Shown: positions 1 to 64,000 of the stretch, piece after piece
Layout: each line of letters starts with the position of its first letter
Numbering within the stretch: the first letter of the stretch is position 1
Origin: a virus
Taxonomy: Duplodnaviria > Caudoviricetes
Strand: one strand, 5' to 3'
DNA length: 64,000 bases
IMG/VR virus record: IMGVR_UViG_3300044627_003892
The notes under the pieces: generated by a model
Seen by the model: the letters and a program-made list of their open reading frames with translations, nothing else
What the model was told of the DNA's origin: nothing
The model's database searches: none
Program-made: the position numbers and the translations under genes

Positions 1-1
1 A

Positions 2-964
2 AAACATTCCGTCTAAATAATCCGCTTCTCCCATCTCTTCAAGTTTTGGTTCTTTCTCTGTTGAAGTTTCCTCTTCTGAATCAACATCAAATTCATCACT
101 TTCTTCATCTTCTGAACCCATATCATCCATTTCATAGTCGGACTCTTCCTCACCTTCAAATCTTGTTAAGATTTCTTCTTTATCGTCTTCGTCTAATAAA
201 TTTAAGTCTAATGCCGACAATATTGAATTAATAATATACTTAACATCTTTACTTGATAATTCTTCTTCATTACCTGAATAATCTCTAATCTTTTGAGCTA
301 ACTTTCCAGTTAACTTTTGGATAGATTTAAATGTAACAGGTTCTCCCTCACCACCTTCTAATGGTTCTTCATCGTCCTCAGGCATATCATCCATTCCACC
401 CATATCATCCATTCCACCCATATCATCTGAAGGTAACGAACCATCTGGAGATATTGCCAAATCATCATCTGATGGAGGAGTAGGTGACGATTCAGGTGAT
501 GGTGCAGGTGCTGGTGATGGTGCAGGTGCTGGTGCTGGTGGAGGTAAATCTGAAGGTGCTTCAGTTGGAGCTTCAACCTTTGGTTGAGGGGTCTTCAACA
601 TATATTTTTTATCTTCAGTAAATAAAGATATACCTTCACTAATACCATTAACTCTATTAATTTCACCAGCCATTAAATTTAATTTTCTCATTGCTGCTGA
701 ATATGAAGAAAAATGTTTTCTATTTTTAATAGGGTCGATATATTCTGAAGTCGATTCATTTATATCTTTTTTAATAATATATCCTAATTTTTCTTTAACA
801 ATTGAATATCTGTTACCATCAGCCAATGTGATTCTGTAATCAATTGATGATGTTTCATTTATAGAATTTGGAATTGTTTCTTTATATCTAGCAATCTCCA
901 TAATTCTTTGTAATTTTTCAATTCCTTGTAGTTTTTCACTACCGATTGGTTTTAGTTTACTCAT
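2..964 (-). CDS. Hypothetical protein, partial (runs off the left edge); Pro/Ala-rich linker and acidic C-terminal part
   Basis: Not in the ORF track. ATG at 964 opens MSKLKPIGSEKLQGIEKLQRIMEIARYKE...PPPAPAPAPSP...DDMGGMDDMGGMDD..., with no stop before the window edge. Confidence 0.8.
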   Translation of the reverse strand, partial: MSKLKPIGSEKLQGIEKLQRIMEIARYKETIPNSINETSSIDYRITLADGNRYSIVKEKLGYIIKKDINESTSEYIDPIKNRKHFSSYSAAMRKLNLMAGEINRVNGISEGISLFTEDKKYMLKTPQPKVEAPTEAPSDLPPPAPAPAPSPAPAPSPESSPTPPSDDDLAISPDGSLPSDDMGGMDDMGGMDDMPEDDEEPLEGGEGEPVTFKSIQKLTGKLAQKIRDYSGNEEELSSKDVKYIINSILSALDLNLLDEDDKEEILTRFEGEEESDYEMDDMGSEDEESDEFDVDSEEETSTEKEPKLEEMGEADYLDGMF

Positions 965-969
965 TTTTT

Positions 970-1155
970 TTAATTATTTAATCCATTAAATCCACCAAGG
1001 GTTATTGCAGTTAATTGAACAATAGTATCTGCAGAATTTGACATACTACTATATATTGGGTGTGGTTGTATTGATGAAGTACATGCTTCACAATTAGTCA
1101 CACCTGTATAATTAATTAACTTATAAGTATAAGTTCCCGACGAAAGTACTGCCAT
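970..1155 (-). CDS. Small hypothetical protein
   Basis: 61 aa; TATTTAT motif upstream; abuts the next gene. Confidence 0.6.
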   Translation of the reverse strand: MAVLSSGTYTYKLINYTGVTNCEACTSSIQPHPIYSSMSNSADTIVQLTAITLGGFNGLNN

Positions 1156-1185
1156 ATTATTTTTTCTTTATAAATATACAGAAAA

Positions 1186-1947
1186 TTAAGATTTTTTTAG
1201 ATTAAGTAAAAAATCTATCTTTTGTTCCATTAGAGAAAGTTCTTTGTCTAAAAGATTATTTTCCAAATTAAATAATTTTTCTAAATAATCACTTCTTCTT
1301 AAGTATTTAAACACCAAATTCTCATAAGAATATTCACCTTCTTTTTTAAGACCTGAACTCCTATATTTTTTAAGTTTTTCTTTAAACTTTTTAATATATT
1401 CTCTTGCCTCATCAATATCTTTTTCAGTTGCGTTATCCACAACAGTGTCAATTTGACTTTTCCAGTGATTAATTTTTGATTTAAGAATTTTAGTATCAAT
1501 ATTTGAATCTTCTTTTTCAGGTTTTACATCCCATTCATCATATAGGACTGAATAAACCCCTGAACTAAAATGTGCTTCAGTAGCGTTTTGAACATAAAGT
1601 TCTACTTCATACCCAAAAATTTTAATATCATGATTTGTATTAAAAATAGTTTTTTTAACTTTAAATAACTCTTCGTAAAGAGATAGTTCAGTATCTGAAA
1701 ATTGAATAAAATCACAAACAACATGTAAATCAATATCTGAATACTCCGACCAATTATAATTGGCTAAAGAACCTGTGAAAATAACATCCTCAATTAATAA
1801 AGGGACCCCAATAAAATCAATAAATTCATTAGCAGTTTGAAGTAATTTTTCTCTCACTTCCGTTCTCAATTGCATATTCTCATCCCAAATTTTTGAGTTG
1901 AGGTTATCTTTAGAGAAAAAACTTTTGATTATATTATTATCTTTCAC
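1186..1947 (-). CDS. Pol-beta superfamily nucleotidyltransferase
   Basis: GSLANYNWSEYSDIDLH (GS...DxD) motif plus downstream acidic VELYVQ strand. Confidence 0.75.
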   Translation of the reverse strand: MKDNNIIKSFFSKDNLNSKIWDENMQLRTEVREKLLQTANEFIDFIGVPLLIEDVIFTGSLANYNWSEYSDIDLHVVCDFIQFSDTELSLYEELFKVKKTIFNTNHDIKIFGYEVELYVQNATEAHFSSGVYSVLYDEWDVKPEKEDSNIDTKILKSKINHWKSQIDTVVDNATEKDIDEAREYIKKFKEKLKKYRSSGLKKEGEYSYENLVFKYLRRSDYLEKLFNLENNLLDKELSLMEQKIDFLLNLKKS

Positions 1948-1967
1948 AAATAATAAATATCAACTAA

Positions 1968-2210
1968 TTACAATCTTTTATACTTATAAACTTTTGCAAT
2001 ATTTTTATTAAAAAAACTTCCTTGTGATTCCGCCATTCTAAATTTTGTATACACATCATGTGGTACACCTTCATATTCATATTGAACACCTGTTTTAAAA
2101 TCAACAATTAGTTTTTTACTTTCGGTGTTAAAATCAGTTTTACTGATATTAGACGATTCAATTTCACAGATAATGTTAGTTCCTTTGATTGTTTCTTTTG
2201 TAATTGCCAT
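1968..2210 (-). CDS. KTSC domain protein
   Basis: LIVDFKTGVQYEYEGVP...AESQGSFFNKNI matches the KTSC pattern. Confidence 0.8.
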   Translation of the reverse strand: MAITKETIKGTNIICEIESSNISKTDFNTESKKLIVDFKTGVQYEYEGVPHDVYTKFRMAESQGSFFNKNIAKVYKYKRL

Positions 2211-2242
2211 AACTTTTTTTTTAATGATAAATAATTTTGAAT

Positions 2243-2250
2243 TACATTTG
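2243..2250 (+). promoter_or_regulatory. Bacteroidota sigma-A -7 element (TAnnTTTG) upstream of clpC
   Basis: TACATTTG about 50 nt before ATG 2299. Confidence 0.55.
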
Positions 2251-2298
2251 TAGTTGAATTTAAGAACAAATTCATTTAATTTTAATAAAAACTATTTT

Positions 2299-4362
2299 AT
2301 GACAGATTCAGTTGAAGAGGGTGGGAAACTACCAAAAAAAACAGAGGTAAATTCAAATACACCTGTGTTAGACAATTTTAGTCGTGACCTTATTAAACTT
2401 GCCGAAGAAGGTAAGTTAGACCCCGTTGTCGGTAGGGAAGACGAAATATTACGTATCGCCCAAATTCTTTCAAGAAGAAAGAAAAACAACCCAATTATCA
2501 TCGGTGAACCTGGTTGTGGTAAGACGGCAATTGTTGAGGGATTGGCAATGAAGATTTTTGAAGGTGATTGTCCAAGAAACTTGGTTGATAAACGTATTTT
2601 ATCATTAGAGATGAATTCGGTTGTTGCAGGAACAAAGTATCGTGGTCAATTTGAAGAACGATTAAAGGTTATCCTGGAAGAAATTCAAGCAAACCCAAAT
2701 GTTATTTTATTCATCGATGAAATCCATACGATTGTAGGTGCAGGTAACGCCTCAGGTTCAATGGACGCTTCTAACATTTTAAAACCTGCATTATCAAGAG
2801 GTGAAATACAATGTATTGGAGCAACGACATTGGATGAGTATAAAAAACAAATTGAGAAGGACGGAGCGTTAGATAGACGTTTCCAAAAAGTGGTGGTTAG
2901 TTCTTCAACAAAAGAAGAAACATTACAAATCCTTAAGAATGTTAAAGACAAATACGAAAATTATCACAAAGTAAATTATACCGATAATATTCTACAAATC
3001 TGTGTTGATTTAGCCGAGCGATATATCACCGACAGAGAGTTTCCCGATAAGGCATTTGATATTTTGGATGAAGTCGGAGCAAGAGCTCAAGTAGATGTAA
3101 AAAATCCTGAAATAATTGACGAATTAAAACGTCAGGCATTAGAGATTAAACAACAAAAATTACTTGTTGTTAAAAAACAGAATTACGAAGAAGCTGCGAA
3201 CTTAAGAGATAAAGAAAAGAAAGTTTTATCACAACTTGATATTGAAAAGAAGAAGTTTGAACAAACTCTTTTGGATAATAGAAAAACAATTTCAGAAGAA
3301 TTGGTTTACGAGGTGGTGTCAACAATGACAAAAATACCTCTAACAAAACTTAATTTAGACGATAAGATTGCTCTTATTAATTTAGAAGAAGAATTAAATA
3401 AATCAGTAATTGGACAAAAAGAAGCGGTTACAAAGATTGCAAAATCTATTCGTAGAAATAGATTAGGTATTAAAGACCCAAATAAACCAATTGGTTCATT
3501 TATATTTTTAGGTTCAACAGGTGTTGGTAAGACTTTATTGGCAAAAGAATTGGCAAAACAAATCTTTGGGAGTGATGAAAATCTTATCCGAGTTGATATG
3601 TCTGAATATCAAGATAAACATACCGTATCTCGTTTGATTGGTTCACCTCCAGGTTATGTAGGATATGATGAAGGTGGACAACTTACAGAACAGGTAAAGA
3701 CCAAACCATACTCTGTGGTATTATTTGACGAGGTTGAGAAAGCACACAAAGACATATTCTCAGCATTACTTCAACTATTGGATGAAGGGTATATGACAGA
3801 TAGTTTTGGAAGAAAAATCAATTTCAAGAACTGTTTAATCATTATGACTTCAAATCTTGGGGTAAAAAAGATGCAAGAGTTTGGAGCGGGGGTTGGATTT
3901 AGTAAGACAGGTAATGTTTATACCAACGAAGAACTTAAGAAAACAATGTTAAACAAAGAATTGAAGAACCACTTCGCACCTGAGTTTATCAATCGTTTGG
4001 ATGAGGTAATTGTATTCAACACACTTCAAAATGACGATATTCAAAAAATTGTTTTGGTTGAGGTCAACAAATTAAAGTCTCGTTTATCAAAATTGGGATA
4101 CAACATTAACTTCGGTCAGTCAGTAATTGACTTTGTTTCAAAAGTTGGATTTGATGATGTTTACGGAGCACGTCCTTTGAAGAGAGCAATCCAAGAAAAG
4201 ATTGAAGACTATATTTCAGATGAAGTATTACGTGAAAAAATTGTAATGGATAAGTCCTACAATATTGAAATCAATGAGGAGGAAGTGTCAATATCAGAAA
4301 TTGAAGTACAACCTGATGAAACACCGAAAGTGAAAAGACCAAGAAAGAAAAAGGGGGAATAA
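2299..4362 (+). CDS. clpC: ATP-dependent Clp protease ATP-binding subunit, ClpC-type, lacking the N-terminal repeat domain
   Basis: Two AAA+ modules (GEPGCGKT, GSTGVGKT), UVR-like middle domain (KKQNYEEAANLRDKE), GVGF ClpP-docking loop, GARPLKR; likely start ATG 2299. Confidence 0.9.
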   Translation: MTDSVEEGGKLPKKTEVNSNTPVLDNFSRDLIKLAEEGKLDPVVGREDEILRIAQILSRRKKNNPIIIGEPGCGKTAIVEGLAMKIFEGDCPRNLVDKRILSLEMNSVVAGTKYRGQFEERLKVILEEIQANPNVILFIDEIHTIVGAGNASGSMDASNILKPALSRGEIQCIGATTLDEYKKQIEKDGALDRRFQKVVVSSSTKEETLQILKNVKDKYENYHKVNYTDNILQICVDLAERYITDREFPDKAFDILDEVGARAQVDVKNPEIIDELKRQALEIKQQKLLVVKKQNYEEAANLRDKEKKVLSQLDIEKKKFEQTLLDNRKTISEELVYEVVSTMTKIPLTKLNLDDKIALINLEEELNKSVIGQKEAVTKIAKSIRRNRLGIKDPNKPIGSFIFLGSTGVGKTLLAKELAKQIFGSDENLIRVDMSEYQDKHTVSRLIGSPPGYVGYDEGGQLTEQVKTKPYSVVLFDEVEKAHKDIFSALLQLLDEGYMTDSFGRKINFKNCLIIMTSNLGVKKMQEFGAGVGFSKTGNVYTNEELKKTMLNKELKNHFAPEFINRLDEVIVFNTLQNDDIQKIVLVEVNKLKSRLSKLGYNINFGQSVIDFVSKVGFDDVYGARPLKRAIQEKIEDYISDEVLREKIVMDKSYNIEINEEEVSISEIEVQPDETPKVKRPRKKKGE

Positions 4363-4374
4363 ACCCCCTTTTTT
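4347..4374. terminator. Bidirectional intrinsic terminator
   Basis: A-tract-GGGGG-AATAAA-CCCCC-T-tract between convergent genes. Confidence 0.75.
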
Positions 4375-4378
4375 ATTT

Positions 4379-5197
4379 TTAGAAATTATATAATTGTGAC
4401 CTATGGATAAATTCGTATTTCTGATTACCAAGTTCTTCAATCAGTTTTTTACCTGTATTCATACCAGCAAAAACTTCATGGACAACAACATATTCATTTG
4501 GTGTGTGATAGTTGTGATAACCAATTGAGAAGTTGATACAAGAGAAATCAAACTTTTTACGTAGTTGCCAAACATCAGTGTAAGGATGTTGCATATATTG
4601 AGGTTCAGACAACATACCTTCAGAAAGAACTTTTTTAGCTTTTGACTCAAATTCAGAATCCGTTTCAAAAACTTTAACACCGTAACAATATTCTGTTACC
4701 ATGTAATCGTGAGGGGCGTCAAACTGAATAGCATAACCTACATTACTAAAAAATTCAGGGTCTGCTTCTTTTGAACCCAAACAACCAACTTCTTCTGTTA
4801 CAAACAAAGCAACTTTAATTACATCAAAGACTTCTAATAACTGAAGACAGGCAAACACCCCACACTTATCATCACCACCAATACCTGTAGGGCCACCCAA
4901 GTCGTTATACGCTTTAAGTGATAAACTTAAATTACCTTTTGAATCTTTAAGTTGTTCTTCATGGATGTTGATTGTGTCAATTTTATGTACCGTATCGGTA
5001 TGTGCAACAATACAAGGATAAAATTCACCCTCATTTATTTCACCTTTTGTGACATAAACATTTCCAAAGTCATCAACTTTAAAATTGTGTTTTTTTTCGG
5101 TTAAATATTCAACCAAAAATTCAATCATTAAATCTTCTTTAAATGATTTTGTAGGTATTGACAATACCTTTTTTAAGAAATCAACATTTTCTATCAT
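4379..5197 (-). CDS. M20/M28-clan zinc peptidase
   Basis: AHTDTV, GGDDKCG, TEEVG and GYHNYH metal-ligand motifs. Confidence 0.8.
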   Translation of the reverse strand: MIENVDFLKKVLSIPTKSFKEDLMIEFLVEYLTEKKHNFKVDDFGNVYVTKGEINEGEFYPCIVAHTDTVHKIDTINIHEEQLKDSKGNLSLSLKAYNDLGGPTGIGGDDKCGVFACLQLLEVFDVIKVALFVTEEVGCLGSKEADPEFFSNVGYAIQFDAPHDYMVTEYCYGVKVFETDSEFESKAKKVLSEGMLSEPQYMQHPYTDVWQLRKKFDFSCINFSIGYHNYHTPNEYVVVHEVFAGMNTGKKLIEELGNQKYEFIHRSQLYNF

Positions 5198-5224
5198 AGC
5201 TCATAAAGATAAGCTATTTTTCTA

Positions 5225-6304
5225 TTAAAACAATTCAGGATGATATAAAAAATTTAAGAAAGTATCATAATCAATTTTAACGGTTTGGTTAAATTTATCT
5301 TTACTATGATTACTATATGTAATAAGTATTTTTCCGTCATCAACATCTTGAATTATGAATTTGTCAGGTGTCTTTTCACCAAATGTTTTTTGTGGAGGAA
5401 ATTCATACCATTTATTAAATTCACCATACTTTAACTTTGATAATTTTTCAAGTATTTCAGAGTTTTTACGATAAGAATCAATATTATCACTATCTTCAAT
5501 TTTTTCCATGATTTTATCAAGATTCCAAGTTACACTTCTGTTAAAACCTTCATCATCATAATTTTGACTATCAAAATAAGCATAATAATCTTCATATAAA
5601 TCTTCATCAAACTGTATTCCCAATTGGTCAATACTTGTTTTTAACATATCTGAAAGTTTAGCGTCTTTGTCTTCACCAGACTTATCCCAAGTATTTAAAA
5701 GAATTGCTACAGTTGTCATGTAGAGATTAGTACATTTTTTCTCAAAGATATTTAAAGGAAGTAAAGCGTTACATAATTTAGATGTAACATATTGTCTTAA
5801 TCCTTTAACCAAGGCTTCATCATATTCACTTGAATAATCGTAAATAATACTATCTATCTCATTTGAAAATTCATTTTTTAACCACTTACAAATTTCAATA
5901 ACTTTATCGTTATGATTTCTTAAATCCTCAACGGAAAGACTAGGTCTTAATATTTTTACTATTTGTTTGACCCTATCTAAATTCTCATCATTGAAATAAT
6001 GTAGTAAATAACCCTCATCCCAATCATAATCCATGGAATAATCATCAACAAAAACATTACCTCCATAATACCCCCCTTGGAAAGCAACTCTAATTAAATA
6101 ACCGTTATTAGTTTCATCATTATTTCTAGTGAAAAGGTCAACATAATCATCACTATCAAACGTTAAATAAACCAAAGACTTACCAAGATTTTTTTCATTT
6201 ATTCTCGTAATACGTAAAATATCCTCATCGTCTTCGTACCTAACAAAATTTGCAGTAACTAAATCTTCCGTAAAATCTTTTAATGCCTGATAAAGTTGAC
6301 TCAT
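5225..6304 (-). CDS. Hypothetical protein (acidic)
   Basis: 359-aa ORF, no recognisable motif. Confidence 0.7.
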   Translation of the reverse strand: MSQLYQALKDFTEDLVTANFVRYEDDEDILRITRINEKNLGKSLVYLTFDSDDYVDLFTRNNDETNNGYLIRVAFQGGYYGGNVFVDDYSMDYDWDEGYLLHYFNDENLDRVKQIVKILRPSLSVEDLRNHNDKVIEICKWLKNEFSNEIDSIIYDYSSEYDEALVKGLRQYVTSKLCNALLPLNIFEKKCTNLYMTTVAILLNTWDKSGEDKDAKLSDMLKTSIDQLGIQFDEDLYEDYYAYFDSQNYDDEGFNRSVTWNLDKIMEKIEDSDNIDSYRKNSEILEKLSKLKYGEFNKWYEFPPQKTFGEKTPDKFIIQDVDDGKILITYSNHSKDKFNQTVKIDYDTFLNFLYHPELF

Positions 6305-6378
6305 TAAACTTTTTTTAAATAAATACTTGGTTAAAGAAGAATATATTTATATCTTTACAACATAGTTCTTTGATTTAT

Positions 6379-6761
6379 GGGGGTGTTTCTGGATTTGACA
6401 GGAATGAATTTATTATAAAACGCACGTCGGGGCTAAACTAACCCTGTAAAACTGGTTTAAAACACAAACGGCAACACAATTGCAAAACTTTCTACACTCG
6501 GTTTAATCCGTACTGAAGAAGTAACTGTAGCCTAATCTAAGATTAGTATACAACGGGGTCGGTGAGCATATAACCTTGCAACAGAAGCTTGTACCGTGGT
6601 GTGGTTTCTATCCGAAAAGGAACAAAAACCTTGTTTGTCTGTTACGGAAGGTTAATCTAAACAGAATATTTTGGAATGTTAAGAACTAACATTATCCTAA
6701 ACGTGTAGTGTTTTATCGTAAACATTTTTGGACCTGGGTTCGAAACCCAGCACCTCCACCA
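6379..6761 (+). ncRNA. ssrA: tmRNA
   Basis: 5' GGGGGTG pairs with 3' CACCTCC-A-CCA including G3:U; GATTTGAC D-loop analogue; CTGGGTTCGAAACCCAG T-arm; internal tag ORF 6470-6535. Confidence 0.92.
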
Positions 6762-6764
6762 ATT

Positions 6765-6790
6765 AAAAAGGGACTTTTCAGTCCCTTTTT
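6765..6790. terminator. Bidirectional intrinsic terminator after the tmRNA
   Basis: AAAAAGGGAC-TTTTCA-GTCCCTTTTT. Confidence 0.8.
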
Positions 6791-7762
6791 TTATTTTATA
6801 AATCTTTTAAAGTTTTTCAGTTCTTCAGTTAAACTTGATTCTTCTTCTTTTTTCTTAGATTCCTCTTCTTTTTTCTTAGATTCCTCTTCTTTTTTCTTAG
6901 TTTCCTCTTCTTTTTTCTTTTCTTCTTCTTTCACTTTTTCAGTTTCTTTAGCCGCCTCAACAAACTCTTTAATTGGTAATCCTAAAAGTAATGAGTTACA
7001 AAAGTTATCTTTTTTGATAATATGACCTTCACCAAATAATTCAATAACTTCTTTAACATATTTTTCACAATCAGATTCACTTGTTATTACGGATATTTTT
7101 TTAGTTCCAAATTTATCAATTATTTTTTCAAATTCAGTATCTACTTTAGATTGTGACCAATCTAACCATTCCGGTACAGGTTCAGGAAATTCAAAATTAG
7201 CTAAATTTGATTCCGGTATCGAACTACAAAAATTATAAGTACTATTTGATTCATCTTTTCCATTTTCAGACCAAGATAGATGGTAATGGGGCCCTGTTGA
7301 ACGTGGACTTGGGTGTCTATATTCATCAATAAACGTAAATCCGTCAATAGATTGTCTAGCAGCACACAAAAGAGTTGATATTTTATCTAATGTTTCATCG
7401 TCAGACACTCTGAGGTCACCTACAGCTGTTTTCCCAAACACTATGTCATTAGCGTTTCCTTGGGTATGTCGGCTTCTTGTTGACTTATGATATCTATCAC
7501 GTCCAGCACCAAATCTTATCTTTAACTCAGGCATTTCTTTTTTAAACGCTGAAGATACTTTTTTTATAACATTTGCTAATTCTGGAGTAATATCACCAAG
7601 TTCATCTATTGTTGATTTATGTGCATATCCTAAACTATTTAAATGTGTTCTAACACCATTTGCATTAACGTGAGTTGATTTATCAACTTTTTCTTCAAGT
7701 AAAACATTTCTTAATTTTTTAATTTCAGAAATAACTTCTTTGTGACTATTAATCTTATTCAT
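6791..7762 (-). CDS. Peptidase M15-like (LAS fold) protein with Glu/Lys-rich repeat tail
   Basis: SRHTQGNANDI (SxHxxGxAxD) and HYH zinc motifs; start moved to ATG 7762 (MNKINSHKE). Confidence 0.7.
   Translation of the reverse strand: MNKINSHKEVISEIKKLRNVLLEEKVDKSTHVNANGVRTHLNSLGYAHKSTIDELGDITPELANVIKKVSSAFKKEMPELKIRFGAGRDRYHKSTRSRHTQGNANDIVFGKTAVGDLRVSDDETLDKISTLLCAARQSIDGFTFIDEYRHPSPRSTGPHYHLSWSENGKDESNSTYNFCSSIPESNLANFEFPEPVPEWLDWSQSKVDTEFEKIIDKFGTKKISVITSESDCEKYVKEVIELFGEGHIIKKDNFCNSLLLGLPIKEFVEAAKETEKVKEEEKKKEEETKKKEEESKKKEEESKKKEEESSLTEELKNFKRFIK
6836..6930 (-). repeat. 21-nt tandem repeat encoding KKKEEE(S/T)
   Basis: About 4 copies of ttcctcttcttttttcttaga. Confidence 0.8.
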
Positions 7763-7790
7763 ATATTTTTTTTGTATATTTATAAATATT

Positions 7791-8558
7791 ATGGAAAACA
7801 ATAAATTAATTAAAATTGCACAAAAGTTATCTTTATCGATTAAAGATACAAATGTTGCACAAATATCAAGAAAATTAAATAGCAGTAAAGGCCCGTATAA
7901 ACAAATGATGTCCGTGTTAGAAGGATGGGATTTTGTTAAATTGGTATTTTTAATTAATGCCATTAATAATGGTGAAAAAGAATTTGAATCAATATTATGG
8001 AAATTAGATAATGAAGGATTTACCTACGCAATTGCTAATGTATTTGATACTGAAGTTCAGGAAAGCTGTGATTACTGTGGTGGTGATGGTGAGATTAGTT
8101 GCAGTGAATGTGATGGTTCAGGTGAAGTAGAATGTTCTGATTGTGGTGGTGAAGGTGAAAACGAAGAAGGTGAAACATGTGGAAATTGTGATGGTGGTGG
8201 TAAAAGTGATTGTGATACCTGTGGGGGTAGCGGTCATGAAGATTGTTATGACTGTAGTGGTACAGGTGAACAACAAAAAAGCGACGCTTACGAATTAAAA
8301 TTAGACTTTTATTTTAGTATTAATGAAGAATTAAAATCAGAAATTAGTAAACTTAACAGATATGACAAAATTGACTCTGACACAATCACAGATTATGAAG
8401 ATACAAATGAAACTATATTAGTATACGCATCACCGATGGCAATAGAAGTTGAGACAAATGAAGAATTAGAATATAATACCGAATATTTTTATGAAATAGA
8501 TACTGCTGGATGGGTTGGTAATACGGCTAGTAGCCCAAACTTTGATTTAGATTATTAA
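7791..8558 (+). CDS. Protein with six DnaJ-type CxxCxGxG zinc-finger repeats, no J-domain
   Basis: CDYCGGDG, CSECDGSG, CSDCGGEG, CGNCDGGG, CDTCGGSG, CYDCSGTG; no HPD motif. Confidence 0.75.
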   Translation: MENNKLIKIAQKLSLSIKDTNVAQISRKLNSSKGPYKQMMSVLEGWDFVKLVFLINAINNGEKEFESILWKLDNEGFTYAIANVFDTEVQESCDYCGGDGEISCSECDGSGEVECSDCGGEGENEEGETCGNCDGGGKSDCDTCGGSGHEDCYDCSGTGEQQKSDAYELKLDFYFSINEELKSEISKLNRYDKIDSDTITDYEDTNETILVYASPMAIEVETNEELEYNTEYFYEIDTAGWVGNTASSPNFDLDY

Positions 8559-9172
8559 ATTAAAAAGTTTCTAACCGATTGAGTGTCTTTTTTGAAATCT
8601 TCTCTGAAATTCTTTGTAAACTCCTCATTTTCACAATATACCTCAACATGTTCACTGAATACCCAATCCATACAAAGAAGTGCAATTAAATGGTTTTCTC
8701 TGTCCATAATTGGTAATGAAACCATAGATTGTGTTCCAAACTTTTTAATTAAAGCTCTTGTTGCAATATCAGGGATAAGTTCACAATCGTGAATAAATAA
8801 TCCGTCCTCCATAGTTTGTTTAATTAACCAATTATAGTGACTTACAAACACATTTTGTATTTTTTCAGTTATTCTTTCAAGTCCGTCAGAACATCTTTCA
8901 TATGTCACAGACGCTTTCTGCATTGCTGATGATGTGTAGAAATTACCACCATTGTGAAATTGGATAACATATATTCTATCTGCGTTATATTTTCTTCTTA
9001 TTTCTCTTAAAGTAGAGTGAACAATTTCGTCTGTTTCTATTTGTTGTGAAAGTTTGTTTCTTGAGTTTTGTTTTGCTCTTTTTTCTTTCATCATGTTAAA
9101 AAACCCCGCAGTTATTAATGCAATAACAATTGATGTAACTGAGGTAATGATTGTTGGTATAATTTCGTTCAC
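8555..9172 (-). CDS. N-terminal TM helix plus GAF-like domain protein (possible holin)
   Basis: Hydrophobic residues 3-25; ADRIYVIQFHNG...SMVSLPI...IALLCMDW is GAF-like. Confidence 0.55.
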   Translation of the reverse strand: MNEIIPTIITSVTSIVIALITAGFFNMMKEKRAKQNSRNKLSQQIETDEIVHSTLREIRRKYNADRIYVIQFHNGGNFYTSSAMQKASVTYERCSDGLERITEKIQNVFVSHYNWLIKQTMEDGLFIHDCELIPDIATRALIKKFGTQSMVSLPIMDRENHLIALLCMDWVFSEHVEVYCENEEFTKNFREDFKKDTQSVRNFLI

Positions 9173-9223
9173 CTTTCTTTCTTTAAATTTTTATATCACT
9201 GATTAATAAATATTAATAAAAAT

Positions 9224-9252
9224 AAAAAAGGGTTAAAAATAACCCTTTTTTT
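9224..9252 (-). terminator. Intrinsic terminator downstream of the tRNA
   Basis: AAAAAAGGGTTA-AAAA-TAACCCTTTTTT. Confidence 0.7.
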
Positions 9253-9259
9253 AAAATAG

Positions 9260-9333
9260 TACCCCCGAAGGGATTCGAACCCCTGGCCCACAGATTAGAA
9301 ATCTGTTGCTCTATCCTACTGAGCTACGAAGGC
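9260..9333 (-). tRNA. tRNA-Arg (UCU), CCA not encoded
   Basis: GCCTTCGTAGCTCAGTAGGATAGAGCAACAGATTTCTAATCTGTGGGCCAGGGGTTCGAATCCCTTCGGGGGTA; ACAGA/TCTGT stem around TT-TCT-AA; TATATTTG promoter upstream. Confidence 0.92.
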
Positions 9334-9372
9334 ATTTATCTGTCACAAATATAGATTAAATTTGTGACAATA

Positions 9373-9549
9373 TTAAAGTTGTTTGACAATATATTTATGA
9401 CCTGAATCAGAATTTTTCTCAAACAATTCTTTTGTTATTTCAGCTTCTTCATAGGTATTAAACTCCAAGATTTCATCATGGATGTTTAGAAGGATGACTG
9501 GCATCTCAACTCCTTTTTTGTTTTTTATAAATTTAACGATTACAAACAT
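9373..9549 (-). CDS. Small hypothetical protein (58 aa, below the track cutoff)
   Basis: MFVIVKFIKNKKGVEMPVILLNIHDEILEFNTYEEAE...KQL*, read by hand. Confidence 0.65.
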   Translation of the reverse strand: MFVIVKFIKNKKGVEMPVILLNIHDEILEFNTYEEAEITKELFEKNSDSGHKYIVKQL

Positions 9550-9551
9550 AA

Positions 9552-9803
9552 TTAATATCCAAAATGTGTTCCACTATAATTATCCCATTCGTCATCAAAC
9601 GAAAATTTCACTTTATCATATTTTTTAATGATTGGAGATGATTGTTCTTCTATAAAGTTTGGATTTGAAACAAATTCTTTCCATGTATAAAAATCATATA
9701 AACTTTCTAATACCTCCAAAGGAACTAATATAAGTTTATCATGAGTCAATCCCTTAACATCATCTCTGTATTTTTCTGATATTTGTATTTTGTTTTCTGA
9801 CAT
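9552..9803 (-). CDS. Hypothetical protein
   Basis: 83-aa ORF in an operon-like arrangement. Confidence 0.65.
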   Translation of the reverse strand: MSENKIQISEKYRDDVKGLTHDKLILVPLEVLESLYDFYTWKEFVSNPNFIEEQSSPIIKKYDKVKFSFDDEWDNYSGTHFGY

Positions 9804-9872
9804 AACAATTTAAGTATAATAATACTTATTGGTAAATTCAATTTGTCCTAATAAATTTTTATTAATATCTTT

Positions 9873-10367
9873 ATGAATATGAATGGAGTATTAGTTCTTA
9901 ATTCAGATTATAGTCCCTTAAATGTAACATCGTTTAATCGTGGGTTTAATTTAGTCTATAAAGGAAAGGCAGAGGTTGTTAAATCATCTGACGAGCCTGT
10001 CGTATGTGGTATTATAAAACTTGTTAGACCCGTTATTATTAGACTTTTAAACTACGTTTCAATCACTCGTAGACGTATTCGTGTTAATCGTCATAGAATC
10101 ATGAGACGTGACCATAATGCTTGTGTTTATTGTGGAAACAAAAAAGACCTTACAATAGACCATATCGTCCCTAAATCGAAAGGTGGGGGTAATACATGGG
10201 ATAACCTAGTTACGTGTTGTATAACGTGTAATTCGAAGAAAGGGGATAAGTTATTGGGTGAGACTAATATGAAGTTAATGAAAAAACCCACAGAACCTAC
10301 TATATTTTCGGATTCTGTGGGTCAATCTTTACAAAAAGTTTGGACTGAATATCAAAAGTCTTTTTAA
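9873..10367 (+). CDS. HNH endonuclease (McrA-like)
   Basis: RDHNACVYCG...TIDHIVPKSKGG...WDNLVTCCITCNSKKG. Confidence 0.88.
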   Translation: MNMNGVLVLNSDYSPLNVTSFNRGFNLVYKGKAEVVKSSDEPVVCGIIKLVRPVIIRLLNYVSITRRRIRVNRHRIMRRDHNACVYCGNKKDLTIDHIVPKSKGGGNTWDNLVTCCITCNSKKGDKLLGETNMKLMKKPTEPTIFSDSVGQSLQKVWTEYQKSF

Positions 10368-11872
10368 AGACCTTGTGTAATTGAACTTTTTAATTTGTCA
10401 ATATAACTTTTTTTCATATCTGAGGAAGTCTCAATTGTTGTGTTTTTCAAATCTTCCAACGATTGTTTAACCTTTTGGGATATCTGATGTGTTAAATCAT
10501 CTAAAGTTGTTCGTGATGCGGCAAGTTTTGCAATAGTGTTTCTAACAATAGTTTCCAAACCATCACCTGATGGGTCACTAATTTCAATAAAACTTTCAGG
10601 TAAAATTGAAACAATTGTGTCTGAAACATATTGAGGGTCAATCATTTTTTTTGCTTCTTCTTTTGGTAAACTTTTAAATGTATCTGTAATCTTTTTCCCA
10701 ATTTGGGTATTAGAGTTAATCTGTAATTTATTTAAAATATATTGAGTTGCTTTATCTATAAAAGTTTCTTCATGTCCTCCAAACACTGAATTAAACGCAA
10801 TATCAAAGTCACCTAATTCTGATTCATTTAATGTCTTTAAAAGACCACTATTAAAGTAGTTATCAAAAAATTTTCTATATGATTGGTTAAAGAAATATTT
10901 TGAATTTTCTTTTAAACTTATTTTTTTATCTAATTTAGATATTTTTAATTTTTCTTTAACATTCTCAGAAATTGTTTTATTTGTTTTCATTTCTTTTAAT
11001 TTTTTCTTAATTTTTAATTTTCTTTCTATTAGATGTGTTGTTACAGACTCTTTTTTAATTAAAGATTGTTTCCATTCGTCATAATATTTAACACCTTTTT
11101 TTAATTCTGAATTAGCAATCCATTTAACAATCGGATTTTTATGTAGGTCTTTTTTATTATTTTTTCGAGCCCAATATAAATCGTTATCAATTTTTTTATC
11201 ACTATCACATAGGTCAAGCATTCTTGCATCTAAAAGACTAGTAAATTTATCATTAAAACTAACTAACATTTTAAAAGATTCTTTATCTCTCTCAACATCT
11301 GTTTTATAATCGTTAATAAAATAATTATTAGTTTCCCATGGTTTGCAATCTATTTTAAAGGCTTGAGGTATTAAATGGTTTTGAAATATATTACCAATTG
11401 TTTCACCTTTTAAACCCGGATAATCGTCACCATTATACACATGTTCCCAAACTTTTTTCATTGTACTATTACAATAACCTAAAGTTTCAGTACCTTTTTT
11501 ATCTAAATTGTGTGTTTTTGCAATTTCAGAAAATTCTCTGTTAACATATTCTCTAAAAATATCACCAGCTTCAGTGTCGCATTCATTTGAATCGTTACAT
11601 CTAAAATACATTCCTTCACTTGGTTTCCATTCACAGTCTGTGATGTCATTCTTTTTAGGTTTTGGTGGAGATGGTGTCGGTGTTGGTGTTGGAGGTGTCG
11701 GTGATGGTTTTGGTGGTGTAGGTTTTGTTTTACAAGATGATTTATTAACAAAACATGAACCGGCGACTTCTTTTGTTAGGCATCCTTTTTTCTTCCAATT
11801 CTCCATTCTAGAACAAGAAATTTTGTCCCAACCGCCTTCTTCCAGTAATAAATGTTTATCTAATAAATTCAT
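10364..11872 (-). CDS. Hypothetical protein with Pro/Thr linker (possible virion-associated)
   Basis: 502 aa; Cys-rich N-terminus, PTPPKPSPTPPTPTPTPSP linker. Confidence 0.7.
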   Translation of the reverse strand: MNLLDKHLLLEEGGWDKISCSRMENWKKKGCLTKEVAGSCFVNKSSCKTKPTPPKPSPTPPTPTPTPSPPKPKKNDITDCEWKPSEGMYFRCNDSNECDTEAGDIFREYVNREFSEIAKTHNLDKKGTETLGYCNSTMKKVWEHVYNGDDYPGLKGETIGNIFQNHLIPQAFKIDCKPWETNNYFINDYKTDVERDKESFKMLVSFNDKFTSLLDARMLDLCDSDKKIDNDLYWARKNNKKDLHKNPIVKWIANSELKKGVKYYDEWKQSLIKKESVTTHLIERKLKIKKKLKEMKTNKTISENVKEKLKISKLDKKISLKENSKYFFNQSYRKFFDNYFNSGLLKTLNESELGDFDIAFNSVFGGHEETFIDKATQYILNKLQINSNTQIGKKITDTFKSLPKEEAKKMIDPQYVSDTIVSILPESFIEISDPSGDGLETIVRNTIAKLAASRTTLDDLTHQISQKVKQSLEDLKNTTIETSSDMKKSYIDKLKSSITQGL

Positions 11873-11889
11873 ATATTATAAATACTTAA

Positions 11890-14370
11890 TTAAGGTTTAA
11901 ATGTTTGTTTTCCATCATCCCAAACATATGTAACTTGAGTTCCGTCAGGTTTTGTAATAATACCTGTACCCTCCTCTGTATTATATTCACCAACTTTATA
12001 ACCTTTATCAATAGTAAATTCACTATCTAACGCAAATTTTGCCCATCCAAGGTCGTCGTCACTGTATTTTCCTTTTAGACTTCTTTCACCTTGTCTTTGT
12101 TTTCTTTTATTTTTTAAACATTCAAACATATTAGCTGCAGGGTCCTTACCATTATCACTATTATAACAGTATTCAGTTCTTAATACATTATCATACTTAT
12201 CTTTTGTATTAATAATTTCTTGTTCTAAGTTTTCAATAAAATTTTGTCGAATAGCCTCACTACCCCCACCAAACAATCCCTCATTATATATTCTTTTTAA
12301 ATATACTTGAAGTTCATCTATATAAGTACCTGTTATAACTCCACCCATTTCTAAAATTCCTTCAATCGGAGTTGGTCGAAATGAATCCCTTATTTGTTCA
12401 TCACTTAAAGGTGTTTTAACTTCTGAGATTACTTTACTTAATTCCGCACATTCTTCATCAGTTCCAATTTTTTCATATGTAACACCTTCATTAACAATTG
12501 GTTCACATAATAATTTTTGAATTTTTTCAAATTCTATAACCATTTGTATCTTTGCATCATTCCTTCTTGTACCCTCAATAAAACTCATAACCCATGGAAA
12601 AACAGTCAATTTCCAAAAAAGTAATTTAACTCCCCTATCAAACCAAACTCCCTTAGTTCCCGCTAAACCTATAATACTTCTGTAGGTTTGAATACTGCTA
12701 GGGTCCATTGTTAAAGCAAATCTTGTCCAACTTTTACCCAAATCGGCAAAAAGTAAAGCGGCATTTAGTGCCTTAGCTTCAGCACCTTCAGCTTTTATTA
12801 TGTCCCTCCATCTTTTTACATTTAAAATTAGTGACATTTCCCCGTAACCTCGAAACATTTGTGAGACTAATTTATCGAAGTTTTCTTGGAAATCGTTACC
12901 TAAATTTTCATATAATTCTTTAAACTCTTTACTTTCTAAGAATTTATTAAGTCTGGCATCGTCAATACCCGAATTTTTAAGTTCAGTTTCAAGCCAGTCT
13001 TTAGCACCTTTTTTACCTAAATCACTTTCTTGTAAGAGTACTACTAAATTTTTAATTGTATCTAAATTACCACCTATACCTTTATGATTAAGAATATTTT
13101 TTGCCATAATTTGTAGTTCCTTATTCAACAGGTTTTCAATGTCCTGAAGTGAACGTATTCTAAATGTCTTTAACATTCTATTTCCAAAATTCTCAATAAA
13201 ATATTTCACATACGCCGTACCTCTTGCACTACCAATTATTTTTAACTTAGGTAAAAGTACTTCATATAATATTTTCTTAACTTTTTGAGCGACAGTTTTA
13301 TCAGGGTAAACCTCAACCTGACTTGCCAATCTTATTATACTAGAAATTGATGTAAATTCTTTATTTAATCTATCACCTAATATTTTTAAATCAATCTCAG
13401 AAACTTCTTCGTCAAGTATTTCTCTCCAAGTTCGGTTTTTTGAGGTTTGTGACATAATTTCTCTCGAATATTTACCTAAATCAGGTAGTCCCTTTGTATT
13501 TATAGAACCTACTTTACTTAAGAAATTATCTAAATATTCTTTCATAAATTCTTCATTTCTTTTAAGAACTGGTAGTATTTTATTAAATAAAGATTCAGAT
13601 AAGTCTTCTATATTATTTATTCTTCCAGAGACATAGTTTTTTAACTCTTCAAATTCTGATGATGTTACAGTAATTCCACCAGTATCAATATTTGTAGAGC
13701 CTCTCTTTGTGTCATACTTTGTTAAAAATAGTTCACTAATTTTTTCTTTTAAAATATTTTTATTTAATATAATATTCTTAGCAGTATCAGCGTTTAATGG
13801 TAACTCATTTAATTTATATGCGTCAATTAATAACTTTTTATACTCTTTATCAATATTTAATTCTTCAAGTCTTTTTTTAAGACTTCTTAATTGAGTTAAA
13901 ACATCATTATATAAATCATCGTCTTGAGTAGCAATGGTTGGTGTCAATTTTTTCAAAATCGATTCAGACTTAGTCGCCAATTCATCAAGCTCAGGGTAAA
14001 TCTCTTTTAAACTTTGTCTTATTGACGCTTTCATTTCTTGTTTTACCTGAGCATTAGAAGTTTTAAGTAACTCTTTAAACAATGTACTAAAAGGAATATC
14101 ATCTAAAACACTGTTACTCCAATCAGCAGCTCTAATTGCTGTTAATATATCTTGAAGTGTACGAGTTGTTACCTCACCACCAACCTTTGAAATACTTCGA
14201 GTAACTACATCACTTAGTGTTCTTGGGTCTATATTTTTTATAGCATCCACATCAAATAATCTTTTTAACAATTTTTGAGTTAAACTTGATGGTAAACTGT
14301 CTTCACTAATTATTTGAAGACCCATTATTTCTCTTACTCTGTTAATTTCACTTAAAATTTCTTTTTTCAT
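11890..14370 (-). CDS. Large helical hypothetical protein (possible virion/ejection protein)
   Basis: 826 aa; leader MKKEILSEINRVREIMGL; hydrophobic segment GVKLLFWKLTVFPWVMSF. Confidence 0.7.
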   Translation of the reverse strand: MKKEILSEINRVREIMGLQIISEDSLPSSLTQKLLKRLFDVDAIKNIDPRTLSDVVTRSISKVGGEVTTRTLQDILTAIRAADWSNSVLDDIPFSTLFKELLKTSNAQVKQEMKASIRQSLKEIYPELDELATKSESILKKLTPTIATQDDDLYNDVLTQLRSLKKRLEELNIDKEYKKLLIDAYKLNELPLNADTAKNIILNKNILKEKISELFLTKYDTKRGSTNIDTGGITVTSSEFEELKNYVSGRINNIEDLSESLFNKILPVLKRNEEFMKEYLDNFLSKVGSINTKGLPDLGKYSREIMSQTSKNRTWREILDEEVSEIDLKILGDRLNKEFTSISSIIRLASQVEVYPDKTVAQKVKKILYEVLLPKLKIIGSARGTAYVKYFIENFGNRMLKTFRIRSLQDIENLLNKELQIMAKNILNHKGIGGNLDTIKNLVVLLQESDLGKKGAKDWLETELKNSGIDDARLNKFLESKEFKELYENLGNDFQENFDKLVSQMFRGYGEMSLILNVKRWRDIIKAEGAEAKALNAALLFADLGKSWTRFALTMDPSSIQTYRSIIGLAGTKGVWFDRGVKLLFWKLTVFPWVMSFIEGTRRNDAKIQMVIEFEKIQKLLCEPIVNEGVTYEKIGTDEECAELSKVISEVKTPLSDEQIRDSFRPTPIEGILEMGGVITGTYIDELQVYLKRIYNEGLFGGGSEAIRQNFIENLEQEIINTKDKYDNVLRTEYCYNSDNGKDPAANMFECLKNKRKQRQGERSLKGKYSDDDLGWAKFALDSEFTIDKGYKVGEYNTEEGTGIITKPDGTQVTYVWDDGKQTFKP

Positions 14371-14382
14371 GTTAATAAATAT

Positions 14383-17370
14383 TTATTCATCAGCTTTAAT
14401 CGCTTCATTTTTAGCCGCTTCATCAAGCCTTCTTATTAAATCATCAGTTTTTTTAATTTCTTCTTTTACCTGTTGTACTGAAATTTGGTTTTTAATTTTT
14501 TCGAATTCTTCACCAAATATTTTTTTACCAACCGCATTTATAAAATCCTTACTCTCGTTGGGGTTATTTTTAAGTCTTTCATAAAGTGAATCGGCCTCTT
14601 CAGGAGTATCAACACCCCTATTTTTCATTTCCCATTCAAAGGCTTTCCATTTAGTTTCATCTAAAGGTACTTTAAATATATTTTGAGAAATCTGATTCGC
14701 ATAAATAAACATTTTATACCCCATATTCAACATGACTGGTGAAAAAATAATAGGTAGTTTTACACCAATCTCCCTAAATATTTTAACCGCAATATTTTTC
14801 CATTGGGAGCCAAATTGATTTTTTAACCATTTATCTAAAATATCTTTTCCATAAACCTGAACTTGTCTCATAAATCTTGGGGTATTTATGATATCATATA
14901 AATGTCTTCTTTCAGTCTTTGATAACGATGTCACAAAATTTCTCATTTTTGCGCCAGTATTCGGATTAGCATCTTTAAGCTTATTAAATACTGACAATTC
15001 AGCCCAATCACCAAATCCTGACAAGAATTTTTTCTCAAATCCCGGTGTGTCAACTATAAATGATAACATTGCAGATGCTAAATCAATTTTAGCCATCTCT
15101 TCATTTCCAGCTAATTTATTTCGATACGCTGAGTAAACATTTAATCCAATATCAACAGACATTCTCGACAAAATTGCCAATTCCAATGGAATACCTAAAG
15201 CTGAAAATGCTGGAGGAAACACCAACGATGCTAAAAGAACACCTCCCATAGTAATTTTCCATCCGTGTTCATCCCACCATTCATCAGGACAAGGAATGGT
15301 ATAATTAACATAACCTGATGGTAATGAAGAATAATATTGACCAACAATATAACCTTTAAACTCTCTTTGTCCTGAGGCAATTGTTTTTAACTCCTTATTC
15401 ATACCAGGACAATCCTTAAGTAATTTTTTTATTGTTGATTCAACCACTGAATCTGTTATGTCGTCAATCGGGTAATCTCCAGTGTCAGTTGTTCCAGCAT
15501 ATAATGAACTCATAATACCCAACTGTGAACCAGGATTTTTAGAAATATGCATTTTAACAGCATTTTTAACCAAAGGACTATTCAAATAAAAATCTTTCGA
15601 ACCAGGTGCCCCTGGTAAATAAGTTTGAATTAAATCGTAATCTTCAGGATAAAATTGAAGGAGTAAATCTATTTGGTCTTCAGGTAATTTTAAAAACTTA
15701 ATCATCCATTTACCAACATCACCATTAGTTTCTTTGTTAGCAAAATCTACAACACAATTAGGATATAGTGATTCGTTTTCCAACGTATGTTTCATAAAAT
15801 CAGGAAAACTAGAAAACAAATCATTATCAAAATTAAGACCTCTTCCTCCTTCAGTTACAATTTTTCTTCCGTATTTAACTCCATTTACCTCAACAGGTTC
15901 TGTACACCATTCTGATAACCAATCAACTAAAGTTTTAACTTGTTCATCGGTTAAAATACTAAATACAGGACCTAAATTAATTGTTTGTGGAGGAAGTTCA
16001 AACCCCTCACTTTCTAAAGAATATGTCGGTAAATCAGAGTCATCACCTCTACTGTAAATAGGTATTACTTTACCATTAACATCATAAATACTTATTTTCA
16101 AAAACTTGGAGTCTTTAACACTTTTTTCAAACTTTTCTTTTTTATCTTTTTGGGTGTCACCTTTTTCAGATAAAACATCATCAGGTGGAATGTTCGAATA
16201 CGCATTGGCTCTCAACCAACTTAACATTAAATCGGAAATTTGATTATAACCGGAAATATCTTCCGAACCAACACTCCAAGTTCCTGAACTTGACTTATTA
16301 ACCAATGACTTTATAATATTATTAATATCATTTTCTTTATTTGGATTAGTTTCATCAAAACCCATCTCATATCCAAATTTGTAATTTCCGTCATTAATAT
16401 AATCAGACAAAACTTTATGCCATTTATAAGTTTTACCCCAAGTATATGGAGGTTTAACAACATCCTTATCTGACATAAGGCCTAATTGTACTAATGCGTA
16501 TTGAATATCTAAAATCTTATTCCCATATTCTGGATATCCTTTTTCAGTGTATCCTTTTAATCCTTGTTGTTCTTGTTTTTCTTTAGTTACAAATTGTGAT
16601 GGAGAGTACTGATATTGTATTAGACTAGATAATTTAAATTTATCAATTAAATCTTTCCAATTTGGTTGTATTGGTGGTTGGTAATTAAAACTTTTTGGAT
16701 TTTTATTATATTGTTTTAATTTTTTTTCCCAAACTTCGTAATCAACTAATAAAATTAATGGACCATACTTATCCACATTATATTTAAAATCTTTTACTTC
16801 TGTTGGAGTTGATATTGTGTTATCTTTAAAGCTTAAACTAGATTTAAATACTTTTGGATTTTTATTAATTAAGTTTTTTAACTCTTCTAAAGATAACTGT
16901 GAAACTTTTTCAGCAAAAACAGTTATGATATTGTCTTTACTTGTACCCGCACTAACTCGAGCCTCACCTTTACCAGTGTTAGATTCATATAATTTAATTA
17001 ATTGCTCAATTGAGTATTTTCTAAGGGTTTCTTTGGTTAAAACTTGTGGTTTTGATGTTGTTTGTGGATTTGGATTGTTAATTGATGGAGTTTTAGAATA
17101 AAATGATGGGTAGTTTGATTGTAAACTATTACAAAATTTATCAACACTTTCCTTATTTTTTGGTGCAAATCCTGACCATGTGTAATTTCTTGGTTGCATT
17201 TTACAATTTGTAATTGCGTCCTTATAAACGGGATTTTTTGGGACTCTATTTGGGTCCGGTTGTTCCGATAATATTTTAACCTTAGAAATATTTTCAGACA
17301 AGGTTTCTTTATTATCGTATTTCATCAATAACAAAACCCTCTCTAATAATTCTTTTTGATTCTTTTCCAT
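14383..17370 (-). CDS. Large hypothetical protein with TM segments (possible virion/ejection protein)
   Basis: 995 aa; hydrophobic stretch ITMGGVLLASLVFPPAFSALGIPLELAIL. Confidence 0.7.
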   Translation of the reverse strand: MEKNQKELLERVLLLMKYDNKETLSENISKVKILSEQPDPNRVPKNPVYKDAITNCKMQPRNYTWSGFAPKNKESVDKFCNSLQSNYPSFYSKTPSINNPNPQTTSKPQVLTKETLRKYSIEQLIKLYESNTGKGEARVSAGTSKDNIITVFAEKVSQLSLEELKNLINKNPKVFKSSLSFKDNTISTPTEVKDFKYNVDKYGPLILLVDYEVWEKKLKQYNKNPKSFNYQPPIQPNWKDLIDKFKLSSLIQYQYSPSQFVTKEKQEQQGLKGYTEKGYPEYGNKILDIQYALVQLGLMSDKDVVKPPYTWGKTYKWHKVLSDYINDGNYKFGYEMGFDETNPNKENDINNIIKSLVNKSSSGTWSVGSEDISGYNQISDLMLSWLRANAYSNIPPDDVLSEKGDTQKDKKEKFEKSVKDSKFLKISIYDVNGKVIPIYSRGDDSDLPTYSLESEGFELPPQTINLGPVFSILTDEQVKTLVDWLSEWCTEPVEVNGVKYGRKIVTEGGRGLNFDNDLFSSFPDFMKHTLENESLYPNCVVDFANKETNGDVGKWMIKFLKLPEDQIDLLLQFYPEDYDLIQTYLPGAPGSKDFYLNSPLVKNAVKMHISKNPGSQLGIMSSLYAGTTDTGDYPIDDITDSVVESTIKKLLKDCPGMNKELKTIASGQREFKGYIVGQYYSSLPSGYVNYTIPCPDEWWDEHGWKITMGGVLLASLVFPPAFSALGIPLELAILSRMSVDIGLNVYSAYRNKLAGNEEMAKIDLASAMLSFIVDTPGFEKKFLSGFGDWAELSVFNKLKDANPNTGAKMRNFVTSLSKTERRHLYDIINTPRFMRQVQVYGKDILDKWLKNQFGSQWKNIAVKIFREIGVKLPIIFSPVMLNMGYKMFIYANQISQNIFKVPLDETKWKAFEWEMKNRGVDTPEEADSLYERLKNNPNESKDFINAVGKKIFGEEFEKIKNQISVQQVKEEIKKTDDLIRRLDEAAKNEAIKADE

Positions 17371-17373
17371 TTT

Positions 17374-17625
17374 TTACCAAACTTGATTTGCGGGACCTCT
17401 TTTAATACCTGTTTCCCATTTTTCACCTGCTTTACCTAACATATTAGCTTTACCTCTTACGGTTGCGTAAAGTTCATTCCAATTAGAACCTCTTTTATTT
17501 GTGTTTCCACCACCACCTCCACCAGCAGCTGCGTCCTGTTCGCCTAATTCATCTTTCTTACCTTTTTTACTATCGGTAGTCAGATTTTTAAGCAAATCAA
17601 TTATATAGTCAACGTCCTGTATCAT
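17374..17625 (-). CDS. Small Gly-rich protein with twin RGKAN/RGPAN motifs
   Basis: 83 aa; internal repeat W..(V/K)RG(K/P)AN. Confidence 0.7.
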   Translation of the reverse strand: MIQDVDYIIDLLKNLTTDSKKGKKDELGEQDAAAGGGGGGNTNKRGSNWNELYATVRGKANMLGKAGEKWETGIKRGPANQVW

Positions 17626-17640
17626 TTTTTTATAAATATC

Positions 17641-17672
17641 TTTGGTTAGATAAAAAAGTGTAGTTATATTTG
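17641..17672 (+). promoter_or_regulatory. Bacteroidota sigma-A promoter
   Basis: TTTG(17641-44)-N20-TATATTTG(17665-72), ATG at 17678. Confidence 0.75.
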
Positions 17673-17677
17673 TATAT

Positions 17678-18163
17678 ATGAAACAATTACTTTATTTACT
17701 ATTATTATCAGTGACATTCTTATCTTGTGAAAGATATGAACAACCTACTTACCCATCATTATCAGGTAACTATGTAATTGATGTTATTACAGTTTCAACC
17801 AATTCTTACACCGATGTATTATACCCTGGTGATACACTATTCCTAAATGATACTAATTTTCCAATGGATACAATCGCTGTTGGTTTTACAAAATTAAGTT
17901 TTAATAATACACATATGGGATTTAATATTGTCGAAAACCAATGGGGTGACTATTACTTCCAAGATAAATTTCCATACACCTGTACTAATTTTGAATATCA
18001 AGGGAATGGATTTTTTTGGGTTATGATTAATGGTATACAATATTCATTTGATATTGTTGAAGATGGTCTTGAAAATTTAATTATTCGTTCTAAAACAGGT
18101 AGATTTAGAGATTCCAACAATAATGAAATGGAATTAACATTTACTATGACTATGGTATATTAG
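17678..18163 (+). CDS. Putative lipoprotein
   Basis: Signal peptide ending TFLSC (lipobox Cys). Confidence 0.7.
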   Translation: MKQLLYLLLLSVTFLSCERYEQPTYPSLSGNYVIDVITVSTNSYTDVLYPGDTLFLNDTNFPMDTIAVGFTKLSFNNTHMGFNIVENQWGDYYFQDKFPYTCTNFEYQGNGFFWVMINGIQYSFDIVEDGLENLIIRSKTGRFRDSNNNEMELTFTMTMVY

Positions 18164-18495
18164 AATAAAAACGAAGGTGGGATTTTTTTTGGATTTAATT
18201 TATAATACTCATCCATAAAGTCCTTTAATTCACTTTTGTCTACCTCGTACTCTTTTTCGTCTGACGCTTCTTCATCAATAATTAATTCGTCAGTATCTTC
18301 TTCATATATAATTGGGAAATCACTTGATTCGTAATCATAGTTTTCCAAAATGAAAAAACCGGACTTTTCAACAAAGTCCAGTTCAAATTCATGTTCTCTT
18401 ATTTCGTCCTCACCATCCTCGTTTAATCTGAAACTAACTTGTATAATTTCAGATTTTGGATTGTAATAGTAATCAACGATTTCCTTAATTTTCAT
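18160..18495 (-). CDS. Acidic hypothetical protein
   Basis: Likely start MKIKEIVDYYY at 18495. Confidence 0.65.
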   Translation of the reverse strand: MKIKEIVDYYYNPKSEIIQVSFRLNEDGEDEIREHEFELDFVEKSGFFILENYDYESSDFPIIYEEDTDELIIDEEASDEKEYEVDKSELKDFMDEYYKLNPKKIPPSFLF

Positions 18496-18499
18496 TTCC

Positions 18500-18967
18500 T
18501 TAAATGATTTTCTTGAACCACTTAAGTGATTCATTGATTTGTTCTTGTACTAACGAAGCTTTTGATTTTACTTTAATACCTTCTTCAATTTCTTCCATAG
18601 TATATTTTTTACTTGAGCATTGTTCGCATTGTTCTCCCTCTTTCATTTCACCACCACACTGTTCACATTGTTCTCCTTCACTCATAGATGAACACTGTTC
18701 ACACATTTCACCTTCATATAAACCACTACATTGTTCACAAACTTTTTTAAGTTTTCTATTAACTTCTGTATTAGTATATTCCTTAACTTCACCCATATTA
18801 GATACTGTAATTCCTTTTTTATCTCGATTTAAATCCTCGACATTTAAAGGAGTTTCATTTGGGACATTATTTCCTCTAGTAACATATCCATCATATTGAC
18901 TTCTATGTTTACTCTGTATTGATTCTTTTTCTTCTTTAGTAATATTCAAAAAAAATGCGTTTTTCAT
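18500..18967 (-). CDS. Hypothetical protein with four CEQC repeats
   Basis: CEQCS...EGEMCEQC...EGEQCEQC...EGEQCEQC. Confidence 0.7.
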   Translation of the reverse strand: MKNAFFLNITKEEKESIQSKHRSQYDGYVTRGNNVPNETPLNVEDLNRDKKGITVSNMGEVKEYTNTEVNRKLKKVCEQCSGLYEGEMCEQCSSMSEGEQCEQCGGEMKEGEQCEQCSSKKYTMEEIEEGIKVKSKASLVQEQINESLKWFKKII

Positions 18968-19030
18968 ATATATTGTTTTCTAAATAAATATATGGTTGAT
19001 TGAATAATATTAATTTATTATACTTTACAC

Positions 19031-19540
19031 ATGGAAAAACCTTATCAACTATTACAACCAGTTTTTAAAGACCATCGTGGGTCTTTTACCCCAATTAAAC
19101 TTTCTGACAAGTGGGTTCAATCAAATATTAGCATAAACGACGATATATTTGTCTTCCGTGGATTACATTATCAAGATGACCCGATGGCTCAAACCAAGTT
19201 GGTTTCAGTTATTCAGGGAAAACTAATTGATTTTGTTATTAACTTGGATAAAGACAGTGAAGACTTTGGTAAACTTGAGACATTTGTTTTAACTTCAGGT
19301 GAATCAGTATATGTACCAAAAGGTTATGCTCACGGATTTTTAACACTTCAAAGTGGGACAATTGTTAACTACTTAGTAGATAATGATTATTCTAAAGAAC
19401 ATGAAGGATGTATTCAATGGGATACCGTAGAAGAAGTAAAAGATATTATCACCAAATACATGAGAGGATTTAACTTTAAAGTTAGAATTAGTGATAAAGA
19501 CACTGAAGGAATCACATTAGAAGAATATAAAAACAAATGA
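19031..19540 (+). CDS. rfbC: dTDP-4-dehydrorhamnose 3,5-epimerase
   Basis: FKDHRGSF, FRGLHYQ, QTKLVSVIQG, YVPKGYAHGFLTL. Confidence 0.9.
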   Translation: MEKPYQLLQPVFKDHRGSFTPIKLSDKWVQSNISINDDIFVFRGLHYQDDPMAQTKLVSVIQGKLIDFVINLDKDSEDFGKLETFVLTSGESVYVPKGYAHGFLTLQSGTIVNYLVDNDYSKEHEGCIQWDTVEEVKDIITKYMRGFNFKVRISDKDTEGITLEEYKNK

Positions 19541-19773
19541 CAAAAGAAGAAGTTGAAGAATTGGCGGAAGGTGCAATTCTATTAGACGGATTTGACGACT
19601 GTATTACAGGAGTTGTTGAAGAGTTTGGTAATGGTATAAGAATACTTTATTCACGTGATAAAATACTTGAGTCATTACAAAAAGATATGTCTTATGAAGA
19701 TGCTTTAGAATATTATTACTACAATATTGTTGGTGGACACTTCGGTGAAAGAAATCCTTTGTTTTTACTTTAG
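19537..19773 (+). CDS. Hypothetical protein
   Basis: 78 aa; ATGA overlap with rfbC. Confidence 0.7.
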   Translation: MTKEEVEELAEGAILLDGFDDCITGVVEEFGNGIRILYSRDKILESLQKDMSYEDALEYYYYNIVGGHFGERNPLFLL

Positions 19774-20372
19774 AAGTAATTTGCGTAAAACGAAATAATT
19801 TTTGGTGCGTATCTTCTTAAAGCAGAATTAATGTTTTCCACTGTCACTTCTTTATTTTCATCTTCAAGTATACTGATTACTCCGTTTACCATTTCACCTT
19901 GGGTCTTATCAGCCATATCAACTAATTCATCAAACGCTTCGTTAGTATCATTATACTTGTGTTCGTGAGCCAATCTTTCTTTACCCATATAAAGATATGG
20001 TGCTGCCGCAAACATATTAACAACACCAGCTTCTCTTAATTTATTTAAATATTTTTTTATAAACAACATGTTGAAATGTTTTACTAACATCGCATGTTGT
20101 GTTAAATCTGTTGATTTATTTTCTTTAATATTTTTTTTCATTTTTCTTTCTCTCATTTCATCAAACTCAGATTCATACATCCATTTATCTTCATCCAATA
20201 AATAAAGACTTGACCCATTGTCCCATTTAACAACATACTGAACAAATCCAGGTCCTTTTTGTATTCCTTTAACAGTTCCTCTATCACCAAAAGATAATTG
20301 AGGTTCACCTAAAAGTTCAATGATAACAATTCTATCATCAGGTTTAAGTTCAGGATTTAATTTCTTACTCAT
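19770..20372 (-). CDS. Hypothetical protein
   Basis: 200 aa; SH3-like N-terminal part (DRGTVKGI...YVVKWDNGS). Confidence 0.7.
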   Translation of the reverse strand: MSKKLNPELKPDDRIVIIELLGEPQLSFGDRGTVKGIQKGPGFVQYVVKWDNGSSLYLLDEDKWMYESEFDEMRERKMKKNIKENKSTDLTQHAMLVKHFNMLFIKKYLNKLREAGVVNMFAAAPYLYMGKERLAHEHKYNDTNEAFDELVDMADKTQGEMVNGVISILEDENKEVTVENINSALRRYAPKIISFYANYF

Positions 20373-20387
20373 ATATTTATAAATATA

Positions 20388-21011
20388 ATGAAATATCTAA
20401 TTAAAGAATCTCAAAAGCAAATTATCCTTGAAGCAATAAATGATAGGATTAAAGAAGTTCAAGAAGATGGTGTTGAACTAACTAAAAAGATTGTTGAAGA
20501 CACTAAATCACATGCTTCAATAAACTTAAAGATGATGCTTACATGGGGTGCTGCAATTGGAGGGTTTATGGGTCCAATTATGCAATGGTTAAATGGACAA
20601 GTACCAGAGTTAACAGAAAAAGATTCATCATTGATTGCTGCCGGTATTGCGTCAGTAATATTCTTTCAAGAAAGAAGTTTTATCAACAAATCAATTATTA
20701 AAAAGATTAAAGAAGATGGACTTGAAGAACCATTTAAATTGGGAGCAATTAAAGCCAATCAACTTAAAACTGTTTTGGCAGGTTTTTTAAAGAGTTTGAA
20801 TTTATCAGCATTTACTGTAACAAATATGTTAAGTTACGCATTCTTGGTTCCAGTCATACCAATGATATATGATGCCGTTTCTGAAGGTGTGTGGGATATG
20901 AGAGATACTGAAATGTTAGTTAAATCATTATCGGCGTTTGGATTGATAACAATTTCAGGTAATTTCTTAAAACGACTTATGGATTTAATCGTTGATAGGA
21001 TTACTAAATAA
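20388..21011 (+). CDS. Membrane protein with MKYLIKESQ leader
   Basis: Several hydrophobic segments. Confidence 0.7.
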   Translation: MKYLIKESQKQIILEAINDRIKEVQEDGVELTKKIVEDTKSHASINLKMMLTWGAAIGGFMGPIMQWLNGQVPELTEKDSSLIAAGIASVIFFQERSFINKSIIKKIKEDGLEEPFKLGAIKANQLKTVLAGFLKSLNLSAFTVTNMLSYAFLVPVIPMIYDAVSEGVWDMRDTEMLVKSLSAFGLITISGNFLKRLMDLIVDRITK

Positions 21012-21270
21012 AATCAATTTTTAATTCTAAATCAGACGTTCCTCTGAATATTCTGTGATAAGTCCCTTCAGGGATTAATAATACTTGTCCTTCAGTTAAC
21101 TCTATTGGTAATTGATTATCCATTTGGAATTTCCATCCTTTACCCTGTACTACTTCAATCAATCTATCTTCTCTATCACGATGCCATTGTAGTTCACCAC
21201 TATCAACATCTGATTTAAAAACTCTAATCTTTGAAGTTTCTGTTAGTTTTCTATCTTTATACGGTTTCAT
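21004..21270 (-). CDS. Cupin-like small protein
   Basis: WHRDREDR...IEVVQG...LLIPEGTYHRI; start moved to 21270. Confidence 0.7.
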   Translation of the reverse strand: MKPYKDRKLTETSKIRVFKSDVDSGELQWHRDREDRLIEVVQGKGWKFQMDNQLPIELTEGQVLLIPEGTYHRIFRGTSDLELKIDFI

Positions 21271-21271
21271 A

Positions 21272-21871
21272 TTACCAAAATCCTGGATAAGTTTTACCAC
21301 CCCACAAATAACCAAAACGGTTTAAACGACATGCCCAATAACCAGCACTCAATCTATCTTTCTTTTTAGAACACTGATGTCTTGCGGCAAATGATTTACG
21401 AGCTTTAGGATTTGACACCTTAGCAGTTAAACCACCTTTAACATCGCCAAATGAAATTTTCTTAACTCTACCTGTTGATGGGTTTTTAACATAGACAACA
21501 TATTTCTTACCACCACCACTATTTCTTCTTGGTTTACCAAGTTCAACTTTCTTTCCGTTATACTCAGCTTCAGAAATAAATGATTCTTCCATCGGAGTAT
21601 CCAAGTAAACAACTCTACCACTTGATAATCTAACTTGTGTTCCAAAATCAGATTCAACAAGTTCAACATCATCCTCATTTAATTCAACCATTCCTTCATA
21701 ATATAACTCACGAGCTTCGTTAATAACATTAAAGAATTCCTCAGAACCAAATCTAAAGATATTATCATTCAATGGAATTTCATTTGTTATATGATAATTA
21801 AGGTGTTCCGAAATAAGTGGTTTTTCTACTGATTCTGTAAGAACTTTTTTGATTAGTTTTTTGATATTCAT
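21272..21871 (-). CDS. Hypothetical phage protein with basic Cys-containing C-terminus
   Basis: KKYVVYVKNP...KISFGD...RKSFAARHQC...AGYWAC. Confidence 0.7.
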   Translation of the reverse strand: MNIKKLIKKVLTESVEKPLISEHLNYHITNEIPLNDNIFRFGSEEFFNVINEARELYYEGMVELNEDDVELVESDFGTQVRLSSGRVVYLDTPMEESFISEAEYNGKKVELGKPRRNSGGGKKYVVYVKNPSTGRVKKISFGDVKGGLTAKVSNPKARKSFAARHQCSKKKDRLSAGYWACRLNRFGYLWGGKTYPGFW

Positions 21872-22071
21872 TTTTTAGTTCGTAATGAGAAATACAACCC
21901 AAAGAATAATGCTGAAATACAATAGAAAATTCCTGTGGTAATCCAATAAGAACTTGTGTAGTCTAAAATTACTTTGAACATTATGTCGAATCCTAGTGGA
22001 TTGAAAAACATTGCGAGCATAAGGCAATAAGTGGCAACATTTTCCTTTAGAATTCGTTTCATTTTCGTCAT
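21868..22071 (-). CDS. Small membrane protein
   Basis: Two hydrophobic segments. Confidence 0.6.
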   Translation of the reverse strand: MTKMKRILKENVATYCLMLAMFFNPLGFDIMFKVILDYTSSYWITTGIFYCISALFFGLYFSLRTKK

Positions 22072-22174
22072 TATCCATTAACGTGGGTTTAAAGTTTATG
22101 AACAAAGTTCATTTTATTTATAAATATTAATTTTTTTAAAAAACTTATATACTTATTGCTAAATAAATGAAATA

Positions 22175-22306
22175 ATGGCAGCTAAATCAACAGGTTCAAC
22201 GAAGTTATCATTCGGAGTTAAAAAATCAGGTAAATCATCAAAGAAATTTACATCCAATAAAAGGAGTAAGAATTACAAAAAACCTTACAAAGGACAAGGG
22301 AGATAA
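22175..22306 (+). CDS. Small basic protein (43 aa, below the track cutoff)
   Basis: MAAKSTGSTKLSFGVKKSGKSSKKFTSNKRSKNYKKPYKGQGR*. Confidence 0.65.
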   Translation: MAAKSTGSTKLSFGVKKSGKSSKKFTSNKRSKNYKKPYKGQGR

Positions 22307-22307
22307 A

Positions 22308-22625
22308 ATGAAAGAATACATTAAAAAACAAATTGGGAACATTAAACAGTTTTCATTCGCCGAGATGACTTCCAATAGTTCAGGAAAAACATCAGGAAGT
22401 GGAACTGCGGGTCTTTATATTGTTTTTATCGGAGGTTTGACATTCCTTATGGGTTGTATTGATAAAATGTTTTTAAACAAGGATATTGACGTTATAACAC
22501 AATCAATAATTCTTGTTGGAATCGGAGCAACTCTTTTAGGATATAGAAAATCAAAAGATAATTCTGAAGAACCTAAGGTAGAAGAAGTAACAGAAACTAC
22601 TGAAGAAAGTGAAACTATAAACTAG
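22308..22625 (+). CDS. Two-TM membrane protein (holin-like topology)
   Basis: Two TM helices and a charged C-terminal tail. Confidence 0.55.
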   Translation: MKEYIKKQIGNIKQFSFAEMTSNSSGKTSGSGTAGLYIVFIGGLTFLMGCIDKMFLNKDIDVITQSIILVGIGATLLGYRKSKDNSEEPKVEEVTETTEESETIN

Positions 22626-23218
22626 TTCCACCAACTTTCAATATTTTCACTCAAGATTTTGAAAAGTAATTTCCTTGCTCTTTCGTGATTGTATCTTCCA
22701 ATATTCAAGGCAATTCTTGATTTAACTTCGTATGAAGTTAAGTCCTCGTTGTCGATTTTAAAAATATGATATTTTTTATCAGTAACAATTTTCTTGTAAA
22801 CCAATGGATATTTTTTGAAAAAATCATTTAAGTTTTCTTTTTTCAAAAGTGTCTCCATATAATAACCACCCAATACATCTTCAATATCATCACCTGTTGG
22901 AACAAAGAAAAAATCTTTATCCTCGTAGTCCATATATTCCATTATATAAAACTCTTCCTGAACTTTTTCCATCAGTTTAACACACAACATCATCCTTTTA
23001 GCGTCAAGTTCTGAATTGACGTGAAATCCTTTTTCTTTAATGTACTTAGACTGTTTTTCTAACTTAAATTTGAATACCTCAAAAATATAATGGTCGTCCC
23101 AATCACGGTCTTTCCAAATCACAGGAAACCACTTAATTAAATTACCGACAGATGTAGAAAAGTTTCTAACGGGATTTTTAAAATATTTCCAAATAAAATC
23201 ACTTAGTTTTTCTTTCAT
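22622..23218 (-). CDS. Hypothetical protein
   Basis: 198-aa ORF. Confidence 0.7.
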   Translation of the reverse strand: MKEKLSDFIWKYFKNPVRNFSTSVGNLIKWFPVIWKDRDWDDHYIFEVFKFKLEKQSKYIKEKGFHVNSELDAKRMMLCVKLMEKVQEEFYIMEYMDYEDKDFFFVPTGDDIEDVLGGYYMETLLKKENLNDFFKKYPLVYKKIVTDKKYHIFKIDNEDLTSYEVKSRIALNIGRYNHERARKLLFKILSENIESWWN

Positions 23219-23421
23219 AATTCAAGAATTGTTTTCTTACTGATTAAACTTTTATTTAAAAAGACAATACTACAATCAAAGTCCAAAGAATATTTTATTA
23301 ATTCTTCAGAATCTTGATACTTTTTAACATAAAAATCAATCAGATTTTCGGCAGATTGAATTTGTCCAAAGTGGGTAATCGAACCAATTACCTTACGTAT
23401 CCATTGAAAGTCCCTATCCAT
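23215..23421 (-). CDS. Hypothetical protein
   Basis: Start moved to 23421; TATATTTG promoter on the minus strand at 23426-33. Confidence 0.6.
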   Translation of the reverse strand: MDRDFQWIRKVIGSITHFGQIQSAENLIDFYVKKYQDSEELIKYSLDFDCSIVFLNKSLISKKTILEL

Positions 23422-23444
23422 AGGACAAATATACATAATCTTTT

Positions 23445-23828
23445 TTAATTATACAACAACTCAGTTAATTGCGGATTACTTTTTTCGTACATACGTATCA
23501 TAATTCCAGCTTCAGAGTTTGAGAAGTTTTCTTGAGATGTGGTATTATACCCTCTCAACTTGATATTTCTTTGACGAGCAAACTCGTGAACCCATTCGTG
23601 AGCAACAGTTCTTAAAATGTCAATTAACATTCTTCCACCAGCAAGAACTTTAATTTTACCAGGAATTTCACCACCTGTAGTCATTCCTCCAAAACGTTCG
23701 CCAAGAAGATGAATGTCAATGTCTGTCTTAAGTGGAGAGTTTTTTTGACAAAATCTCAAGAAGTCCTGAATAACATTTATTTGTTCAGAACCAAGTCCAC
23801 TAGATTTATCATATAAATTTACTTTCAT
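23445..23828 (-). CDS. HExxH-motif protein (possible zincin)
   Basis: RTVAHEWVHE. Confidence 0.55.
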   Translation of the reverse strand: MKVNLYDKSSGLGSEQINVIQDFLRFCQKNSPLKTDIDIHLLGERFGGMTTGGEIPGKIKVLAGGRMLIDILRTVAHEWVHEFARQRNIKLRGYNTTSQENFSNSEAGIMIRMYEKSNPQLTELLYN

Positions 23829-23869
23829 CTTAACAATAAATATCTTATATTTCTTTTGTATATATAATT

Positions 23870-24139
23870 ATGAAAAAGAGTTTTTTTGAAAAAGTCTTAA
23901 ATAAAACAAATAAACAAGACATCGACCAATGGTTTGGTGAAAATTCCGAAATCAAAGTTACGGAATTTTCTCATTCAATTAGTCAGAAAAAAAATATTTT
24001 ATCAGTTAAATTATACCCATCAAATTATGAATATGCTATCGAACTTTTTCCGGAAGGCCTGGAAATTCTTGTCTTACATACTATCAAAAGTCTTTCACTT
24101 CCTGAGGATTATATATTAACAACATCTATAGAACACTAA
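23870..24139 (+). CDS. Hypothetical protein
   Basis: 89-aa ORF. Confidence 0.6.
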   Translation: MKKSFFEKVLNKTNKQDIDQWFGENSEIKVTEFSHSISQKKNILSVKLYPSNYEYAIELFPEGLEILVLHTIKSLSLPEDYILTTSIEH

Positions 24140-24142
24140 ATT

Positions 24143-24496
24143 ATGGCGCATCCAATAATCCATGCAAAATCATCCGTTAAAAAATTCGGAGGGAAATGGG
24201 AAGATTATATCCATTTACACGAATGGTTAGATGAAACAAAAGGTTGGTACGGACATTCATCACACAGAATGTTTCGACACCACTCTGAGGGTATATTTGA
24301 AATGGAACAACGTTTTGGTGCTGAATTTAAAAATAGTGATGGGAAAACTGTATACACCCGTTATGTTGGTGAACAACATGTAATGGAAGATTGTAACGGA
24401 TATATCCCATCGGCAAAAGAATGGGTGTTAGCATTAGAAAATAAACAAAGACCTTTATGGATGATTAAAACCATGAAGTTAGAAATTGATGATTGA
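24143..24496 (+). CDS. DUF6915-like protein
   Basis: MAHPIIHAKSSVKKFGG..EDY..LHEWLDETK...RHHSEGI...VGEQHV.ED; family name recalled, not searched. Confidence 0.65.
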   Translation: MAHPIIHAKSSVKKFGGKWEDYIHLHEWLDETKGWYGHSSHRMFRHHSEGIFEMEQRFGAEFKNSDGKTVYTRYVGEQHVMEDCNGYIPSAKEWVLALENKQRPLWMIKTMKLEIDD

Positions 24497-24507
24497 TATT
24501 TATTATT

Positions 24508-25206
24508 ATGAAAGAATTATTAAATAACCCTGAAACTATAAAAAATTTTAAACTTTTACATTATATCCTATTAAGTAATGGTCTTACTCGTGTCAGTAAT
24601 GACTTTTATGTTGATTACGACGGGAATGTTGATTATCACTTCTCACCTTGGACTAATAAAGGTGGAGCTTATGATATTATACCTAATAAATTATTTGATT
24701 TTTTAGATAATTTTTTTGACACTATTAAAGATGAAGTTTTAGATTCATTAGAAGGTGATGGTGATTCTAGAGCAACGGTGTCATGTGAGTATTCAACAAC
24801 AGACAAAACTTTAATAATTGAAGAAAATATTCAAACTATGGGTTATGAATCATATTACCAAGAGTTTGAAATTGACGAAAAGGAATTACTTGAAGATATG
24901 GTTCAGTGGAAAGAAGATGGTAAACTTAAAATTAGTGTTAATTTTAGCGGTGATGGTGATTCAGGTTATATTGATGACGTTGGTCTAATCAATGATAGTG
25001 ATGACAAACATTATGAATTTACAGCGGTTTGGGAAAATAAGTTATACAACATTTTGGAACAAAATCATGGTGGATGGGAAATAAATGAAGGCTCTGAGGG
25101 AACATTTATAATTAACAATGAAAACCAAACTATAGAACTAGATTTTCGTATGAATGTTGAAGAATCCTCAACAGGTTACGAATTTAAACACCAATTTGAG
25201 TTTTAA
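24508..25206 (+). CDS. Acidic protein with duplicated GDGDS motif (DUF6878-like)
   Basis: EGDGDSRATV and FSGDGDSGYID; directly follows the DUF6915-like gene. Confidence 0.55.
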   Translation: MKELLNNPETIKNFKLLHYILLSNGLTRVSNDFYVDYDGNVDYHFSPWTNKGGAYDIIPNKLFDFLDNFFDTIKDEVLDSLEGDGDSRATVSCEYSTTDKTLIIEENIQTMGYESYYQEFEIDEKELLEDMVQWKEDGKLKISVNFSGDGDSGYIDDVGLINDSDDKHYEFTAVWENKLYNILEQNHGGWEINEGSEGTFIINNENQTIELDFRMNVEESSTGYEFKHQFEF

Positions 25207-25520
25207 TAAACCTGAATAGTTCTTTGTGGTCTGTCGTCACCAAAGTCAGGACAGAAATAGGTATTATTACCATCGTGGTAAATTGTTCCACCAACTCCAT
25301 TAGGAATTTTGTGTTTTTCATGGAATTTTTCATCCAAATCTATTTGGTAATTCCCATCATGAATTAAAAAACATAAATTTTCATAACCACACTTATATTG
25401 TTGGTCTTTGTTTTTATGTCTCATAAATTCGTCAAAAGACATTACATATCTCGCATCTTCGTTAATGTGTCTTTTAACGATGTATTCTAATTGACTTTCT
25501 GTAATAATAAACTTTTTCAT
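25203..25520 (-). CDS. Hypothetical protein with MKKFIITESQL leader
   Basis: 105 aa. Confidence 0.7.
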   Translation of the reverse strand: MKKFIITESQLEYIVKRHINEDARYVMSFDEFMRHKNKDQQYKCGYENLCFLIHDGNYQIDLDEKFHEKHKIPNGVGGTIYHDGNNTYFCPDFGDDRPQRTIQVY

Positions 25521-25534
25521 ATCTTATAAATATA

Positions 25535-27196
25535 TCAAACAATTGGTTTATAAAATTTATGATTTCCGATTGTTGTAGTGTATTTTAATTTGGAATAATC
25601 CCAACTTGGTTTAATTGACGTTGTATGGTAAAATTCAGCACCTTTTGTATTATCAGTACCTTTCTTTTTAATATAATTTTTAACAAGGTTTTGAGCGGTT
25701 TCCCAAGCGGAACCATCCTTAGGGTTTTTTAAAATAGATTTATTTATCTTATTTAAAAAATTATCAGTAGTTGTATCATTCCAAATTGAAAATTGTTTTT
25801 TTTGTAAAACAACATCTTTTGGCGATTTTTTTAGACTATCTGCTCTATTTCTAATAACATTTGCAACTGCTTTCATTCCTTCAGAACCTTCTCCTCTAGC
25901 CTCCCCCCATATGGTTGCGGCAACAATTAAATCATCTTTAGTTAAATTGTCTTTTTCTATTGGTTTTATTGTTTTTACCATTTTCTTAGCGCCGTCAATA
26001 ACACCTTCTTTTGATTTATCACTAGCACCCGTCAACTTGTTAACGTCATCCCAAAAAGTATCTGAGTTTTGATTTTGTTTTATACCCATAATTTTATTCA
26101 CATCATCAAAAACTGATTGTTCGTTAACATTTGGTTTTAAAACCGTCATTGCTTCAGGAAAATCTTTATTTAAAACATCTTCGTCTTTATTATCGTAAGG
26201 AATATTTTGTAAAACGTATCTAATTGAATTTAAACCTGAAATTTTCTTATCATTAGAATCTAAAACAACCCAAGGGTGGTTAACTGTTGATGTCTTATCA
26301 AAAAGTTTTTGTTTATACTCTGTGAACTTTTCCCATACATCTTGCATCTTTTCATCATTCTCAGAATACTTCCAATATTTCAATGGTGACTTTTGTCTGA
26401 AATCAAATCTTTTAGCCTGAGTTTCTTTATCTATTGAGAACCAAAGTTTAAATAGATAATCACCATCAACAACCAATGATTCTTCAAAGTCCTGAACATT
26501 ATCCATAAAGTCCTCATACTCTTCTGAAGAACCGTAACCCATTACAGGTTCAACTAAACCTCTATTATACCAACTTCTATCAAAGAAGTTTATCTTACCT
26601 TTCTCAATTTGATTTCTGTATCTATCCCACCAGTTTTTTCTTTCGTCAGGTGTCGGAATGCCAAGAGCAATAACTTTATAATATCTTGGATTTAAGTTTT
26701 CAGTAAACTTTTTAATTGTTGAACCTTTACCTGCTGAATCTCTCCCTTCAAAAACAATAATAACAGTTTTACCTGTTTGTTTTAACCATTCTTGTAATTT
26801 TAAAAGTTCAACCTGTAAGAAAAATATTTCTTTCTTGTAAATGTCTTTATCTAAAATTGACGGTTCCTCTTCGGGACTAACAACTTCTTTTTTAGTTTTT
26901 CTTTTTTCTAATGACTTAGTTAGTTGTTTAAAAAATTCAAAAACATTAATATCCTTATTACCTTTTAATTTCAAAGTTTTTAAAATACCTCTTGTAAGTA
27001 ATCCAAAATCAACTAACCCTTCTTTTGAATATTCTTCAATCTTATTAATAAATTTTTGAATTTGAGCACTATATACTTTGTTGTCTTTTAAAATTGCAAC
27101 GAGAGATTTAACCTCAGGGCTATACTTTGGTTTGTCAGCTTCTGTCAAACCCATATTATTTTTTATCTTACTAACTTCAGTTAATAAATTCCTCAT
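25535..27196 (-). CDS. ppk2: Polyphosphate kinase 2 fused to a C-terminal SleB/CwlJ-like cell-wall hydrolase
   Basis: FEGRDSAGKG Walker A, FFDRSWYNR, PWVVLDSNDKK; C-terminal IWGEARGE...AVANVIRNR...KQFS...FYH...IGNHKFY. Confidence 0.88.
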   Translation of the reverse strand: MRNLLTEVSKIKNNMGLTEADKPKYSPEVKSLVAILKDNKVYSAQIQKFINKIEEYSKEGLVDFGLLTRGILKTLKLKGNKDINVFEFFKQLTKSLEKRKTKKEVVSPEEEPSILDKDIYKKEIFFLQVELLKLQEWLKQTGKTVIIVFEGRDSAGKGSTIKKFTENLNPRYYKVIALGIPTPDERKNWWDRYRNQIEKGKINFFDRSWYNRGLVEPVMGYGSSEEYEDFMDNVQDFEESLVVDGDYLFKLWFSIDKETQAKRFDFRQKSPLKYWKYSENDEKMQDVWEKFTEYKQKLFDKTSTVNHPWVVLDSNDKKISGLNSIRYVLQNIPYDNKDEDVLNKDFPEAMTVLKPNVNEQSVFDDVNKIMGIKQNQNSDTFWDDVNKLTGASDKSKEGVIDGAKKMVKTIKPIEKDNLTKDDLIVAATIWGEARGEGSEGMKAVANVIRNRADSLKKSPKDVVLQKKQFSIWNDTTTDNFLNKINKSILKNPKDGSAWETAQNLVKNYIKKKGTDNTKGAEFYHTTSIKPSWDYSKLKYTTTIGNHKFYKPIV

Positions 27197-27244
27197 ACTG
27201 ATAAATACTTTTTAATAAGTATTTTGTAAATTAATATAAACCAC

Positions 27245-27272
27245 AAATCCCCTCATTAGAGGGGATTTTTTT
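27245..27272 (-). terminator. Intrinsic terminator
   Basis: AAATCCCCTC-ATTA-GAGGGGATTT. Confidence 0.75.
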
Positions 27273-27435
27273 ATTCTTTAATCTCTTTCATCAACTTACC
27301 CCACAAGACTGTCTGTAATAGGATAAGACCAACACTTAAAACAAATACAGGTAATGATGGTGAGTTAATCATTAATACAACTGATAATACAAGAGCGAAC
27401 ATTGCTGAAGTCAATTTTAGTTTTAAGTTTTTCAT
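27271..27435 (-). CDS. Small two-TM membrane protein
   Basis: Start moved to 27435 (MKNLKLKL); TATATTTG promoter at 27461-68 on the minus strand. Confidence 0.6.
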   Translation of the reverse strand: MKNLKLKLTSAMFALVLSVVLMINSPSLPVFVLSVGLILLQTVLWGKLMKEIKE

Positions 27436-27471
27436 AGTGATGTTGGTGTTAATTGTTCTACAAATATAAAC

Positions 27472-27497
27472 AAAAAAACTCCCGATTGGGAGTTTTT
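27472..27497 (-). terminator. Intrinsic terminator
   Basis: AAAAAACTCCC-GATT-GGGAGTTTTT. Confidence 0.75.
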
Positions 27498-27514
27498 CAT
27501 TATTTTTTTTAAAA

Positions 27515-27949
27515 TTAACGTCTTCTAATGTGTCTTCTGATACTCTCAGCCATTGGGTCTCTTGGTTCTTCATCTTGCATGTCACCCATAGGAGTTTCCA
27601 TACCTGTAAAATTTTCATCAGAATCATAAGAATTATATTCTTCTTCATCTGAATTCATTTGATTACTTTCGTAATCTTGGATGATAGACTTAAGTTCCAT
27701 TGCCTCTTGTTCTTTTCCTTCAGTATTTCTTAATTGACTATAAAAATCTTTAATATAGTCCCATCCTGCAATACCTAAAAGTGCAATAGTTGTTCCAACC
27801 ATTGTTGCAATTGCTCCACCAGTACTCATGGCTTCAGGATTAAAGAAGTTTTCAACATCTTCATTAACTCTATTTCTTTTAGTTTCTTTAACTACTGTTT
27901 TAATTAATCTAGTTAATTCTGATTCTGATAATCTTACAACTTTTTTCAT
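27515..27949 (-). CDS. Hypothetical protein with MKKVVRLSESEL leader and one TM helix
   Basis: 144 aa. Confidence 0.7.
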   Translation of the reverse strand: MKKVVRLSESELTRLIKTVVKETKRNRVNEDVENFFNPEAMSTGGAIATMVGTTIALLGIAGWDYIKDFYSQLRNTEGKEQEAMELKSIIQDYESNQMNSDEEEYNSYDSDENFTGMETPMGDMQDEEPRDPMAESIRRHIRRR

Positions 27950-27983
27950 TTTTTTTTGTTTTATTATAAATATACATTAATTT

Positions 27984-29033
27984 TTATTTTTCCCAATATT
28001 TTGTACCACAAAGTCCTAACCATCTTTGCATCACATCATATAATTCTTCAGATTCATATACCATCCCTAATTTTATACCCTTAGGTAGTTTTGCGGTTTC
28101 CACTGGTTCAGGTTCTTTAGTTAATGTAACAACAACAGGACCTGTAGGCTTTGATATTAATGGAACACTACTTTTTAAATATCCATTTAACTTAACTATT
28201 AATTTTGTAGAATCAGAAATATATAACGGATTAAAATCTAAAAGGATTTCATAACCACCTATTTCAGTTAAATTTTTATTTATATCAACTTTACTATTAA
28301 TTGCTGTGTCATCATCAACAATAATCCTTATATTATCTAAAACATCGTCAGTAATTTCTATTAGTTCTTTAGTTTGGGAATCTTTTAATTGTAACTTAAC
28401 TTGAATATAATTTTCAAATTTAATAGTTTTAAAAATTTTATCTATTTCTATTGTTTCCCCTTCTTTTTTTTCTAAATTAAAAACTTTTCGTGAAATTTCA
28501 TTACCAACATTAACTAATGTTTTATACGTATCATAATCAAATTTAAAAATTCCATTATCATCAGTATAAACTTCTTTTGAGCTATCATCTTTTTTGTTTG
28601 TAAGAATAACTTTTAAATTACCTATTGGTTTTTTTGATTTTGAATCAATAACCTGTATTTTTGCCATTTTTGTGGCGGTAATTGCAACAGTGTTCAATTC
28701 ACTACCTTGTTTTAAAATAACTTCAACAGATGTTTTTGAATTATCAATAGTAACTGTTTGTGTTTCGAAACCTACAAAGGCAATTGTTATTTTATCTCCA
28801 CTAAAATTTTTTAATACAACATTACCATTTGTATCAGTTGCTCCGTTTACTTTATTAGCGTTATCAGGGTCGTAAACCGTTGCACCAACAATTAATTCTC
28901 CTTTATTATCCTTTACAGTTACAGTTAAATTTCTAGGAGTCGACTCGTTTAAAAAAATCCTTTTATTAATTTTTGAATTTAATTCTAAAATCCTATTAGT
29001 TTCTTCAGATAGTAATTCAAATTTTGTCTTCAT
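27984..29033 (-). CDS. Protein with CarboxypepD_reg-like (SusC N-terminal extension-type) beta-sandwich repeats
   Basis: VTVKDNKGELIVGATV...ATDTNGNVVL...ITIAFVGFETQTV...VILKQGSELNTVAITA. Confidence 0.7.
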   Translation of the reverse strand: MKTKFELLSEETNRILELNSKINKRIFLNESTPRNLTVTVKDNKGELIVGATVYDPDNANKVNGATDTNGNVVLKNFSGDKITIAFVGFETQTVTIDNSKTSVEVILKQGSELNTVAITATKMAKIQVIDSKSKKPIGNLKVILTNKKDDSSKEVYTDDNGIFKFDYDTYKTLVNVGNEISRKVFNLEKKEGETIEIDKIFKTIKFENYIQVKLQLKDSQTKELIEITDDVLDNIRIIVDDDTAINSKVDINKNLTEIGGYEILLDFNPLYISDSTKLIVKLNGYLKSSVPLISKPTGPVVVTLTKEPEPVETAKLPKGIKLGMVYESEELYDVMQRWLGLCGTKYWEK

Positions 29034-29611
29034 TTTGTCATCCCCCTTTTAAAGTTTTGAATTCCCTGTCTAACATTTTGAATTCCTTGTTTAGCGTTTT
29101 GAACTTTTTCTTTAGTGTTTTGTGTAACGTCTTGAAATTTATTTTTAACGTTTCCAATACCTTGTTTAACATTATTTTTAAAACTTCCGTCTGAATCACT
29201 TTTTACTTTTGGGGTTTTTTGTTTTTTAACATCATTCTCGTCAAGTCCCTCATATTCCTTAAGTACAAAATCACCATAACTATTACAAATATATTCTAAA
29301 ATTGTTTGTTGTGACGGGTCACTTGTCTGACCCTTTACATATCCCTTTATAAGGGCGCTTGACCCTTTACTTGTCGCAATAAATTCTACATCCTGTACAA
29401 TAAATTGGAACGATTCTTTAGTTAAACCTCTTTTTTCAACAATTGTAAAAGTTCTGTTTTTCATACCAGGTATCTTTGGTCTGATTGAATTATCACCATA
29501 TAAAAACCTCTTAATTAATTCTTCAGGAGTTTTAGTTAATTTAGATTCTTCAGCAATAACCTTATTAACAATGTTAAAAATATCATTTTCGGTTAAATTA
29601 ATTCTTTTCAT
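29030..29611 (-). CDS. Hypothetical protein with MKRINLTENDI leader
   Basis: C-terminal KQGIQN(V/F) amphipathic repeats. Confidence 0.7.
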   Translation of the reverse strand: MKRINLTENDIFNIVNKVIAEESKLTKTPEELIKRFLYGDNSIRPKIPGMKNRTFTIVEKRGLTKESFQFIVQDVEFIATSKGSSALIKGYVKGQTSDPSQQTILEYICNSYGDFVLKEYEGLDENDVKKQKTPKVKSDSDGSFKNNVKQGIGNVKNKFQDVTQNTKEKVQNAKQGIQNVRQGIQNFKRGMTK

Positions 29612-29679
29612 ACTAATATATAAATACTAAAAAAAATAAAAAAAGTTGTTTTTATTAAAAAGGTTAATTATACTTGAAT

Positions 29680-30105
29680 ATGGAAAAAATTAAAAACGGT
29701 GATAATGTATCTGTTCATTACACAGGTAAATTAGAAGATGGTTCAGTATTCGACACATCTTTAGCTGAGGGTAGAGAACCTCTTACAGTAACTTTAGGTC
29801 AAGGACAATTAATCCCAGGATTTGAAAACGGATTAATTGATATGACCGCCGGCGAAATCAAAACAATTGAAATTGAACCAGAAAATGCTTACGGAGATGT
29901 TAATCCTCAATTAATGAGTGAAATACCACTATCACAAGTCCCTGAAGGTGTTAAAACTGGGGATATGTTACAGGGCCAAAACCAACTTGGACCAGTTAAT
30001 GTTGTAGTTAGAGAAATTAAAGAAGAAACTGTTGTGTTGGACATGAACCATCCACTAGCAGGTAAGAAACTTATCTTTGATTTAGAAGTTGTATCGGTAA
30101 ACTAA
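29680..30105 (+). CDS. FKBP-type peptidyl-prolyl isomerase (SlyD-like, no His tail)
   Basis: VSVHYTGKLEDGSVFDTS...LIPGFE...AYG...DMNHPLAGKKL. Confidence 0.92.
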   Translation: MEKIKNGDNVSVHYTGKLEDGSVFDTSLAEGREPLTVTLGQGQLIPGFENGLIDMTAGEIKTIEIEPENAYGDVNPQLMSEIPLSQVPEGVKTGDMLQGQNQLGPVNVVVREIKEETVVLDMNHPLAGKKLIFDLEVVSVN

Positions 30106-30169
30106 TACAATTTCATTTATTTTTCAAAATGTCCCACGTCTTGTGGGATTTTTTGTTTACATTAGCATT

Positions 30170-30703
30170 ATGAATATTTTCTTTTTGGATTGGGATACAA
30201 AAAAATGTGCAGAATACCATTGTGATAAACACGTGGTTAAGATGATACTTGAGACTGCACAACTATTATGTGGAGCCCACCATGTAACCCACCAAGCACC
30301 CACCAAGTACCGCCCAAGTACCGACCAAGTACCGTACAAGTTATCACACAAAAACCACCCTTGTTCAATATGGGTTAGAGAGTCATTATCAAACTATCTT
30401 TATCTTTGTGACTTAGGACTTGAATTATGCAAGGAATACACTTATAGATACGGAAAACGTCATAAATCACAGGATGTAATTGAGTGGTGTATTACAAATA
30501 AATTAAATATTTGTGACAAAGGATTTACTGAACCACCCAAAGCAATGCCCGATGAATATAAAGTTACAGACGTTATAGAATCATATAGAAACTATTATAA
30601 CGGTGCTAAGAAAGATTTTGCTAAATGGAAAAATAGAGATATCCCTAAATGGTTTAACCCTGCATCAATTGTTGCATCTGAGCAACCAATTGTCCTTGTT
30701 TAG
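30170..30703 (+). CDS. Pyrimidine-dimer DNA glycosylase / DenV-like protein
   Basis: MNIFFLD...HCDKHVVKMILETAQLL...HKNHPCSIW...YRNYY. Confidence 0.8.
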   Translation: MNIFFLDWDTKKCAEYHCDKHVVKMILETAQLLCGAHHVTHQAPTKYRPSTDQVPYKLSHKNHPCSIWVRESLSNYLYLCDLGLELCKEYTYRYGKRHKSQDVIEWCITNKLNICDKGFTEPPKAMPDEYKVTDVIESYRNYYNGAKKDFAKWKNRDIPKWFNPASIVASEQPIVLV

Positions 30704-30842
30704 ATTGTAAAACACGGATTCTTCCCATTTGCTCATCATTCATTTCAAAATGTTCTGACTTAATTTCGTTAATTTGATTATCTAAACGGGTATGTTGCAT
30801 TAGAAGATTACTATACAATTGTGATTTTTGTTCTTGTGTCAT
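30654..30842 (-). CDS. Small coiled-coil protein
   Basis: 62 aa, Gln/Leu-rich. Confidence 0.6.
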   Translation of the reverse strand: MTQEQKSQLYSNLLMQHTRLDNQINEIKSEHFEMNDEQMGRIRVLQSKQGQLVAQMQQLMQG

Positions 30843-30872
30843 AAAATAAAAATAAAAACAAATTTAAAAAAA

Positions 30873-30896
30873 TAAACCCCTTTTATAAGGGGTTTA
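30873..30896 (-). terminator. Intrinsic terminator
   Basis: TAAACCCCTT-TTAT-AAGGGGTTTA. Confidence 0.7.
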
Positions 30897-30899
30897 AAA

Positions 30900-31055
30900 T
30901 TACTTGTTTGACCAATTAAAGTTCAATACAGTAAAAGAAACTTTTTTTGCAGACCAATCCAATTCAATTGAAAGAATTATAAATGCTAAGACTTTAACAG
31001 TGATATTGATTTCATCAATTTCCTGTAATTTTAACCAAAGGTTGTTAAATTTCAT
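30900..31055 (-). CDS. Small hypothetical protein (51 aa)
   Basis: MKFNNLWLKLQEIDE...NWSNK*, read by hand. Confidence 0.5.
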   Translation of the reverse strand: MKFNNLWLKLQEIDEINITVKVLAFIILSIELDWSAKKVSFTVLNFNWSNK

Positions 31056-31086
31056 AATAATAAGTTTTTATACTATATAAATATAG

Positions 31087-31185
31087 TTAACTTCCACAAT
31101 AATCATCACATTCATCTAACAATTCACCATCGTCATAAACTTCTTGGTTGTAATAGTCTTCGTCAGGGAAATTGTTTAGTGTCAT
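31087..31185 (-). CDS. Acidic micropeptide (32 aa)
   Basis: MTLNNFPDEDYYNQEVYDDGELLDECDDYCGS*; TATATTTG promoter upstream on the minus strand. Confidence 0.45.
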   Translation of the reverse strand: MTLNNFPDEDYYNQEVYDDGELLDECDDYCGS

Positions 31186-31239
31186 ATTGTTTTTATTTTA
31201 GATTACAAATATAGTGAAAAAATTTAATTATTAGGTTTT

Positions 31240-31587
31240 TTACCAATCAATTCCAGGACCAAATTTCCTTTCATCAATAATATCGTTTATATATAATTCA
31301 ATATTGGGTAACAAATCTTCTATTCTATATTGAATTTCCGCCCTGATATTATCAAAATCATCTCTTAACTGAGTTCTGTAAATATTAATGAGAACTTTTA
31401 TCTTACCTGACATTACAACATCAACAACCTCAATCTTATCAACAGATTCTAATTCGTGCAATTCATCCATTTCACCCATTCCCCATTCTTCAGATTCTTC
31501 CCTTAAACTATCTAATTTAGAATTTATTAATCCTTGAATTAAATTTTTTGTTTTTTCTAATTGTTTTTGGTCTATAATGTACTTCAT
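31240..31587 (-). CDS. Hypothetical protein with MKYII leader
   Basis: 115 aa. Confidence 0.7.
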   Translation of the reverse strand: MKYIIDQKQLEKTKNLIQGLINSKLDSLREESEEWGMGEMDELHELESVDKIEVVDVVMSGKIKVLINIYRTQLRDDFDNIRAEIQYRIEDLLPNIELYINDIIDERKFGPGIDW

Positions 31588-31632
31588 ATATTATAAATAG
31601 TAAAAAACATATAAAAAATATTTTATAATAAT

Positions 31633-31663
31633 TTTGTGTGGTAAATAAAATGTATTATATTTG
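31633..31663 (+). promoter_or_regulatory. Bacteroidota sigma-A promoter
   Basis: TTTG(31633-36)-N19-TATATTTG(31656-63), ATG at 31668. Confidence 0.75.
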
Positions 31664-31667
31664 TCCT

Positions 31668-32255
31668 ATGAAACAACTAATAATCATCATCACTTCTTTA
31701 CTTACATTCTCTGTAACTGCTCAAGATATTGACTACAACAATTTTGATAACAAACGTCTTGAGCGTTTAGTATTTGAAGAATTAAACAAATACCGTGATT
31801 CTTTGGGTGTTGTTGATTTATTGTGGTCAGATGTAATGTATAAAAGTATTACCTGTAAGCAGACTTCAATCCTACAAAAAGGTTCAAGTTTATATCATCC
31901 CGATTTAAAAGTTTTATTTACCGATGAGTTCAGAACTTCATTATCAAAAGAATCTGAAAAACTTACAGGTATTAAGAGTCATAACAATTGTGCACCTAAC
32001 TCGGTTACTATTTTAACTGAAAATATTATGTCGTGGACTTTGGAGGAAGTTACCTATGAAGAAATGGCTAAAATTGCCATTATGTGCTGGGATAGGTCAT
32101 ACATGCATAAATGTGCTCAACGATACGATTATATTGAGGAGGGAGGTGGTAAAGGGTTTGTATCAATTTCCGCAAAAATTAATGACTCTAAAACAACAAT
32201 TTTTATATCTTGTAATTTTGCAACCGTTAAAAAAAATTTACCTACTATTAATTAG
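31668..32255 (+). CDS. Secreted CAP/SCP-like domain protein
   Basis: Signal peptide; LVFEELNKYR..LGV..L.W; ENI...W.RS..H. Confidence 0.65.
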   Translation: MKQLIIIITSLLTFSVTAQDIDYNNFDNKRLERLVFEELNKYRDSLGVVDLLWSDVMYKSITCKQTSILQKGSSLYHPDLKVLFTDEFRTSLSKESEKLTGIKSHNNCAPNSVTILTENIMSWTLEEVTYEEMAKIAIMCWDRSYMHKCAQRYDYIEEGGGKGFVSISAKINDSKTTIFISCNFATVKKNLPTIN

Positions 32256-33648
32256 TAGGTAAATTTGTATTGTATTCAGGAAGAGTAATTATTAAACGTC
32301 TATTTATCGCAGTTTGAGCCTTTTTTTGTTCGTCAGTTCCTGTTACTTTTGGCCATTTTGCATTTTTATCATACATGTCAGTTTCACCAATCGGGTTAGG
32401 AACAAAATTTGTAATTTCAGGTAAGTCAGAGTTTAATTTTTGTAAAATAACTTGAGCTCTTGCTTCAGATAAACAAAAATTGTAAGAGTTTCTAGTTCTT
32501 CCTCCTGGAACTTCACAACCTGGAAATGTTGACCCATCTGCATTAGAATCCGCAGTTGGTAACTTAGGGTCTCTATCAATAGACGCTGAAGTAGTTACTA
32601 AAATACCCTTTCGACCTGTTTTTTCATCTTTATAGTTATTCAAAAAATTAATATAGTCATTATAAACATCTTCACCATACATTCTTTTTTGTTTTTTTAC
32701 GTCGTTTATGAAATTTTCTAAGTCTTGGGGGCCAGTTCCTTCTAAATTTGTTGTATCAAATGTAAAAGGATTTTTTATATCTAAAGAAATTTTAATACTA
32801 ACAGGCTTAGGTGGTGGAATAGGAGTAGGGTCTACTGTTTTTCCATGTGACGAATTGGGCCACCAATCACTTAAAAAAATTGCCATATTTTTTCTTTTAA
32901 ATTTTCTAAATGACCAGTCACTAAAGTCTATTTGTGTGTAAGTGTTTTTCGAATCAAGGTTGTTTCTCATAACATACCACTCTTCTTTACTTTTTGGTAC
33001 ATAATATTGTAATAAATTTATTGTTGATGAATTACTAGGTACTCGTTTATTTACCCCGTCTCGACTTAGGATTTCAATATTCTTAGCGTCCAATACAACA
33101 GAACATAAATAAGGGTCAAATTTATCTATCTGAGGAGGTGCGTTATTTTCAGGATAGTTTATCATGATTGTTTGAAAACCTTTGGGAAATTTTGGAAGTA
33201 CCTGATATATTCCTGGTTTAACTTGTTTGTCTAAAACTGAACTAAAACCTCCAAATGTTTCTACTATCGACATATTAGTAATAAATTGATTATTTGTCAC
33301 TGTTTTTGTGTTTAAATCAACAGTAAAATCTTCAGGTTTTCCACTAATATCTACAGCACCTTTAGTTGTATAACCACCTTTATTTCTATCATATTTGATG
33401 TAATATAAATTTCCACTTGAGATTACAACACCAATACGCCCGGCGAATGATTCGTCTGGAACAGTATTACTATTAAATGGACCAAATTCAAAAGGTTTAT
33501 TTTCATTTTCACCAGTGTTTACCACCTCTGTTTTAAGGGCATCTTTTCTAGGAGGTTCCTTTTTTTGTTCAAGGATTATCCCTTTTTTTGTATATAATGA
33601 TAATATACTGTTTCTTTCGTTTTCGGTGATTAAAAATCTTTTGCTCAT
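32248..33648 (-). CDS. Protein with a C-terminal OmpA-like peptidoglycan-binding domain
   Basis: FTFDTTNL...SAS...NFCLSEARA...IGET...AINRRLII. Confidence 0.7.
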   Translation of the reverse strand: MSKRFLITENERNSILSLYTKKGIILEQKKEPPRKDALKTEVVNTGENENKPFEFGPFNSNTVPDESFAGRIGVVISSGNLYYIKYDRNKGGYTTKGAVDISGKPEDFTVDLNTKTVTNNQFITNMSIVETFGGFSSVLDKQVKPGIYQVLPKFPKGFQTIMINYPENNAPPQIDKFDPYLCSVVLDAKNIEILSRDGVNKRVPSNSSTINLLQYYVPKSKEEWYVMRNNLDSKNTYTQIDFSDWSFRKFKRKNMAIFLSDWWPNSSHGKTVDPTPIPPPKPVSIKISLDIKNPFTFDTTNLEGTGPQDLENFINDVKKQKRMYGEDVYNDYINFLNNYKDEKTGRKGILVTTSASIDRDPKLPTADSNADGSTFPGCEVPGGRTRNSYNFCLSEARAQVILQKLNSDLPEITNFVPNPIGETDMYDKNAKWPKVTGTDEQKKAQTAINRRLIITLPEYNTNLPTN

Positions 33649-33699
33649 AAAAATGTTTTATTAATAAATATAGTCTTAAAAGAAAAAAAATGAAATAAA

Positions 33700-33722
33700 A
33701 AACCCATCTGATAGATGGGTTT
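33700..33722 (-). terminator. Intrinsic terminator
   Basis: AAACCCATCT-GAT-AGATGGGTTT. Confidence 0.75.
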
Positions 33723-33744
33723 AAATTATTTTTTATAAAATTTT

Positions 33745-34200
33745 TTATTCATAAATAGTTTCATCACTAATTACAACTTCATTTTTTGAATTTAACTCTG
33801 CGTAACGAGAATCAACTGGTTTTTCATTACAATATCTCTCAACAGTTATTGGGTCTGATGGTTTTTTTTCAATAAGATATTGTTTTAATTCTTCCTTTGT
33901 CTTAAGGACTTTTGTTCCTGTAACCGTGTATTTTTCGTTAGGACATGGTTTATAATCCTCAGACAATAATGGTTTAACATTTCCAATCGATGACTCCATT
34001 AATCCGTAAAATCTACGTTTATAATGTTCAACAGTTGTAACACCCGTTGTTACTGTTTGAGTATTACCAGTAGTCCCTGTAGTACTTGATTGAGTATTAC
34101 CAGATGTAATTGTAGAATCTTCTTGTTCAGATATTATTCTATTTTCTAAAAGTTGATTTAACTTTTGTATGTGTCTTATTTTACTATAACTTTTGTTCAT
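33745..34200 (-). CDS. Hypothetical protein with two leader-type modules
   Basis: MNKSYSKIRHIQ... plus internal YKRRFYGLMESSIGNVKPLLSE. Confidence 0.7.
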   Translation of the reverse strand: MNKSYSKIRHIQKLNQLLENRIISEQEDSTITSGNTQSSTTGTTGNTQTVTTGVTTVEHYKRRFYGLMESSIGNVKPLLSEDYKPCPNEKYTVTGTKVLKTKEELKQYLIEKKPSDPITVERYCNEKPVDSRYAELNSKNEVVISDETIYE

Positions 34201-34213
34201 ACTAATAAATATA

Positions 34214-34918
34214 TTAAGATACAATAATGTTCACATCAACATATTGCCAGTCTCTGTTTATCATTGTTTTATATTGACCCAAATTTTCTATAATACAATC
34301 CCATACAGGGTTTTCAAACAATTCATCATTATCATACTTTATGTCATAAACCAAGTGAACCATATCATCATAATTTTCCATAAAATGATGAACCTTTCTA
34401 ACAAGGTCATCAACAAATATTTTTTCAATTTCAAAAGTGATGTCTATTCTAAAAGATTCACTACTTTCCCAATACATTTCAAAGTTATCATCAACAATAT
34501 ATTTTCCATATATTGTATATATTATGCTGTTATTATCTCTGTATTTTATCTCAACGGTATCTGTATTTAAACATTTCCTTAATTTTTTTTCATTTTCTTT
34601 AGGAATATAAAACTCTCCTTTATTGAAATCATTTAATACTATAAGTGATGGACGTTGATATGATTTAATTGATACATTGGCAAAATTTCCAACAGTATCT
34701 AATTCATCATCAAGTAAAGAGCTGAGTGCATTGTATGAAAACGGAATGTTATTTGGATTTTTTATCTTTAAGATTGGAACCTTAATTAGTTCATTATCCA
34801 AATAAACACCAGTATATTTGTCATCATGATAAATTATTAATCCGTGAATCTCTTTTGACTTAAAATAAACGGACATTACTTTAGAAAACGCCTTGTATTT
34901 GGGACGTAAATTACTCAT
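34214..34918 (-). CDS. Hypothetical protein
   Basis: 234 aa. Confidence 0.7.
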   Translation of the reverse strand: MSNLRPKYKAFSKVMSVYFKSKEIHGLIIYHDDKYTGVYLDNELIKVPILKIKNPNNIPFSYNALSSLLDDELDTVGNFANVSIKSYQRPSLIVLNDFNKGEFYIPKENEKKLRKCLNTDTVEIKYRDNNSIIYTIYGKYIVDDNFEMYWESSESFRIDITFEIEKIFVDDLVRKVHHFMENYDDMVHLVYDIKYDNDELFENPVWDCIIENLGQYKTMINRDWQYVDVNIIVS

Positions 34919-34921
34919 ATA

Positions 34922-35431
34922 TTATATTTCGTATTCGTCAGGGATTATTTCTTCAACGTCTTCTTCTGTTGTATTAATCACTCGTTTCATATCTCTCCAA
35001 TCAATACCATTGATTGATAGAACATGTACCATTGTCATACCTGAATTAAGTTTTTTATCACTCAATAATGCCCATTCATCCGCAGTATCATCCTCATACA
35101 TTTTCAAATAATTATATAAGATTGCAATATCAACTTCATCAGTAACTTCAGGTATTATTACATCAACATAAACGTCATACATTTCTCCAAAGTAGTCGTC
35201 TGCCTCTTCAACTGCTTTTATTTGAACAGGAAGTCGGTACCTTTTGGACAAATCGTCAAGATAGAACTCAATATTACCACCTAACTTTGAATCAACCAAT
35301 GCTTTTAAATATGGATATTGGGAAACTTTTTGAATGAATTGTTCCAAACCACCAAAAAACTTGGAGATTTCCATAACAGAAACTCCTTTATCAATTAAAC
35401 CAATTACTTTTTGTGAAAAATTATCAGACAT
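34922..35431 (-). CDS. Hypothetical protein
   Basis: 169 aa; N-terminus similar to the 47308 and 56018 genes. Confidence 0.7.
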   Translation of the reverse strand: MSDNFSQKVIGLIDKGVSVMEISKFFGGLEQFIQKVSQYPYLKALVDSKLGGNIEFYLDDLSKRYRLPVQIKAVEEADDYFGEMYDVYVDVIIPEVTDEVDIAILYNYLKMYEDDTADEWALLSDKKLNSGMTMVHVLSINGIDWRDMKRVINTTEEDVEEIIPDEYEI

Positions 35432-35440
35432 ATAAATTAA

Positions 35441-36835
35441 TTAAGCGGTAGGGAAATCAGGTATTATATCTTGACTTTGTTTATCAGGAATATTCATTAC
35501 ATACTCATTTTTCCAACCGTTGTACATTTTATTTAAATCGATTGAATATTTAATTTTATTTTTTTCAGGATATCGTGTAGGTTTGATAATATCAATAGTC
35601 GTGTAGTAACTAAATAACCAATAAAATGATGCATTATTATACGTATTGACATATATTGGCAAAAAATCTTTCTTAGACTCTACCGAATTCAAACTTTCAC
35701 ACGTTTCATCAAGAATTAAAATTCCATTCTCAATTTTTGTTCCACATCCATCATAACCAATCATAATTGTATAATCGTACAAACATTGTTTAAAACTATC
35801 AATAAATTTGTTTAAATTTGAATTAATTTTAAGTCCTTTTTTTGAAAGTGTGTCAAACAAAACTTTAAATCTCGTAAATTGTTCCTGTTTATCAACCCTA
35901 TAATCTATTTGGGTATCAGAATCAGGGTCAGGAAAAATTTTATCAAAGTCTAAAAATGATGAGGACGAATTAGATGATGATAAACTATGTGGATATTCTG
36001 ATTTTTTATTTGAACTTATTATCCCATTATCTGAAGAGTGGAATTTAATTCCATTTTCATTAAAATATCCGTCAACTAAATGACCAATTTCATGTAAAAC
36101 AGATTCTTCCCATATTCCGGGATTGTCTAACTTATAACCCTCACCAAAGAGATAGTCAGAAAAGGTACATATATATACAATTCCATCAACTAATGATGGA
36201 TAAACATACATCATTGTATTAGGGTTTTTTTCATTGTAGTTAAAATCTAATTTGAATGATATAGATGGTAAATATGTACTAATTAGATTATCAATCTCGT
36301 GTTTTACTTTATCCTCACTAACAGGAACTCCATTTTTTTTTGATATTGTAATTATTTTATTAATAATTTCAGGTTTTGATTTATAATCAAAATATTTTTT
36401 AAAAAAATTAATGCTTTTATTTAAAAAATTTGATTTAGCGTATTGTGTAGGGTTTAAATTTTTTATTTTTTGTTGAACCCATTTTTGAAATAAACTATTT
36501 TGAGATGTATAATATTCCTTATATGGTATTTCTTGAGCATATTTAATTTTTAGTGATTCAAAATCTTTTTTTATTTTTGCATTAGCTAGTTCTATATCAC
36601 GTTTTAATTTTAAATCAGGGTTGTCTTCAATTGTTTTTTTTGATATTTGTCGAGTGTTGTTTTGTTGGAATTGCCCACCCGCACCCAAATAATCTGATTT
36701 AGGCATATAATCAGATTGATTAATTTTTCTAACATCAAATGGTGGGTCTTGTTCCGAAATTAAAGGTTTAACATCACCAATGGTAGATTCCATTAAATTG
36801 AAAAATCTTTTTCTATAATTTTCAATATTGTTCAT
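35441..36835 (-). CDS. HExxH zincin-like protein with MNNIENYRKRF leader
   Basis: SVLHEIGHLVD; start moved to 36835. Confidence 0.65.
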   Translation of the reverse strand: MNNIENYRKRFFNLMESTIGDVKPLISEQDPPFDVRKINQSDYMPKSDYLGAGGQFQQNNTRQISKKTIEDNPDLKLKRDIELANAKIKKDFESLKIKYAQEIPYKEYYTSQNSLFQKWVQQKIKNLNPTQYAKSNFLNKSINFFKKYFDYKSKPEIINKIITISKKNGVPVSEDKVKHEIDNLISTYLPSISFKLDFNYNEKNPNTMMYVYPSLVDGIVYICTFSDYLFGEGYKLDNPGIWEESVLHEIGHLVDGYFNENGIKFHSSDNGIISSNKKSEYPHSLSSSNSSSSFLDFDKIFPDPDSDTQIDYRVDKQEQFTRFKVLFDTLSKKGLKINSNLNKFIDSFKQCLYDYTIMIGYDGCGTKIENGILILDETCESLNSVESKKDFLPIYVNTYNNASFYWLFSYYTTIDIIKPTRYPEKNKIKYSIDLNKMYNGWKNEYVMNIPDKQSQDIIPDFPTA

Positions 36836-36860
36836 ATTAATAAATACATTGTAAAACAAA

Positions 36861-36883
36861 AAACCCCACTCGTGGTGGGGTTT
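36861..36883 (-). terminator. Intrinsic terminator
   Basis: AAACCCCAC-TCGTG-GTGGGGTTT. Confidence 0.75.
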
Positions 36884-36903
36884 AAATATTCTTGTAAAAA
36901 AAA

Positions 36904-37281
36904 TTATAAATATTTTTTAATTACATTAACCTTAAATGGTCCCAAAGGATTTGGGAAGTTTTCTTTTACTTGAGAAGGGTAACTGTATTCTAAAAAATAT
37001 ACTTTTTCACCATCAGTTATAAATCTTATTGGTGCTGGACCTTTATTTACGTTTTCAAAAAATACTATCATATCAGGTTCATAGTTAAAGAATTTTGTAG
37101 CTTCTTTAATTTCTCCATACATTTTTTGGTCTGTAAAAGCAAAATCTCTCCAATTTTGTTTCATTTTATAACCTTTTTTTCTTAACTCATCGTAAAAACC
37201 AGGATTTTGTGGTTGCTCAAGAATTACTCTTTTAACCAATCTTACTAAATCTGACTCAGTTAATCTTACTACTTTTTTCAT
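36904..37281 (-). CDS. Hypothetical protein with MKKVVRLTESDL leader
   Basis: 125 aa. Confidence 0.7.
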   Translation of the reverse strand: MKKVVRLTESDLVRLVKRVILEQPQNPGFYDELRKKGYKMKQNWRDFAFTDQKMYGEIKEATKFFNYEPDMIVFFENVNKGPAPIRFITDGEKVYFLEYSYPSQVKENFPNPLGPFKVNVIKKYL

Positions 37282-37320
37282 GATAATGTTTTATTATAAA
37301 TACATTATAAAACAAAAAAA

Positions 37321-37824
37321 TTACTCTTCTTCGTCAAGATATCTACCAAGATTAACAGGTTCCACAAATGTTCCCTCAAGTTCGGACATTTCTTTCTTAT
37401 ACTCCTCTAAAGTTTCAACTGAATAGATGGGAGCAAATAATGGACGACGATTAAATGGAACATTATCTCGGTTTTCCCATTCCTCCAATTCTTTTTCTAT
37501 ATTAGGAATTTGTCGTTTTACATATGAATATTTGTACCATTTCTCGTAGTCCTCACGTGTGGGAACGAATTTAACGTCACCATAGTTATAAATATTCAAA
37601 TCAGGGTTGTTTGTGTAAACATTAAGAATACCCTCATCACCATCATACTGATTACATAACTCTTGAAGAGTATATGGGTTTGTTATACCTTTATCTTCCC
37701 AACTTCTTCCATAGGAATGAATTTTACAGATATAAAAATATCCGTCTTCAAAAGAATAGATTTCACTATTAATCTTGTCTTTCAATTCAACAAGTTGTTC
37801 TATTGTGTAATTAGATAAATCCAT
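37321..37824 (-). CDS. Hypothetical protein
   Basis: Start moved to 37824; TATATTTG promoter immediately upstream. Confidence 0.7.
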   Translation of the reverse strand: MDLSNYTIEQLVELKDKINSEIYSFEDGYFYICKIHSYGRSWEDKGITNPYTLQELCNQYDGDEGILNVYTNNPDLNIYNYGDVKFVPTREDYEKWYKYSYVKRQIPNIEKELEEWENRDNVPFNRRPLFAPIYSVETLEEYKKEMSELEGTFVEPVNLGRYLDEEE

Positions 37825-37842
37825 GGGACAAATATAAAACAA

Positions 37843-37873
37843 AAAACCCCATCAAACAAATGAATGGGGTTTT
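37843..37873 (-). terminator. Intrinsic terminator
   Basis: AAAACCCCAT-N11-ATGGGGTTTT. Confidence 0.7.
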
Positions 37874-37892
37874 AAAATTATAATATTTATTT

Positions 37893-38309
37893 TTACATTT
37901 GATTTCTTAGTTTATCTTCAAGACCTCTTAAATCGTCTCTTTTTGTTGTATAAACTCCGAATCCTTTATCATCGTCTTGATTCGCTCCGAAACCTTTTTT
38001 CAATTTACTCAATATCAAATTTCCAACAACTTCAGGTTTTTCCATGATAAAATTAGCCAAGTCAATTAATTCATCATTTCCTTTTTCTGAAAATTCAAAA
38101 CTAGACAAGATATCATCAAGTATTCTATTAATTTGTCTCGATTCTGTTTTAGTTGCAGTTTCGTCCTCTTTTAAAAATAATTTTACATCTCCCGACTTGG
38201 TGTTAATCAATTTTGAAAAGTTTTCTGTAACAACATTCATTCCCCCTGTATGTTGACCACGTATGGAGTTCTTTTCTTCCTCCGTTAAGTTATTTAATAA
38301 ATGTTTCAT
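37893..38309 (-). CDS. Hypothetical protein with MKHLLNNLTEEEKNSI leader
   Basis: 138 aa. Confidence 0.7.
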   Translation of the reverse strand: MKHLLNNLTEEEKNSIRGQHTGGMNVVTENFSKLINTKSGDVKLFLKEDETATKTESRQINRILDDILSSFEFSEKGNDELIDLANFIMEKPEVVGNLILSKLKKGFGANQDDDKGFGVYTTKRDDLRGLEDKLRNQM

Positions 38310-38392
38310 AATTTGTTTGTTTACTATAAATATATCGTTAAATAAAAAACCCCACTTTGTGGGTAGGGTTAATATAATATTAAAAATTATAA

Positions 38393-38869
38393 TTATGGAA
38401 TAAGTAAAGTAGAAACTTTAGGTAAATTTAATTTTGATAAGATTGGTAACCCAACAATCAATCCTAAAATTGCAACCATCTCCGAAAGTATCAGTCTTCT
38501 TTCTTCTTTTGTAAAAACTTTACCAGTTGTTTCTAACTCTTCTAACTTTTTATTCAATAATTCGGCTCTTCGTTTTAAGTTATTTATTTGTTTTTCATCA
38601 ATCTTACCTTTAACTTTATCAATTGTTCGATTAATTAATAACCTCAGTTTGTTTTTCATAGAAATTAAAGTTGTTTTTATTTGTTCTTTTTTTTCTTCAA
38701 AATTTTCTTTTCTAACCATAGAAATTTGGTCACGGAATTGCTCAATGTCCTTTTTTAACATGTATTTTTCATCTTCTGAAAACAATCCGTCATCTGGTAC
38801 TTGTTCAGAAATTACTCTTTTAACTAATCTTATCAAATCTGATTCTGTTAATCTTATAACTTTTTTCAT
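38393..38869 (-). CDS. Coiled-coil protein with MKKVIRLTESDL leader and C-terminal TM helix
   Basis: 158 aa. Confidence 0.7.
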   Translation of the reverse strand: MKKVIRLTESDLIRLVKRVISEQVPDDGLFSEDEKYMLKKDIEQFRDQISMVRKENFEEKKEQIKTTLISMKNKLRLLINRTIDKVKGKIDEKQINNLKRRAELLNKKLEELETTGKVFTKEERRLILSEMVAILGLIVGLPILSKLNLPKVSTLLIP

Positions 38870-38903
38870 AATATTTTAATTTATATATAAATATATCAAC
38901 TTT

Positions 38904-39215
38904 TTAAAATTCCATGTTAATTCTCTTAATTTCTATTCCAAACTTATCGGAATAATATTTTTCAATACCTTCACCCACCGAATTTCCAAATAAAACACGC
39001 ATCTTTTCAAAAAAAGAATAATCAATCCATAATGTCCCGTGATTATTTCTGTGGGCAATTCTTACAGAGTGACCATTACTATCAACGTCTCTCCTACTAA
39101 AGAAATGAATATACCCATCATCTTTGTCAATGTTCATTTCAACATCACCATAGGTAGCATCCATGTACTTCTTAATAACCTCATTTAACTTACTTTCGGT
39201 AATAATATACTTCAT
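38904..39215 (-). CDS. Hypothetical protein with MKYIITESKL leader
   Basis: 103 aa. Confidence 0.7.
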   Translation of the reverse strand: MKYIITESKLNEVIKKYMDATYGDVEMNIDKDDGYIHFFSRRDVDSNGHSVRIAHRNNHGTLWIDYSFFEKMRVLFGNSVGEGIEKYYSDKFGIEIKRINMEF

Positions 39216-39242
39216 ATTACAATAAATACCTTATAAATAAAA

Positions 39243-39266
39243 AACCCCTCTTTATAGGAGGGGTTA
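39243..39266 (-). terminator. Intrinsic terminator
   Basis: AACCCCTC-N8-GAGGGGTT preceded by an A-tract. Confidence 0.7.
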
Positions 39267-39283
39267 ATCATCTAATAATAAAT

Positions 39284-39589
39284 TTATTTCATTTTTTCCC
39301 AAACCGCCTTACAAAAATTGGTTTCTCCGATATCAATCTTAATTGCAGTAACATAACCCTTTCCTCTTGCAATGTTACCTGTTTGTGATTGACAAGTCAT
39401 TTTATCAACACTTGATGGTGTTTTAATAAGACATATTTGGTTTTCAGGGTCAGTTAAATTTGATTTACACCATGTATCTTCTTCAGCCTTTTTTTCGATA
39501 ATTGCCTCAGATAATAATGGTCTTACATCACCAATGGTTGATTCCATTAAATTGAAAAATCTGTTTTTGTATTGTTCTATATTGTTCAT
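39284..39589 (-). CDS. Hypothetical protein with MNNIEQYKNRF leader
   Basis: Start moved to 39589; Cys-containing C-terminal domain. Confidence 0.7.
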   Translation of the reverse strand: MNNIEQYKNRFFNLMESTIGDVRPLLSEAIIEKKAEEDTWCKSNLTDPENQICLIKTPSSVDKMTCQSQTGNIARGKGYVTAIKIDIGETNFCKAVWEKMK

Positions 39590-39611
39590 AATAATAAATA
39601 TATCATAAAAT

Positions 39612-39650
39612 AAAAAAGGGGTAGGGGGGATTGGGACAACGGGAAAAAAA
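39612..39650 (+). repeat. G-tract intergenic element, copy 1 of 3
   Basis: AAAAAA-GGGG-TA-GGGGGG-ATT-GGG-ACAAC-GGG-AAAAAAA. Confidence 0.85.
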
Positions 39651-39654
39651 TATT

Positions 39655-39966
39655 TTATACAAAAATAACATCCCACACCGCAGTGGAATCTCCGTTTTTG
39701 TCTTTAGGAAATAATAATGTAAACATGGTTCCAATCTTTTCTTCAATATCTGAACCCTCATCATAAGCGTGATAACTACGACCACCTGTATTTAGTATAA
39801 TTTGATATACAGGATATGTATCATTTCTAAATTTCCAATTTTTTGTTTTTATCTCAACATCACCATTAAACCATTCGTATTCAGATAATAAGTTCTCAAC
39901 ATAATCCTTTAAGAAATTAACTTTCCTCATTTGTAAATTCTGAGACTCGGTGATAATGTATTTCAT
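39655..39966 (-). CDS. Hypothetical protein with MKYIITESQ leader
   Basis: 103 aa. Confidence 0.7.
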   Translation of the reverse strand: MKYIITESQNLQMRKVNFLKDYVENLLSEYEWFNGDVEIKTKNWKFRNDTYPVYQIILNTGGRSYHAYDEGSDIEEKIGTMFTLLFPKDKNGDSTAVWDVIFV

Positions 39967-39979
39967 ATTCTACCTAATA

Positions 39980-40687
39980 TTATTTAGCCCTTTTCACCCT
40001 TTTTTCAGGAGGTCTTACAAATTTAATATTATTTATTTCTTCCCAGTTCTCAATAAATTGTCTTGCAACTGTTTCAGGAATTCGTTTATCCATTAAATGT
40101 TTAATTGCGTCTTGAATTAATGTGTTTCTTGGGTCATCAAAATTTTTCAATTCAGAGTCAACCAATTTAGCCATTCTTGAATCTTTTAATTTTTTAGGTA
40201 GTGGTTTAGTACCAATCTTATGTGGTATTCTTGTTAATAAGTTTGTTCCTACTAATGCGGCGGTAATTATACCAGCAACCATTGCGCTATCAATGTCTTG
40301 GTGTTGTGGATTCAAGGTATTAATAGTAACCGCTCCTGTCATAAGAGACAATACTGTAGTTGCAAATCGTGTGATTATTTTTGTAAGCTCAAGTTTATTT
40401 TTTTCAGCTTCGGTATCAACAGTAATACCCCTTCTAGAAAAACCTATTGATTCACTAACCGTATCACCTTCAATAACACTATCAACAACATCTTCAGCAA
40501 CGTCTTTAAATTCATCTTCCCCAATAGAGTTATATAGTTTACCAAGAGTTAATAAATCTTCTTTTGATATGTTATTAAGAATTATATTGGTTACCTCGTC
40601 AGTTATTTGTTGTTCCTCGTTTTCACGAATAATACGTTTAACAATTCTTGTCAAATCAGATTCAGTTAATCTTACAATCTTTTTCAT
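39980..40687 (-). CDS. Membrane protein with MKKIVRLTESDL leader
   Basis: Two TM helices; start moved to 40687. Confidence 0.7.
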   Translation of the reverse strand: MKKIVRLTESDLTRIVKRIIRENEEQQITDEVTNIILNNISKEDLLTLGKLYNSIGEDEFKDVAEDVVDSVIEGDTVSESIGFSRRGITVDTEAEKNKLELTKIITRFATTVLSLMTGAVTINTLNPQHQDIDSAMVAGIITAALVGTNLLTRIPHKIGTKPLPKKLKDSRMAKLVDSELKNFDDPRNTLIQDAIKHLMDKRIPETVARQFIENWEEINNIKFVRPPEKRVKRAK

Positions 40688-40710
40688 ATTACAATAAATA
40701 TATACCAAAT

Positions 40711-40736
40711 AAAAAACCCCTCACATCGGAGGGGTT
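40711..40736 (-). terminator. Intrinsic terminator
   Basis: AAAAAACCCCTC-ACATCG-GAGGGGTT. Confidence 0.75.
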
Positions 40737-40759
40737 GTATAATTTAATATTGTTTTACA

Positions 40760-41140
40760 TCACCAACGTCTTGGATTAAACCATCCGAGATGTCTACCGG
40801 TTTCCTTAAAGCTTTGACGATTATCATCTTCTTCTTCATCTTCTTTACCAAGAAGGACATAATTCAACTCGTCAAGAACTGTATATTTATCAACCTCCTC
40901 ATCATTAACATTCAAAAAGATATCACGTCCAAGATATTTCATCAACGGGGTACCTCCTTCAACATGCTCATTATATAACTCAATAATACTCTGTGGTGAA
41001 GCCGTTTCACCAACTTTATTTCTAACACCCTTAAATCCGGCAGATATGAAAATATCTTTTTCTTCATACCTATTTTCCTTAACAACTCTTTTAACTATTT
41101 TAACCAAATCTGATTCAGTTAATGTTATAACTTTTTTCAT
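40760..41140 (-). CDS. Hypothetical protein with MKKVITLTESDL leader
   Basis: 126 aa. Confidence 0.7.
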   Translation of the reverse strand: MKKVITLTESDLVKIVKRVVKENRYEEKDIFISAGFKGVRNKVGETASPQSIIELYNEHVEGGTPLMKYLGRDIFLNVNDEEVDKYTVLDELNYVLLGKEDEEEDDNRQSFKETGRHLGWFNPRRW

Positions 41141-41172
41141 ATTAATATTTTATAATAAATACATCCCAAAAC

Positions 41173-41211
41173 AAAAAAGGGGGTAGGGGGATTGGAACAA
41201 CGGAAAAAAAA
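41173..41211 (+). repeat. G-tract intergenic element, copy 2 of 3
   Basis: AAAAAA-GGGGG-TA-GGGGG-ATT-GG-AACAAC-GG-AAAAAAAA. Confidence 0.85.
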
Positions 41212-41230
41212 TTTTAAAATATTTATATAT

Positions 41231-41602
41231 ATGAACCTACATGAAAGCATCCAAAGAATTAAAGTATTAATGGAATCTAAGTCAGAATTTAATTATGCTG
41301 ACAAAAATGATTTAAATATCGTTAGAGAAGATAACTACCTTAACAAGTACTATGAAAATATAGATATGTTAGAAACTGAAGATGGAGATGTTTATTTAAA
41401 ACATGAAGATTTCCATAATAATTTCATTAAGTTAGATGATTTAATCAGAGACTACAGATGGAGCTCATATGGTCCACAATACGAGGACGAAATAAAATTG
41501 GCCATCGGTATACACAAAGAAGAAAAAGAATTTATTACTAACTTTCTGTTAGGAACAAAATACGAATATCTAATTCCACATATTCTTAAGCAAAAACCTT
41601 AA
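41231..41602 (+). CDS. Hypothetical protein with MNLHESIQRIK leader
   Basis: Start moved to 41231, after TATTTAT. Confidence 0.7.
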   Translation: MNLHESIQRIKVLMESKSEFNYADKNDLNIVREDNYLNKYYENIDMLETEDGDVYLKHEDFHNNFIKLDDLIRDYRWSSYGPQYEDEIKLAIGIHKEEKEFITNFLLGTKYEYLIPHILKQKP

Positions 41603-41608
41603 AAATTT

Positions 41609-42073
41609 TTATAAATTCACAACAAGGTCATCCATTCCTTCAATAATAATTCCACATTCAGAGTAGAACTCATAATTACATTTGCCAGTGTTTTTGGCTC
41701 TAATCGTAATTAGAGAATGTTCATCTTCGGATAAAGAAACAGTAGAGGCATATTTTTTACATAACAACACAAAATCATTCAAACTAATCTCAGGATTATT
41801 ACTTAACTCTTCCATAATATATCCCATAGCAATCTTTCGGGGAATGTAGTGGTCCTTTACAACTTTAACCCCATTAACCTTTGCTCCATTTGAGGATAAA
41901 CCTGTTTCCCAAAACTTGGTATTGGTTAAATCAAATAATGGGTTTCGGTTTCTAGACAAGAACATATCATACAATTCATCATTGTCCTTAACTTCCAAAT
42001 ATCGTGGGATAAGACATACAAAATCTTTTAATGTCTCATTACACTTAACCAATTGTTTATTTGTTAATTTCAT
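41609..42073 (-). CDS. Hypothetical protein
   Basis: Start moved to 42073; TATATTTG promoter upstream; DHYIP motif. Confidence 0.65.
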   Translation of the reverse strand: MKLTNKQLVKCNETLKDFVCLIPRYLEVKDNDELYDMFLSRNRNPLFDLTNTKFWETGLSSNGAKVNGVKVVKDHYIPRKIAMGYIMEELSNNPEISLNDFVLLCKKYASTVSLSEDEHSLITIRAKNTGKCNYEFYSECGIIIEGMDDLVVNL

Positions 42074-42087
42074 ATTGCAAATATAAT

Positions 42088-42127
42088 AAAAAAGGGGGTA
42101 GGGGGATTGGAACAACGGAAAAAAAAA
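42088..42127 (+). repeat. G-tract intergenic element, copy 3 of 3
   Basis: Same core as 41173-41211. Confidence 0.85.
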
Positions 42128-42610
42128 TTATTTTTTCACATAATCCAATTTATTACTTTTATCCCGATTATCCTTTTTCCATAAGGGCTGTATATTCATA
42201 TAATGAGAATTTTTCTCATACTCATTCTGATTCTCAGATTTACCTAAAGGAAATATATGGTCGGTCTCCCACTCCCTATAGTTATCCCAATTCATCCCAT
42301 CAACAAATTGTTTCTCCAAATGTTCCTTCAATACAATGGCGTCGCATCCAATAATATCCTCATACGTTTTTTCACTTGACTTTGTATAATCATATTTCCT
42401 AAAGTCCTCTTTGATTCTACCCTTTAAGGTTAACAGGATTTTATAATGGGGTTCAATTTCCTTTCTTTTCTTCCGTATCTCAACTCTAGATTTTTTGGCA
42501 CATTCTTTACATTTAGAAGATACTTTATTTTTAGCAAAATAATATTCCGACCTAGGTTTGTTTTCACCACATACATAACAAACTTTTAATTCATCCAATC
42601 TATGACCCAT
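42128..42610 (-). CDS. HNH-type endonuclease with N-terminal zinc finger
   Basis: CYVCG...CKEC; NWDNYREWETDHIFPL...HYMNIQPLWKKDNRDKSNK. Confidence 0.8.
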   Translation of the reverse strand: MGHRLDELKVCYVCGENKPRSEYYFAKNKVSSKCKECAKKSRVEIRKKRKEIEPHYKILLTLKGRIKEDFRKYDYTKSSEKTYEDIIGCDAIVLKEHLEKQFVDGMNWDNYREWETDHIFPLGKSENQNEYEKNSHYMNIQPLWKKDNRDKSNKLDYVKK

Positions 42611-42615
42611 AAAAA

Positions 42616-43116
42616 TTATTTTTTCCCAAAGATATTCATAAACTCTTTCTCGTAATCACGTCTCTCAACCTTAACAGTATTTACATGAAACTTAACAAAC
42701 TTAACGTCAGTATATATCATAGGAAATGACATGTTGATTTTATCACCCAACTTCTCAGGAGATAATACCTCACTTGAATCCCAATTGTATCTAACATCAA
42801 CATATACCAAATACGTTGGGGTAGATTCAAAACTATCAACAGTATATGTAAATTTAGTTTCAAACTTATTAATAACAATTGAATTAATACCAGGTAAACT
42901 CTTCTTAAGGACCTTGAATAATAATTCAGGAAAAACAAATTCACCATCCTTATTATACGTTCTGTTGTTCATTGAAGAACCACGATAATCACCATCAAGA
43001 TACGGATTAACAGTTATTCCTCCATTAGTTACACGATAATTACCATAATCCCTTGTTAACAAAACATTATCTCCTAAAATATTCATCACACTAATATTTT
43101 CTTCTTCAGGTTCCAT
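42616..43116 (-). CDS. Hypothetical protein
   Basis: 166 aa. Confidence 0.65.
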   Translation of the reverse strand: MEPEEENISVMNILGDNVLLTRDYGNYRVTNGGITVNPYLDGDYRGSSMNNRTYNKDGEFVFPELLFKVLKKSLPGINSIVINKFETKFTYTVDSFESTPTYLVYVDVRYNWDSSEVLSPEKLGDKINMSFPMIYTDVKFVKFHVNTVKVERRDYEKEFMNIFGKK

Positions 43117-43165
43117 ATATATTTTTTTTACAAAGATAAAACAATAATACTAATTTACCAAAAGA

Positions 43166-43408
43166 TTATTTAACATCAGAAAATGAATCCGTATTAATAA
43201 ACTCAGATTCCAAATGACCAATAATATCCCTAAGAGTCTGACCCTGTAACTCAGGGGTTTCCCTACTACGAATAGATAAAGCAAGACCTCCACACAATAC
43301 AGACATAATATCATCCATATTCATACCCTTCATGGCCATTATGTTATAAAAAAACTTATTGTCCTTTAATGTTACATCCACAGTAACTGATAATCTCTCT
43401 TCTTCCAT
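43166..43408 (-). CDS. Hypothetical protein
   Basis: 80 aa. Confidence 0.65.
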   Translation of the reverse strand: MEEERLSVTVDVTLKDNKFFYNIMAMKGMNMDDIMSVLCGGLALSIRSRETPELQGQTLRDIIGHLESEFINTDSFSDVK

Positions 43409-43429
43409 ATATTAATAATAAAATAAAAA

Positions 43430-43680
43430 ACCCAATTTTCCAAAAAATTTCCCAAAATTTATTTTTTATATATAGGGAACATTTTAAAACAAAGGGTCGC
43501 TTTTCTAAAAAATTTTTCCAGGATTTTTTTGAGGGGATTATCCCCCCTTCTGACCCAAAAAACCCCCTGTGAAAGGGGGGATACGGGAGGGGGTACCCCA
43601 TAGGTAGGGGTATAGGAGGGGGTAGTAGGGGGTGTTGATAACTTTTAATAAGTATCCCCTCCCCTTTACATTAGGTCACA
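43430..43680. other. Non-coding low-complexity block: phased A/T tracts followed by a dense G-tract cluster
   Basis: aaaaa-ttt-cc repeats at 43426-43520; seven G3-G6 runs at 43575-43632. Confidence 0.7.
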
Positions 43681-43765
43681 TCCTTTTACCACTGCTACTA
43701 TGGTAACCATTAGTAGACAGTATAGGATGATAGCTTGATTGGGTGTGATGGTAAATCGTTTCATA

Positions 43766-43954
43766 TTATCTTCTGTGTTTCTTAGGGGTACACTGATGTT
43801 GTAGTTGGCTCTTCCCCTTGTTCACACGTTTAGTTTGTTTATACATCTTCTGTTGTGTGTTAGAATGTTTCTTGTAGTTGTACCCACGTTGTGGGGTAGA
43901 ACAAGATGTTAGTATAACGACTAACATGATTAGGGGTAATATATATTTCTTCAT
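43766..43954 (-). CDS. Small basic lipoprotein
   Basis: MKKYILPLIMLVVILTSC lipobox; TATATTTG promoter upstream. Confidence 0.65.
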   Translation of the reverse strand: MKKYILPLIMLVVILTSCSTPQRGYNYKKHSNTQQKMYKQTKRVNKGKSQLQHQCTPKKHRR

Positions 43955-43999
43955 AATGTATAGACTACAAATATAGTTCAAAGGTTTCTTATATACAAA

Positions 44000-44302
44000 T
44001 TATTTCTTAGACAAATCAAGTAGTATGATTGGTAGTCTATCTTTATCTACATATGACAACACATCATCGTAGTCAGATAGTTTAATCCAATCACCTTGGT
44101 CACCCCACCATGCCGCTACCTCGAATGTATCAACTCCATCACCACGTAACATATTCATCCCACCGACAATAGATTGAAGACCACCACCTACAATAGATAC
44201 TGTGATATTGTTGGGGAGTGTAAGTAATCCTTGTACCGCACCCTTTACCACGTTGTGGGGTTTGAAGTCAAAGTCTTTAATGGTATATATCTTCTGTCTC
44301 AT
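44000..44302 (-). CDS. Hypothetical protein
   Basis: 100 aa; TATATTTG promoter upstream. Confidence 0.7.
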   Translation of the reverse strand: MRQKIYTIKDFDFKPHNVVKGAVQGLLTLPNNITVSIVGGGLQSIVGGMNMLRGDGVDTFEVAAWWGDQGDWIKLSDYDDVLSYVDKDRLPIILLDLSKK

Positions 44303-44629
44303 TACTACAAATATAAGATAATATCTTGGGGAAATATATTTGTTTATTTAAAAAATCCGCCGTAACTTAGCTTGGTGCTTTATATGTTTTTTTTTTATAA
44401 CAAGAGCGTCAACACAAAGATACGGCGAAGAAAGTTAATATCCTAATTTTTTATTAATTATTTTTGTTGTAACTTAGCCCCGTAAGTGTACCTTATAACG
44501 ATAAGGGGATAAAGGGCTGGCACGGTTAATGCTTGGAGTGTGTACTCCACCCTGCTTTTAAAAAAAAAGAAGATTTTTCTTGTGGGGGAAGAAAATTGTT
44601 GTATATTTGTAGAACAATAAACAACCACT

Positions 44630-45052
44630 ATGAAAATCACCCAAGACAAACTATCAACCAAATTGTTAATGAGATTCATCAAGAAGCAAAACCTTGTTGT
44701 TATGACTGACACATGGAACCACTTCGGTGAGGTATCGGTTCGTATTGTATCTGTGGGTGAGACAGACAAGTGGAATTGGAACACCAACTCTTATGGTCGT
44801 GTGATTAACATAGAGGTAACCCTAAAGAGAGAAGGTCACCGTTACGCTGAGTCATCAATCCCAAGTGTTAACTCTTGGCGTAGTCATCACAGAGCAAGTT
44901 ACTTCAAGAGCAGAAAGTGGTCAGCTAACAATGGGGCACAGAAACTAATCAACAACACAATCATCCCCACGTTCTTCAAAGCAGCTTGTATCTCATTACC
45001 AAGACACACTGACGAAATCATCGGAAACATCACCTACAAATTTATTGACTAA
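44630..45052 (+). CDS. Hypothetical protein
   Basis: 140 aa; TATATTTG at 44602-09. Confidence 0.7.
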   Translation: MKITQDKLSTKLLMRFIKKQNLVVMTDTWNHFGEVSVRIVSVGETDKWNWNTNSYGRVINIEVTLKREGHRYAESSIPSVNSWRSHHRASYFKSRKWSANNGAQKLINNTIIPTFFKAACISLPRHTDEIIGNITYKFID

Positions 45053-45053
45053 T

Positions 45054-45440
45054 ATGAAACTCAAAGATAGATTAGATACATACACAACCACCGAACTTCG
45101 TAAGATGGGGTTACAACTTATAACCATAGTTAGAAAGACACTCGGTCATGGAAACAAACCATCCCCGAAACTGAAAATTAGAAATGGGTTAACAAACCTC
45201 TATGGTCAATACGATTATGAAGCATTAGTTATCAACCCATCCACATGTGAGACTGTTGATAAGTTTGTAAAAACAATCATACACGAATACACCCACCACA
45301 TACAAAAAGGTATCAAACGTAACTACGCATCATCACAATCAAAACATGGTTATTGGAACTGTCCCTTTGAAGTGGAAGCTCGGGGGAATGAAACAAAGTA
45401 CAAGAGTATTGTATGGAAACAATTTAAACAAATCCCTTAA
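45054..45440 (+). CDS. HExxH metallopeptidase-like protein
   Basis: KTIIHEYTHHIQ...YWNCPFEVEAR. Confidence 0.65.
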   Translation: MKLKDRLDTYTTTELRKMGLQLITIVRKTLGHGNKPSPKLKIRNGLTNLYGQYDYEALVINPSTCETVDKFVKTIIHEYTHHIQKGIKRNYASSQSKHGYWNCPFEVEARGNETKYKSIVWKQFKQIP

Positions 45441-45720
45441 CATGGTTGTCCAAAATACGTATTGGATTTTCCTGACCCTTGAATAACTCCATGAACTCAG
45501 GGGTAAGTGAATACAATGTTAATATCTTCATGTCCCCTTGGTATGTAGATGATGCTTTCCTATACTCCATCTTACCCACCTTTTCCCCATTATAATATAG
45601 GGTCACAGCAACAACATCCCGTAAAGGGTCAGTTATAACCCTTACATTTTTCAGTATGTCAGTTATTGAAATGGGGTTAGACATATCGTCAGGGGGAATT
45701 GTTGATAAATTATTATTCAT
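45424..45720 (-). CDS. Hypothetical protein
   Basis: 98 aa; TATTTAT-type motif upstream. Confidence 0.55.
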   Translation of the reverse strand: MNNNLSTIPPDDMSNPISITDILKNVRVITDPLRDVVAVTLYYNGEKVGKMEYRKASSTYQGDMKILTLYSLTPEFMELFKGQENPIRILDNHVKGFV

Positions 45721-46476
45721 TTTTTCTTGATTTTGTCAAAATGTCAGTTGAGTGTCAGATGGGGGATAATCCCCTTGACGGGTTTTAGTCATATTAACAA
45801 CTATAAATATAGTGTATATTATGTATATTGTCCATAGGTAAATGTTCCCACTTTTTACCACTGACGTATGTGTAGTGAGGGTTTTTGGTTATATGAAAAG
45901 TGAAAAAAGTGGTCCTCCTGATAGTGTGAGAAGGGTTTTTTTAACTATATACATTTTCCAGATAAAAATAGGATGTAACAATAAAGTGGCGTGGACAGAC
46001 TTTAGTTGTTTAAATCCTTCAACGAAAAGTGTATTTCATTGTGTCTTCAAGGGGGTTTTTAAGATTTCCCCTTACCATATAGACACATGATATCGACAAT
46101 TATAGTGGTGGTAAAAAGTGGGACATATGTTTCATATCACTATAGTCAGGTTAAACCTGACATAACAGATATGTTTCGTATTGTCCCCTTCACATTCCAC
46201 CATATATTTTATACCCTAACAGGTATACTCATATCATCTTATATACCCTTTAGGGTATTTCATTATCCCGATGGGGTACAATACCATTAACAGTAATATG
46301 TTATGTCCCTTCATAGTGTGTGTCTTTCATTATGGGGAATTATTATAGATTAGTGTTGTACGTTAATTATAGATTCATACAATAGGGGAAATTAGGAAGT
46401 AAATAAAGGAATGGACCCATTAGTGTAATGACCCGAAGGGGAATGGAACGACACGATAGTGGAATGGGGGAATGAG

Positions 46477-46508
46477 TTTGTTTAATTCATAATTTCTTAT
46501 TATATTTG
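46477..46508 (+). promoter_or_regulatory. Bacteroidota sigma-A promoter of the array-bearing gene
   Basis: TTTG(46477-80)-N20-TATATTTG(46501-08), ATG at 46513. Confidence 0.75.
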
Positions 46509-46512
46509 TACT

Positions 46513-47307
46513 ATGGTTATTACAGATAGATTAAAACAAATTATTTTTAAACACCTATATAGAGAGTTAGGTGATTGTGAGATTATTCCTTATAATGGGT
46601 CTATATGGTTCATTAATAGGGATAATAAACATTGGTACTTTGAACTTGATGAGTCAGGTACTTTATGGTGGAGATACGATTTTTTTAATTCGTTTTTTCA
46701 AATATTCTCCATGAGTTCGGATGATTTTTGTCCTGTTCTATCTTCTTGGGTGGAAGAGGTCTTAAATCATAAGGTATCCACAACCCAGGATAGCCTGTGT
46801 AACGTATGTAAACTGGTGGAAGAGGTCTTAAATCATAAGGTATCCACAACCTTCATTCCACTTCCAATTACAACGGACAAGGTGGAAGATGTATTAAATC
46901 ATAAGGTATCCACAACGTGCGATGTTAAAGTTCGTGTTCCTTGGAAGGTGGAAGATGTATTAAGTCATAATGTTAAGGTGTCTACAACTACCATTCTCAA
47001 ATACCCCGAGCATTCATTGGTGGAAAAGGTCTTAAATCATAAGGTATCCACAACCGATTCACTTGATTACGTTGGAAGAATTGAGGTAGAAGAGGTATTA
47101 AATCATAGGGTATCTAGAACCTGCCAAACAAGCGTTTATTGTGATAGGACGGTGGAAGAGGTCTTAAATCATAAGGTATCCACAACGCAGAATTTGAATT
47201 ATGTCGGCCAAGGACTGGTGGAAGATGTATTAAATCATAAGGTATCTACAACGGAATCGTATTTTGGACCCTTCACAAGAGGGGTGGAAGAGGTATTAAA
47301 TCAATAA
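46513..47307 (+). CDS. Array-bearing protein A: conserved ~80-aa N-domain plus 8 units of VEEVLNHKVSTT + 10 variable aa
   Basis: Uninterrupted ORF through a repeat-spacer array; N-domain paralogous to 54010, 54632 and 55230. Confidence 0.85.
   Translation: MVITDRLKQIIFKHLYRELGDCEIIPYNGSIWFINRDNKHWYFELDESGTLWWRYDFFNSFFQIFSMSSDDFCPVLSSWVEEVLNHKVSTTQDSLCNVCKLVEEVLNHKVSTTFIPLPITTDKVEDVLNHKVSTTCDVKVRVPWKVEDVLSHNVKVSTTTILKYPEHSLVEKVLNHKVSTTDSLDYVGRIEVEEVLNHRVSRTCQTSVYCDRTVEEVLNHKVSTTQNLNYVGQGLVEDVLNHKVSTTESYFGPFTRGVEEVLNQ
46749..47303 (+). CRISPR. CRISPR-like repeat-spacer array inside a CDS (8 full repeats + 1 partial, 8 spacers of 30 nt)
   Basis: Repeats start at 46749, 46815, 46881, 46947 (6-nt insertion), 47019, 47085, 47151, 47217, 47283; all spacers unique; no cas genes nearby. 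Confidence 0.6.
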
Positions 47308-47763
47308 TTAGTTATTCTCTAAAGTACCTGTATAGAAATCTAATACCATATCAAAAATATCATCTAATACATCTTTTGGTAGTTCTTCATAAGACATATA
47401 ACTTTCATCTAAAATTTGTGAGTATTTATATCCACCATAATGAAACACTGTAACATCTTCTTTATTTATCATTTCTATTTGTGAAAGTTCACCGTCTTCA
47501 TCCTTGAGGACTATTGGGTTTTCATTCATATCCATTAGTACAATATATTCATCATCGGTTGTTTCTACTACTTCCTTAATAATCTTAATCTTATTGTTTG
47601 TTGTAAGGAACTCATCACCTAACACATTTATAAGGTATTCTATACCACCGAACATTTCTCCTGTCTTTAGTAACCCCGCCTGACTTGCGATAGTTAATAA
47701 CTTCATCTGTTTTACGGTGTATTCTTCCCTTAATATTCTTTTTATGTTTTGTTGTAGGTTCAT
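47308..47763 (-). CDS. Hypothetical protein with MNLQQNIKRILREE leader
   Basis: 151 aa. Confidence 0.7.
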   Translation of the reverse strand: MNLQQNIKRILREEYTVKQMKLLTIASQAGLLKTGEMFGGIEYLINVLGDEFLTTNNKIKIIKEVVETTDDEYIVLMDMNENPIVLKDEDGELSQIEMINKEDVTVFHYGGYKYSQILDESYMSYEELPKDVLDDIFDMVLDFYTGTLENN

Positions 47764-47795
47764 AATATTATAAATATAATTATATTTATTATCAT

Positions 47796-48125
47796 ATGAA
47801 ATATCTTATAACAGAATCACAATTAGATAAAGTAATCTTTAGATATTTGGATATTAAGAACTTTATTCAGATTAAAAGAGGAAACACAATATACTTTGTT
47901 AATTCGGAAGATGATAAATATGCCCAAATCAGATATGATAGAAACGATGGTTGGTGTTATATACGCCATGGATTAATTTACGAAATTTCTTCTTTCTTTT
48001 CTTTGGACATATATGATTCTAAGGAAGTTATCGGTAGATGGGTTGAAAATACTCTACAAATGAGGGTTACTTATACCCGTTTGGTCTTTCACGATGTGAA
48101 CAATTTGTTTAAAATACCTAACTAA
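47796..48125 (+). CDS. Short paralogue of the array-bearing family, MKYLITESQL leader
   Basis: FFSL...WVENTLQMRVTYT + variable + FKIPN. Confidence 0.75.
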   Translation: MKYLITESQLDKVIFRYLDIKNFIQIKRGNTIYFVNSEDDKYAQIRYDRNDGWCYIRHGLIYEISSFFSLDIYDSKEVIGRWVENTLQMRVTYTRLVFHDVNNLFKIPN

Positions 48126-48834
48126 TAGTAATAATCTTCCACTCCCCATTATAATCTTCCACAAGACATGTAGAGTTCTCACAGAAGTCCCCTGAGTTCA
48201 TATAGTAATTCTCTATCTTCGGATGATGAATATGTCCACATACTGCCACATCATACCCCTTCTGTTTTGTTAGACCTTTTGCGTTATCCTCAAAATCAGA
48301 TACAAAGTTAATTGCCCCTTTAACAGATTGCTTTATTGTGTTTGCTAATGAATGATATGGTAAGTTAAACCACTTTCTTATTTTGTTATATAAAGTATTA
48401 AACTTAATCACAATATCATATGACCATCCACCGATTACCGCTAACCACCTCGCTTCCATTATAACGAAATCCAATACATCCCCGTGAAAACAAAAATACT
48501 TTCTATTATCTATTCCTGTATGTATATACTTTCTTACAATCCTGATGTTGTTTAATTTAAATGGAATAAAATCTTTTAGGAAGTCATCGTGGTTTCCTCT
48601 TATATAAACCACCTTTGTATTCTTCTCTGACATCTTCATGAACCTTCTGAATATCTTGGTACAATCCTTTGTCCATTTACCATTACCTTTAAGAGCCCAA
48701 CCATCTATTATATCACCGTTCAGTATTAGTTTTTCCGTTGTGTTATTATCCAAGAAACTTATTATCTTATCTGTCTGTGATTGTCTTGCTCCTAAGTGTA
48801 AATCACTCATGATTATCGTTTTCCAATTATTCAT
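48118..48834 (-). CDS. Metallophosphoesterase, LpxH-like (UDP-2,3-diacylglucosamine hydrolase family)
   Basis: SDLHLG, LNGDIIDG, RGNHD, FHGD, CGHIH, NSGD. Confidence 0.85.
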   Translation of the reverse strand: MNNWKTIIMSDLHLGARQSQTDKIISFLDNNTTEKLILNGDIIDGWALKGNGKWTKDCTKIFRRFMKMSEKNTKVVYIRGNHDDFLKDFIPFKLNNIRIVRKYIHTGIDNRKYFCFHGDVLDFVIMEARWLAVIGGWSYDIVIKFNTLYNKIRKWFNLPYHSLANTIKQSVKGAINFVSDFEDNAKGLTKQKGYDVAVCGHIHHPKIENYYMNSGDFCENSTCLVEDYNGEWKIITIS

Positions 48835-49538
48835 TCCCAGTATCCTTTATCATCCTCAAAATGATTTTTATTGTTCCTGTTGAAGAATGAACTAACCATA
48901 AGTTTTAACATATACCACACTCCTTTCTGTTTGAACCTTCTTGGACTTGTGAATACCGTTGTATTCATGATATAAAACTTGCTTGGTTTAACTTGTTTGG
49001 AGAATAGATAATCCTCGGCAACTCTTGCGTTTTCATCAAACCCACCGATTGTATCATATACTTCTTTCTTAACCATCATGAACCCACCAAGACAAAATGG
49101 TGTGATTGGTTTGAATACCTTTTGTATTGTGTCAAACAATCTGAATATACTATTATACTCACCTGTCGTTGACCTTACCTTACATGTAATCAAATCTGTA
49201 TTATGTAATAAGAACTCCCATATACAATTGTTTAATATGTTGAAATCCAATAAGAATATGTCAGCGTCCAAAAATAGAACATAAGGTGTTTCCACATTCT
49301 CTGCTCCCTTATTTCTTGCAACAGACGGAAGTCCTCCTGAAATAATCTGTAGATTAAAATAATCTGTTCTCCTATTTTCCAAAGAATAGGATGTATAATC
49401 ATCATCCGATGAATCACAAACAATAACTCTAACATCTTGTATTCCCTTTTGAAAGTTTAATAAGGACAACGTTTGTTCTATTATCTTGCCCTCGTTCTTA
49501 CAAGGGATTACTATGGTTAAAAACTTTGATAAATCCAT
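48831..49538 (-). CDS. Family 2 glycosyltransferase
   Basis: TIVIPCKNE, VCDSSDD, ARNKGA, FLDAD, GGFDE, EDY; start moved to 49538. Confidence 0.88.
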   Translation of the reverse strand: MDLSKFLTIVIPCKNEGKIIEQTLSLLNFQKGIQDVRVIVCDSSDDDYTSYSLENRRTDYFNLQIISGGLPSVARNKGAENVETPYVLFLDADIFLLDFNILNNCIWEFLLHNTDLITCKVRSTTGEYNSIFRLFDTIQKVFKPITPFCLGGFMMVKKEVYDTIGGFDENARVAEDYLFSKQVKPSKFYIMNTTVFTSPRRFKQKGVWYMLKLMVSSFFNRNNKNHFEDDKGYWE

Positions 49539-49646
49539 AATAATAACTATTAAAAACAACCTCAAACCATATTATCATATTCTTATTAAATTATTAACCC
49601 AATATGTATTGTTCAATTTTATGTGTATCTTTGTATTTATTATAAT

Positions 49647-49964
49647 ATGAAGATTGAGCATAAGGTTAAAGCAATTGTAAAACTAATTAATACATTATAC
49701 TCTCCTGACGAGATTAAAGTTAGAAAGAGTGAGTTTGATGATGAGATGTTAATTGATGTTTACGTTTCTCATATTGATGACTCATATATAACCAACCCTT
49801 ACCATTATAATCTTAATAAACTAAAGGAATTAAATTTAGAACGTGAGATTAGAAGGGCGATAAAGGATTTTTTGAGTATTAAAACAAGCGGACTTAATCC
49901 ATACACAGGTTTCGCCCCGTATGCTGTTCACGGCATAACAATAGATGTAAGATTAATATTATGA
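49647..49964 (+). CDS. Hypothetical protein
   Basis: Start moved to 49647; overlapping TATCTTTG and TATTTAT motifs upstream. Confidence 0.65.
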   Translation: MKIEHKVKAIVKLINTLYSPDEIKVRKSEFDDEMLIDVYVSHIDDSYITNPYHYNLNKLKELNLEREIRRAIKDFLSIKTSGLNPYTGFAPYAVHGITIDVRLIL

Positions 49965-50314
49965 AATACCTTATAACAGAATCAAAATTAGAGAAAGTAA
50001 TCTTTAAGTATCTTGATATTCAGGACTTTGTGATATATGACAACAAGAAGAGATTCAGCAATTATATATATTTCTTAAACAGTGAGTCAGATAGGGAATC
50101 ACAGATTAGTGTTTATACTAACAACGCCTTTGGTGAAGTTAGGAATTGGATATTTGTAAATCGTGATTTGACTGATAAATTATCTACCTTATTCCCCATT
50201 GGTAAATCGGATTGTTTGGATATAATCAAAGAATGGGTTAATAATACTTTGGGTATTAGTGATAGTACGATTTGGGATGGTCCATATGATTACAGATTAG
50301 CGGTTACAGATTAA
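49961..50314 (+). CDS. Short paralogue (MKYLITESKL...WVNNTL)
   Basis: Aligns by eye with 47796 and 51297. Confidence 0.7.
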   Translation: MKYLITESKLEKVIFKYLDIQDFVIYDNKKRFSNYIYFLNSESDRESQISVYTNNAFGEVRNWIFVNRDLTDKLSTLFPIGKSDCLDIIKEWVNNTLGISDSTIWDGPYDYRLAVTD

Positions 50315-50327
50315 TAGTTAACGAAGA

Positions 50328-50606
50328 ATGAAATACTTAATTACAGAATCACAGTTAGAATCATTTTTACTTAGAAGGTTTACAATGGATGAATTGGAAT
50401 CACTTAGGGATGATTATAACTACATTATGGATGAAGAAGATTTTGAAGATTCCGCCGACAGAGATGATTACGCTTATGAATTAATTGAAAAGTTCATTGA
50501 TAGACATAGAGGTGAAGAGTTTTTTCAATATGATGATGATACTGAATTCTATGATAAACGTTCCAAATATATTGGAGCATTACTCAAATTCTTAAACTCT
50601 AATTAA
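50328..50606 (+). CDS. Acidic hypothetical protein with MKYLITESQL leader
   Basis: 92 aa. Confidence 0.7.
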   Translation: MKYLITESQLESFLLRRFTMDELESLRDDYNYIMDEEDFEDSADRDDYAYELIEKFIDRHRGEEFFQYDDDTEFYDKRSKYIGALLKFLNSN

Positions 50607-50609
50607 TCT

Positions 50610-50939
50610 TTAGAAACCTTTTCTTTCATTATACATCCGTGTAATTCTTTTTCTATAATGATTTTCTAACCCTTGGTGTATATCATCATACCAAAATTCA
50701 TCTTCAGGTAATGTGCTAACAAATCTCCAATGTACCCCATCCATCATAAAGGTTATTGTTGTGTAGACTAACTCATCTAAAAAATGTGAACTTAAAACCT
50801 TTCTGTCTTTTGTAAGACGATAAGCACCTTCAAAAGATTCAAGAAACTCATTTTCCATTTCATCATTAGAAAGTCTTCTTTTAATTCTCGCTGATAGTTC
50901 TTCCCTCAGTATTCTTTTTATAGATTCTTTTAAGTTCAT
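50610..50939 (-). CDS. Hypothetical protein with MNLKESIKRILREE leader
   Basis: 109 aa; similar to the N-part of 52434. Confidence 0.7.
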   Translation of the reverse strand: MNLKESIKRILREELSARIKRRLSNDEMENEFLESFEGAYRLTKDRKVLSSHFLDELVYTTITFMMDGVHWRFVSTLPEDEFWYDDIHQGLENHYRKRITRMYNERKGF

Positions 50940-50972
50940 ATTATTATAAATATGATTATATTTATATTCTAT

Positions 50973-51293
50973 ATGAAATATCTTATCACCGAATCACAAT
51001 TAGATAAAGCCAAATCGGTAATAAATAATTTAATGATATCTGAGTTAAATAATATATTAGATTATGATAGAACATCAGATAGTGATTTCATTAATATATA
51101 TAGCCAGGAAAGAGGCCCTGATTTTTTTATTTTAATGGAGTTTGACCATAGTGATGGTAGATTATTTATTGATGAATCTTTTTTAGATAAGTTTTCATCC
51201 ATGTATCCACTTGATAAAGAACAATCAGGTAAATTCATTTCTGATTGGTTTAGTAAAGTATTTGATGTTGATGTTATGTTTTTTGAATATTAA
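50973..51293 (+). CDS. Hypothetical protein with MKYLITESQL leader
   Basis: Start moved to 50973. Confidence 0.7.
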   Translation: MKYLITESQLDKAKSVINNLMISELNNILDYDRTSDSDFINIYSQERGPDFFILMEFDHSDGRLFIDESFLDKFSSMYPLDKEQSGKFISDWFSKVFDVDVMFFEY

Positions 51294-51296
51294 TAT

Positions 51297-51626
51297 ATGA
51301 AATACCTTATCACCGAATCACAATTAGACAGAGTAATCTTTAGATATTTGGATATTAAGAACTTTATTCAGATTAAAAAGGGTGCAACTATATTTTTAGT
51401 TAATTTAGAAGATGATGAATACGCTGAGATTAGATATGATAAAATTAGTGGATGGTGTTACATTGTTAATAGTTTAATTAATGAAGTGGCCTCTTTCTTT
51501 TCTTTGGGTATCTCCGATTCCATGGAACTTATCCGTAGATGGGTTGAAAATACCCTCAAAGTAATAGTTGTACAAGTCCGTGGGGCTAAACCCGCACCGA
51601 ATGTATGGATAAGAGTAAATAACTAA
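51297..51626 (+). CDS. Short paralogue of the array-bearing family
   Basis: Close paralogue of 47796 (VIFRYLDIKNFIQIK...WVENTL). Confidence 0.75.
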   Translation: MKYLITESQLDRVIFRYLDIKNFIQIKKGATIFLVNLEDDEYAEIRYDKISGWCYIVNSLINEVASFFSLGISDSMELIRRWVENTLKVIVVQVRGAKPAPNVWIRVNN

Positions 51627-51634
51627 TATAATAT

Positions 51635-52045
51635 ATGAAATACATAATCACTGAGAATCAATATAGCAAAACTCTTAAACCCTTATTAGAGAAATTTGGT
51701 ATGCGTACTCTGTGTAAAATGACTGATAAGGAACCTGAAGATATTATTGATGAGATTGGTCTTAAAGGAACAAGAGAAGATATTATCTTTCTAACAAAAA
51801 CTATACTTGAAAATGATATCTCAACCGTCTTGATGTATTGTAGTTATAATATCATACCCACTCGTGACTCTATGAACTTGGTCGTCTACATACCTAAGCC
51901 AGCTCCTGCAAATGTGGGAAGGTATATCTATGAGGAAGGTACAAGAAGTATGTATAGAGATGTTATTTCTAAGGCTTTATATCAATTGGGTGGTGGTCTA
52001 ATTAGAGTTCACAATATTGAGGTTTATAATACAGGAAATTGTTAA
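51635..52045 (+). CDS. Hypothetical protein with MKYIITENQ leader
   Basis: 136 aa. Confidence 0.7.
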   Translation: MKYIITENQYSKTLKPLLEKFGMRTLCKMTDKEPEDIIDEIGLKGTREDIIFLTKTILENDISTVLMYCSYNIIPTRDSMNLVVYIPKPAPANVGRYIYEEGTRSMYRDVISKALYQLGGGLIRVHNIEVYNTGNC

Positions 52046-52061
52046 CTTATATTTATATATA

Positions 52062-52418
52062 ATGAAATATCTTATCACCGAATCAAAATTAAAAACATTC
52101 ATTAAAAACAAGTTTAATATTGACCTGACAGGTCGTGTGGAATTTGAACCTGATTCATATGAATTATTGGTTTATTTTGATAACTATCTTACTCAAGATA
52201 GTTTAGCAAGAAGACGGAGAATGGATAACTATGGTCCGATATATTTTATAGAATTAGATAATGGAAATAAAATATTTTATCAAATGAATTATAGTTCAGA
52301 CAGTCCTTTAATTCTTAGTAACGAAGGTGCTCAATATACTGAATCACAATTTATGAATTTACTTGGTATCTCAGGTCTTGGAATATCAATTGAACAATTT
52401 CTTGATTTATACGTATAA
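52062..52418 (+). CDS. Hypothetical protein with MKYLITESKL leader
   Basis: Start moved to 52062. Confidence 0.7.
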   Translation: MKYLITESKLKTFIKNKFNIDLTGRVEFEPDSYELLVYFDNYLTQDSLARRRRMDNYGPIYFIELDNGNKIFYQMNYSSDSPLILSNEGAQYTESQFMNLLGISGLGISIEQFLDLYV

Positions 52419-52433
52419 GATACTTAATCACTA

Positions 52434-53234
52434 TTAGATTAACGTACCAACATATCCTAATGCATCCCAATGACTCTTTCCTTTTGGTGTCTTAGTTGCA
52501 CCCGCTACCACATCTAATCCTCTTGCTTTCGATGGACCTGTAATAACATGTGATGATGGAACTCCTTTACCTACCGCAGACTGAACTGAACTTGATGTAT
52601 TCTTAGATATAGCGTAAGGTTCTACTATGAATAACTTACTTTTGTTTTTAATAAGAGAAGCAACTTTAGATGAGTATGAACATCCTGCACTGAATAATAC
52701 AACTGTCGCGTTAGGATTTTGTATGATTGCGGTTTCAATCTTATCAAATTGATTATATCTATATCCTATAACATTTTTCTTTGAACTATTACTTTTAAGT
52801 AAGTTTATTTGTTCACCTATGTTTAAGTCTCCCTTTCTATAATCTAATCCACCCATTAATATAACATCAACAATTGGAGCTTTAGAATCTTTTTTATCAT
52901 CAGACTCCGTTGATTCGTATATGACATCAACACATTCTTTATTATAAAACCTTTCTAAGTCATCCCTCATGTAGTTTTCTACATACGTAACACCATCTTT
53001 ATATTTTAACCACTCAGACAACGGACCATCGGTATCAGAACCATCTGTAATCATGTCCATAATTTCATGTTGTATACCACGCATGAATGCTTCAAAGTTT
53101 TCAAAATCACATGGATAATTAGTTACATTGTTATCCCATACAAACGATTTAAATCTATTCAATCTTCTTTTGAACTTTGGTGAAAAATCTGTTTCTTCCC
53201 TTAATACTTTTTTTATATTCTCTTGTAGGTTCAT
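52434..53234 (-). CDS. MNLQE-leader protein with possible minimal alpha/beta-hydrolase C-domain
   Basis: VILMGG...VLFSAG elbow-like motif (weak). Confidence 0.55.
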   Translation of the reverse strand: MNLQENIKKVLREETDFSPKFKRRLNRFKSFVWDNNVTNYPCDFENFEAFMRGIQHEIMDMITDGSDTDGPLSEWLKYKDGVTYVENYMRDDLERFYNKECVDVIYESTESDDKKDSKAPIVDVILMGGLDYRKGDLNIGEQINLLKSNSSKKNVIGYRYNQFDKIETAIIQNPNATVVLFSAGCSYSSKVASLIKNKSKLFIVEPYAISKNTSSSVQSAVGKGVPSSHVITGPSKARGLDVVAGATKTPKGKSHWDALGYVGTLI

Positions 53235-53266
53235 AATATTATAAATATAATTATATTTATTATTAC

Positions 53267-53638
53267 ATGAAGTATATTATTACCGAGTCACAACATAAAT
53301 TAATATCCGAACTTGAAAGAACTTGGAGAGATTCTGAATATACGGAACAATACAATAGACTAAAACCTAAAATGATTCGTTATTTTGAAAATTTGGTTGA
53401 TTCACATTCTGAAAATGATGTAAGACTTAACTTATTTGATAGTGACCAAAACGCCGTAATGGTTTATAATAAACCAAGTGGTGATTTATACTATAATAGG
53501 AACTTTGACGATATATATGGTACAGCCTTTCCTCATCCCATTTGGTTAGTTCACGGCAAATTCATTATGTCAGATGTATTTAATGAGTTCTTTCCTGACT
53601 ACGAAGTTAAATCAGTTAGAAGTATAACATTATCATGA
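53267..53638 (+). CDS. Hypothetical protein with MKYIITESQ leader
   Basis: 123 aa. Confidence 0.7.
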   Translation: MKYIITESQHKLISELERTWRDSEYTEQYNRLKPKMIRYFENLVDSHSENDVRLNLFDSDQNAVMVYNKPSGDLYYNRNFDDIYGTAFPHPIWLVHGKFIMSDVFNEFFPDYEVKSVRSITLS

Positions 53639-53973
53639 AATATTTAATCACAGAATCACAATTAGATAAAGCAATACTCAAGTTTCTTGATAGTCAGGAT
53701 TTTAATATAACTAAAATTGGTGCCAGTACATATATTTCATACCCTGAAGATGATTTTGCTCAGATTAAATATGGTGGTAATCATTCCAATAATGAATTGT
53801 GTTTTATCTATAAAGGTTTAATTGAAGCAATTTCTTCCTTCTTTTCTCTTAACAGTTATCAATCCACCAGAATTGTTGGGCAATGGGTTAAGAAAAAACT
53901 GAATTTGGAGGGTCAAATGTCCAACAAGATAATGAGCTCCCAATGGTCGTTAAAATTACCAACTGAAGATTAA
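53635..53973 (+). CDS. Short paralogue of the array-bearing family
   Basis: ISSFFSL...WVKKKL...LKLPT. Confidence 0.7.
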   Translation: MKYLITESQLDKAILKFLDSQDFNITKIGASTYISYPEDDFAQIKYGGNHSNNELCFIYKGLIEAISSFFSLNSYQSTRIVGQWVKKKLNLEGQMSNKIMSSQWSLKLPTED

Positions 53974-54004
53974 TTTGTATTTTCAAAGTTTTTTTGTATC
54001 TTTG
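53974..54004 (+). promoter_or_regulatory. Bacteroidota sigma-A promoter of the three-gene array operon
   Basis: TTTG(53974-77)-N19-TATCTTTG(53997-54004), ATG at 54010. Confidence 0.75.
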
Positions 54005-54009
54005 TGCTT

Positions 54010-54648
54010 ATGGTTACAGATAAGCTAAAACAACTCATATTCAAACACCTATACAAAGAGTTAGGTAATGTGGAGATAATCCCGTATAAAGACTCTGTAT
54101 GGTTCATTGATAGGGAAAATTGTTATTGGTATTTTCAGTTGTCTAAAGATGGATGTTTATTTTGGAGATACTCATTCTTCCCATCGTTTTTCAGTATTTT
54201 CTCTTTGGAGCAAAGTGAGTTTGAACCAATAATATCTTCTTGGGTGGAAGAGGTATTAAATCATAAGGTATCCACGACAGGTAATAAGCTCGGTTACTTC
54301 TCGCGAAAGGTGGAAGAGGTATTAAATCATAAGGTATCCACAACAAAAATGTTTGTAATTGACGAATTTCCTCTGGTGGAAGAGGTATTAAATCATAAGG
54401 TATCCACAACTGAAGAGAAAACTACTGTAACAGCAAAGTGGGTGGAAGAGGTCTTAAATCATAAGGTATCCGAAACTTTTGAAGTAGACGCCGCCCAAAA
54501 AAGAAAGGTAAAAAAAGTATTAGATAGTAGGGTATCAACAACTAAAAATAATTCCTTATTTTCCGAAAGGTCAGTGGAAGAAGTATTAAATAGTGCTTGG
54601 GTGAAAAAGGCATTAAACAATAAAAAAGAAAATGAAAGTAACGGATAG
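54010..54648 (+). CDS. Array-bearing protein B (5 units)
   Basis: Same N-domain; VEEVLNHKVSTT repeats. Confidence 0.85.
   Translation: MVTDKLKQLIFKHLYKELGNVEIIPYKDSVWFIDRENCYWYFQLSKDGCLFWRYSFFPSFFSIFSLEQSEFEPIISSWVEEVLNHKVSTTGNKLGYFSRKVEEVLNHKVSTTKMFVIDEFPLVEEVLNHKVSTTEEKTTVTAKWVEEVLNHKVSETFEVDAAQKRKVKKVLDSRVSTTKNNSLFSERSVEEVLNSAWVKKALNNKKENESNG
54243..54591 (+). CRISPR. CRISPR-like array in CDS (5 full repeats + 1 partial, 5 spacers of 30 nt)
   Basis: Repeats at 54243, 54309, 54375, 54441, 54507, 54573; degeneracy increases toward the 3' end. Confidence 0.6.
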
Positions 54649-55243
54649 ATTAAGACAACTCATATTCAAACAACTATACAAAGAATTAGGTAATGTGGAA
54701 ATTATCCCTACCCAATACAGTTATTGGTTTATTAATAGAGAAGAAAAATACTGGTATTTCCAACTAACTGAAAGTGGATGTTTATATTGGAGATATGATT
54801 ATTTCAAATCTTTCTTTTCTTTTTTCTCTTTGGAGTCCAAAGATTTTGAACCAATTATTTCATCTTGGGTGGAAGAGGTATTGAATAGTAAAGTATCCAC
54901 AACAATTGTGCAGATGCATCATAAGAAGGATTCGGTGGAAGAGGTATTGAATAGTAAGGTATCCACAACTCAGCAATTCAGTTTCACTTCGAATGATATG
55001 ATGGAAGAGGTATTGAATAGTAAGGTATCCACAACTGCAGGAAAGGCAGGAACTGTAACCATTGCGGTGGAACAGGTATTGAATCGTAAGGTATCCAAAA
55101 CAGTCCGTGACGTAGGTGAAGGAAACTTTTTGGTGGAAGATATATTGAATCGTAAGGTATCCAAAACGGAAGAATTCATCTCAAGAAGAGCGGAATCGGT
55201 ATATGAGGCATTAAACAACAAAAAAGAAAATGAAAGTAACTGA
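54632..55243 (+). CDS. Array-bearing protein C (5 units)
   Basis: VEEVLN(S/R)KVS(T/K)T repeats. Confidence 0.85.
   Translation: MKVTDRLRQLIFKQLYKELGNVEIIPTQYSYWFINREEKYWYFQLTESGCLYWRYDYFKSFFSFFSLESKDFEPIISSWVEEVLNSKVSTTIVQMHHKKDSVEEVLNSKVSTTQQFSFTSNDMMEEVLNSKVSTTAGKAGTVTIAVEQVLNRKVSKTVRDVGEGNFLVEDILNRKVSKTEEFISRRAESVYEALNNKKENESN
54868..55215 (+). CRISPR. CRISPR-like array in CDS (5 full repeats + 1 partial, 5 spacers of 30 nt)
   Basis: Repeats at 54868, 54934, 55000, 55066, 55132, 55198; gene-specific variant GGTGGAAGAGGTATTGAATAGTAAGGTATCCACAAC. Confidence 0.6.
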
Positions 55244-62719: not shown

Positions 62720-63744
62720 TAAACATTTTGAACTGAAAAATTGGCTTCAGCCTGATTGATTGATTCTGTTATTACTTTCATAATTTTGTACGGGTCAGCG
62801 TTTGCTGCAGGTCTTCTATCCTCAACATAACCTTTCCAATTACTATTCACAGTTGTTTGTGGAACTCTTATGGAAGCACCTCTATCAGAGATACCGTAAC
62901 TGAATTTACTAATAGACTGAGTTTCGTGTTTACCAGTTAACCTGAAATGATTGTTTGAACCATAGTTTTCAATATGTTTTTGGTGGTTCATTTCAAAGAA
63001 ATTAAATATTGTTTCAAAATATTCTTTCCCACCAATTTCTCTCATCTTTTTGTTTGAGAAGTTTGTATGTAATCCTGAACCATTCCATTCACCATACATC
63101 AAAGGTTTTGGGTCGTATACTACTTCTACTTTATATGTTTCACAAAGTCTTTGTAATAAAAATCTACACAACCAAAGTTGGTCACAAGAATCTAACGTAC
63201 CTTTACCCATCACTTGGAACTCCCATTGTCCAAGTGCCACCTCAGCGTTAATACCTGTAACATTAAGTCCTGAGGATAAACAAACGTCTAAGTGATGTTC
63301 AACAATATCTCTAGCGACAACGTTCTCATAACCAATACCACAATAATACTCACCTTGTGGTCTCATTGTCACATCTTTAGTATGACCTAAAGGTAATTTG
63401 TTACTCCAAAGGAAATACTCCTGTTCAAACCCAACCCAAGTGTTTGAGTCGTCTTTAATCAATGAACGAGTATTAGAACTATGCGGTGTCATGTCAGGGT
63501 TAAGAACCTCACACAATACCAAATAACCATTCTTTCTCTGTGGGTCTCTGATTATTTTTACAGGTTTTAAAAGACAATCTGAATAGTTACCTTCCGCCTG
63601 ATTTGTTGATGAACCATCAAAGTTCCATATTGGGAGTGATTCTAATTCTGGTTCAGTTTCTGATGTTAAAACTTTTGTTTTACTTCTTAAGTTTGGTTCA
63701 GGAGTATATCCGTCCAACCAAATGTATTCTAACTTATATATCAT
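62719..63744 (-). CDS. glnII: Glutamine synthetase, type II
   Basis: KLEYIWLDG, WNFDGSST, GFEQEY, NAEVALGQWEFQ, WNGSGLHTNFS, DRGASIRVP, EDRRP. Confidence 0.92.
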   Translation of the reverse strand: MIYKLEYIWLDGYTPEPNLRSKTKVLTSETEPELESLPIWNFDGSSTNQAEGNYSDCLLKPVKIIRDPQRKNGYLVLCEVLNPDMTPHSSNTRSLIKDDSNTWVGFEQEYFLWSNKLPLGHTKDVTMRPQGEYYCGIGYENVVARDIVEHHLDVCLSSGLNVTGINAEVALGQWEFQVMGKGTLDSCDQLWLCRFLLQRLCETYKVEVVYDPKPLMYGEWNGSGLHTNFSNKKMREIGGKEYFETIFNFFEMNHQKHIENYGSNNHFRLTGKHETQSISKFSYGISDRGASIRVPQTTVNSNWKGYVEDRRPAANADPYKIMKVITESINQAEANFSVQNV

Positions 63745-63920
63745 ATTGTATCAATTTCAGGTATTCCGAGTTCATAATACGCTTTCTCAAAAGAATCGTA
63801 AAATAAAATTCCTTCGTTATCTCTATACTTTTTTGCAAGTTCAAATAATTCCTTGTACATATCTTTAGAATATGCCTCATGTATTATTTCTTCAATAAAA
63901 TCAGAACTGTTTACACTCAT
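63741..63920 (-). CDS. Small hypothetical protein (59 aa)
   Basis: MSVNSSDFIEEIIHEAYSKD...EIDTI*; ATGA overlap with glnII. Confidence 0.65.
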   Translation of the reverse strand: MSVNSSDFIEEIIHEAYSKDMYKELFELAKKYRDNEGILFYDSFEKAYYELGIPEIDTI

Positions 63921-64000
63921 AGTTAAAATATAAAATAAAGTATTATTTTTGTCAAAGGTTAATGTTAAATTCTATCAATTAAACCTCTAAGATATTTTCC

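What the first reader, a model, noticed from the sequence alone, without database searches (positions are those of the whole stretch)
25535..27196. PPK2 fused to a SleB-like cell-wall hydrolase, behind a leader peptide
One ORF carries an intact class I/II PPK2 and a SleB/CwlJ-type lytic transglycosylase (catalytic GEAR Glu). They are joined by a linker with an internal duplication (FDDVNKIMG / WDDVNKLTG), and the N-terminus is a leader-type segment. I know of no such fusion in bacteria. Inference: a virion-delivered protein coupling wall penetration to polyP-driven NTP regeneration, or a polyprotein cleaved at Glu sites (VNEQ).
Basis: partly seen in the sequence, partly recalled or inferred. 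Interest (0 to 1): 0.62.

Follow-up and report, generated by a model that had tools for sequence, protein, structure and literature searches.

The report
Leader-tagged PPK2–cell-wall-lysin phage cargo protein
A giant T4-like lake phage encodes one protein joining a polyphosphate-driven nucleotide kinase to a cell-wall-cutting enzyme, behind a short address tag, and comparison with relatives suggests (no experiment yet) that it is packed into the phage head, cut into two enzymes and delivered to the next host with the DNA.

Summary
ORF 25535-27196 (-) encodes 553 aa: a 19-aa leader, a basic helical N-domain, an intact class-I-like PPK2, a disordered linker and a SleB-type hydrolase with its catalytic Glu (E432).

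It is not a chimera. The same fusion recurs in more than 10 independent assemblies and in 59%-identical orthologues.

Relatives at this locus keep the leader and the KPN(I/V)NE|Q joint but swap the lysin. Four unrelated muralytic families occur. Some relatives drop the lysin, and others drop PPK2, leaving leader plus SleB only. In other large contigs the PPK2 module sits inside 1000-1900-aa proteins whose modules are permuted and bordered by (L/I)-N-E.

The nearest relative (about 90% nt identity, colinear) has a T4-type head module, including a Peptidase_S77 prohead protease. T4's version of this protease cuts after L/I-x-E.

Best reading (about 0.6): a capsid-targeted precursor that the head protease trims and splits, so that both enzymes are ejected with the DNA. 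Main rival (about 0.25): a cytoplasmic late or lysis protein. A conserved 54-aa two-TM, holin-like gene lies directly upstream.

All of this rests on sequence comparison. This scan has already reached the same reading for PPK2-GH24 fusions on other DNA. I rate it a new variant of a known kind (T4 CTS cargo, polyvalent proteins).

The parts
25535..27196 (-). Whole ORF, 553 aa (stop codon at 25535-25537)
27140..27196 (-). Leader, residues 1-19: an amphipathic helix ending in G-L17-T-E19|A, the predicted first prohead-protease site
   Evidence: AF2 gives a helix at 2-14 and a break at 16-21. L17 and E19 are invariant and residue 18 varies among close orthologues. In 26 of 28 non-redundant leaders the first Glu after the helix has a hydrophobic P3 residue.
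26861..27139 (-). Basic helical N-domain, residues 20-112 (pI 9.5). It is found only attached to this phage PPK2 clade.
   Evidence: pLDDT 80-89; pI; only 22 hits among 1.84 billion representatives, all of those examined being PPK2 fragments or orthologues
26132..26860 (-). PPK2 domain, residues 113-355. Walker A GRDSAGKGS at 151-159 and Walker B FDRSWYNR at 205-212.
26117..26131 (-). Module joint N356-V-N-E359|Q360, the predicted second protease site
   Evidence: All fusions have (I/V)-x-E-(Q/S) here, and many PPK2-only forms end at or within a few residues of this joint, e.g. P0060 at ...KPKVN. The same (L/I)-N-E motif borders modules in the giant relatives.
25937..26116 (-). Disordered linker, residues 361-420, with two copies of an aromatic-DDVNK-x-x-G motif (363-371 and 382-390)
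   Evidence: pLDDT 23-40; motif positions
25538..25936 (-). SleB/CwlJ-type Hydrolase_2 domain, residues 421-553. The catalytic Glu E432 is encoded at 25901-25903.
27201..27207 (-). TATTTAT promoter-like motif, 4 nt upstream of the ATG
   Evidence: Sequence. The motif lies within 35 nt upstream of 38/101 window genes, against 10/101 for its reverse complement. It also precedes the terminase, portal, protease and scaffold genes of G001.
27245..27268 (-). Terminator-like hairpin separating the gene from the upstream gene
27271..27435 (-). Conserved 54-aa two-TM protein directly upstream: a holin-like candidate with no family match

Best explanation
The gene encodes a modular precursor of capsid-internal, ejected cargo in a T4-related jumbo phage of about 290 kb, probably infecting Bacteroidota.

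Inferred steps:
1. The 19-aa amphipathic leader acts like T4's capsid-targeting sequence and brings the precursor into the prohead core.
2. The phage's T4-type (Peptidase_S77) prohead protease removes the leader after L17-T-E19.
3. The same protease cuts the joint after V357-N-E359. This releases a 40-kDa basic N-domain plus PPK2 unit and a 22-kDa linker plus SleB-type lytic transglycosylase.
4. Both products are ejected with the DNA.
5. The lysin helps to breach peptidoglycan at entry.
6. PPK2 uses host polyphosphate to phosphorylate NDPs to NTPs before any phage gene is expressed.

Shown here: domain identities, intact catalytic motifs, recurrence of the fusion, the modular swaps, the conserved motifs, and the T4-type protease in the nearest relative.

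Inferred only: packaging, cleavage, ejection and substrates.
For: (1) Phage type. G001 is about 90% nt identical to the window and colinear with it. It has Peptidase_S77 (93 bits) and Gp23 (216 bits), plus ORFs in the order terminase, portal, protease, acidic scaffold-like protein, Gp23. I named the terminase, portal and scaffold by position, size and sequence, not by a family search. Its protease keeps the LNHP and SSRG motifs of T4 gp21. T4 gp21 cuts after L/I-x-E, a 10-aa CTS loads diverse internal proteins, and Alt is an injected enzyme (PMC9026906, PMC3012670).

(2) Leader. L17 and E19 are invariant while residue 18 is T, Q, E, N or D. In 26 of 28 leaders below 60% identity, the first Glu after the helix has a hydrophobic P3 residue. 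Other Glu residues in the same proteins do so 33% of the time (Fisher p = 1e-10, not corrected for phylogeny).

(3) The leader is portable.
- The same leader sits on an unrelated 826-aa ORF (11890-14370) and on a 502-aa ORF of G001.
- At the syntenic locus of L048-L050 it is joined directly to KPNINEQ plus linker plus SleB, without PPK2.
- The closest stand-alone SleB relatives whose N-termini I read carry short amphipathic leaders ending in Phi-x-E, of four types. These include the LTESEL type seen on many ORFs in this window.

(4) The joint is a module border.
- Among the 120 best relatives the C-terminal modules are: PF00959 in 46, PF07486 in 12, PF18013 in 6, other in 7, none in 49.
- A fourth lysin type, and the PF18013 module, match tape-measure or injection-transglycosylase PHROGs.
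- In 1000-1900-aa relatives the N-domain plus PPK2 unit is bordered by INE|G and LNE|Q or LNE|E. Module order is permuted between P0242 and P0236. A block of P0235 that contains PG_binding_1 and has no counterpart in P0236 is flanked by LNE on both sides.

(5) A leaderless 200-aa Amidase_2 in G001 is available as the ordinary endolysin.

(6) Leader-bearing genes lie in islands that have no nucleotide match between the window and G001, resembling T4's variable IP loci.

(7) The upstream TATTTAT motif is shared with head genes.
Against: - There are no proteomic, biochemical or expression data.
- Phi-x-E is a short motif.
- The leader has no demonstrable homology to T4's CTS.
- The protease was seen in the relative G001, not in this window. 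The window's own assembly is not held.
- I know of no myovirus that carries a peptidoglycan hydrolase inside the head. Head proteins ejected through the tail would be expected to reach the cytoplasm, and the linker has no export signal.
- A conserved 54-aa two-TM, holin-like gene lies about 75 nt upstream.
- The SleB and GH24 modules match PHROG 'endolysin' families.
- TATTTAT also precedes a DnaB-like helicase gene, so late timing is not shown.
- Dozens of small ORFs carry related N-termini, which may mean the tag has another role.
Confidence: 0.6

Rival explanations
1. It is a cytoplasmic late protein that serves as the phage's endolysin, or one of them, within a lysis cassette. PPK2 is merely co-translated with it as an auxiliary metabolic module. 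The N-terminal segment is not a packaging tag. It could be regulatory, or a recombination or translation-initiation cassette shared by paralogues.
For: - A conserved 54-aa two-TM protein lies directly upstream in all relatives with this locus, including the leader-SleB forms.
- A 144-aa protein with a leader-type N-terminus and, by my reading of its sequence, one hydrophobic segment lies upstream of that.
- The SleB domain hits phrog_938 'endolysin' and the GH24 module hits phrog_7 'endolysin'.
- Endolysin genes are known to be mosaic (established knowledge).
Against: - Neither small membrane protein matches a holin family.
- G001 has a separate leaderless Amidase_2, translationally coupled to a protein that, by my reading, begins with a hydrophobic segment.
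- An endolysin needs no cleavable amphipathic leader or 60-aa disordered linker.
- This reading does not explain why the same leaders sit on unrelated large proteins.
- It also does not explain why PPK2 is a bordered module in permuted giant proteins.
Confidence: 0.25
2. It is a tail- or baseplate-associated entry lysin (a virion-associated peptidoglycan hydrolase) that carries PPK2 along. The leader and linker motifs would be docking elements for the tail rather than for the prohead core.
For: Two of the swapped-in lysin types match tape-measure or 'tail injection transglycosylase' PHROGs. No PF00959 lysozyme other than the fusion was found in G001, so a gp5-type tail lysozyme of that family was not seen.
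Against: - In T4, cleavage after L/I-x-E is described for head proteins, made by the prohead protease (PMC9026906).
- The gene is not among recognisable tail genes. The sheath and baseplate-wedge genes lie elsewhere in G001.
- The leader family is shared with many non-tail ORFs.
Confidence: 0.1
3. It is an assembly chimera, or a lineage-specific lost stop codon, with no function as a fusion.
For: None was found. PPK2-only forms ending at or near the joint do exist.
Against: The fusion recurs at 81-100% identity in at least 10 clusters from four data sources, and at 59% identity with the same architecture. Both domains keep their catalytic motifs.
Confidence: 0.02

Closest known systems
Phage T4 internal proteins IPI-III and Alt (capsid-targeting sequence, gp21 processing, ejection with DNA)
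   Same: - A short N-terminal propeptide ending in L/I-x-E.
- A T4-type S77 protease in the lineage.
- Unrelated cargo proteins that share only the tag.
- Location in hypervariable loci.
- An enzyme (Alt) delivered with the DNA (PMC9026906, PMC3012670).
   Different: - The leader is longer (about 19 aa, against 10 in T4) and not detectably homologous.
- The cargo is a PPK2 plus a muralytic enzyme joined in one precursor with an internal site.
- Many more genes carry tags.
- Nothing has been shown experimentally.
Polyvalent proteins of phages and conjugative elements (Iyer et al. 2017, PMC5512222)
   Same: - One polypeptide combines disparate enzymatic domains.
- These include lysozyme and, rarely, PF07486 domains, and nucleotide-metabolism domains.
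- The proteins are proposed to be delivered with the invading DNA and processed into units.
   Different: - That paper does not mention polyphosphate or PPK2 (0 occurrences).
- Processing there is ascribed to an in-built zincin-like peptidase domain. None was detected here, and the sites fit the prohead protease instead.
Internal virion proteins with lysin domains of podoviruses (T7 gp16, phiKMV gp36); from my own knowledge, not tested here
   Same: A peptidoglycan-cleaving domain carried inside the capsid and ejected at infection.
   Different: Those are large structural core proteins of short-tailed phages that form the ejection channel. This phage is a T4-like myovirus, and the lysin is a small swappable module.
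Cellular class I PPK2 (F. tularensis 4yeg, S. meliloti 3czq) and Bacillus SleB (4f55, 4fet)
   Same: PPK2 aligns over about 240 residues with conserved Walker A and B motifs. The SleB catalytic-domain fold and its Glu are present.
   Different: - PPK2 has an extra 93-aa basic N-domain found only in this phage clade.
- The lysin lacks SleB's N-terminal PG-binding domain and is only 24-25% identical to SleB.
- Neither family is otherwise known to me as fused to the other.

Membership tests
PPK2 (Pfam PF03976) | Profile match above the gathering score over the whole domain | tested here: met
   237.7 bits against a cut-off of 22.3; profile positions 2-227 of 229
PPK2 (Pfam PF03976) | Walker A (GxDxxGKG) and Walker B (DRS) motifs | tested here: met
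   GRDSAGKGS at 151-159 and FDRSWYNR at 205-212. They align to the same motifs of 4yeg and 3czp and are at least 90% conserved in 59 relatives.
PPK2 class I (polyP:NDP phosphotransferase) | A single PPK2 domain, closest to class I enzymes, with NDP to NTP activity | tested here: inconclusive
   There is a single domain. The match to class I 4yeg and 3czq is 203-223 bits, against 71-87 bits for AMP-phosphotransferase and class III structures. Substrate preference cannot be read from sequence.
Hydrolase_2 / SleB-CwlJ (Pfam PF07486) | Profile match and SleB catalytic-domain fold | tested here: met
   69.4 bits against a cut-off of 27. The family profile hits 4f55 at E 1.7e-18. The AF2 model has pLDDT 91, and its top Foldseek hits are 4fet and 4f55 with TM-score 0.72-0.73 normalised to the target.
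Hydrolase_2 / SleB-CwlJ (Pfam PF07486) | Catalytic Glu in the GE(A/S)RGE motif | tested here: met
   E432 is invariant in 63 sequences and aligns to the YGESRGE motif of 4f55. That this Glu is the catalytic residue is from my own knowledge of SleB.
T4-type CTS cargo (internal proteins, Alt) | A gp21-type (Peptidase_S77) prohead protease encoded by the phage | tested here: inconclusive
   It is present in G001, the nearest relative, which is about 90% nt identical and colinear. The window's own assembly is not held.
T4-type CTS cargo (internal proteins, Alt) | An N-terminal propeptide ending in L/I-x-E | tested here: met
   L17-T-E19, with L and E invariant. 26 of 28 non-redundant leaders fit the rule.
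T4-type CTS cargo (internal proteins, Alt) | Physical presence in the capsid, cleavage by the protease, and ejection | not testable with these tools
   Needs virion proteomics or biochemistry.
T4-type CTS cargo (internal proteins, Alt) | Sequence homology of the tag to T4's CTS | tested here: not met
   I saw no similarity between this 19-aa leader and the Alt, gp24, gp67 or gp68 N-termini read from the T4 record. The IP CTS itself was not fetched. The resemblance is one of shape and rule, not of homology.
Polyvalent proteins (Iyer et al. 2017) | Two or more disparate effector domains in one polypeptide, including a wall-attacking domain | tested here: met
   PPK2 plus PF07486. Relatives reach 1000-1900 aa with several blocks.
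Polyvalent proteins (Iyer et al. 2017) | An in-built zincin-like metallopeptidase for self-processing | tested here: not met
   Pfam and PHROGs found no peptidase domain in the protein.
Holin-dependent endolysin | Adjacent holin, and being the phage's lysis enzyme | tested here: inconclusive
   A 54-aa two-TM gene lies upstream but has no holin-family hit. G001 holds another candidate endolysin, a leaderless Amidase_2.

The most novel reading that the evidence does not exclude
T4-related jumbo and huge phages of Bacteroidota run a large tag-addressed capsid-cargo system. In it, enzymes are loaded as shuffled polyproteins and cut apart by the head protease. One standard cargo is a polyphosphate kinase 2, which is injected with the DNA and converts the host's polyphosphate store into NTPs before any phage gene is expressed. 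It travels next to swappable wall-degrading modules. This would be a protein-level 'energy starter kit', a mode of host takeover that I did not find described.
Probability: 0.45. Interest if true: 0.8.

Novelty: new variant of a known kind. Interest (0 to 1): 0.6.

Why it matters
If the reading holds, it matters in four ways.
- T4's small set of tag-addressed internal proteins would extend to a large, modular, protease-processed payload in environmental jumbo phages.
- A metabolic enzyme (PPK2) would join the list of proteins delivered with phage DNA.
- That would change how 'auxiliary metabolic genes' for phosphorus are read. The enzyme would act at minute zero, as a packaged protein, rather than after expression. 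This is relevant to P-limited lakes, where hosts store polyphosphate.
- It gives concrete, testable cleavage sites (E19|A20 and E359|Q360) and a natural panel of module swaps.

A portable capsid-loading tag would also be of practical use for loading foreign enzymes into phage heads.

Tried and rejected
- Assembly chimera or lost stop codon: rejected because the fusion recurs.
- Megablast of 20 kb against cultured phages found nothing.
- tblastn found no fusion in cultured phages. It found only separate PPK2 or SleB hits. The best PPK2 hits were in 630-735-kb uncultured phages.
- PHROGs and Pfam gave nothing for the large leader-bearing neighbours at 10364-17370 and for most small ones.
- TATTTAT as a strictly late promoter: not sustained, because it also precedes a DnaB-like helicase gene and is absent before the sheath gene.
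- A holin assignment for the 54-aa protein, or for the protein upstream of the G001 amidase: no family hit.
- I first read the window ORF 6791-7765 as an M15 peptidase. Pfam and PHROGs did not support this. It is only homologous, at 44%, to the N-terminal part of G001's leader-bearing Amidase_2 protein.
- A shared 'DDVNKI' docking motif between that protein and this linker: the registers differ, so I dropped it.
- The ESM Atlas gave no usable hit for the N-domain.
- MAFFT could not place T4's gp23 cleavage site on the G001 capsid protein.
Contexts therefore came from IMG/VR loci.
- Papers: no description of a PPK2-lysin fusion. PPK2 and polyphosphate are not mentioned in the huge-phage paper or the polyvalent-protein paper.

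Full report
**What is there.** The ORF 25535-27196 (-) encodes 553 aa.
- Pfam finds PPK2 at residues 115-338 (E 1.6e-70) and Hydrolase_2 (SleB/CwlJ) at residues 435-549 (E 4.6e-19).
- PPK2 aligns over about 240 residues to solved PPK2s: 3czp, 4yeg and 3czq at 203-245 bits, against 71-87 bits for AMP-phosphotransferase and class III entries. Walker A (GRDSAGKGS, 151-159) and Walker B (FDRSWYNR, 205-212) are conserved.
- A profile of the C-terminal domain hits the SleB catalytic domain 4f55 at E 1.7e-18.
- The AF2 model of that domain has pLDDT 91.3. Its only significant structural matches are SleB 4fet and 4f55.
- E432 of WGEARGE is invariant in 63 homologues.
- In the full-length model there is a helix at 2-14 and a low-confidence break at 16-21. 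A confident helical N-domain (27-101) and PPK2 follow. The linker 357-416 is disordered.

**Not an artefact.** Proteins 81-100% identical, with the same two domains, come from JGI, ENA, NCBI and Logan assemblies. Orthologues at 59% identity keep the architecture.

**What genome this is.**
- The window's own assembly is not held.
- The nearest record, G001 (240,759 bp, estimated 82% complete), is colinear with the window at about 90% nt identity.
- G001 has a T4-type head module. Family searches identified the Peptidase_S77 prohead protease and the Gp23 capsid protein. Beside them lie ORFs that I read as terminase, portal and acidic scaffold from their position, size and sequence.
- Its protease is about 28% identical to T4 gp21 and keeps the LNHP and SSRG motifs.
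- The closest cultured capsid protein is that of Flavobacterium phage immuto, at about 42%.
- In T4, gp21 cuts after L/I-x-E. A 10-residue capsid-targeting sequence (CTS) loads otherwise unrelated internal proteins. The enzyme Alt is injected with the DNA (PMC9026906, PMC3012670).

**The leader.**
- Among close orthologues L17 and E19 never change, while residue 18 is T, Q, E, N or D and residues 20-21 vary.
- I took 28 leaders below 60% identity. In 26 of them the first Glu after the helix has a hydrophobic residue two positions before it. Other Glu residues in the same proteins do so 33% of the time (p = 1e-10, not corrected for relatedness).
- The tag is portable. It heads an unrelated 826-aa ORF in this window and a 502-aa ORF in G001.
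- The closest stand-alone SleB relatives whose N-termini I read carry short amphipathic leaders ending in Phi-x-E, of four types. One is the '...RLTESEL..I..VISE|Q' type that also heads many small ORFs in this window.

**The joint.** Every fusion reads (I/V)-x-E-(Q/S) after '...LKP', and many PPK2-only forms stop at or within a few residues of it, for example P0060 at '...KPKVN'.
- The C-terminal modules of the 120 best relatives are: GH24 lysozyme in 46, SleB in 12, PF18013 in 6, other in 7, none in 49.
- Three of the 'other' group carry a fourth lysin type. That type, and the PF18013 module, match tape-measure or injection-transglycosylase PHROGs.
- At the fully syntenic locus of three contigs (flanking proteins mostly 75-99% identical), a 200-aa protein has the same 17-aa leader spliced directly to KPNINEQ plus linker plus SleB. 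PPK2 is precisely missing there.
- So the leader, PPK2 and the lysin are separable modules, and the breakpoints fall at the two Glu sites.

**Giant relatives.** The N-domain plus PPK2 unit is also embedded in 1000-1900-aa proteins. One of them has a PG_binding_1 domain.
- BLAST blocks show that module order is permuted between P0242 and P0236.
- P0235 has a block containing PG_binding_1 that has no counterpart in P0236.
- Every block border reads LNE|Q, LNE|E or INE|G.
- The N-domain occurs only with this PPK2 clade: 22 hits in 1.84 billion representatives.

**Context.**
- Leader-bearing genes sit in islands with no nucleotide match to G001.
- G001 also holds a leaderless 200-aa Amidase_2, which is a candidate ordinary endolysin. 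It holds a 553-aa Amidase_2 protein with a leader-like N-terminus as well.
- A TATTTAT motif lies 4 nt before the ATG. It is enriched upstream of genes and shared with head genes. It also precedes a DnaB-like helicase gene, so late timing is not established.

**Against the cargo reading.**
- A conserved 54-aa two-TM gene lies directly upstream. It is holin-like in shape but matches no holin family.
- The lysin modules match 'endolysin' PHROGs.
- I know of no myovirus head that carries a lysin.
- The linker has no export signal.
- Nothing here has been tested experimentally.

**Verdict.**
- About 0.6: a CTS-type, protease-processed capsid-cargo precursor that delivers PPK2 and a lysin.
- About 0.25: a cytoplasmic late or lysis protein.
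- About 0.1: a tail-associated lysin.
- About 0.02: an artefact.

The polyvalent-protein paper already describes lysozyme and PF07486 domains in delivered multidomain proteins, but not PPK2, and it proposes a different processing peptidase. I found no paper describing this fusion.

Earlier notes of this scan reached the same reading for PPK2-GH24 fusions in other genomes. I read them only after forming mine, and they are not independent evidence.

Noticed in passing
window 36904-41140 (-), 47796-53973 (+), 56018-58487 (-), 25203-25520 (-), 27515-27949 (-), 29030-29611 (-): Dozens of otherwise unrelated small ORFs start with one of a few conserved N-termini, most ending in Phi-x-E. The types are MKKVVRLTESDLvRiVKRVI.E, MKYLITESQL and MNLQEhIkRvLRE. 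The MKYLITE start resembles T4 Alt's MELITE.
   Followed up: partly
window 10364-17370 (-): Three large ORFs of 502, 826 and 995 aa have leader-type N-termini (MNLLDKHLLLE|E; MKKEILSEINRVREIMGLQIISE|D) and no Pfam or PHROG hit. The region has no nucleotide match in G001.
   Followed up: partly
window 27271-27435 (-): A 54-aa two-TM protein, 79-100% identical in all related loci, lies just upstream of the fusion gene. It is holin-like in shape but has no family hit.
   Followed up: partly
P0234-P0253 (other contigs; P0236 is on a 262-kb NCBI contig): Proteins of 1000-1900 aa contain the N-domain plus PPK2 unit among Cys-rich acidic and other blocks. Block order is permuted, every border reads (L/I)-N-E, and one protein has PG_binding_1.
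   Followed up: partly
G001 48773-50434 (L004:8773-10434); window 6791-7765 (-): G001 has a 553-aa protein with a leader-like N-terminus (..YIFE|E), an Amidase_2 domain and two roughly 75-aa repeats that each end QFESEQ. The window orthologue starts MNKINSHKEVISEIKKLRNVLLE|E and shares only the N-terminal 221 residues, at 44%.
   Followed up: partly
window-wide; e.g. 27201-27207 (-): A TATTTAT motif lies within 35 nt upstream of 38/101 predicted genes, against 10/101 for its reverse complement. In G001 the figures are 70/260 against 25/260. It is probably a phage promoter element.
   Followed up: partly
window 27984-29033 (-): A leader-bearing 349-aa protein has CarboxypepD_reg-like domains. 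Together with the 193-aa ORF 29030-29611, it is missing from the corresponding place in G001.
   Followed up: no
window 2254-4362 (+): A Clp-type AAA+ ATPase (phrog_4871 'ATP-dependent protease', E 3e-237).
   Followed up: no

Follow-up and report, generated by a model that had tools for sequence, protein, structure and literature searches.

The DNA analysed here, a stretch of 64,000 nucleotides that is referred to below as the window, comes from a giant freshwater phage in which four genes have back halves that are built like CRISPR arrays. The window is AT-rich jumbo-phage DNA (~30% GC). At four sites (46749-47303, 54243-54620, 54868-55220, and 55466-55950), a 36-nt repeat with the consensus GGTGGAAGAGGTATTAAATCATAAGGTATCCACAAC alternates with unique intervals, or spacers, of 30 nt. 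All four arrays sit within paralogous ORFs of the + strand, A, B, C, and D, each of which encodes an N-domain of 79 amino acids followed by units of 22 codons, i.e., 12 constant residues (VEEVLNHKVSTT) and ten that are novel in each unit. Array A contains 8 full repeats, the first at 46749-46784, and one repeat of gene A carries a 6-nt insertion that keeps the frame. The nearest relative compared is the IMG/VR genome G001 (240,759 bp), to which six other IMG/VR loci and 79 metagenome loci were added. The features of the locus are as follows:

46477..46508, + strand: Bacteroidota-type promoter (TTTG-N20-TAnnTTTG) directly before gene A, from a motif count
46513..47307, + strand: gene A, with the 79-aa N-domain, 8 units of 36-nt repeat plus 30-nt spacer, a truncated terminal repeat (VEEVLNQ), and the stop codon
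46681..46699, + strand: T-runs within the N-domain of gene A, at -69..-63 and -56..-51 from the repeat junction
46749..46784, + strand: first (leader-proximal) 36-nt repeat of array A, with its base 1 (G1) in the wobble position of the Trp codon closing the N-domain
47796..48125, + strand: single-domain paralog without an array, one of several between 47796 and 53973, in which the helix and strand at the C-terminus (WVENTLQMRVTYT) share homology with the repeat peptide, while the DNA matches VI-B repeats at only 14-18/36
53974..54004, + strand: Bacteroidota-type promoter before gene B, from a motif count
54004..54648, + strand: gene B, with the N-domain and a 5-spacer array that has a degenerate end, the same in G001
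54632..55243, + strand: gene C, with the N-domain and a 5-spacer array, the leader-proximal unit of which is unlike that of G001
55230..55964, + strand: gene D, with the N-domain and a 7-spacer array, the first and one internal unit of which are unlike those of G001

The promoter motif TTTG-N18-21-TAnnTTTG is enriched in the window (11 sites, against 4.1 expected), and, given that these promoters are of the Bacteroidota type, they point to a host in the Bacteroidota. The genes near the arrays are limited to a metallophosphoesterase, a GT2 glycosyltransferase, and paralogs of unknown nature; Pfam revealed no protease, cyclase, or other enzyme of peptide maturation there, and the array proteins themselves had no match in Pfam. 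No Rfam CRISPR-DR family was found, either in 46400-56100 (E up to 10) or in the whole window (gathering threshold), and the Rfam matches obtained were the tmRNA and the tRNA only. In addition to these two RNAs, the window encodes a ClpC-like ATPase and a PPK2-hydrolase fusion; a search with the ATPase for a clue to the host retrieved phage relatives only. In the databases, ~930 proteins, all of them unnamed, are matched at E values up to 1e-5, and their lengths step by 22 residues. These proteins come from freshwater phage contigs of 230-307 kb, and a public phage collection gave no match at the DNA or the protein level.

Likeness of the repeat to type VI-B repeats

The original prediction, which compared the repeat at 46749-46784 with a Riemerella-type sequence and saw in it a resemblance to the repeats of type VI-B (Cas13b) systems, was borne out, and the resemblance proved closer than first stated, when that sequence was set aside and real repeats adjoining cas13b were used in its place. 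The 3' 11-mer of the repeat, sought as a motif recurring at 61-69 nt in 185,579 species genomes, retrieved true CRISPR arrays in Bacteroidota only, i.e., in Flavobacterium columnare, F. covae, Flavobacterium sp. J27, and Dysgonomonas termitidis, and all four of these arrays adjoin Cas13b (NCBIfam model NF038190). Aligned without gaps, the phage consensus matches the repeats of F. columnare (printed in PMC5395568) and J27 at 23 of the 36 positions and at 12-13 of the last 14, while the phage copies ending in TCTACAAC match the J27 repeat at all 14 of these 3' positions. The II-C repeat of F. columnare also has the same CCACAAC end as the phage repeat.

Given that the repeats retrieved by the 11-mer had been found with part of the phage sequence itself, a second set was obtained through the Cas13b protein model only, which provided two VI-B repeats that match the phage consensus at 22/36 and 16/36. 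When the better of two scores was taken, 22 or more matches were reached in 1.9e-5 of a million shuffles, and the likeness is thus non-random. In the repeats retrieved by the pattern, the first 25 nt, which lie outside the retrieval 11-mer, match at 13 positions (P ~0.01). The homologous DNA of the paralogs that have no array reaches only 11-18/36 against the same VI-B repeats, so it is the arrayed repeat in particular that bears the likeness.

The phage and VI-B arrays also have in common the 36+30 architecture, the G1, a leader-distal block (positions 23-36), and the polarity. Both the VI-B arrays of Flavobacterium and the II-C array of F. columnare combine a 36-nt repeat with a spacer of about 30 nt, although the real VI-B arrays that were compared have spacers of 29-31 nt, whereas those of the phage have exactly 30 nt. 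The phage repeat, also of 36 nt, ends in ACAAC in 469 of 759 units and begins with GGTG rather than GTTG. In the host VI-B loci, the GTTG side is the one on which both cas13b and the leader are located, the ...ACAAC end is leader-distal, and transcription proceeds from the leader into the array (see also PMC8092290), and in the phage arrays the promoter, the N-domain, and the variable end are all found on the GGTG side. The second T-run of gene A falls where the host VI-B and II-C leaders have a poly(T) at -59..-51 (PMC8092290), which is a weak observation, given that the FF motifs of the N-domain are encoded by these T-runs as well.

Known virus-borne repeats have identities far above the 64% observed here, a value that refers to the nearest repeat found, which may not be that of the host; Cas13b itself was present in only 5 of the 401 Flavobacteriaceae sampled. 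The resemblance is real, significant, and informative, and is of the kind expected for an adaptation substrate of type II/VI-B, not for a ligand of Cas13b.

The folding of the repeat RNA bears on this last distinction. True VI-B repeats form a terminal stem and an inner stem of 6 bp (-7 to -11 kcal/mol, z -2.5 to -3.4), and this two-stem hairpin was present in all five of the real VI-B repeats that were folded. It is absent from the phage repeat, the fold of which (-3 to -5.4 kcal/mol, z -0.3 to -1.3) is no better than that of shuffles. The computed folding agrees with the earlier observation that the canonical inner stem is broken and that only GUGGA/UCCAC pairs, and this pairing is lost in a divergent relative. 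The NF038190 model, which detected cas13b beside all four host arrays as a control, had no match in G001 (82% complete), tblastn returned no cas gene in the window, in G001, or in the related loci, and no Cas1 is encoded in the phage.

Three roles had been proposed for the arrays, as targets of adaptation in trans, as decoys of Cas13b, or as guides for it. Only the first fits the data, through the DNA-level features and the leader-side gain of whole units that is described below, whereas the other two are unlikely because the hairpin that defines the Cas13b crRNAs is missing. The conserved parts of the repeat appear to be those that an integrase reads, rather than Cas13b, given that, in type II-A, G1 and positions 28-32 direct integration.

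A mimicry at the RNA level, in which the transcript would be a Cas13b decoy (an RNA anti-CRISPR, or Racr) or would provide redirecting guides, could nevertheless draw on the strong host-type promoters that precede the arrays, on the 13-14 nt at the 3' end that match the Flavobacterium VI-B repeats, and on the precedent of phages that carry mimics of repeats with which Cas effectors are inhibited (PMC10651486). These virus-borne mini-CRISPR arrays and solitary repeat units act as RNA anti-CRISPRs (PMC10651486; reviewed in PMC11656645), and the phage arrays resemble them in that repeats of CRISPR type lie in a virus without cas genes, where they presumably interact with the CRISPR machinery of the host. 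On the other hand, the Racrs and mini-arrays known so far act as non-coding RNAs, have only 1-2 spacers, and carry a repeat that is nearly identical to that of the host, whereas the phage arrays have 5-16 translated units, reach no more than 64% identity with any repeat found, and have no RNA structure. Neither a decoy nor a guide explains the strict frame and the absence of stop codons, and no targets of the spacers were found in the DNA searched, all of which renders RNA-level mimicry very unlikely.

A nucleotide-level unit within a translated gene

The arrays are constrained by their translation. Eight sources (the window, G001, and the six IMG/VR loci) were examined first, and in the 55 spacer clusters that they provided, the coding frame contains no stop in 495 codons, against 18-53 stops in the other five frames. 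The larger set has 7 in-frame stops in 1917 codons, against 68-164 in the other frames, and six of these seven correspond to mis-registered reverse-strand chains, and the other to the end of an array. The period is 66 nt in 606 of the 607 intervals, the sole exception being a period of 65 nt that is due to a 1-nt deletion inside the repeat, in a short contig. No array continues past its stop codon, and the repeat-like matches that follow the stops belong to the next tandem paralog. Between orthologous spacers, 17 changes are synonymous and 14 are non-synonymous, and the peptides that they encode are therefore under purifying selection.

The repeat is also conserved as a nucleotide-level unit. 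Its base 1, which is the wobble base of the preceding variable codon, is a G in 280 of the 285 distinct units, against 11% of codons with a third-position G genome-wide, and rare codons are frozen inside the repeat, where GTG accounts for 93% of the Val codons (9% genome-wide), GAG for 93% (18%), AAG for 97% (22%), and TCC for 65% (3%) of their respective sets. The Thr codon 11 is ACA in 235 of 235 units, whereas the Thr codon 12, at the third base of which the spacer begins, varies among ACT, ACC, ACA, and ACG (87, 72, 61, and 49 units, respectively), which means that the conservation ends exactly at base 36. The repeat is thus of constant length and has sharp borders, at G1 and between Thr codons 11 and 12. 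Its variation by codon position (56/46/64) is not concentrated at the third positions, and in a phage in which the N-domain is only ~40% identical, the first 18 nt of the repeat are unchanged.

The N-domain is homologous, over its full length, to the stand-alone paralogs (MKYLITESQL family), and the W, V, and L of the motif WVxxxL are invariant. The repeat peptide (WVEEVLNHKVSTT) is, in turn, homologous to the last helix and strand of the single-domain paralogs that have no array. The model of one of these paralogs is confident (pLDDT 89), with WVENTL in the last helix and the next residues forming the final strand, and it resembles no known fold in the PDB or the AlphaFold clusters. The alignment of the paralogs and this model therefore indicate that the first repeat overlaps an integral part of the domain.

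This evidence weakens the earlier proposal that the arrays derive from a VI-B locus of the host: simple capture from a host array is unlikely because the array-less paralogs have a conserved part to which the repeat peptide is homologous, and neither a cas gene nor a protospacer was found in the DNA searched. To judge from these sequence comparisons, the repeat may have arisen from the gene itself. The array would then have been born by integration at a repeat-like site in the gene and refined subsequently, an order of events that we infer.

The AlphaFold model of the array protein is poor (pLDDT 48), with the repeat region and the tail below 50 and without a confident fold, and the tail of the array is predicted to be disordered. 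A disordered tail would suit a multi-core peptide precursor, in which the N-domain would be a leader, the constant 12-mers would be recognition sites, and the variable 10-mers would be released, as in the cassettes of cyanobactin type. The general layout, i.e., a leader and repeated constant flanks around hypervariable cores, and the conservation of the flanks at the nucleotide level also fit this arrangement. However, no enzyme that could mature such peptides, be it a protease, a cyclase, or another, is encoded near the arrays, the N-domain folds as a domain of which many paralogs stand alone, and a precursor explains neither the likeness to CRISPR repeats nor the polarity, which makes this reading very unlikely.

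Composition of the spacers and turnover of the arrays

When all the spacers were compared with one another, the distinct spacers proved to be mutually unrelated, with pairwise identities that follow the shuffled control. Orthologs share at least 23 of the 30 positions and all other pairs share at most 19, with no pairs at 20-22. The all-against-all comparison also led to the rejection of an origin of the spacers through duplication and divergence.

The composition of the spacers is unusual as well, with a GC content of 41.7%, against 32% for the phage. A filter for the absence of stops was considered as the cause, and was rejected, as it adds only ~1.3 points; applied to DNA of 30-32% GC, it yields only 31-33.5% GC, and the content of 41.7% does not fit donors of 30-32% GC. 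The amino acids encoded by the spacers (R 6.0%, W 2.5%, C 2.4%) are like those of random translation and unlike those of the phage proteome. Given that ~51% of random 30-mers pass the frame (stop-free) filter, a translated array fed by blind integration would be feasible.

The II-C PAM is NNNNNTAAA. No protospacers were found in ~1 Mb of related phage DNA, and the comparison of the spacers with the window, G001, and the fetched loci produced only chance-level matches of 14-21 nt, so self-targeting was rejected. A 17-nt AT-rich match of a spacer just upstream from the cas13b of F. columnare was also judged to be due to chance. Four spacers searched against IMG/VR matched other arrays only, and nothing was found for the spacers of the window in 401 Flavobacterium and 401 Bacteroidota genomes. 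In the opposite direction, 128 host spacers from nine VI-B and II-C arrays had no match to the phage beyond chance, and the species that carry these arrays are thus not shown to be hosts.

The unrelated spacers bear on another alternative, in which the arrays would be an ordinary coding tandem repeat of 22 residues, with conserved and diversifying halves that are homogenised by gene conversion, and their likeness to Cas13b repeats would be due to chance. In favor of this alternative, repeat proteins are often miscalled as CRISPR arrays, the arrays are in frame without stops, the 6-nt insertion in one repeat keeps the frame, the repeat peptide is homologous to the C-terminus of the domain itself, and cas genes are absent. 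As in tandem-repeat proteins, the period is an in-frame multiple of three and the frame is open, but the units are not related over their whole length, the 30-nt halves being at the level of the shuffled control. A protein repeat of this kind does not explain variable halves that have no common ancestry and a foreign composition, nor a conserved block with one border at a wobble base and the other between two Thr codons, with variation that is not concentrated at the third codon positions. The likeness to real repeats (P ~2e-5), a constraint that is polar rather than uniform, and a repeat region without a confident fold (pLDDT <50) also argue against it, and this alternative is considered improbable.

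Orthologous arrays differ by whole 66-nt units. Gene A and its counterpart in G001, for example, have wholly different first two units and identical units 3-5, while gene C has one leader-proximal unit in the window where G001 has two others. Apart from internal losses, array A of the window is equivalent to the arrays of two other loci (L179 and L180) with one extra leader-proximal unit, which precedes the unit that is the first in four other phages. In a set of 84 complete distinct arrays with 228 spacer clusters, the order of the spacers is collinear, with a conflict in only 2 of the 690 pairs of arrays that share at least two spacers, and the array-specific spacers are leader-side in 1144 cases, internal in 751, and trailer-side in 371.

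The repeats decay with the same polarity. Mismatches to the consensus rise from 0.6-0.8 beside the N-domain to 2.5-5 with distance, and the frequency of G1 drops from 100% to 82% along the array. The phage arrays close with a repeat truncated after ~20 nt, and those of F. columnare with one truncated after 25 nt. Array A was found in exactly the form of the window in 14 lake-water runs from 2018-2024, and its turnover is thus not fast. In one run labelled as RNA, a shorter variant of the array was present among the assembled contigs, which is no proof of transcription.

The main rival to integration is a turnover by recombination only, in which units from an old pool, formed in a CRISPR-like or some other way, would now only be lost and shuffled by homologous recombination between the conserved repeats of co-infecting phages, the likeness to VI-B repeats being a relic. 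Internal gains and losses are indeed frequent (the 751 internal differences), the collinear order is what homologous exchange predicts, no protospacer was found in the DNA searched, orthologous spacers are under purifying selection, and one array has persisted from 2018 to 2024. Recombination by itself, however, does not account for the source of 228 unrelated 30-nt segments with exact borders, for the 3:1 bias of the leader side over the trailer side, for the polar decay of the repeats, or for the G1 and the frozen synonymous sites that are kept in the relative with an N-domain ~40% identical. Recombination as the only source of turnover is therefore regarded as unlikely.

Possible integration in trans and its precedents

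The arrays may instead be of the CRISPR type and grow through the integration of new units in trans by proteins of the Cas1-Cas2 type, with translation as a filter, a reading to which we give about an even chance. According to this mechanism, the 36-nt repeat would be a genuine DNA-level repeat of CRISPR type, carried in frame by four early genes, paralogous to one another, of a jumbo phage that infects Bacteroidota, and the point of growth would be the junction between the first repeat and the coding sequence of the N-domain, which would act as the leader. An integrase of the Cas1-Cas2 type, supplied in trans by the host, would insert a fragment of 30 bp at this junction and duplicate the first repeat, after which translation would remove all but the 30-nt stop-free insertions. 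The repeat would have kept the cues of a type II integrase (G1, the length of 36 bp, and the leader-distal block at 23-36), while the feature read by Cas13b, the hairpin, would have been lost or would never have been present in the phage repeat. The sequences themselves show the likeness of the repeats, their borders at the DNA level, the constraint of translation, and the polar, collinear turnover of whole units; we infer Cas1-Cas2 as the agent, the presence of such a module in the host, and a role for the variable tails. The narrower proposition, that a host Cas1-Cas2 of II-C type writes 30-bp fragments into phage genes and generates protein segments, at 22 codons per event, is put forward tentatively, at somewhat less than an even chance.

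Integration in trans is supported by the VI-B likeness, the 36/30 architecture with the same polarity, and the nucleotide-level unit, as well as by the 18 nt kept in a distant relative, the polar decay, and the collinear gain on the leader side. The unrelated spacers of odd composition, the agreement with the II-A rules of G1 and ruler, and the Bacteroidota promoters point in the same direction. It is opposed by the absence of any protospacer from the DNA searched, the presence of Cas13b in 5/401 only, and the 64% identity; the homology of the repeat peptide to the array-less paralogs, the exact 30-nt length of the spacers, the purifying selection on them, a turnover that is not fast, and their GC content of 41.7% also weigh against it.

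The closest precedent for this mechanism is found in F. columnare, where, as had been stated from the outset, the acquisition of spacers in trans by the cas1-less VI-B array through the Cas1-Cas2 of the II-C module is documented (PMC8092290). The phage arrays are like this system in the 36-nt repeat and 30-nt spacer, the 23/36 matches, the identical leader-distal 13-14 nt, the G1, the side of the leader and the direction of transcription, the variable end at the leader, the truncated terminal repeat, and the absence of cas1/cas2 in cis. They differ from it in that they are phage-borne and lie inside ORFs that are translated, their "leader" is coding sequence, they have neither the hairpin nor cas13b, their spacers are of exactly 30 nt (29-31 in the host), and no protospacers were found.

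A second precedent may bear on the birth of the arrays. Nivala et al. reportedly described, in 2018, an off-target "neo-CRISPR" integration by Cas1-Cas2 at repeat-like sites of the genome, with duplication of the flanking sequence, in what is said to have been a laboratory study of E. coli type I-E. An event of this type would explain how a coding segment, here the last helix and strand of the domain, became a repeat of the ruler length of the integrase that starts at a wobble base. To our knowledge, neo-CRISPR integration has not been reported in phage genes, nor as being kept in frame or persisting as a family.

The rules of integration are best compared with those of type II-A, in which the repeat ends in ...ACAAC. 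This ending agrees with the coordinates given for Streptococcus thermophilus, where the repeat is of 36 nt, G1 is needed for the attack on the first site, and the second site, 8 bp downstream from a ruler element at positions 28-32, is fixed by this element (PMC6895254). The phage repeat, in turn, has 36 nt, keeps G1 and the 28-32 region, and has the ...ACAAC end, although the subtype and the host are different and the likeness is one of sequence only.

The phage family may also be compared with diversity-generating retroelements and tandem-repeat proteins, with which it shares a hypervariable part and a copy number that changes in steps of one unit. Unlike the retroelements, there is no reverse transcriptase, template repeat, or adenine-specific change, and, in contrast with these diversifiers, whole unrelated cassettes of 30 nt are replaced at exact borders.

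If the proposed mechanism is true, this would be the first case of CRISPR adaptation that writes translated sequence, and the first phage gene family built in this manner, in which an integrase known only for immunity would gain a use in the diversification of proteins. CRISPR adaptation would thus be linked with protein hypervariability, and the arrays would provide natural substrates for the study of the repeat features that type II integrases require. Should an agent other than the integrase be responsible, the turnover of coding DNA by cassettes, polar and exact at the borders, is one that no described mechanism explains. In either case, the family reaches ~930 members in the databases, with four genes per genome, in abundant freshwater jumbo phages. 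On the practical side, CRISPR finders and gene callers each capture only half of such loci.

Variants of the translated array

The array of gene A (window 46513..47307, + strand), in which a 79-aa N-terminal domain is followed by CRISPR-like units of a 36-nt repeat and a 30-nt spacer, also occurs in a variant 270 nt shorter. The contig that holds this variant, 151 nt long and taken from a lake library labelled as RNA, joins window 46946 to 47217 and extends beyond the stop codon of the gene. A longer, 494-aa version with approximately 13 units is encoded by a divergent related phage (L015:2992-4476), with an N-domain identity of around 40%. The repeat of this relative has the same initial 18 nt and ends in GGTAGAAACAAC, as against GGTATCCACAAC in the window, and this altered end may track a different host repeat.

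Paralogs and DNA surrounding gene A

Two large paralog families are found at window 47796-53973 and 47308-57532, and their initial 40-60 nt, together with the upstream DNA, are nearly the same within them:

Family 1, + strand, protein start MKYLITESQL...
Family 2, - strand, protein start MNLQE.IKRILREE...

The N-domain of the array genes is a member of the MKYLITESQL... family. Directly 5' of gene A, window 43100-46500 has few ORFs and a raised GC content (up to 37%), and this stretch had no match in Rfam.

Type VI-B arrays of Flavobacterium

In the VI-B arrays of Flavobacterium sp. J27 (L040) and F. covae (L051), some repeats are "long", with roughly 50 nt inserted into them at one shared internal position, and these are mixed among the normal 36-nt repeats. 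In F. covae AL-02-36 (locus L077, genome G004), cas13b is interrupted by many stop codons, and an intact VI-B array of 11 repeats lies next to it.

Other genes of the phage

The genes at window 2254-4362 and 25535-27196 encode a double AAA+ ATPase that resembles ClpC/ClpB and a polyphosphate kinase 2 (PPK2) with a fused cell-wall hydrolase domain. Hundreds of near-identical relatives of the ATPase are present in freshwater metagenomes. The phage also carries the following RNA genes, and the predicted tag of its tmRNA, AKLSTLGLIRTEEVTVA, is unusual:

Window 6379-6761, + strand, tmRNA (Rfam RF00023, 126 bits)
Window 9259-9333, - strand, tRNA-Arg(TCT)

Follow-up and report, generated by a model that had tools for sequence, protein, structure and literature searches.

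In-frame repeat-spacer arrays in protein genes of a lake phage are very probably extended with 30-bp chromosome fragments of a freshwater Bacteroidota genus

We report that the spacers separating the repeats of an array inside a protein gene of a lake phage are very probably 30-bp chromosome fragments from an uncultured genus of freshwater Bacteroidota, which were added CRISPR-style at one end of an array that still codes for protein. The window referred to below is the whole stretch of DNA that was analysed, i.e. 64,000 nt of the virus IMGVR_UViG_3300044627_003892.

Gene 46513 and its paralogues

The window has a GC content of 30.6% and a phage-like gene content, including a ClpB-like ATPase, a fusion of PPK2 with a cell-wall hydrolase, and many small paralogous ORFs. 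The fusion is one 553-aa ORF on the minus strand (25535–27196), in which a polyphosphate kinase 2 domain is joined to a cell-wall hydrolase domain. ARAGORN detected a tmRNA-like gene (tag AKLSTLGLIRTEEVTVA) and a tRNA-Arg(TCT), at 6379–6761 and 9259–9333, respectively. Two large families of small paralogues display the stereotyped N-termini MNLQ..I.R.LRE... and MKYLITESQ..., with members at 47308–47763 and 56018–57068 on the minus strand and at 47796–48125, 49961–50314, and 53267–53973 on the plus strand. The MKYLITESQ... family ends in WVENTL... (e.g. 47796–48125), the counterpart of WVEEVL in the array repeat.

Gene 46513 encodes an N-domain that runs in frame into a repeat-spacer array (A1). 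Three paralogues, 54004, 54632, and 55230, are built in the same way, and the four arrays hold 25 spacers in total:

46513–47307, plus strand: gene 46513, 264 aa, N-domain followed by the in-frame array A1 (from the ORF list and the register table)
46513–46748, plus strand: N-domain coding sequence, 79 residues, which also occupies the array "leader" position; GC 29.7%
46749–46784, plus strand: first of nine repeat copies, 36 nt, GGTGGAAGAGGTMTTAAATCATAAGGTATCCACAAC (from pattern matches)
54243–54648, plus strand: array A2 of paralogue 54004, 5 spacers, weak matches only (26/30 for spacer 54279)
54868–55243, plus strand: array A3 of paralogue 54632, 5 spacers
55466–55964, plus strand: array A4 of paralogue 55230, 7 spacers

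The N-domain ends with ...TTG immediately 5' of the first repeat. This repeat begins at codon position 3, its first base supplying the wobble base of the last codon before it. Further A1 repeats start at 46815, 46881, 46947, 47019, 47085, 47151, and 47217, while the last copy (47283–47307) is truncated and carries the stop codon. Each 66-nt unit is translated into VEEVLNHKVSTT plus 10 variable residues, and the eight spacers of A1 are each exactly 30 nt long. The repeat copy at 46947–46988 is a 42-nt variant with a frame-preserving 6-nt insert; it is kept at the same array position in related phages, and is therefore old and tolerated. In a lake metatranscriptome library, a contig of 151 nt links 46946 directly to 47217, passing from spacer A1.3 to the repeat that precedes A1.8 and leaving out 270 nt (four units); it represents a relative's shorter array, and as the library may contain DNA, it is no proof of transcription.

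Comparison of the gene 46513 protein with Pfam returned no family at significance, blastn against 50,697 GenBank phages gave no match, and an Rfam scan of 46400–47400 yielded chance snoRNA matches but no CRISPR-DR family. A scan for the A1 repeat recovered 13 IMG/VR loci on about 10 contigs.

Sources and composition of the spacers

The first spacer, A1.1, matches the ribosomal protein gene rplM at 30/30 in a lake contig (L029, Ga0315908_10016207), at 29/30 in a second one (L030), and at 29/29 in the genomes G424 and G425. The two A1.1-matching contigs from the lake-metagenome scan have 41–42% GC and carry no flanking repeats. In L030, an 86-kb contig, rplM lies with rpsI, rpsB, and tsf, together with queA, truB, and sdhAB, and the contig is therefore bacterial chromosome. 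Its S2 protein was compared with a 401-genome Bacteroidota sample (best 88% identity, G097), leading to a family of 236 species genomes; MAGs with identical or related S2 proteins are labelled "Bacteroidota bacterium" or "Flavobacteriales bacterium" at NCBI.

Searching positions 46749–55964 of the window against the 236 family genomes gave about two dozen matches at E <= 1e-5, all but one of which lie on spacer coordinates. This query contains its own control, as the non-spacer 92% of its 9.2 kb produced a single match at this threshold, whereas the spacers (750 nt) produced about two dozen. The sole non-spacer match is a homologous metallophosphoesterase gene. Within the phage LpxH-like metallophosphoesterase gene, 39 nt (48578–48616) are 90% identical to a genome of the host family (G597), a likeness that suggests gene exchange with the G597 lineage. 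All matches on spacer coordinates fall in a single genus of 27 species (G417–G443) with genomes of 1.6–2.8 Mb. This genus is almost certainly the host of the phage, an identification that rests on the spacer matches themselves. The A1 spacers were compared with five genomes of the genus, with every candidate scored, and then in whole-genus searches:

46785–46814, plus strand: A1.1, copy of rplM (ribosomal protein L13), antisense; youngest spacer, unique to this phage
46851–46880, plus strand: A1.2, copy of a Zn-dependent phospholipase-C-like gene, sense, off frame
46917–46946, plus strand: A1.3, diverged match to a SIS-domain gene, 27/30 to G501:C21 (other genus, same family)
46989–47018, plus strand: A1.4, diverged match to a GH92 glycosidase gene, 27/30 to G430:C269
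47055–47084, plus strand: A1.5, antisense match to a TonB-dependent receptor gene, 26/30 (24/26 core)
47121–47150, plus strand: A1.6, unique to this phage, composition host-like
47187–47216, plus strand: A1.7, tentative antisense match to an ftsX-like gene, 25/30 to G436:C7
47253–47282, plus strand: A1.8, most distal spacer, GC 14/30

The second spacer is likewise an exact copy (30/30, or 31/31 including one flanking base, at G438:C15:4130-4160), with 27–29/30 in 20 further species of the host genus. A1.4 is found at 26/29 in G425, G422, and G421. A1.5 is probably an old copy from the TonB-dependent receptor gene, as judged from matches of 26/30 at orthologous sites in G440, G433, G420, and G421 and a weaker one (23/26) in G439. 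A1.7 may tentatively be taken as an old copy from the ftsX-like gene, its 25/30 match being borderline. The tentative A1.7 protospacer (L048, G436:C7:2946-2994 versus window 47189–47237) is followed by 21 nt of which 15 agree with the beginning of the phage repeat; the flanks of the other protospacers show no such resemblance, and this likeness is probably due to chance, although a repeat-like flank could also bias capture. For A1.8, no match was found in the genome searches of the host genus and family, and A1.6 gave none in the host genus, the family, IMG/VR, or the related phages. In the other arrays, spacers 54970 and 55036 of A3 match a DUF5916 gene and secA, respectively, each at 29/30, and A4 spacer 55568 matches a Glu/Leu dehydrogenase gene at 29/30, with 27/30 for A4 spacer 55502 and 26/30 to an M28 peptidase gene for A4 spacer 55898. 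Matches with four mismatches (A2.1, A3.5, and A4.3) were counted as tentative; in the case of A3.5, the host version has a stop in the phage frame.

Taken over all phages, 25 of the 75 distinct spacer clusters have a protospacer at <=3 mismatches in the genus, six of them at 0 and five at 1. The genes concerned include rplM, secA, gdh, GH92, DUF5916, and other scattered chromosomal housekeeping-type genes. Spacers in the arrays of relatives match the same genus, several first-position spacers exactly. The spacers were also searched against the window itself, the fetched related loci, and five related phage genomes (133–241 kb), which gave chance-level matches only, the best phage-genome match of any spacer being 22/26 for A1.6 at G002:196626 (E 0.12). 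The original prediction had noted, from a non-exhaustive search by eye, no obvious match elsewhere in the window.

Could the sequence have moved the other way, from phage to bacterial genes, or could the matches be assembly chimeras? We consider either explanation vanishingly improbable, and nothing was found in favour of it. The protospacers are situated in conserved genes that recur at the orthologous positions of as many as 21 species in the genus, with 0–3 mismatches, and their bacterial flanks lack the repeat; this conservation of the protospacer genes across species refutes both explanations. A1 was, moreover, present with 96% of the sampled words in 14 lake-water DNA runs of 14 studies (2020–2024), assembled identically, in addition to the roughly 10 IMG/VR contigs. 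The array is therefore no assembly artefact, and it has been stable over years.

The composition of the spacers is in line with these sources. It had been predicted from the sequence that the eight A1 spacers are compositionally foreign, with 101 G+C in 240 nt (42.1%) as against 58 in 180 (32%) at 46561–46740 of the same gene and a CG dinucleotide in each of them; the counts were reproduced exactly, and CG is present in 8/8. As a null we used 13,464 30-mers taken in frame from 57 other ORFs in the window (mean GC 31.1%, sd 8.7%). The mean GC of the eight spacers was reached in 3e-4 of resamples, and that of all 25 spacers (300/750, 40.0%; z = 5.1) in 0/100,000. Individual A1 spacers, with 11–14 G+C, lie at only about the 75th–95th percentile of phage 30-mers, and the GC signal is therefore collective and not one of single spacers. 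Set against random 30-mers of phage coding sequence, single spacers fall within the distribution and the mean of the full set does not (z 5.1).

The GC excess cannot be put down to amino-acid content, as it is largest at the synonymous codon position 3: the values at positions 1/2/3 are 0.46/0.38/0.36 for the spacers versus 0.41/0.30/0.22 for phage CDS. An equal excess (37–45% GC) is found in 158 spacers of related phages. The fetched host loci (103 kb) have 41.5% GC. Stop-free 30-mers average 43.0% GC in the host and 31.8% in the phage, compared with 41.6% for the 75 distinct spacers (z −1.5 versus host, +8.9 versus phage). The presence of CG in all eight A1 spacers is explained by its frequency in the host, where 81% of stop-free 30-mers contain it, versus 38% in the phage. 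Very probably, then, the higher GC content of the spacers reflects their origin, as 30-bp pieces of the host chromosome and not as phage sequence.

A second-order Markov classifier separating host from phage (AUC 0.90) was used as well. The 53 unmatched spacer clusters (41.4% GC) score well away from phage (z +9.8) and, to a lesser degree, below host (z −3.6), and the latter fits old host fragments that drift to phage composition. A1.6 taken singly has a log-likelihood ratio at the 94th percentile of phage 30-mers.

These data also bear on whether the spacers derive mainly from competing phages or other mobile elements, as is the case for most CRISPR arrays carried by viruses, with the host matches as a minority. 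Two thirds of the clusters are without an identified source, and phage arrays targeting other phages are known (PMC7162821). On the other hand, every identified protospacer is in a chromosomal housekeeping-type gene, the unmatched spacers have the GC content and Markov score of the host, and exact 26-mers of seven spacers (A1.1, A1.5, A1.6, A1.7, A3.1, and two first-position spacers of relatives) occur in IMG/VR in arrays only. We regard a mainly mobile origin as quite unlikely, while a minority of spacers may come from other sources. According to the original prediction, the DNA had been captured from the host, another element, or some such source of higher GC content. For the host, this is supported by two 30/30 copies of bacterial genes and four matches at 25–27/30, with source loci of 40–44% GC; for another element, the scan of seven spacers in IMG/VR lends no support.

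Unit turnover and coding capacity of the arrays

All 158–195 spacers in the window and its relatives are exactly 30 nt long, and related phages differ by whole 66-bp units, each consisting of a 36-bp repeat and a 30-bp host fragment. In orthologous arrays the distal spacers are common, whereas the N-domain-proximal ones differ: A1.1 is found in this phage alone, and in A3 and A4 the two or three most distal units are common to most or all related phages. The matches to the host follow the same polarity: 48% of the clusters in the proximal fifth are matched, compared with 17% at the distal end, the share of matches with <=1 mismatch goes from 29% to 0%, and match quality declines with position (Spearman p 0.03). 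Orthologous arrays also differ internally in some places, and unit loss or recombination is therefore needed besides polar gain.

With respect to orientation, 13 protospacers are antisense and 12 sense, five of the latter being in the frame of the host gene. The use of both strands and any frame looks like capture at the DNA level without selection for RNA targeting. Two pyrimidines at −3 and −2, on the N-domain-facing side, are found in 17/25 protospacers versus a background of 0.266; this motif is weak and was noticed post hoc, after 22 protospacers, and its p value of 1.8e-5 is that before correction for about 112 tests. The next three protospacers, which were fetched after the motif had been noticed, all carry it (3/3).

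The arrays are coding sequence. None of the 66 distinct spacers contains an in-frame stop (0/75 after re-clustering), compared with 19–37/66 in the other frames. Between copies of the same spacer in different phages we counted 31 substitutions, 18 synonymous, 13 non-synonymous, and none giving a stop, where the expected synonymous share is 0.22 (p 1.4e-5); 19/31 are at codon position 3, and the dN/dS-like ratio is 0.22. It is from the stop-free arrays and the mostly synonymous variants that we conclude that the arrays are coding, and the latter further imply that the captured fragments are conserved as peptide and not merely kept open. After capture, the encoded decapeptide is under purifying selection.

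An array that is in frame, stop-free, and under purifying selection might be taken for an ordinary protein tandem repeat, the linkers of which are GC-rich owing to amino-acid content or relaxed codon use, without any capture of DNA, the more so as the repeat corresponds to the C-terminal element of an abundant small-protein family in the window (WVENTL..., 47796–48125). Such a reading is highly improbable. It is at odds with two 30/30 and many 27–29/30 matches, which involve bacterial genes unrelated to one another, both strands and any frame, and could not result from the divergence of a repeat, with the GC excess being largest at codon position 3, and with the gain and loss of whole 66-nt blocks carrying unrelated inserts, the spacers being mutually unrelated (75 clusters). 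For the matched spacers, the exact protospacers refute it.

A different possibility is that the arrays supply guide RNAs, which are processed from the transcripts, loaded into a host effector (Cas13b or Cas9), and either directed against host genes or used to titrate the effector, with translation being incidental or only protecting the transcript. The geometry of 36-nt repeats and 30-nt spacers would suit this, as would the antisense orientation of A1.1 to the rplM mRNA and a weak hairpin (GUGGA/UCCAC plus an inner stem, −6.5 kcal/mol, z −1.4), and cas-less arrays of huge phages with spacers matching host transcription and translation genes are on record (PMC7162821). However, the protospacers show no strand bias, which argues that RNA targeting is not selected, and selection acts on the peptide, without an in-frame stop in any spacer. 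Moreover, no 36/30 array was found in the 236 family genomes, and the Rfam search gave no CRISPR-DR match. We hold guide-RNA function to be unlikely.

Candidate inserting machinery and related systems

Cas1 is absent from the five related phage records, which are 52–82% complete. Among the 27 species genomes of the host genus, it is encoded in one, G429, in a type II-C locus (L067 8403–14122, G429:C13), the sole CRISPR-Cas locus detected in this genus. It comprises cas9-cas1-cas2 and an array in which 30-nt spacers separate 11 repeats, each 47 nt long; these spacers gave no match to the related phages. Read from leader to array, the G429 repeat is GGTG...TTCACAAC, and the leader ends with TTG. 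Compared with the phage arrangement (TTG/GGTG...CCACAAC), both repeat ends (GGTG and CACAAC) and the TTG leader junction are alike, whereas the repeats differ in length (47 versus 36 nt), their interiors are unrelated, and the G429 array is non-coding. The G429 leader has a T-run 50–60 nt before the junction, and a like T-run is formed by the Phe-rich codons upstream of each phage array.

No repeat-like sequence was detected in the host genomes searched. Arrays of 36/30 geometry with GKTG...ACAAC ends were found in none of the 236 family genomes, a negative tempered by the frequent loss of arrays from MAGs. A search of 185,579 species genomes for the 3' 12-mer of the repeat, a 30-nt gap, and the 5' 7-mer gave 15 single matches, which is the number expected by chance, and no array.

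We propose, as a possibility that we would rate somewhat below even, that spacer capture of the CRISPR type serves here as a means of protein diversification, in which a host integrase writes 30-bp host fragments into a coding repeat of the phage and selection keeps those that can be read through. The units would be inserted in trans by the Cas1-Cas2 of the host, the putative enzyme in this scheme, and the phage repeat would mimic the ends of the host II-C repeat together with the leader-repeat junction. YYN on the leader-facing side of the protospacer would represent the acquisition motif. As observed, only stop-free fragments are retained in the reading frame of the phage, and once captured they slowly diverge from their source.

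A precedent for filling in trans is provided by the type VI-B (Cas13b) arrays of Flavobacterium columnare, which lack their own Cas1, have 36-bp repeats, and are filled by the Cas1-Cas2 of a type II-C system (Hoikkala et al., 2021, PMC8092290). The two systems of F. columnare share a leader-distal GTTGT, the PAM end faces the leader, and many VI-B spacers derive from the bacterium's own genome (PMC8092290). In other species, II-C repeats are about 11 bp longer than VI-B repeats (PMC8092290). The phage arrays resemble those of VI-B in their 36-bp repeat, their 30-nt spacers, the lack of cas1/cas2 of their own, and transcription from leader to array. Compared by description, the repeat end ...CACAAC (coding strand) fits the leader-distal GTTGT, and the flanking motif is on the leader-facing side in both. 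Many spacers of both come from a bacterial genome, the bacterium's own in F. columnare and that of the host in the phage. Unlike VI-B arrays, those described here are phage-borne and lie inside an ORF, the 5' end of the repeat is GGTG instead of GTTG, and the motif is YYN adjoining the protospacer instead of TTTANNNNN, which was not seen upstream of the protospacers.

Huge phages are known to carry compact cas-less arrays, some spacers of which match the host chromosome (Al-Shayeb et al., 2020, PMC7162821). The present arrays are similar in being phage-borne and short (5–9 repeats), in the lack of Cas1/Cas2 in the related records, and in spacers matching the likely host, including its translation genes. 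They differ in that each forms the in-frame 3' part of a protein gene and is under purifying selection as protein; furthermore, no similar repeat occurs in the host genomes searched, and no strand preference exists. With CRISPR arrays in general they have in common repeats and spacers of constant length, protospacers elsewhere, and polarised turnover, but instead of being a non-coding RNA locus, each array makes up the 3' portion of an ORF.

In diversity-generating retroelements (DGRs), a reverse transcriptase rewrites a single segment derived from a template. The phage arrays are comparable to phage DGRs in that a short hypervariable coding segment of a phage protein is renewed by a dedicated nucleic-acid mechanism. 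In the arrays, unrelated host fragments are added as new units instead, and a reverse transcriptase and a template repeat have no part in it.

Cas-less phage arrays matching the host (PMC7162821) and the filling of arrays in trans (PMC8092290) are thus already on record, while full-text literature searches retrieved no description of a CRISPR-like array that is itself coding sequence. What began as a compositional oddity has become direct evidence for the extension of a phage protein gene by host chromosome fragments, and a likely host can now be named for a family of lake jumbo phages that is abundant and uncultured. The result also shows that unit insertion in the manner of CRISPR can operate on a coding repeat, and that the inserted host fragments are later conserved as peptide. 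If the proposed scheme is true, a growing set of host-derived decapeptides would be displayed between constant 12-residue modules, which would constitute a new way of generating protein variability and at the same time a heritable record of the hosts of the phage. Should a host integrase indeed be at work, the virus would exploit the CRISPR adaptation machinery to remodel its own proteins, a new category both of CRISPR use and of protein diversification.

Follow-up and report, generated by a model that had tools for sequence, protein, structure and literature searches.

Viruses are known to carry mini-CRISPR arrays and solitary repeat units (Racr RNA anti-CRISPRs, PMC10651486), and huge phages carry compact arrays devoid of cas genes (PMC7162821), with repeats that resemble those of the presumed host phylum. 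The arrays described here, which we analysed in a 64,000-nt stretch of phage DNA (the window) and in its relatives, resemble them: they hold one to a few spacers, come without genes for adaptation and often without an effector, and are phage-borne or, in G007, borne by a conjugative element. Known phage arrays and repeat mimics are non-coding, whereas the CRISPR-type repeat described here is coding sequence as well: the first repeat supplies the final 12 codons of a protein and, as judged from the sequence, ribosomes read on into the array and translate it. In the literature we came across no coding gene to which a CRISPR-like array is fused in this manner. Confident ORFs are masked by the SRUFinder pipeline before its search starts (PMC10651486), so that coding arrays of this kind would escape it by design; this suggests that repeat mimics of this class go unnoticed wherever ORFs are masked. 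A second counterpart is provided by the type VI-B (Cas13b) arrays of Bacteroidota, which share the 36-nt repeat, the spacers of about 30 nt, the CAAC 3' end and, more weakly, the U-rich centre, and which include arrays without cas1 and cas2 that are filled in trans (bioRxiv 10.1101/092577; PMC8092290). The phage repeat differs from these in its 5' end (GGUG), in the location of the array inside a coding sequence and in its antisense orientation in the short genes of the family. Diversity-generating retroelements also equip a conserved phage protein scaffold with a C-terminal segment that is hypervariable. In contrast to these, segments are here replaced wholesale and not by adenine mutation, no reverse transcriptase (PF00078) was found in five records, two of them complete, and no second copy of the spacers that could serve as a template repeat was found in the window or in its relative G001.

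The short genes belong to a family of at least 1,399 homologues, present in 8-15 copies per genome in freshwater T4-like jumbo phages, and each array sits on a paralogue of this one family, which amounts to 8-15 arrays per genome. The shared N-domain comprises about 80 amino acids, and its final 12 codons double as a 36-nt CRISPR-type direct repeat. It is real coding sequence, with differences at third positions twice as frequent and a ratio of synonymous to nonsynonymous changes of 769:786. An AF2 model (pTM 0.71) includes the first repeat in the fold that it predicts (helix 72-87, strand 93-97); a fold search gave no PDB match at E <=0.001 and only uncharacterised family members in BFVD, and a Pfam search with the family matched nothing. 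In gene 47796 (47796..48125, plus strand; 109 aa), a single repeat-spacer unit follows the N-domain, as delineated from the ORF and from family alignments A1 and A2. A TGG codon (48039-48041) precedes the first repeat, VENTLQMRVTYT (48042-48077), which, read as its reverse complement, is a direct repeat in the style of type VI-B; then come a 29-nt spacer of unrelated sequence (48078-48106), encoding RLVFHDVNN plus 2 nt, a 12-nt repeat stump, GTTTAAAATACC (48107-48118), and a closing TAACTAA (48119-48125). The first-pass annotation had noticed that GGTTGAAAATAC (at 48041) recurs as TGTTTAAAATAC (at 48106) with 10 of 12 positions identical and an offset of 65 nt, and had interpreted the C-terminus FKIPN as the same DNA read in a shifted frame. 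Both statements are exact: since a 29-nt spacer shifts the reading to the +1 frame, the stump is read as (L)FKIPN-stop. In the same frame, GTTGAGAATACCCTACAAATGA reads L-R-I-P-Y-K-stop.

The other short paralogues of the window, all on the plus strand, are preserved to differing degrees. Gene 51297 (51297..51626) had been said to have the same layout, and its geometry is indeed the same (repeat 51543-51578, 29-nt spacer 51579-51607, decayed stump 51608-51619, TAACTAA 51620-51626), but the stump matches the gene's own repeat at only 6 of 12 positions, which is not significant alone; the gene is identical in G001. In gene 53635 (53635..53973), a diverged repeat (53887-53922) and a 26-nt segment are followed by the stump GTTAAAATTACC (53949-53960) at the stated offset of 62, identical to the family consensus at 10 of 12 positions, and this tail is kept in G001, G004 and G005. 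In gene 49961 (49961..50314), the repeat (50237-50272) has diverged and a clear stump can no longer be made out in the tail; the copy claimed at offset 59 is weak, and a 14-nt tandem duplication is located at 50290-50320. The units of genes 51297 and 49961 are largely decayed, and all four short-gene units of the window are old, stable fossils that are not hypervariable at present. The spacer of gene 47796, for instance, is unchanged among alleles with 82-99% protein identity.

The nature of these units becomes apparent at the level of the family. Repeat-spacer units are present in 60 of 165 distinct relatives, and a downstream copy of the gene's own repeat start (at least 13/18 identity) was found in 58 of 154, with an offset of 65-68 nt in 49 of the 58 (26, 16, 5 and 2 genes, respectively) and of 131-133 nt in four. 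A mini-array on a short gene contains 1-4 unrelated spacers, full repeats and a terminal stump consisting of the first 12 nt of the repeat (GTTGAGAATACC) and followed by TAACTAA, a combination that stops all three frames; the largest arrays comprise five repeats. Within the window, this 12-mer occurs 20 times with up to two mismatches, compared to 5.7 +/- 2.1 times in shuffled sequences. Identical repeats within the range of 23-50 nt, unique spacers of near-constant length and a truncated last repeat, of which the first 12-20 nt are kept, are all features of CRISPR arrays with their degenerate terminal repeat. In contrast to CRISPR arrays, which are non-coding and transcribed from a leader, the first repeat is here part of an ORF that is subject to purifying selection, and the long arrays are open in frame. 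Spacers of the short family measure 28-32 nt (29 nt, n=34; 30 nt, n=28; 31 nt, n=7), are not limited to multiples of three and fall into 71 unrelated clusters. Internal repeats are identical to the first repeat of their own array at 34.2 of 36 positions, compared to 29.9 of 36 for the repeats of other arrays, and 12 of 20 internal copies are exact (36/36); repeats were duplicated in situ. Some arrays extend beyond the stop codon with full repeats in other frames, which demonstrates that they are arrays at the DNA level and not protein repeats. Tails of the L[RK]IP type were found in 76 of the 120 best homologues and in-frame tails of the VENT type in 10, and one allele (L101) represents an 'empty site', ending in WVENT-stop with the 12-nt stump only. 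The unit of repeat, spacer and partial repeat that had been proposed from the window is thereby borne out, and the own-variant repeat copies and the empty site support the suggested repeat-duplicating insertion. The segment between the repeat copies does not vary freely in length, and it is replaced between closely related genes.

The reading we favour, with a probability of about 0.65, is that of a coding repeat followed by a translated mini-array whose frame is set by the spacer, with units that were added by CRISPR-type integration, probably by the Cas1-Cas2 of the host acting in trans, and that are old in the window. CRISPR-type spacer integration would add a unit and duplicate the repeat, and the host enzymes are the probable agents because the phages themselves lack Cas1 (PF01867 is absent from eight phage records, two of them complete). 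PADLOC likewise reported no Cas match in 10 large ORFs. The ribosome would read from the N-domain into the array, and spacer length would fix the frame and hence the protein tail: a 30-nt spacer would keep the reading in frame (VENT...), a 29-nt spacer would shift it to the +1 frame and yield L-R/K-I-P-x-N/K with a stop contributed by the repeat or by TAACTAA, and a 31-nt spacer would lead immediately to TGA. The two classes recognized in the first-pass annotation, a 66-nt period that reads through and a 65-nt period that shifts into a stop, survived every test run, but the scheme was incomplete in that it lacked this third class with an immediate in-frame TGA. During off-target 'neo-CRISPR' integration, Cas1-Cas2 inserts a spacer at a repeat-like site and duplicates the local repeat-like sequence; the units described here likewise combine spacer insertion and local repeat duplication outside a canonical array. 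The conservation of the repeat-like site at synonymous positions among about 1,400 homologues, however, argues for selection rather than accidental targeting: no variation is seen in the first 12 nt, not even at synonymous sites, and the GC3 of the repeat is 0.52. Integration of this kind would suggest that CRISPR adaptation acts on the DNA of lytic jumbo phages in nature, and would constitute a natural case in which the insertion of a spacer writes new protein sequence. The arrays also provide a concrete handle on the host, presumably a member of the Bacteroidota with a VI-B-type system.

The units might be of use at the RNA level, as crRNA or decoy for a Cas13b-like effector of the host, or at the protein level, as variable C-terminal peptides on late-expressed and maybe capsid-packaged proteins. 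A motif similar to the T4 late promoter, TATAAATA (47769..47776, plus strand), is located 27 nt before the ATG of gene 47796 and recurs at 50945 and 53240, preceding 50973 and 53267; it is a putative promoter, and the region was not found in any RNA run. MKY[LI]ITE starts nine ORFs of the window whose bodies are unrelated. This is reminiscent of the T4 internal proteins with a capsid targeting sequence (PMC9026906), where a variable cluster encodes numerous small proteins that share nothing but a short N-terminus ending in Glu, here MKYLITE, which conforms to the (L/I)-x-E propeptide pattern. The gp21-family prohead protease (PF03420) scored above the cut-off in five of five related records. 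There is no sequence homology to IPI-III, capsid targeting is a prediction from the N-terminal sequence, and the array genes begin with MKVTDRL and have no I-x-E site. A more elaborate interpretation, which we regard as rather unlikely, is that the CRISPR-repeat mimic is kept to exploit spacer integration for the production of random 10-residue C-terminal peptides on a late, probably capsid-packaged multi-copy protein. The long arrays would then be strings of such peptides, the whole would represent a diversification system built on CRISPR adaptation, and the termination in three frames would serve as a safety device. In a related version, expression of the array RNA would require translation through the array.

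The composition of the spacers is foreign: their GC content is 43%, flat over the codon positions and free of codon periodicity, compared to 29% for the N-domain (GC3 26%) and 31-32% for the genome. Genes with 85-95% identity in the N-domain and 92-100% identity in the repeat have unrelated spacers, but the spacer is unchanged where N-domain identity is at least 98%; the tail had been called hypervariable, which does not apply to the units of the window at present. Wholesale replacement sets in at a divergence of about 5-15% between the flanking domains. Four metagenome runs contained identical sequence with no gain or loss of units in this population, which is weak evidence as contigs break inside the arrays. 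One could argue that no spacer was acquired de novo and that cassettes were only shuffled, with the 36-nt repeats serving as sites of homologous recombination between paralogous arrays, co-infecting phages or host arrays. Some observations are in favour of this: L041_701 and L045_701 have identical N-domains but different distal spacers (spacers 0 and 24 vs 0 and 20), spacer 20 is found also in a second array of the same contig, the difference looks like recombination between arrays, and array A is colinear in six genomes with internal losses and gains. Yet repeat copies bear the rare variants of their own array (e.g. 36/36 in L064, L060 and L054), shuffling can generate neither 71 unrelated spacer clusters nor a GC content of 43%, and known bacterial repeats (25/36) are too diverged for homologous exchange. 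Shuffling as the sole process is therefore unlikely. The searches for protospacers, which revealed none, covered a minor part of the relevant sequence space: 162 spacers compared by blastn-short with the window, the whole of G001 and all of about 200 loci matched array copies only, the INPHARED phages (distant mode) contained nothing relevant, matches in G007 and G008 were at chance level, three window-unique spacers had no match in IMG/VR or one in a near-identical relative only, and the whole region gave no megablast match to phages.

Alternatively, the integrating activity might be an as yet unrecognized phage-encoded enzyme other than Cas1, which makes staggered cuts 36 nt apart and fills in short DNA, and the arrays would then be a diversity generator owned by the phage. 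The presence of numerous arrays in all relatives despite the lack of Cas1 and reverse transcriptase, and the many ORFs of these genomes that have no assignment, are in favour of this idea. On the other hand, no candidate gene is consistently found beside the arrays, and the repeat has clear relatives among bacterial CRISPR repeats. Type VI-B repeats are characterized by complementary 5'-GUUG and CAAC-3' ends and a poly-U loop (bioRxiv 10.1101/092577), a rule that is fully obeyed by the repeats of two Bacteroidota MAGs (36 nt, GTTG...CAAC, U-rich loop, 30-nt spacers), which are 25/36 identical to each other. The reverse complement of the short-family repeat matches these at 25/36 and 24/36 positions; 12 of the matching bases are given by construction, as the MAG loci were found by a 12-mer search, and 12-13 of the remaining 24 positions match. 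For the repeat of the array genes, read forward and free of this ascertainment, the values are 21/36 and 19/36 (shuffle p <=2e-4). Repeat and spacer sizes are those of type VI-B; the phage repeats in their best orientation read GGUG...CAAC, not GUUG, and their centre is weakly U-rich. The likeness to Cas13b-type repeats stated in the first-pass annotation is real, but it resides on the opposite strand. Relative to the mRNA, the short-family repeat runs antisense, and its truncated copy is found where a canonical VI-B array would have its leader-proximal end. An inner stem (ACTCT/AGGGT) that had been described for the copy at 48042 is not supported by covariation; pairs 13/23 and 12/24 show no compensatory pattern, C-A is their commonest state, and the hairpin was dropped as evidence. 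An Rfam scan of 46.0-56.5 kb (E up to 10) revealed neither CRISPR-DR nor any other credible family. G007, the only one among 401 Flavobacteriaceae genomes with this repeat-end pattern, carries mini-arrays of the same repeat type on a Bacteroidota conjugative element, which likewise speaks against a phage-owned system; the contig of G008 ends inside its array. For Flavobacterium columnare, a VI-B array without cas1 has been described that is filled in trans (PMC8092290). We therefore consider a phage enzyme quite improbable.

The long array genes of the window are also located on the plus strand. Gene 46513 (46513..47307) consists of a homologous N-domain and eight in-frame units with 30-nt spacers, its repeat encodes VEEVLNHKVSTT and is in the VI-B sense orientation, and three overlapping genes of the same kind follow at 54004..55964 (54004-54648, 54632-55243 and 55230-55964). 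These long in-frame arrays contain the same repeat type as the short genes in the opposite orientation. All of their spacers (85/85) are exactly 30 nt long and none (0/85) contains an in-frame stop, which indicates that translation is under selection. This perfect phase, together with the position of the first repeat within the predicted fold, is what would be seen in an ordinary protein tandem repeat, a C-terminal helix spread by unequal crossing-over with fast-evolving linkers, or in a RiPP-like precursor with leader, recognition sequence and hypervariable core. Such explanations are very improbable and largely refuted by the repeat copies that are out of frame or untranslated; they also do not account for the 28-32-nt spacers of the short family, the aperiodic and foreign base composition of the spacers, their wholesale rather than gradual replacement or the fixation of the repeat ends at synonymous sites. 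The idea that chance produced the 10/12 match in gene 47796, and that the L-K/R-I-P tail is a conserved protein motif with no relation to the repeat, which a single match in an AT-rich gene (chance probability about 0.002-0.01 allowing for offsets) and the nonsignificant second copies in 51297 and 49961 would permit when taken by themselves, is refuted by the family-level data: offsets peak at 65/66, exact 36/36 second copies exist, the E codon covaries with the tail residue (GAG with R, GAA with K), which is what a single piece of DNA would produce when read in two frames, and in G001 gene 6634-7002 a private GGG variant is repeated 12/12 in the third copy.

The gene at 47796-48125, one of the short paralogues with an N-domain of about 80 aa, carries behind a TGG codon (48039-48041) a 36-nt repeat (48042-48077) encoding VENTLQMRVTYT, followed by an unrelated 29-nt segment, the spacer (48078-48106), a second, partial repeat copy, GTTTAAAATACC (48107-48118), and TAACTAA (48119-48125). 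The 12-mer pair that the first-pass annotation had reported for this gene at 48041 and 48106 was recovered exactly, with 10 of 12 positions identical at an offset of 65 nt. As to the paralogues, the same layout claimed for 51297 is correct in its geometry but not in its second copy, which matches at only 6 of 12 positions; the copy claimed at offset 62 in 53635 corresponds to a recognizable stump, i.e. a shortened last repeat copy, and in 49961 (claimed offset 59) the stump has been lost. The tail of 49961 contains a 14-nt tandem duplication (2.2 copies, 50290-50320). Allowing up to two mismatches, the 12-mer GTTGAGAATACC occurs 20 times in the window versus 5.7 +/- 2.1 times in shuffles, on the + strand at 48042, 48107 and 51543 and on the - strand at the 3' ends of repeats in the long arrays (46513-47307 and 54004-55964), genes in which a homologous N-domain precedes in-frame repeat-spacer units.

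About 160 loci of the short family were fetched and 165 distinct genes extracted, 60 of which have one or more spacers delimited by a further copy of the gene's own repeat. Spacers were 28 nt (n=2), 29 nt (n=34), 30 nt (n=28), 31 nt (n=7) or 32 nt (n=3) long. Internal repeats mostly match the first repeat of the gene at 36/36 positions, and their mean identity is 34.2/36 within their own array versus 29.9/36 to other arrays; the last copy comprises only the first 12-20 nt. Arrays reach up to five repeats and run beyond the stop codon and into other frames (e.g. L054, L057, L041_1116, L125), and one allele (L101), which ends in WVENT-stop with the stump alone, is the empty-site state. These loci show that pieces of about 29-31 nt have been inserted and that the local 36-nt repeat has been duplicated with them. 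In the nearest related phage genome, G001, a paralogue (L014 6634-7002, - strand) stands in place of the unrelated window gene 49623-49964; in its tail, a third repeat copy, which is partial, reproduces a private GGG variant of the gene at 12 of 12 positions (TTGGGAATACCC, read LLGIPLN).

Homologues of the short-family protein number at least 1,399, none of them named, with 8-15 copies per genome. Among the 120 best matches, the repeat W-VENTLQM[RK]VTxT is nearly invariant, two full repeats are present in 13 proteins, and the tail ends with L[RK]IPxx-stop in 76 and with an in-frame VENT[LP]-stop in 10, the others stopping earlier; the ten unrelated residues following the repeat occur in 99 distinct versions in 119 proteins. 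The apparently conserved C-terminus had been explained as the same DNA read in a shifted frame, and this proved correct: it is the repeat in the +1 frame, because GTTGAGAATACCCTACAAATGA translated from the next base onward yields L-R-I-P-Y-K-stop, with GAA for GAG giving K for R. Stump and TAACTAA together stop translation in all three frames, with TGA at once in the +2 frame (52/60 arrays), a stop 5-6 codons on in the +1 frame (49/60) and a stop 4-6 codons on in frame 0 (35/60). At the short-family loci, in-frame stops were found in 3 of 34 spacers of 29 nt versus 15 of 28 spacers of 30 nt, in the latter frequently at codon 9 or 10, a difference that may reflect selection favouring the LRIP-type ending or disfavouring read-through.

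Spacers have a GC content of 43%, flat by codon position (0.44/0.42/0.45), the N-domain one of 29% (0.35/0.24/0.26) and the genome one of 31-32%; spacers are thus foreign-looking. They matched nothing in the window, the whole G001 genome, INPHARED, two Bacteroidota MAGs (G007, G008) or, for three spacers, IMG/VR. When gene pairs were binned by N-domain DNA identity, a spacer was shared by 5 of 5 pairs at 98% or more, 1 of 4 at 90-95%, 2 of 16 at 85-90% and 2 of 1357 below 85%, while repeats stayed 80-100% identical throughout. The segment behind the repeat keeps to 28-32 nt rather than varying freely in length, and its proposed hypervariability among relatives is borne out by the 2 of 16 pairs sharing it at 85-90%, where repeats are 80-100% identical. 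Since alleles of 47796 with 82-99% protein identity have the same spacer and four metagenome runs contain the window sequence without change, the units in the short genes of the window are fossils; arrays with pristine repeats are found in its relatives.

Repeat positions 1-12 are almost invariant, synonymous sites included, and GC3 is 0.52 in the repeat versus 0.26 in the N-domain; the repeat is constrained as nucleotides. The N-domain is real coding sequence, with differences at third codon positions occurring at twice the frequency of those at first or second positions and a ratio of synonymous to non-synonymous changes of 769:786. In its AF2 model (pLDDT 77.6, pTM 0.71), for which a fold search returned no known fold, the first repeat residues form the end of helix 72-87.

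All 85 spacers of the long arrays are 30 nt long, and none has an in-frame stop, whereas each of the other frames has stops in 21-53 of the 85. Across six genomes (the window and its relatives G001, G002, G004, G005 and G006) the spacer order of array 46513-47307 is colinear with gains and losses of whole units, every array fitting, as a subsequence, into a single series of about 13 units, and private units mostly adjoin the N-domain. This pattern may be likened to leader-end addition with internal loss, and in their behaviour the long arrays resemble canonical ones.

GTDB genomes were scanned for pairs of the 12-mer at a spacing of 64-68 nt, which yielded the two MAGs, G008 (Bacteroidales), with an array at a contig end beside ordinary bacterial genes, and G007 (Flavobacteriaceae), with four VI-B-style mini-arrays of 2-3 repeats and 30-nt spacers (L211 = G007:C8:32001-40000, 3603-6404). 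The latter lie between conjugative-element genes (DUF2786/DUF7168, a weak TnpB-like ORF, bPH_2), with RadC and a TraG/TraD coupling protein nearby; with this element, cas-less arrays of the phage repeat type are seen on two kinds of mobile element. Both MAG repeats are 36 nt long with GTTG...CAAC ends, a U-rich centre and 30-nt spacers, which are hallmarks of type VI-B (bioRxiv 10.1101/092577), and match each other at 25/36 positions. The short-family repeat matches them in reverse complement at 25/36 and 24/36 positions, of which 12 match by ascertainment, and the long-array repeat matches them in forward orientation, without ascertainment, at 21/36 and 19/36 (shuffle p <=2e-4). Because of these matches, and because the long-array repeat and the short-family repeat agree at 22/36 positions when the latter is reverse-complemented, the two subfamilies carry one repeat type, oriented oppositely with respect to their homologous N-domains (24-31% identity). 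The motif scan of the window (+ strand in short genes, - strand in long arrays) agrees with opposite orientations (46749-55964 versus 48042-48118). The likeness of the peptides VENTL...KV..T and VEEVL...KV..T probably stems from the near-palindromic repeat ends and stem.

CRISPR spacer integration likewise inserts pieces with duplication of the local repeat. Cas1 is absent from eight phage records (two complete) and reverse transcriptase (PF00078) from five (two complete), and PADLOC gave no Cas match in ten large ORFs. In Flavobacterium columnare, a II-C module acts in trans to fill VI-B arrays that lack cas1/cas2 (PMC8092290). From this absence and this precedent we infer that the units were probably made by host Cas1-Cas2 acting on the phage repeat. 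Arrays also recombine with one another. Compact cas-less arrays are known in huge phages (PMC7162821), as are repeat mimics (PMC10651486); a full-text literature search found no account of translated arrays with a coding repeat, and SRUFinder masks ORFs ahead of its repeat search (PMC10651486).

The evidence on function points two ways. A role as RNA, either crRNA or decoy, is suggested by the nucleotide-level constraint on the repeat, by the occurrence of this repeat type on a different mobile element (G007) and by the full repeat after every spacer in the short genes when read on the strand GGUG...CAAC, which is the architecture of the Cas13b crRNA. This strand is the antisense one in the short genes but the sense one in the long arrays. 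A role as protein is suggested by reading frames that stay open through the long arrays, by the stop depletion in 29-nt spacers and by TATAAATA motifs at 47769, 50945 and 53240 (+), 27-28 nt upstream of three MKY[LI]ITE starts. TATAAATA is the T4 late promoter consensus; the + strand of the window has 23 copies versus about 13 expected. Also counted for the protein role is the resemblance of MKYLITE, the short-gene start, to the T4 capsid targeting sequence, with a putative cut after Glu (PMC9026906). Otherwise unrelated small ORFs share the start MKY[LI]ITE[SN]Q (50328, 50973, 51635, 52062, 53267; +) or MNLQ[EQ]NIK[KR][IV]LREE (47308-47763, 50610-50939, 52434-53234; -), a common stretch of 7-14 residues. 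Both motifs hold an (I/L)-x-E site, as T4 capsid targeting sequences do, and the genomes of the relatives contain a gene for a gp21-type prohead protease.

The window (30% GC, densely coding on both strands) and its relatives are freshwater T4-like jumbo phages: the nearest record, G001 (IMG/VR, 240.8 kb), has an inverted syntenic copy of window 46.5-56 kb, two relatives with complete genomes are 294 kb and 321 kb long, each of five related records encodes PF03420 (T4 gp21-type prohead protease), and the window stretch was found in at least 24 metagenome runs from lake water. Auxiliary genes encode a PPK2 polyphosphate kinase fused to a cell-wall hydrolase domain (25535-27196, -), a ClpB-like double AAA ATPase (2254-4362, +) and a metallophosphoesterase with a family-2 glycosyltransferase (48118-49565, -). 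The last two sit within the paralogue cluster, where the metallophosphoesterase gene converges with 47796 and its stop overlaps the end of the latter.
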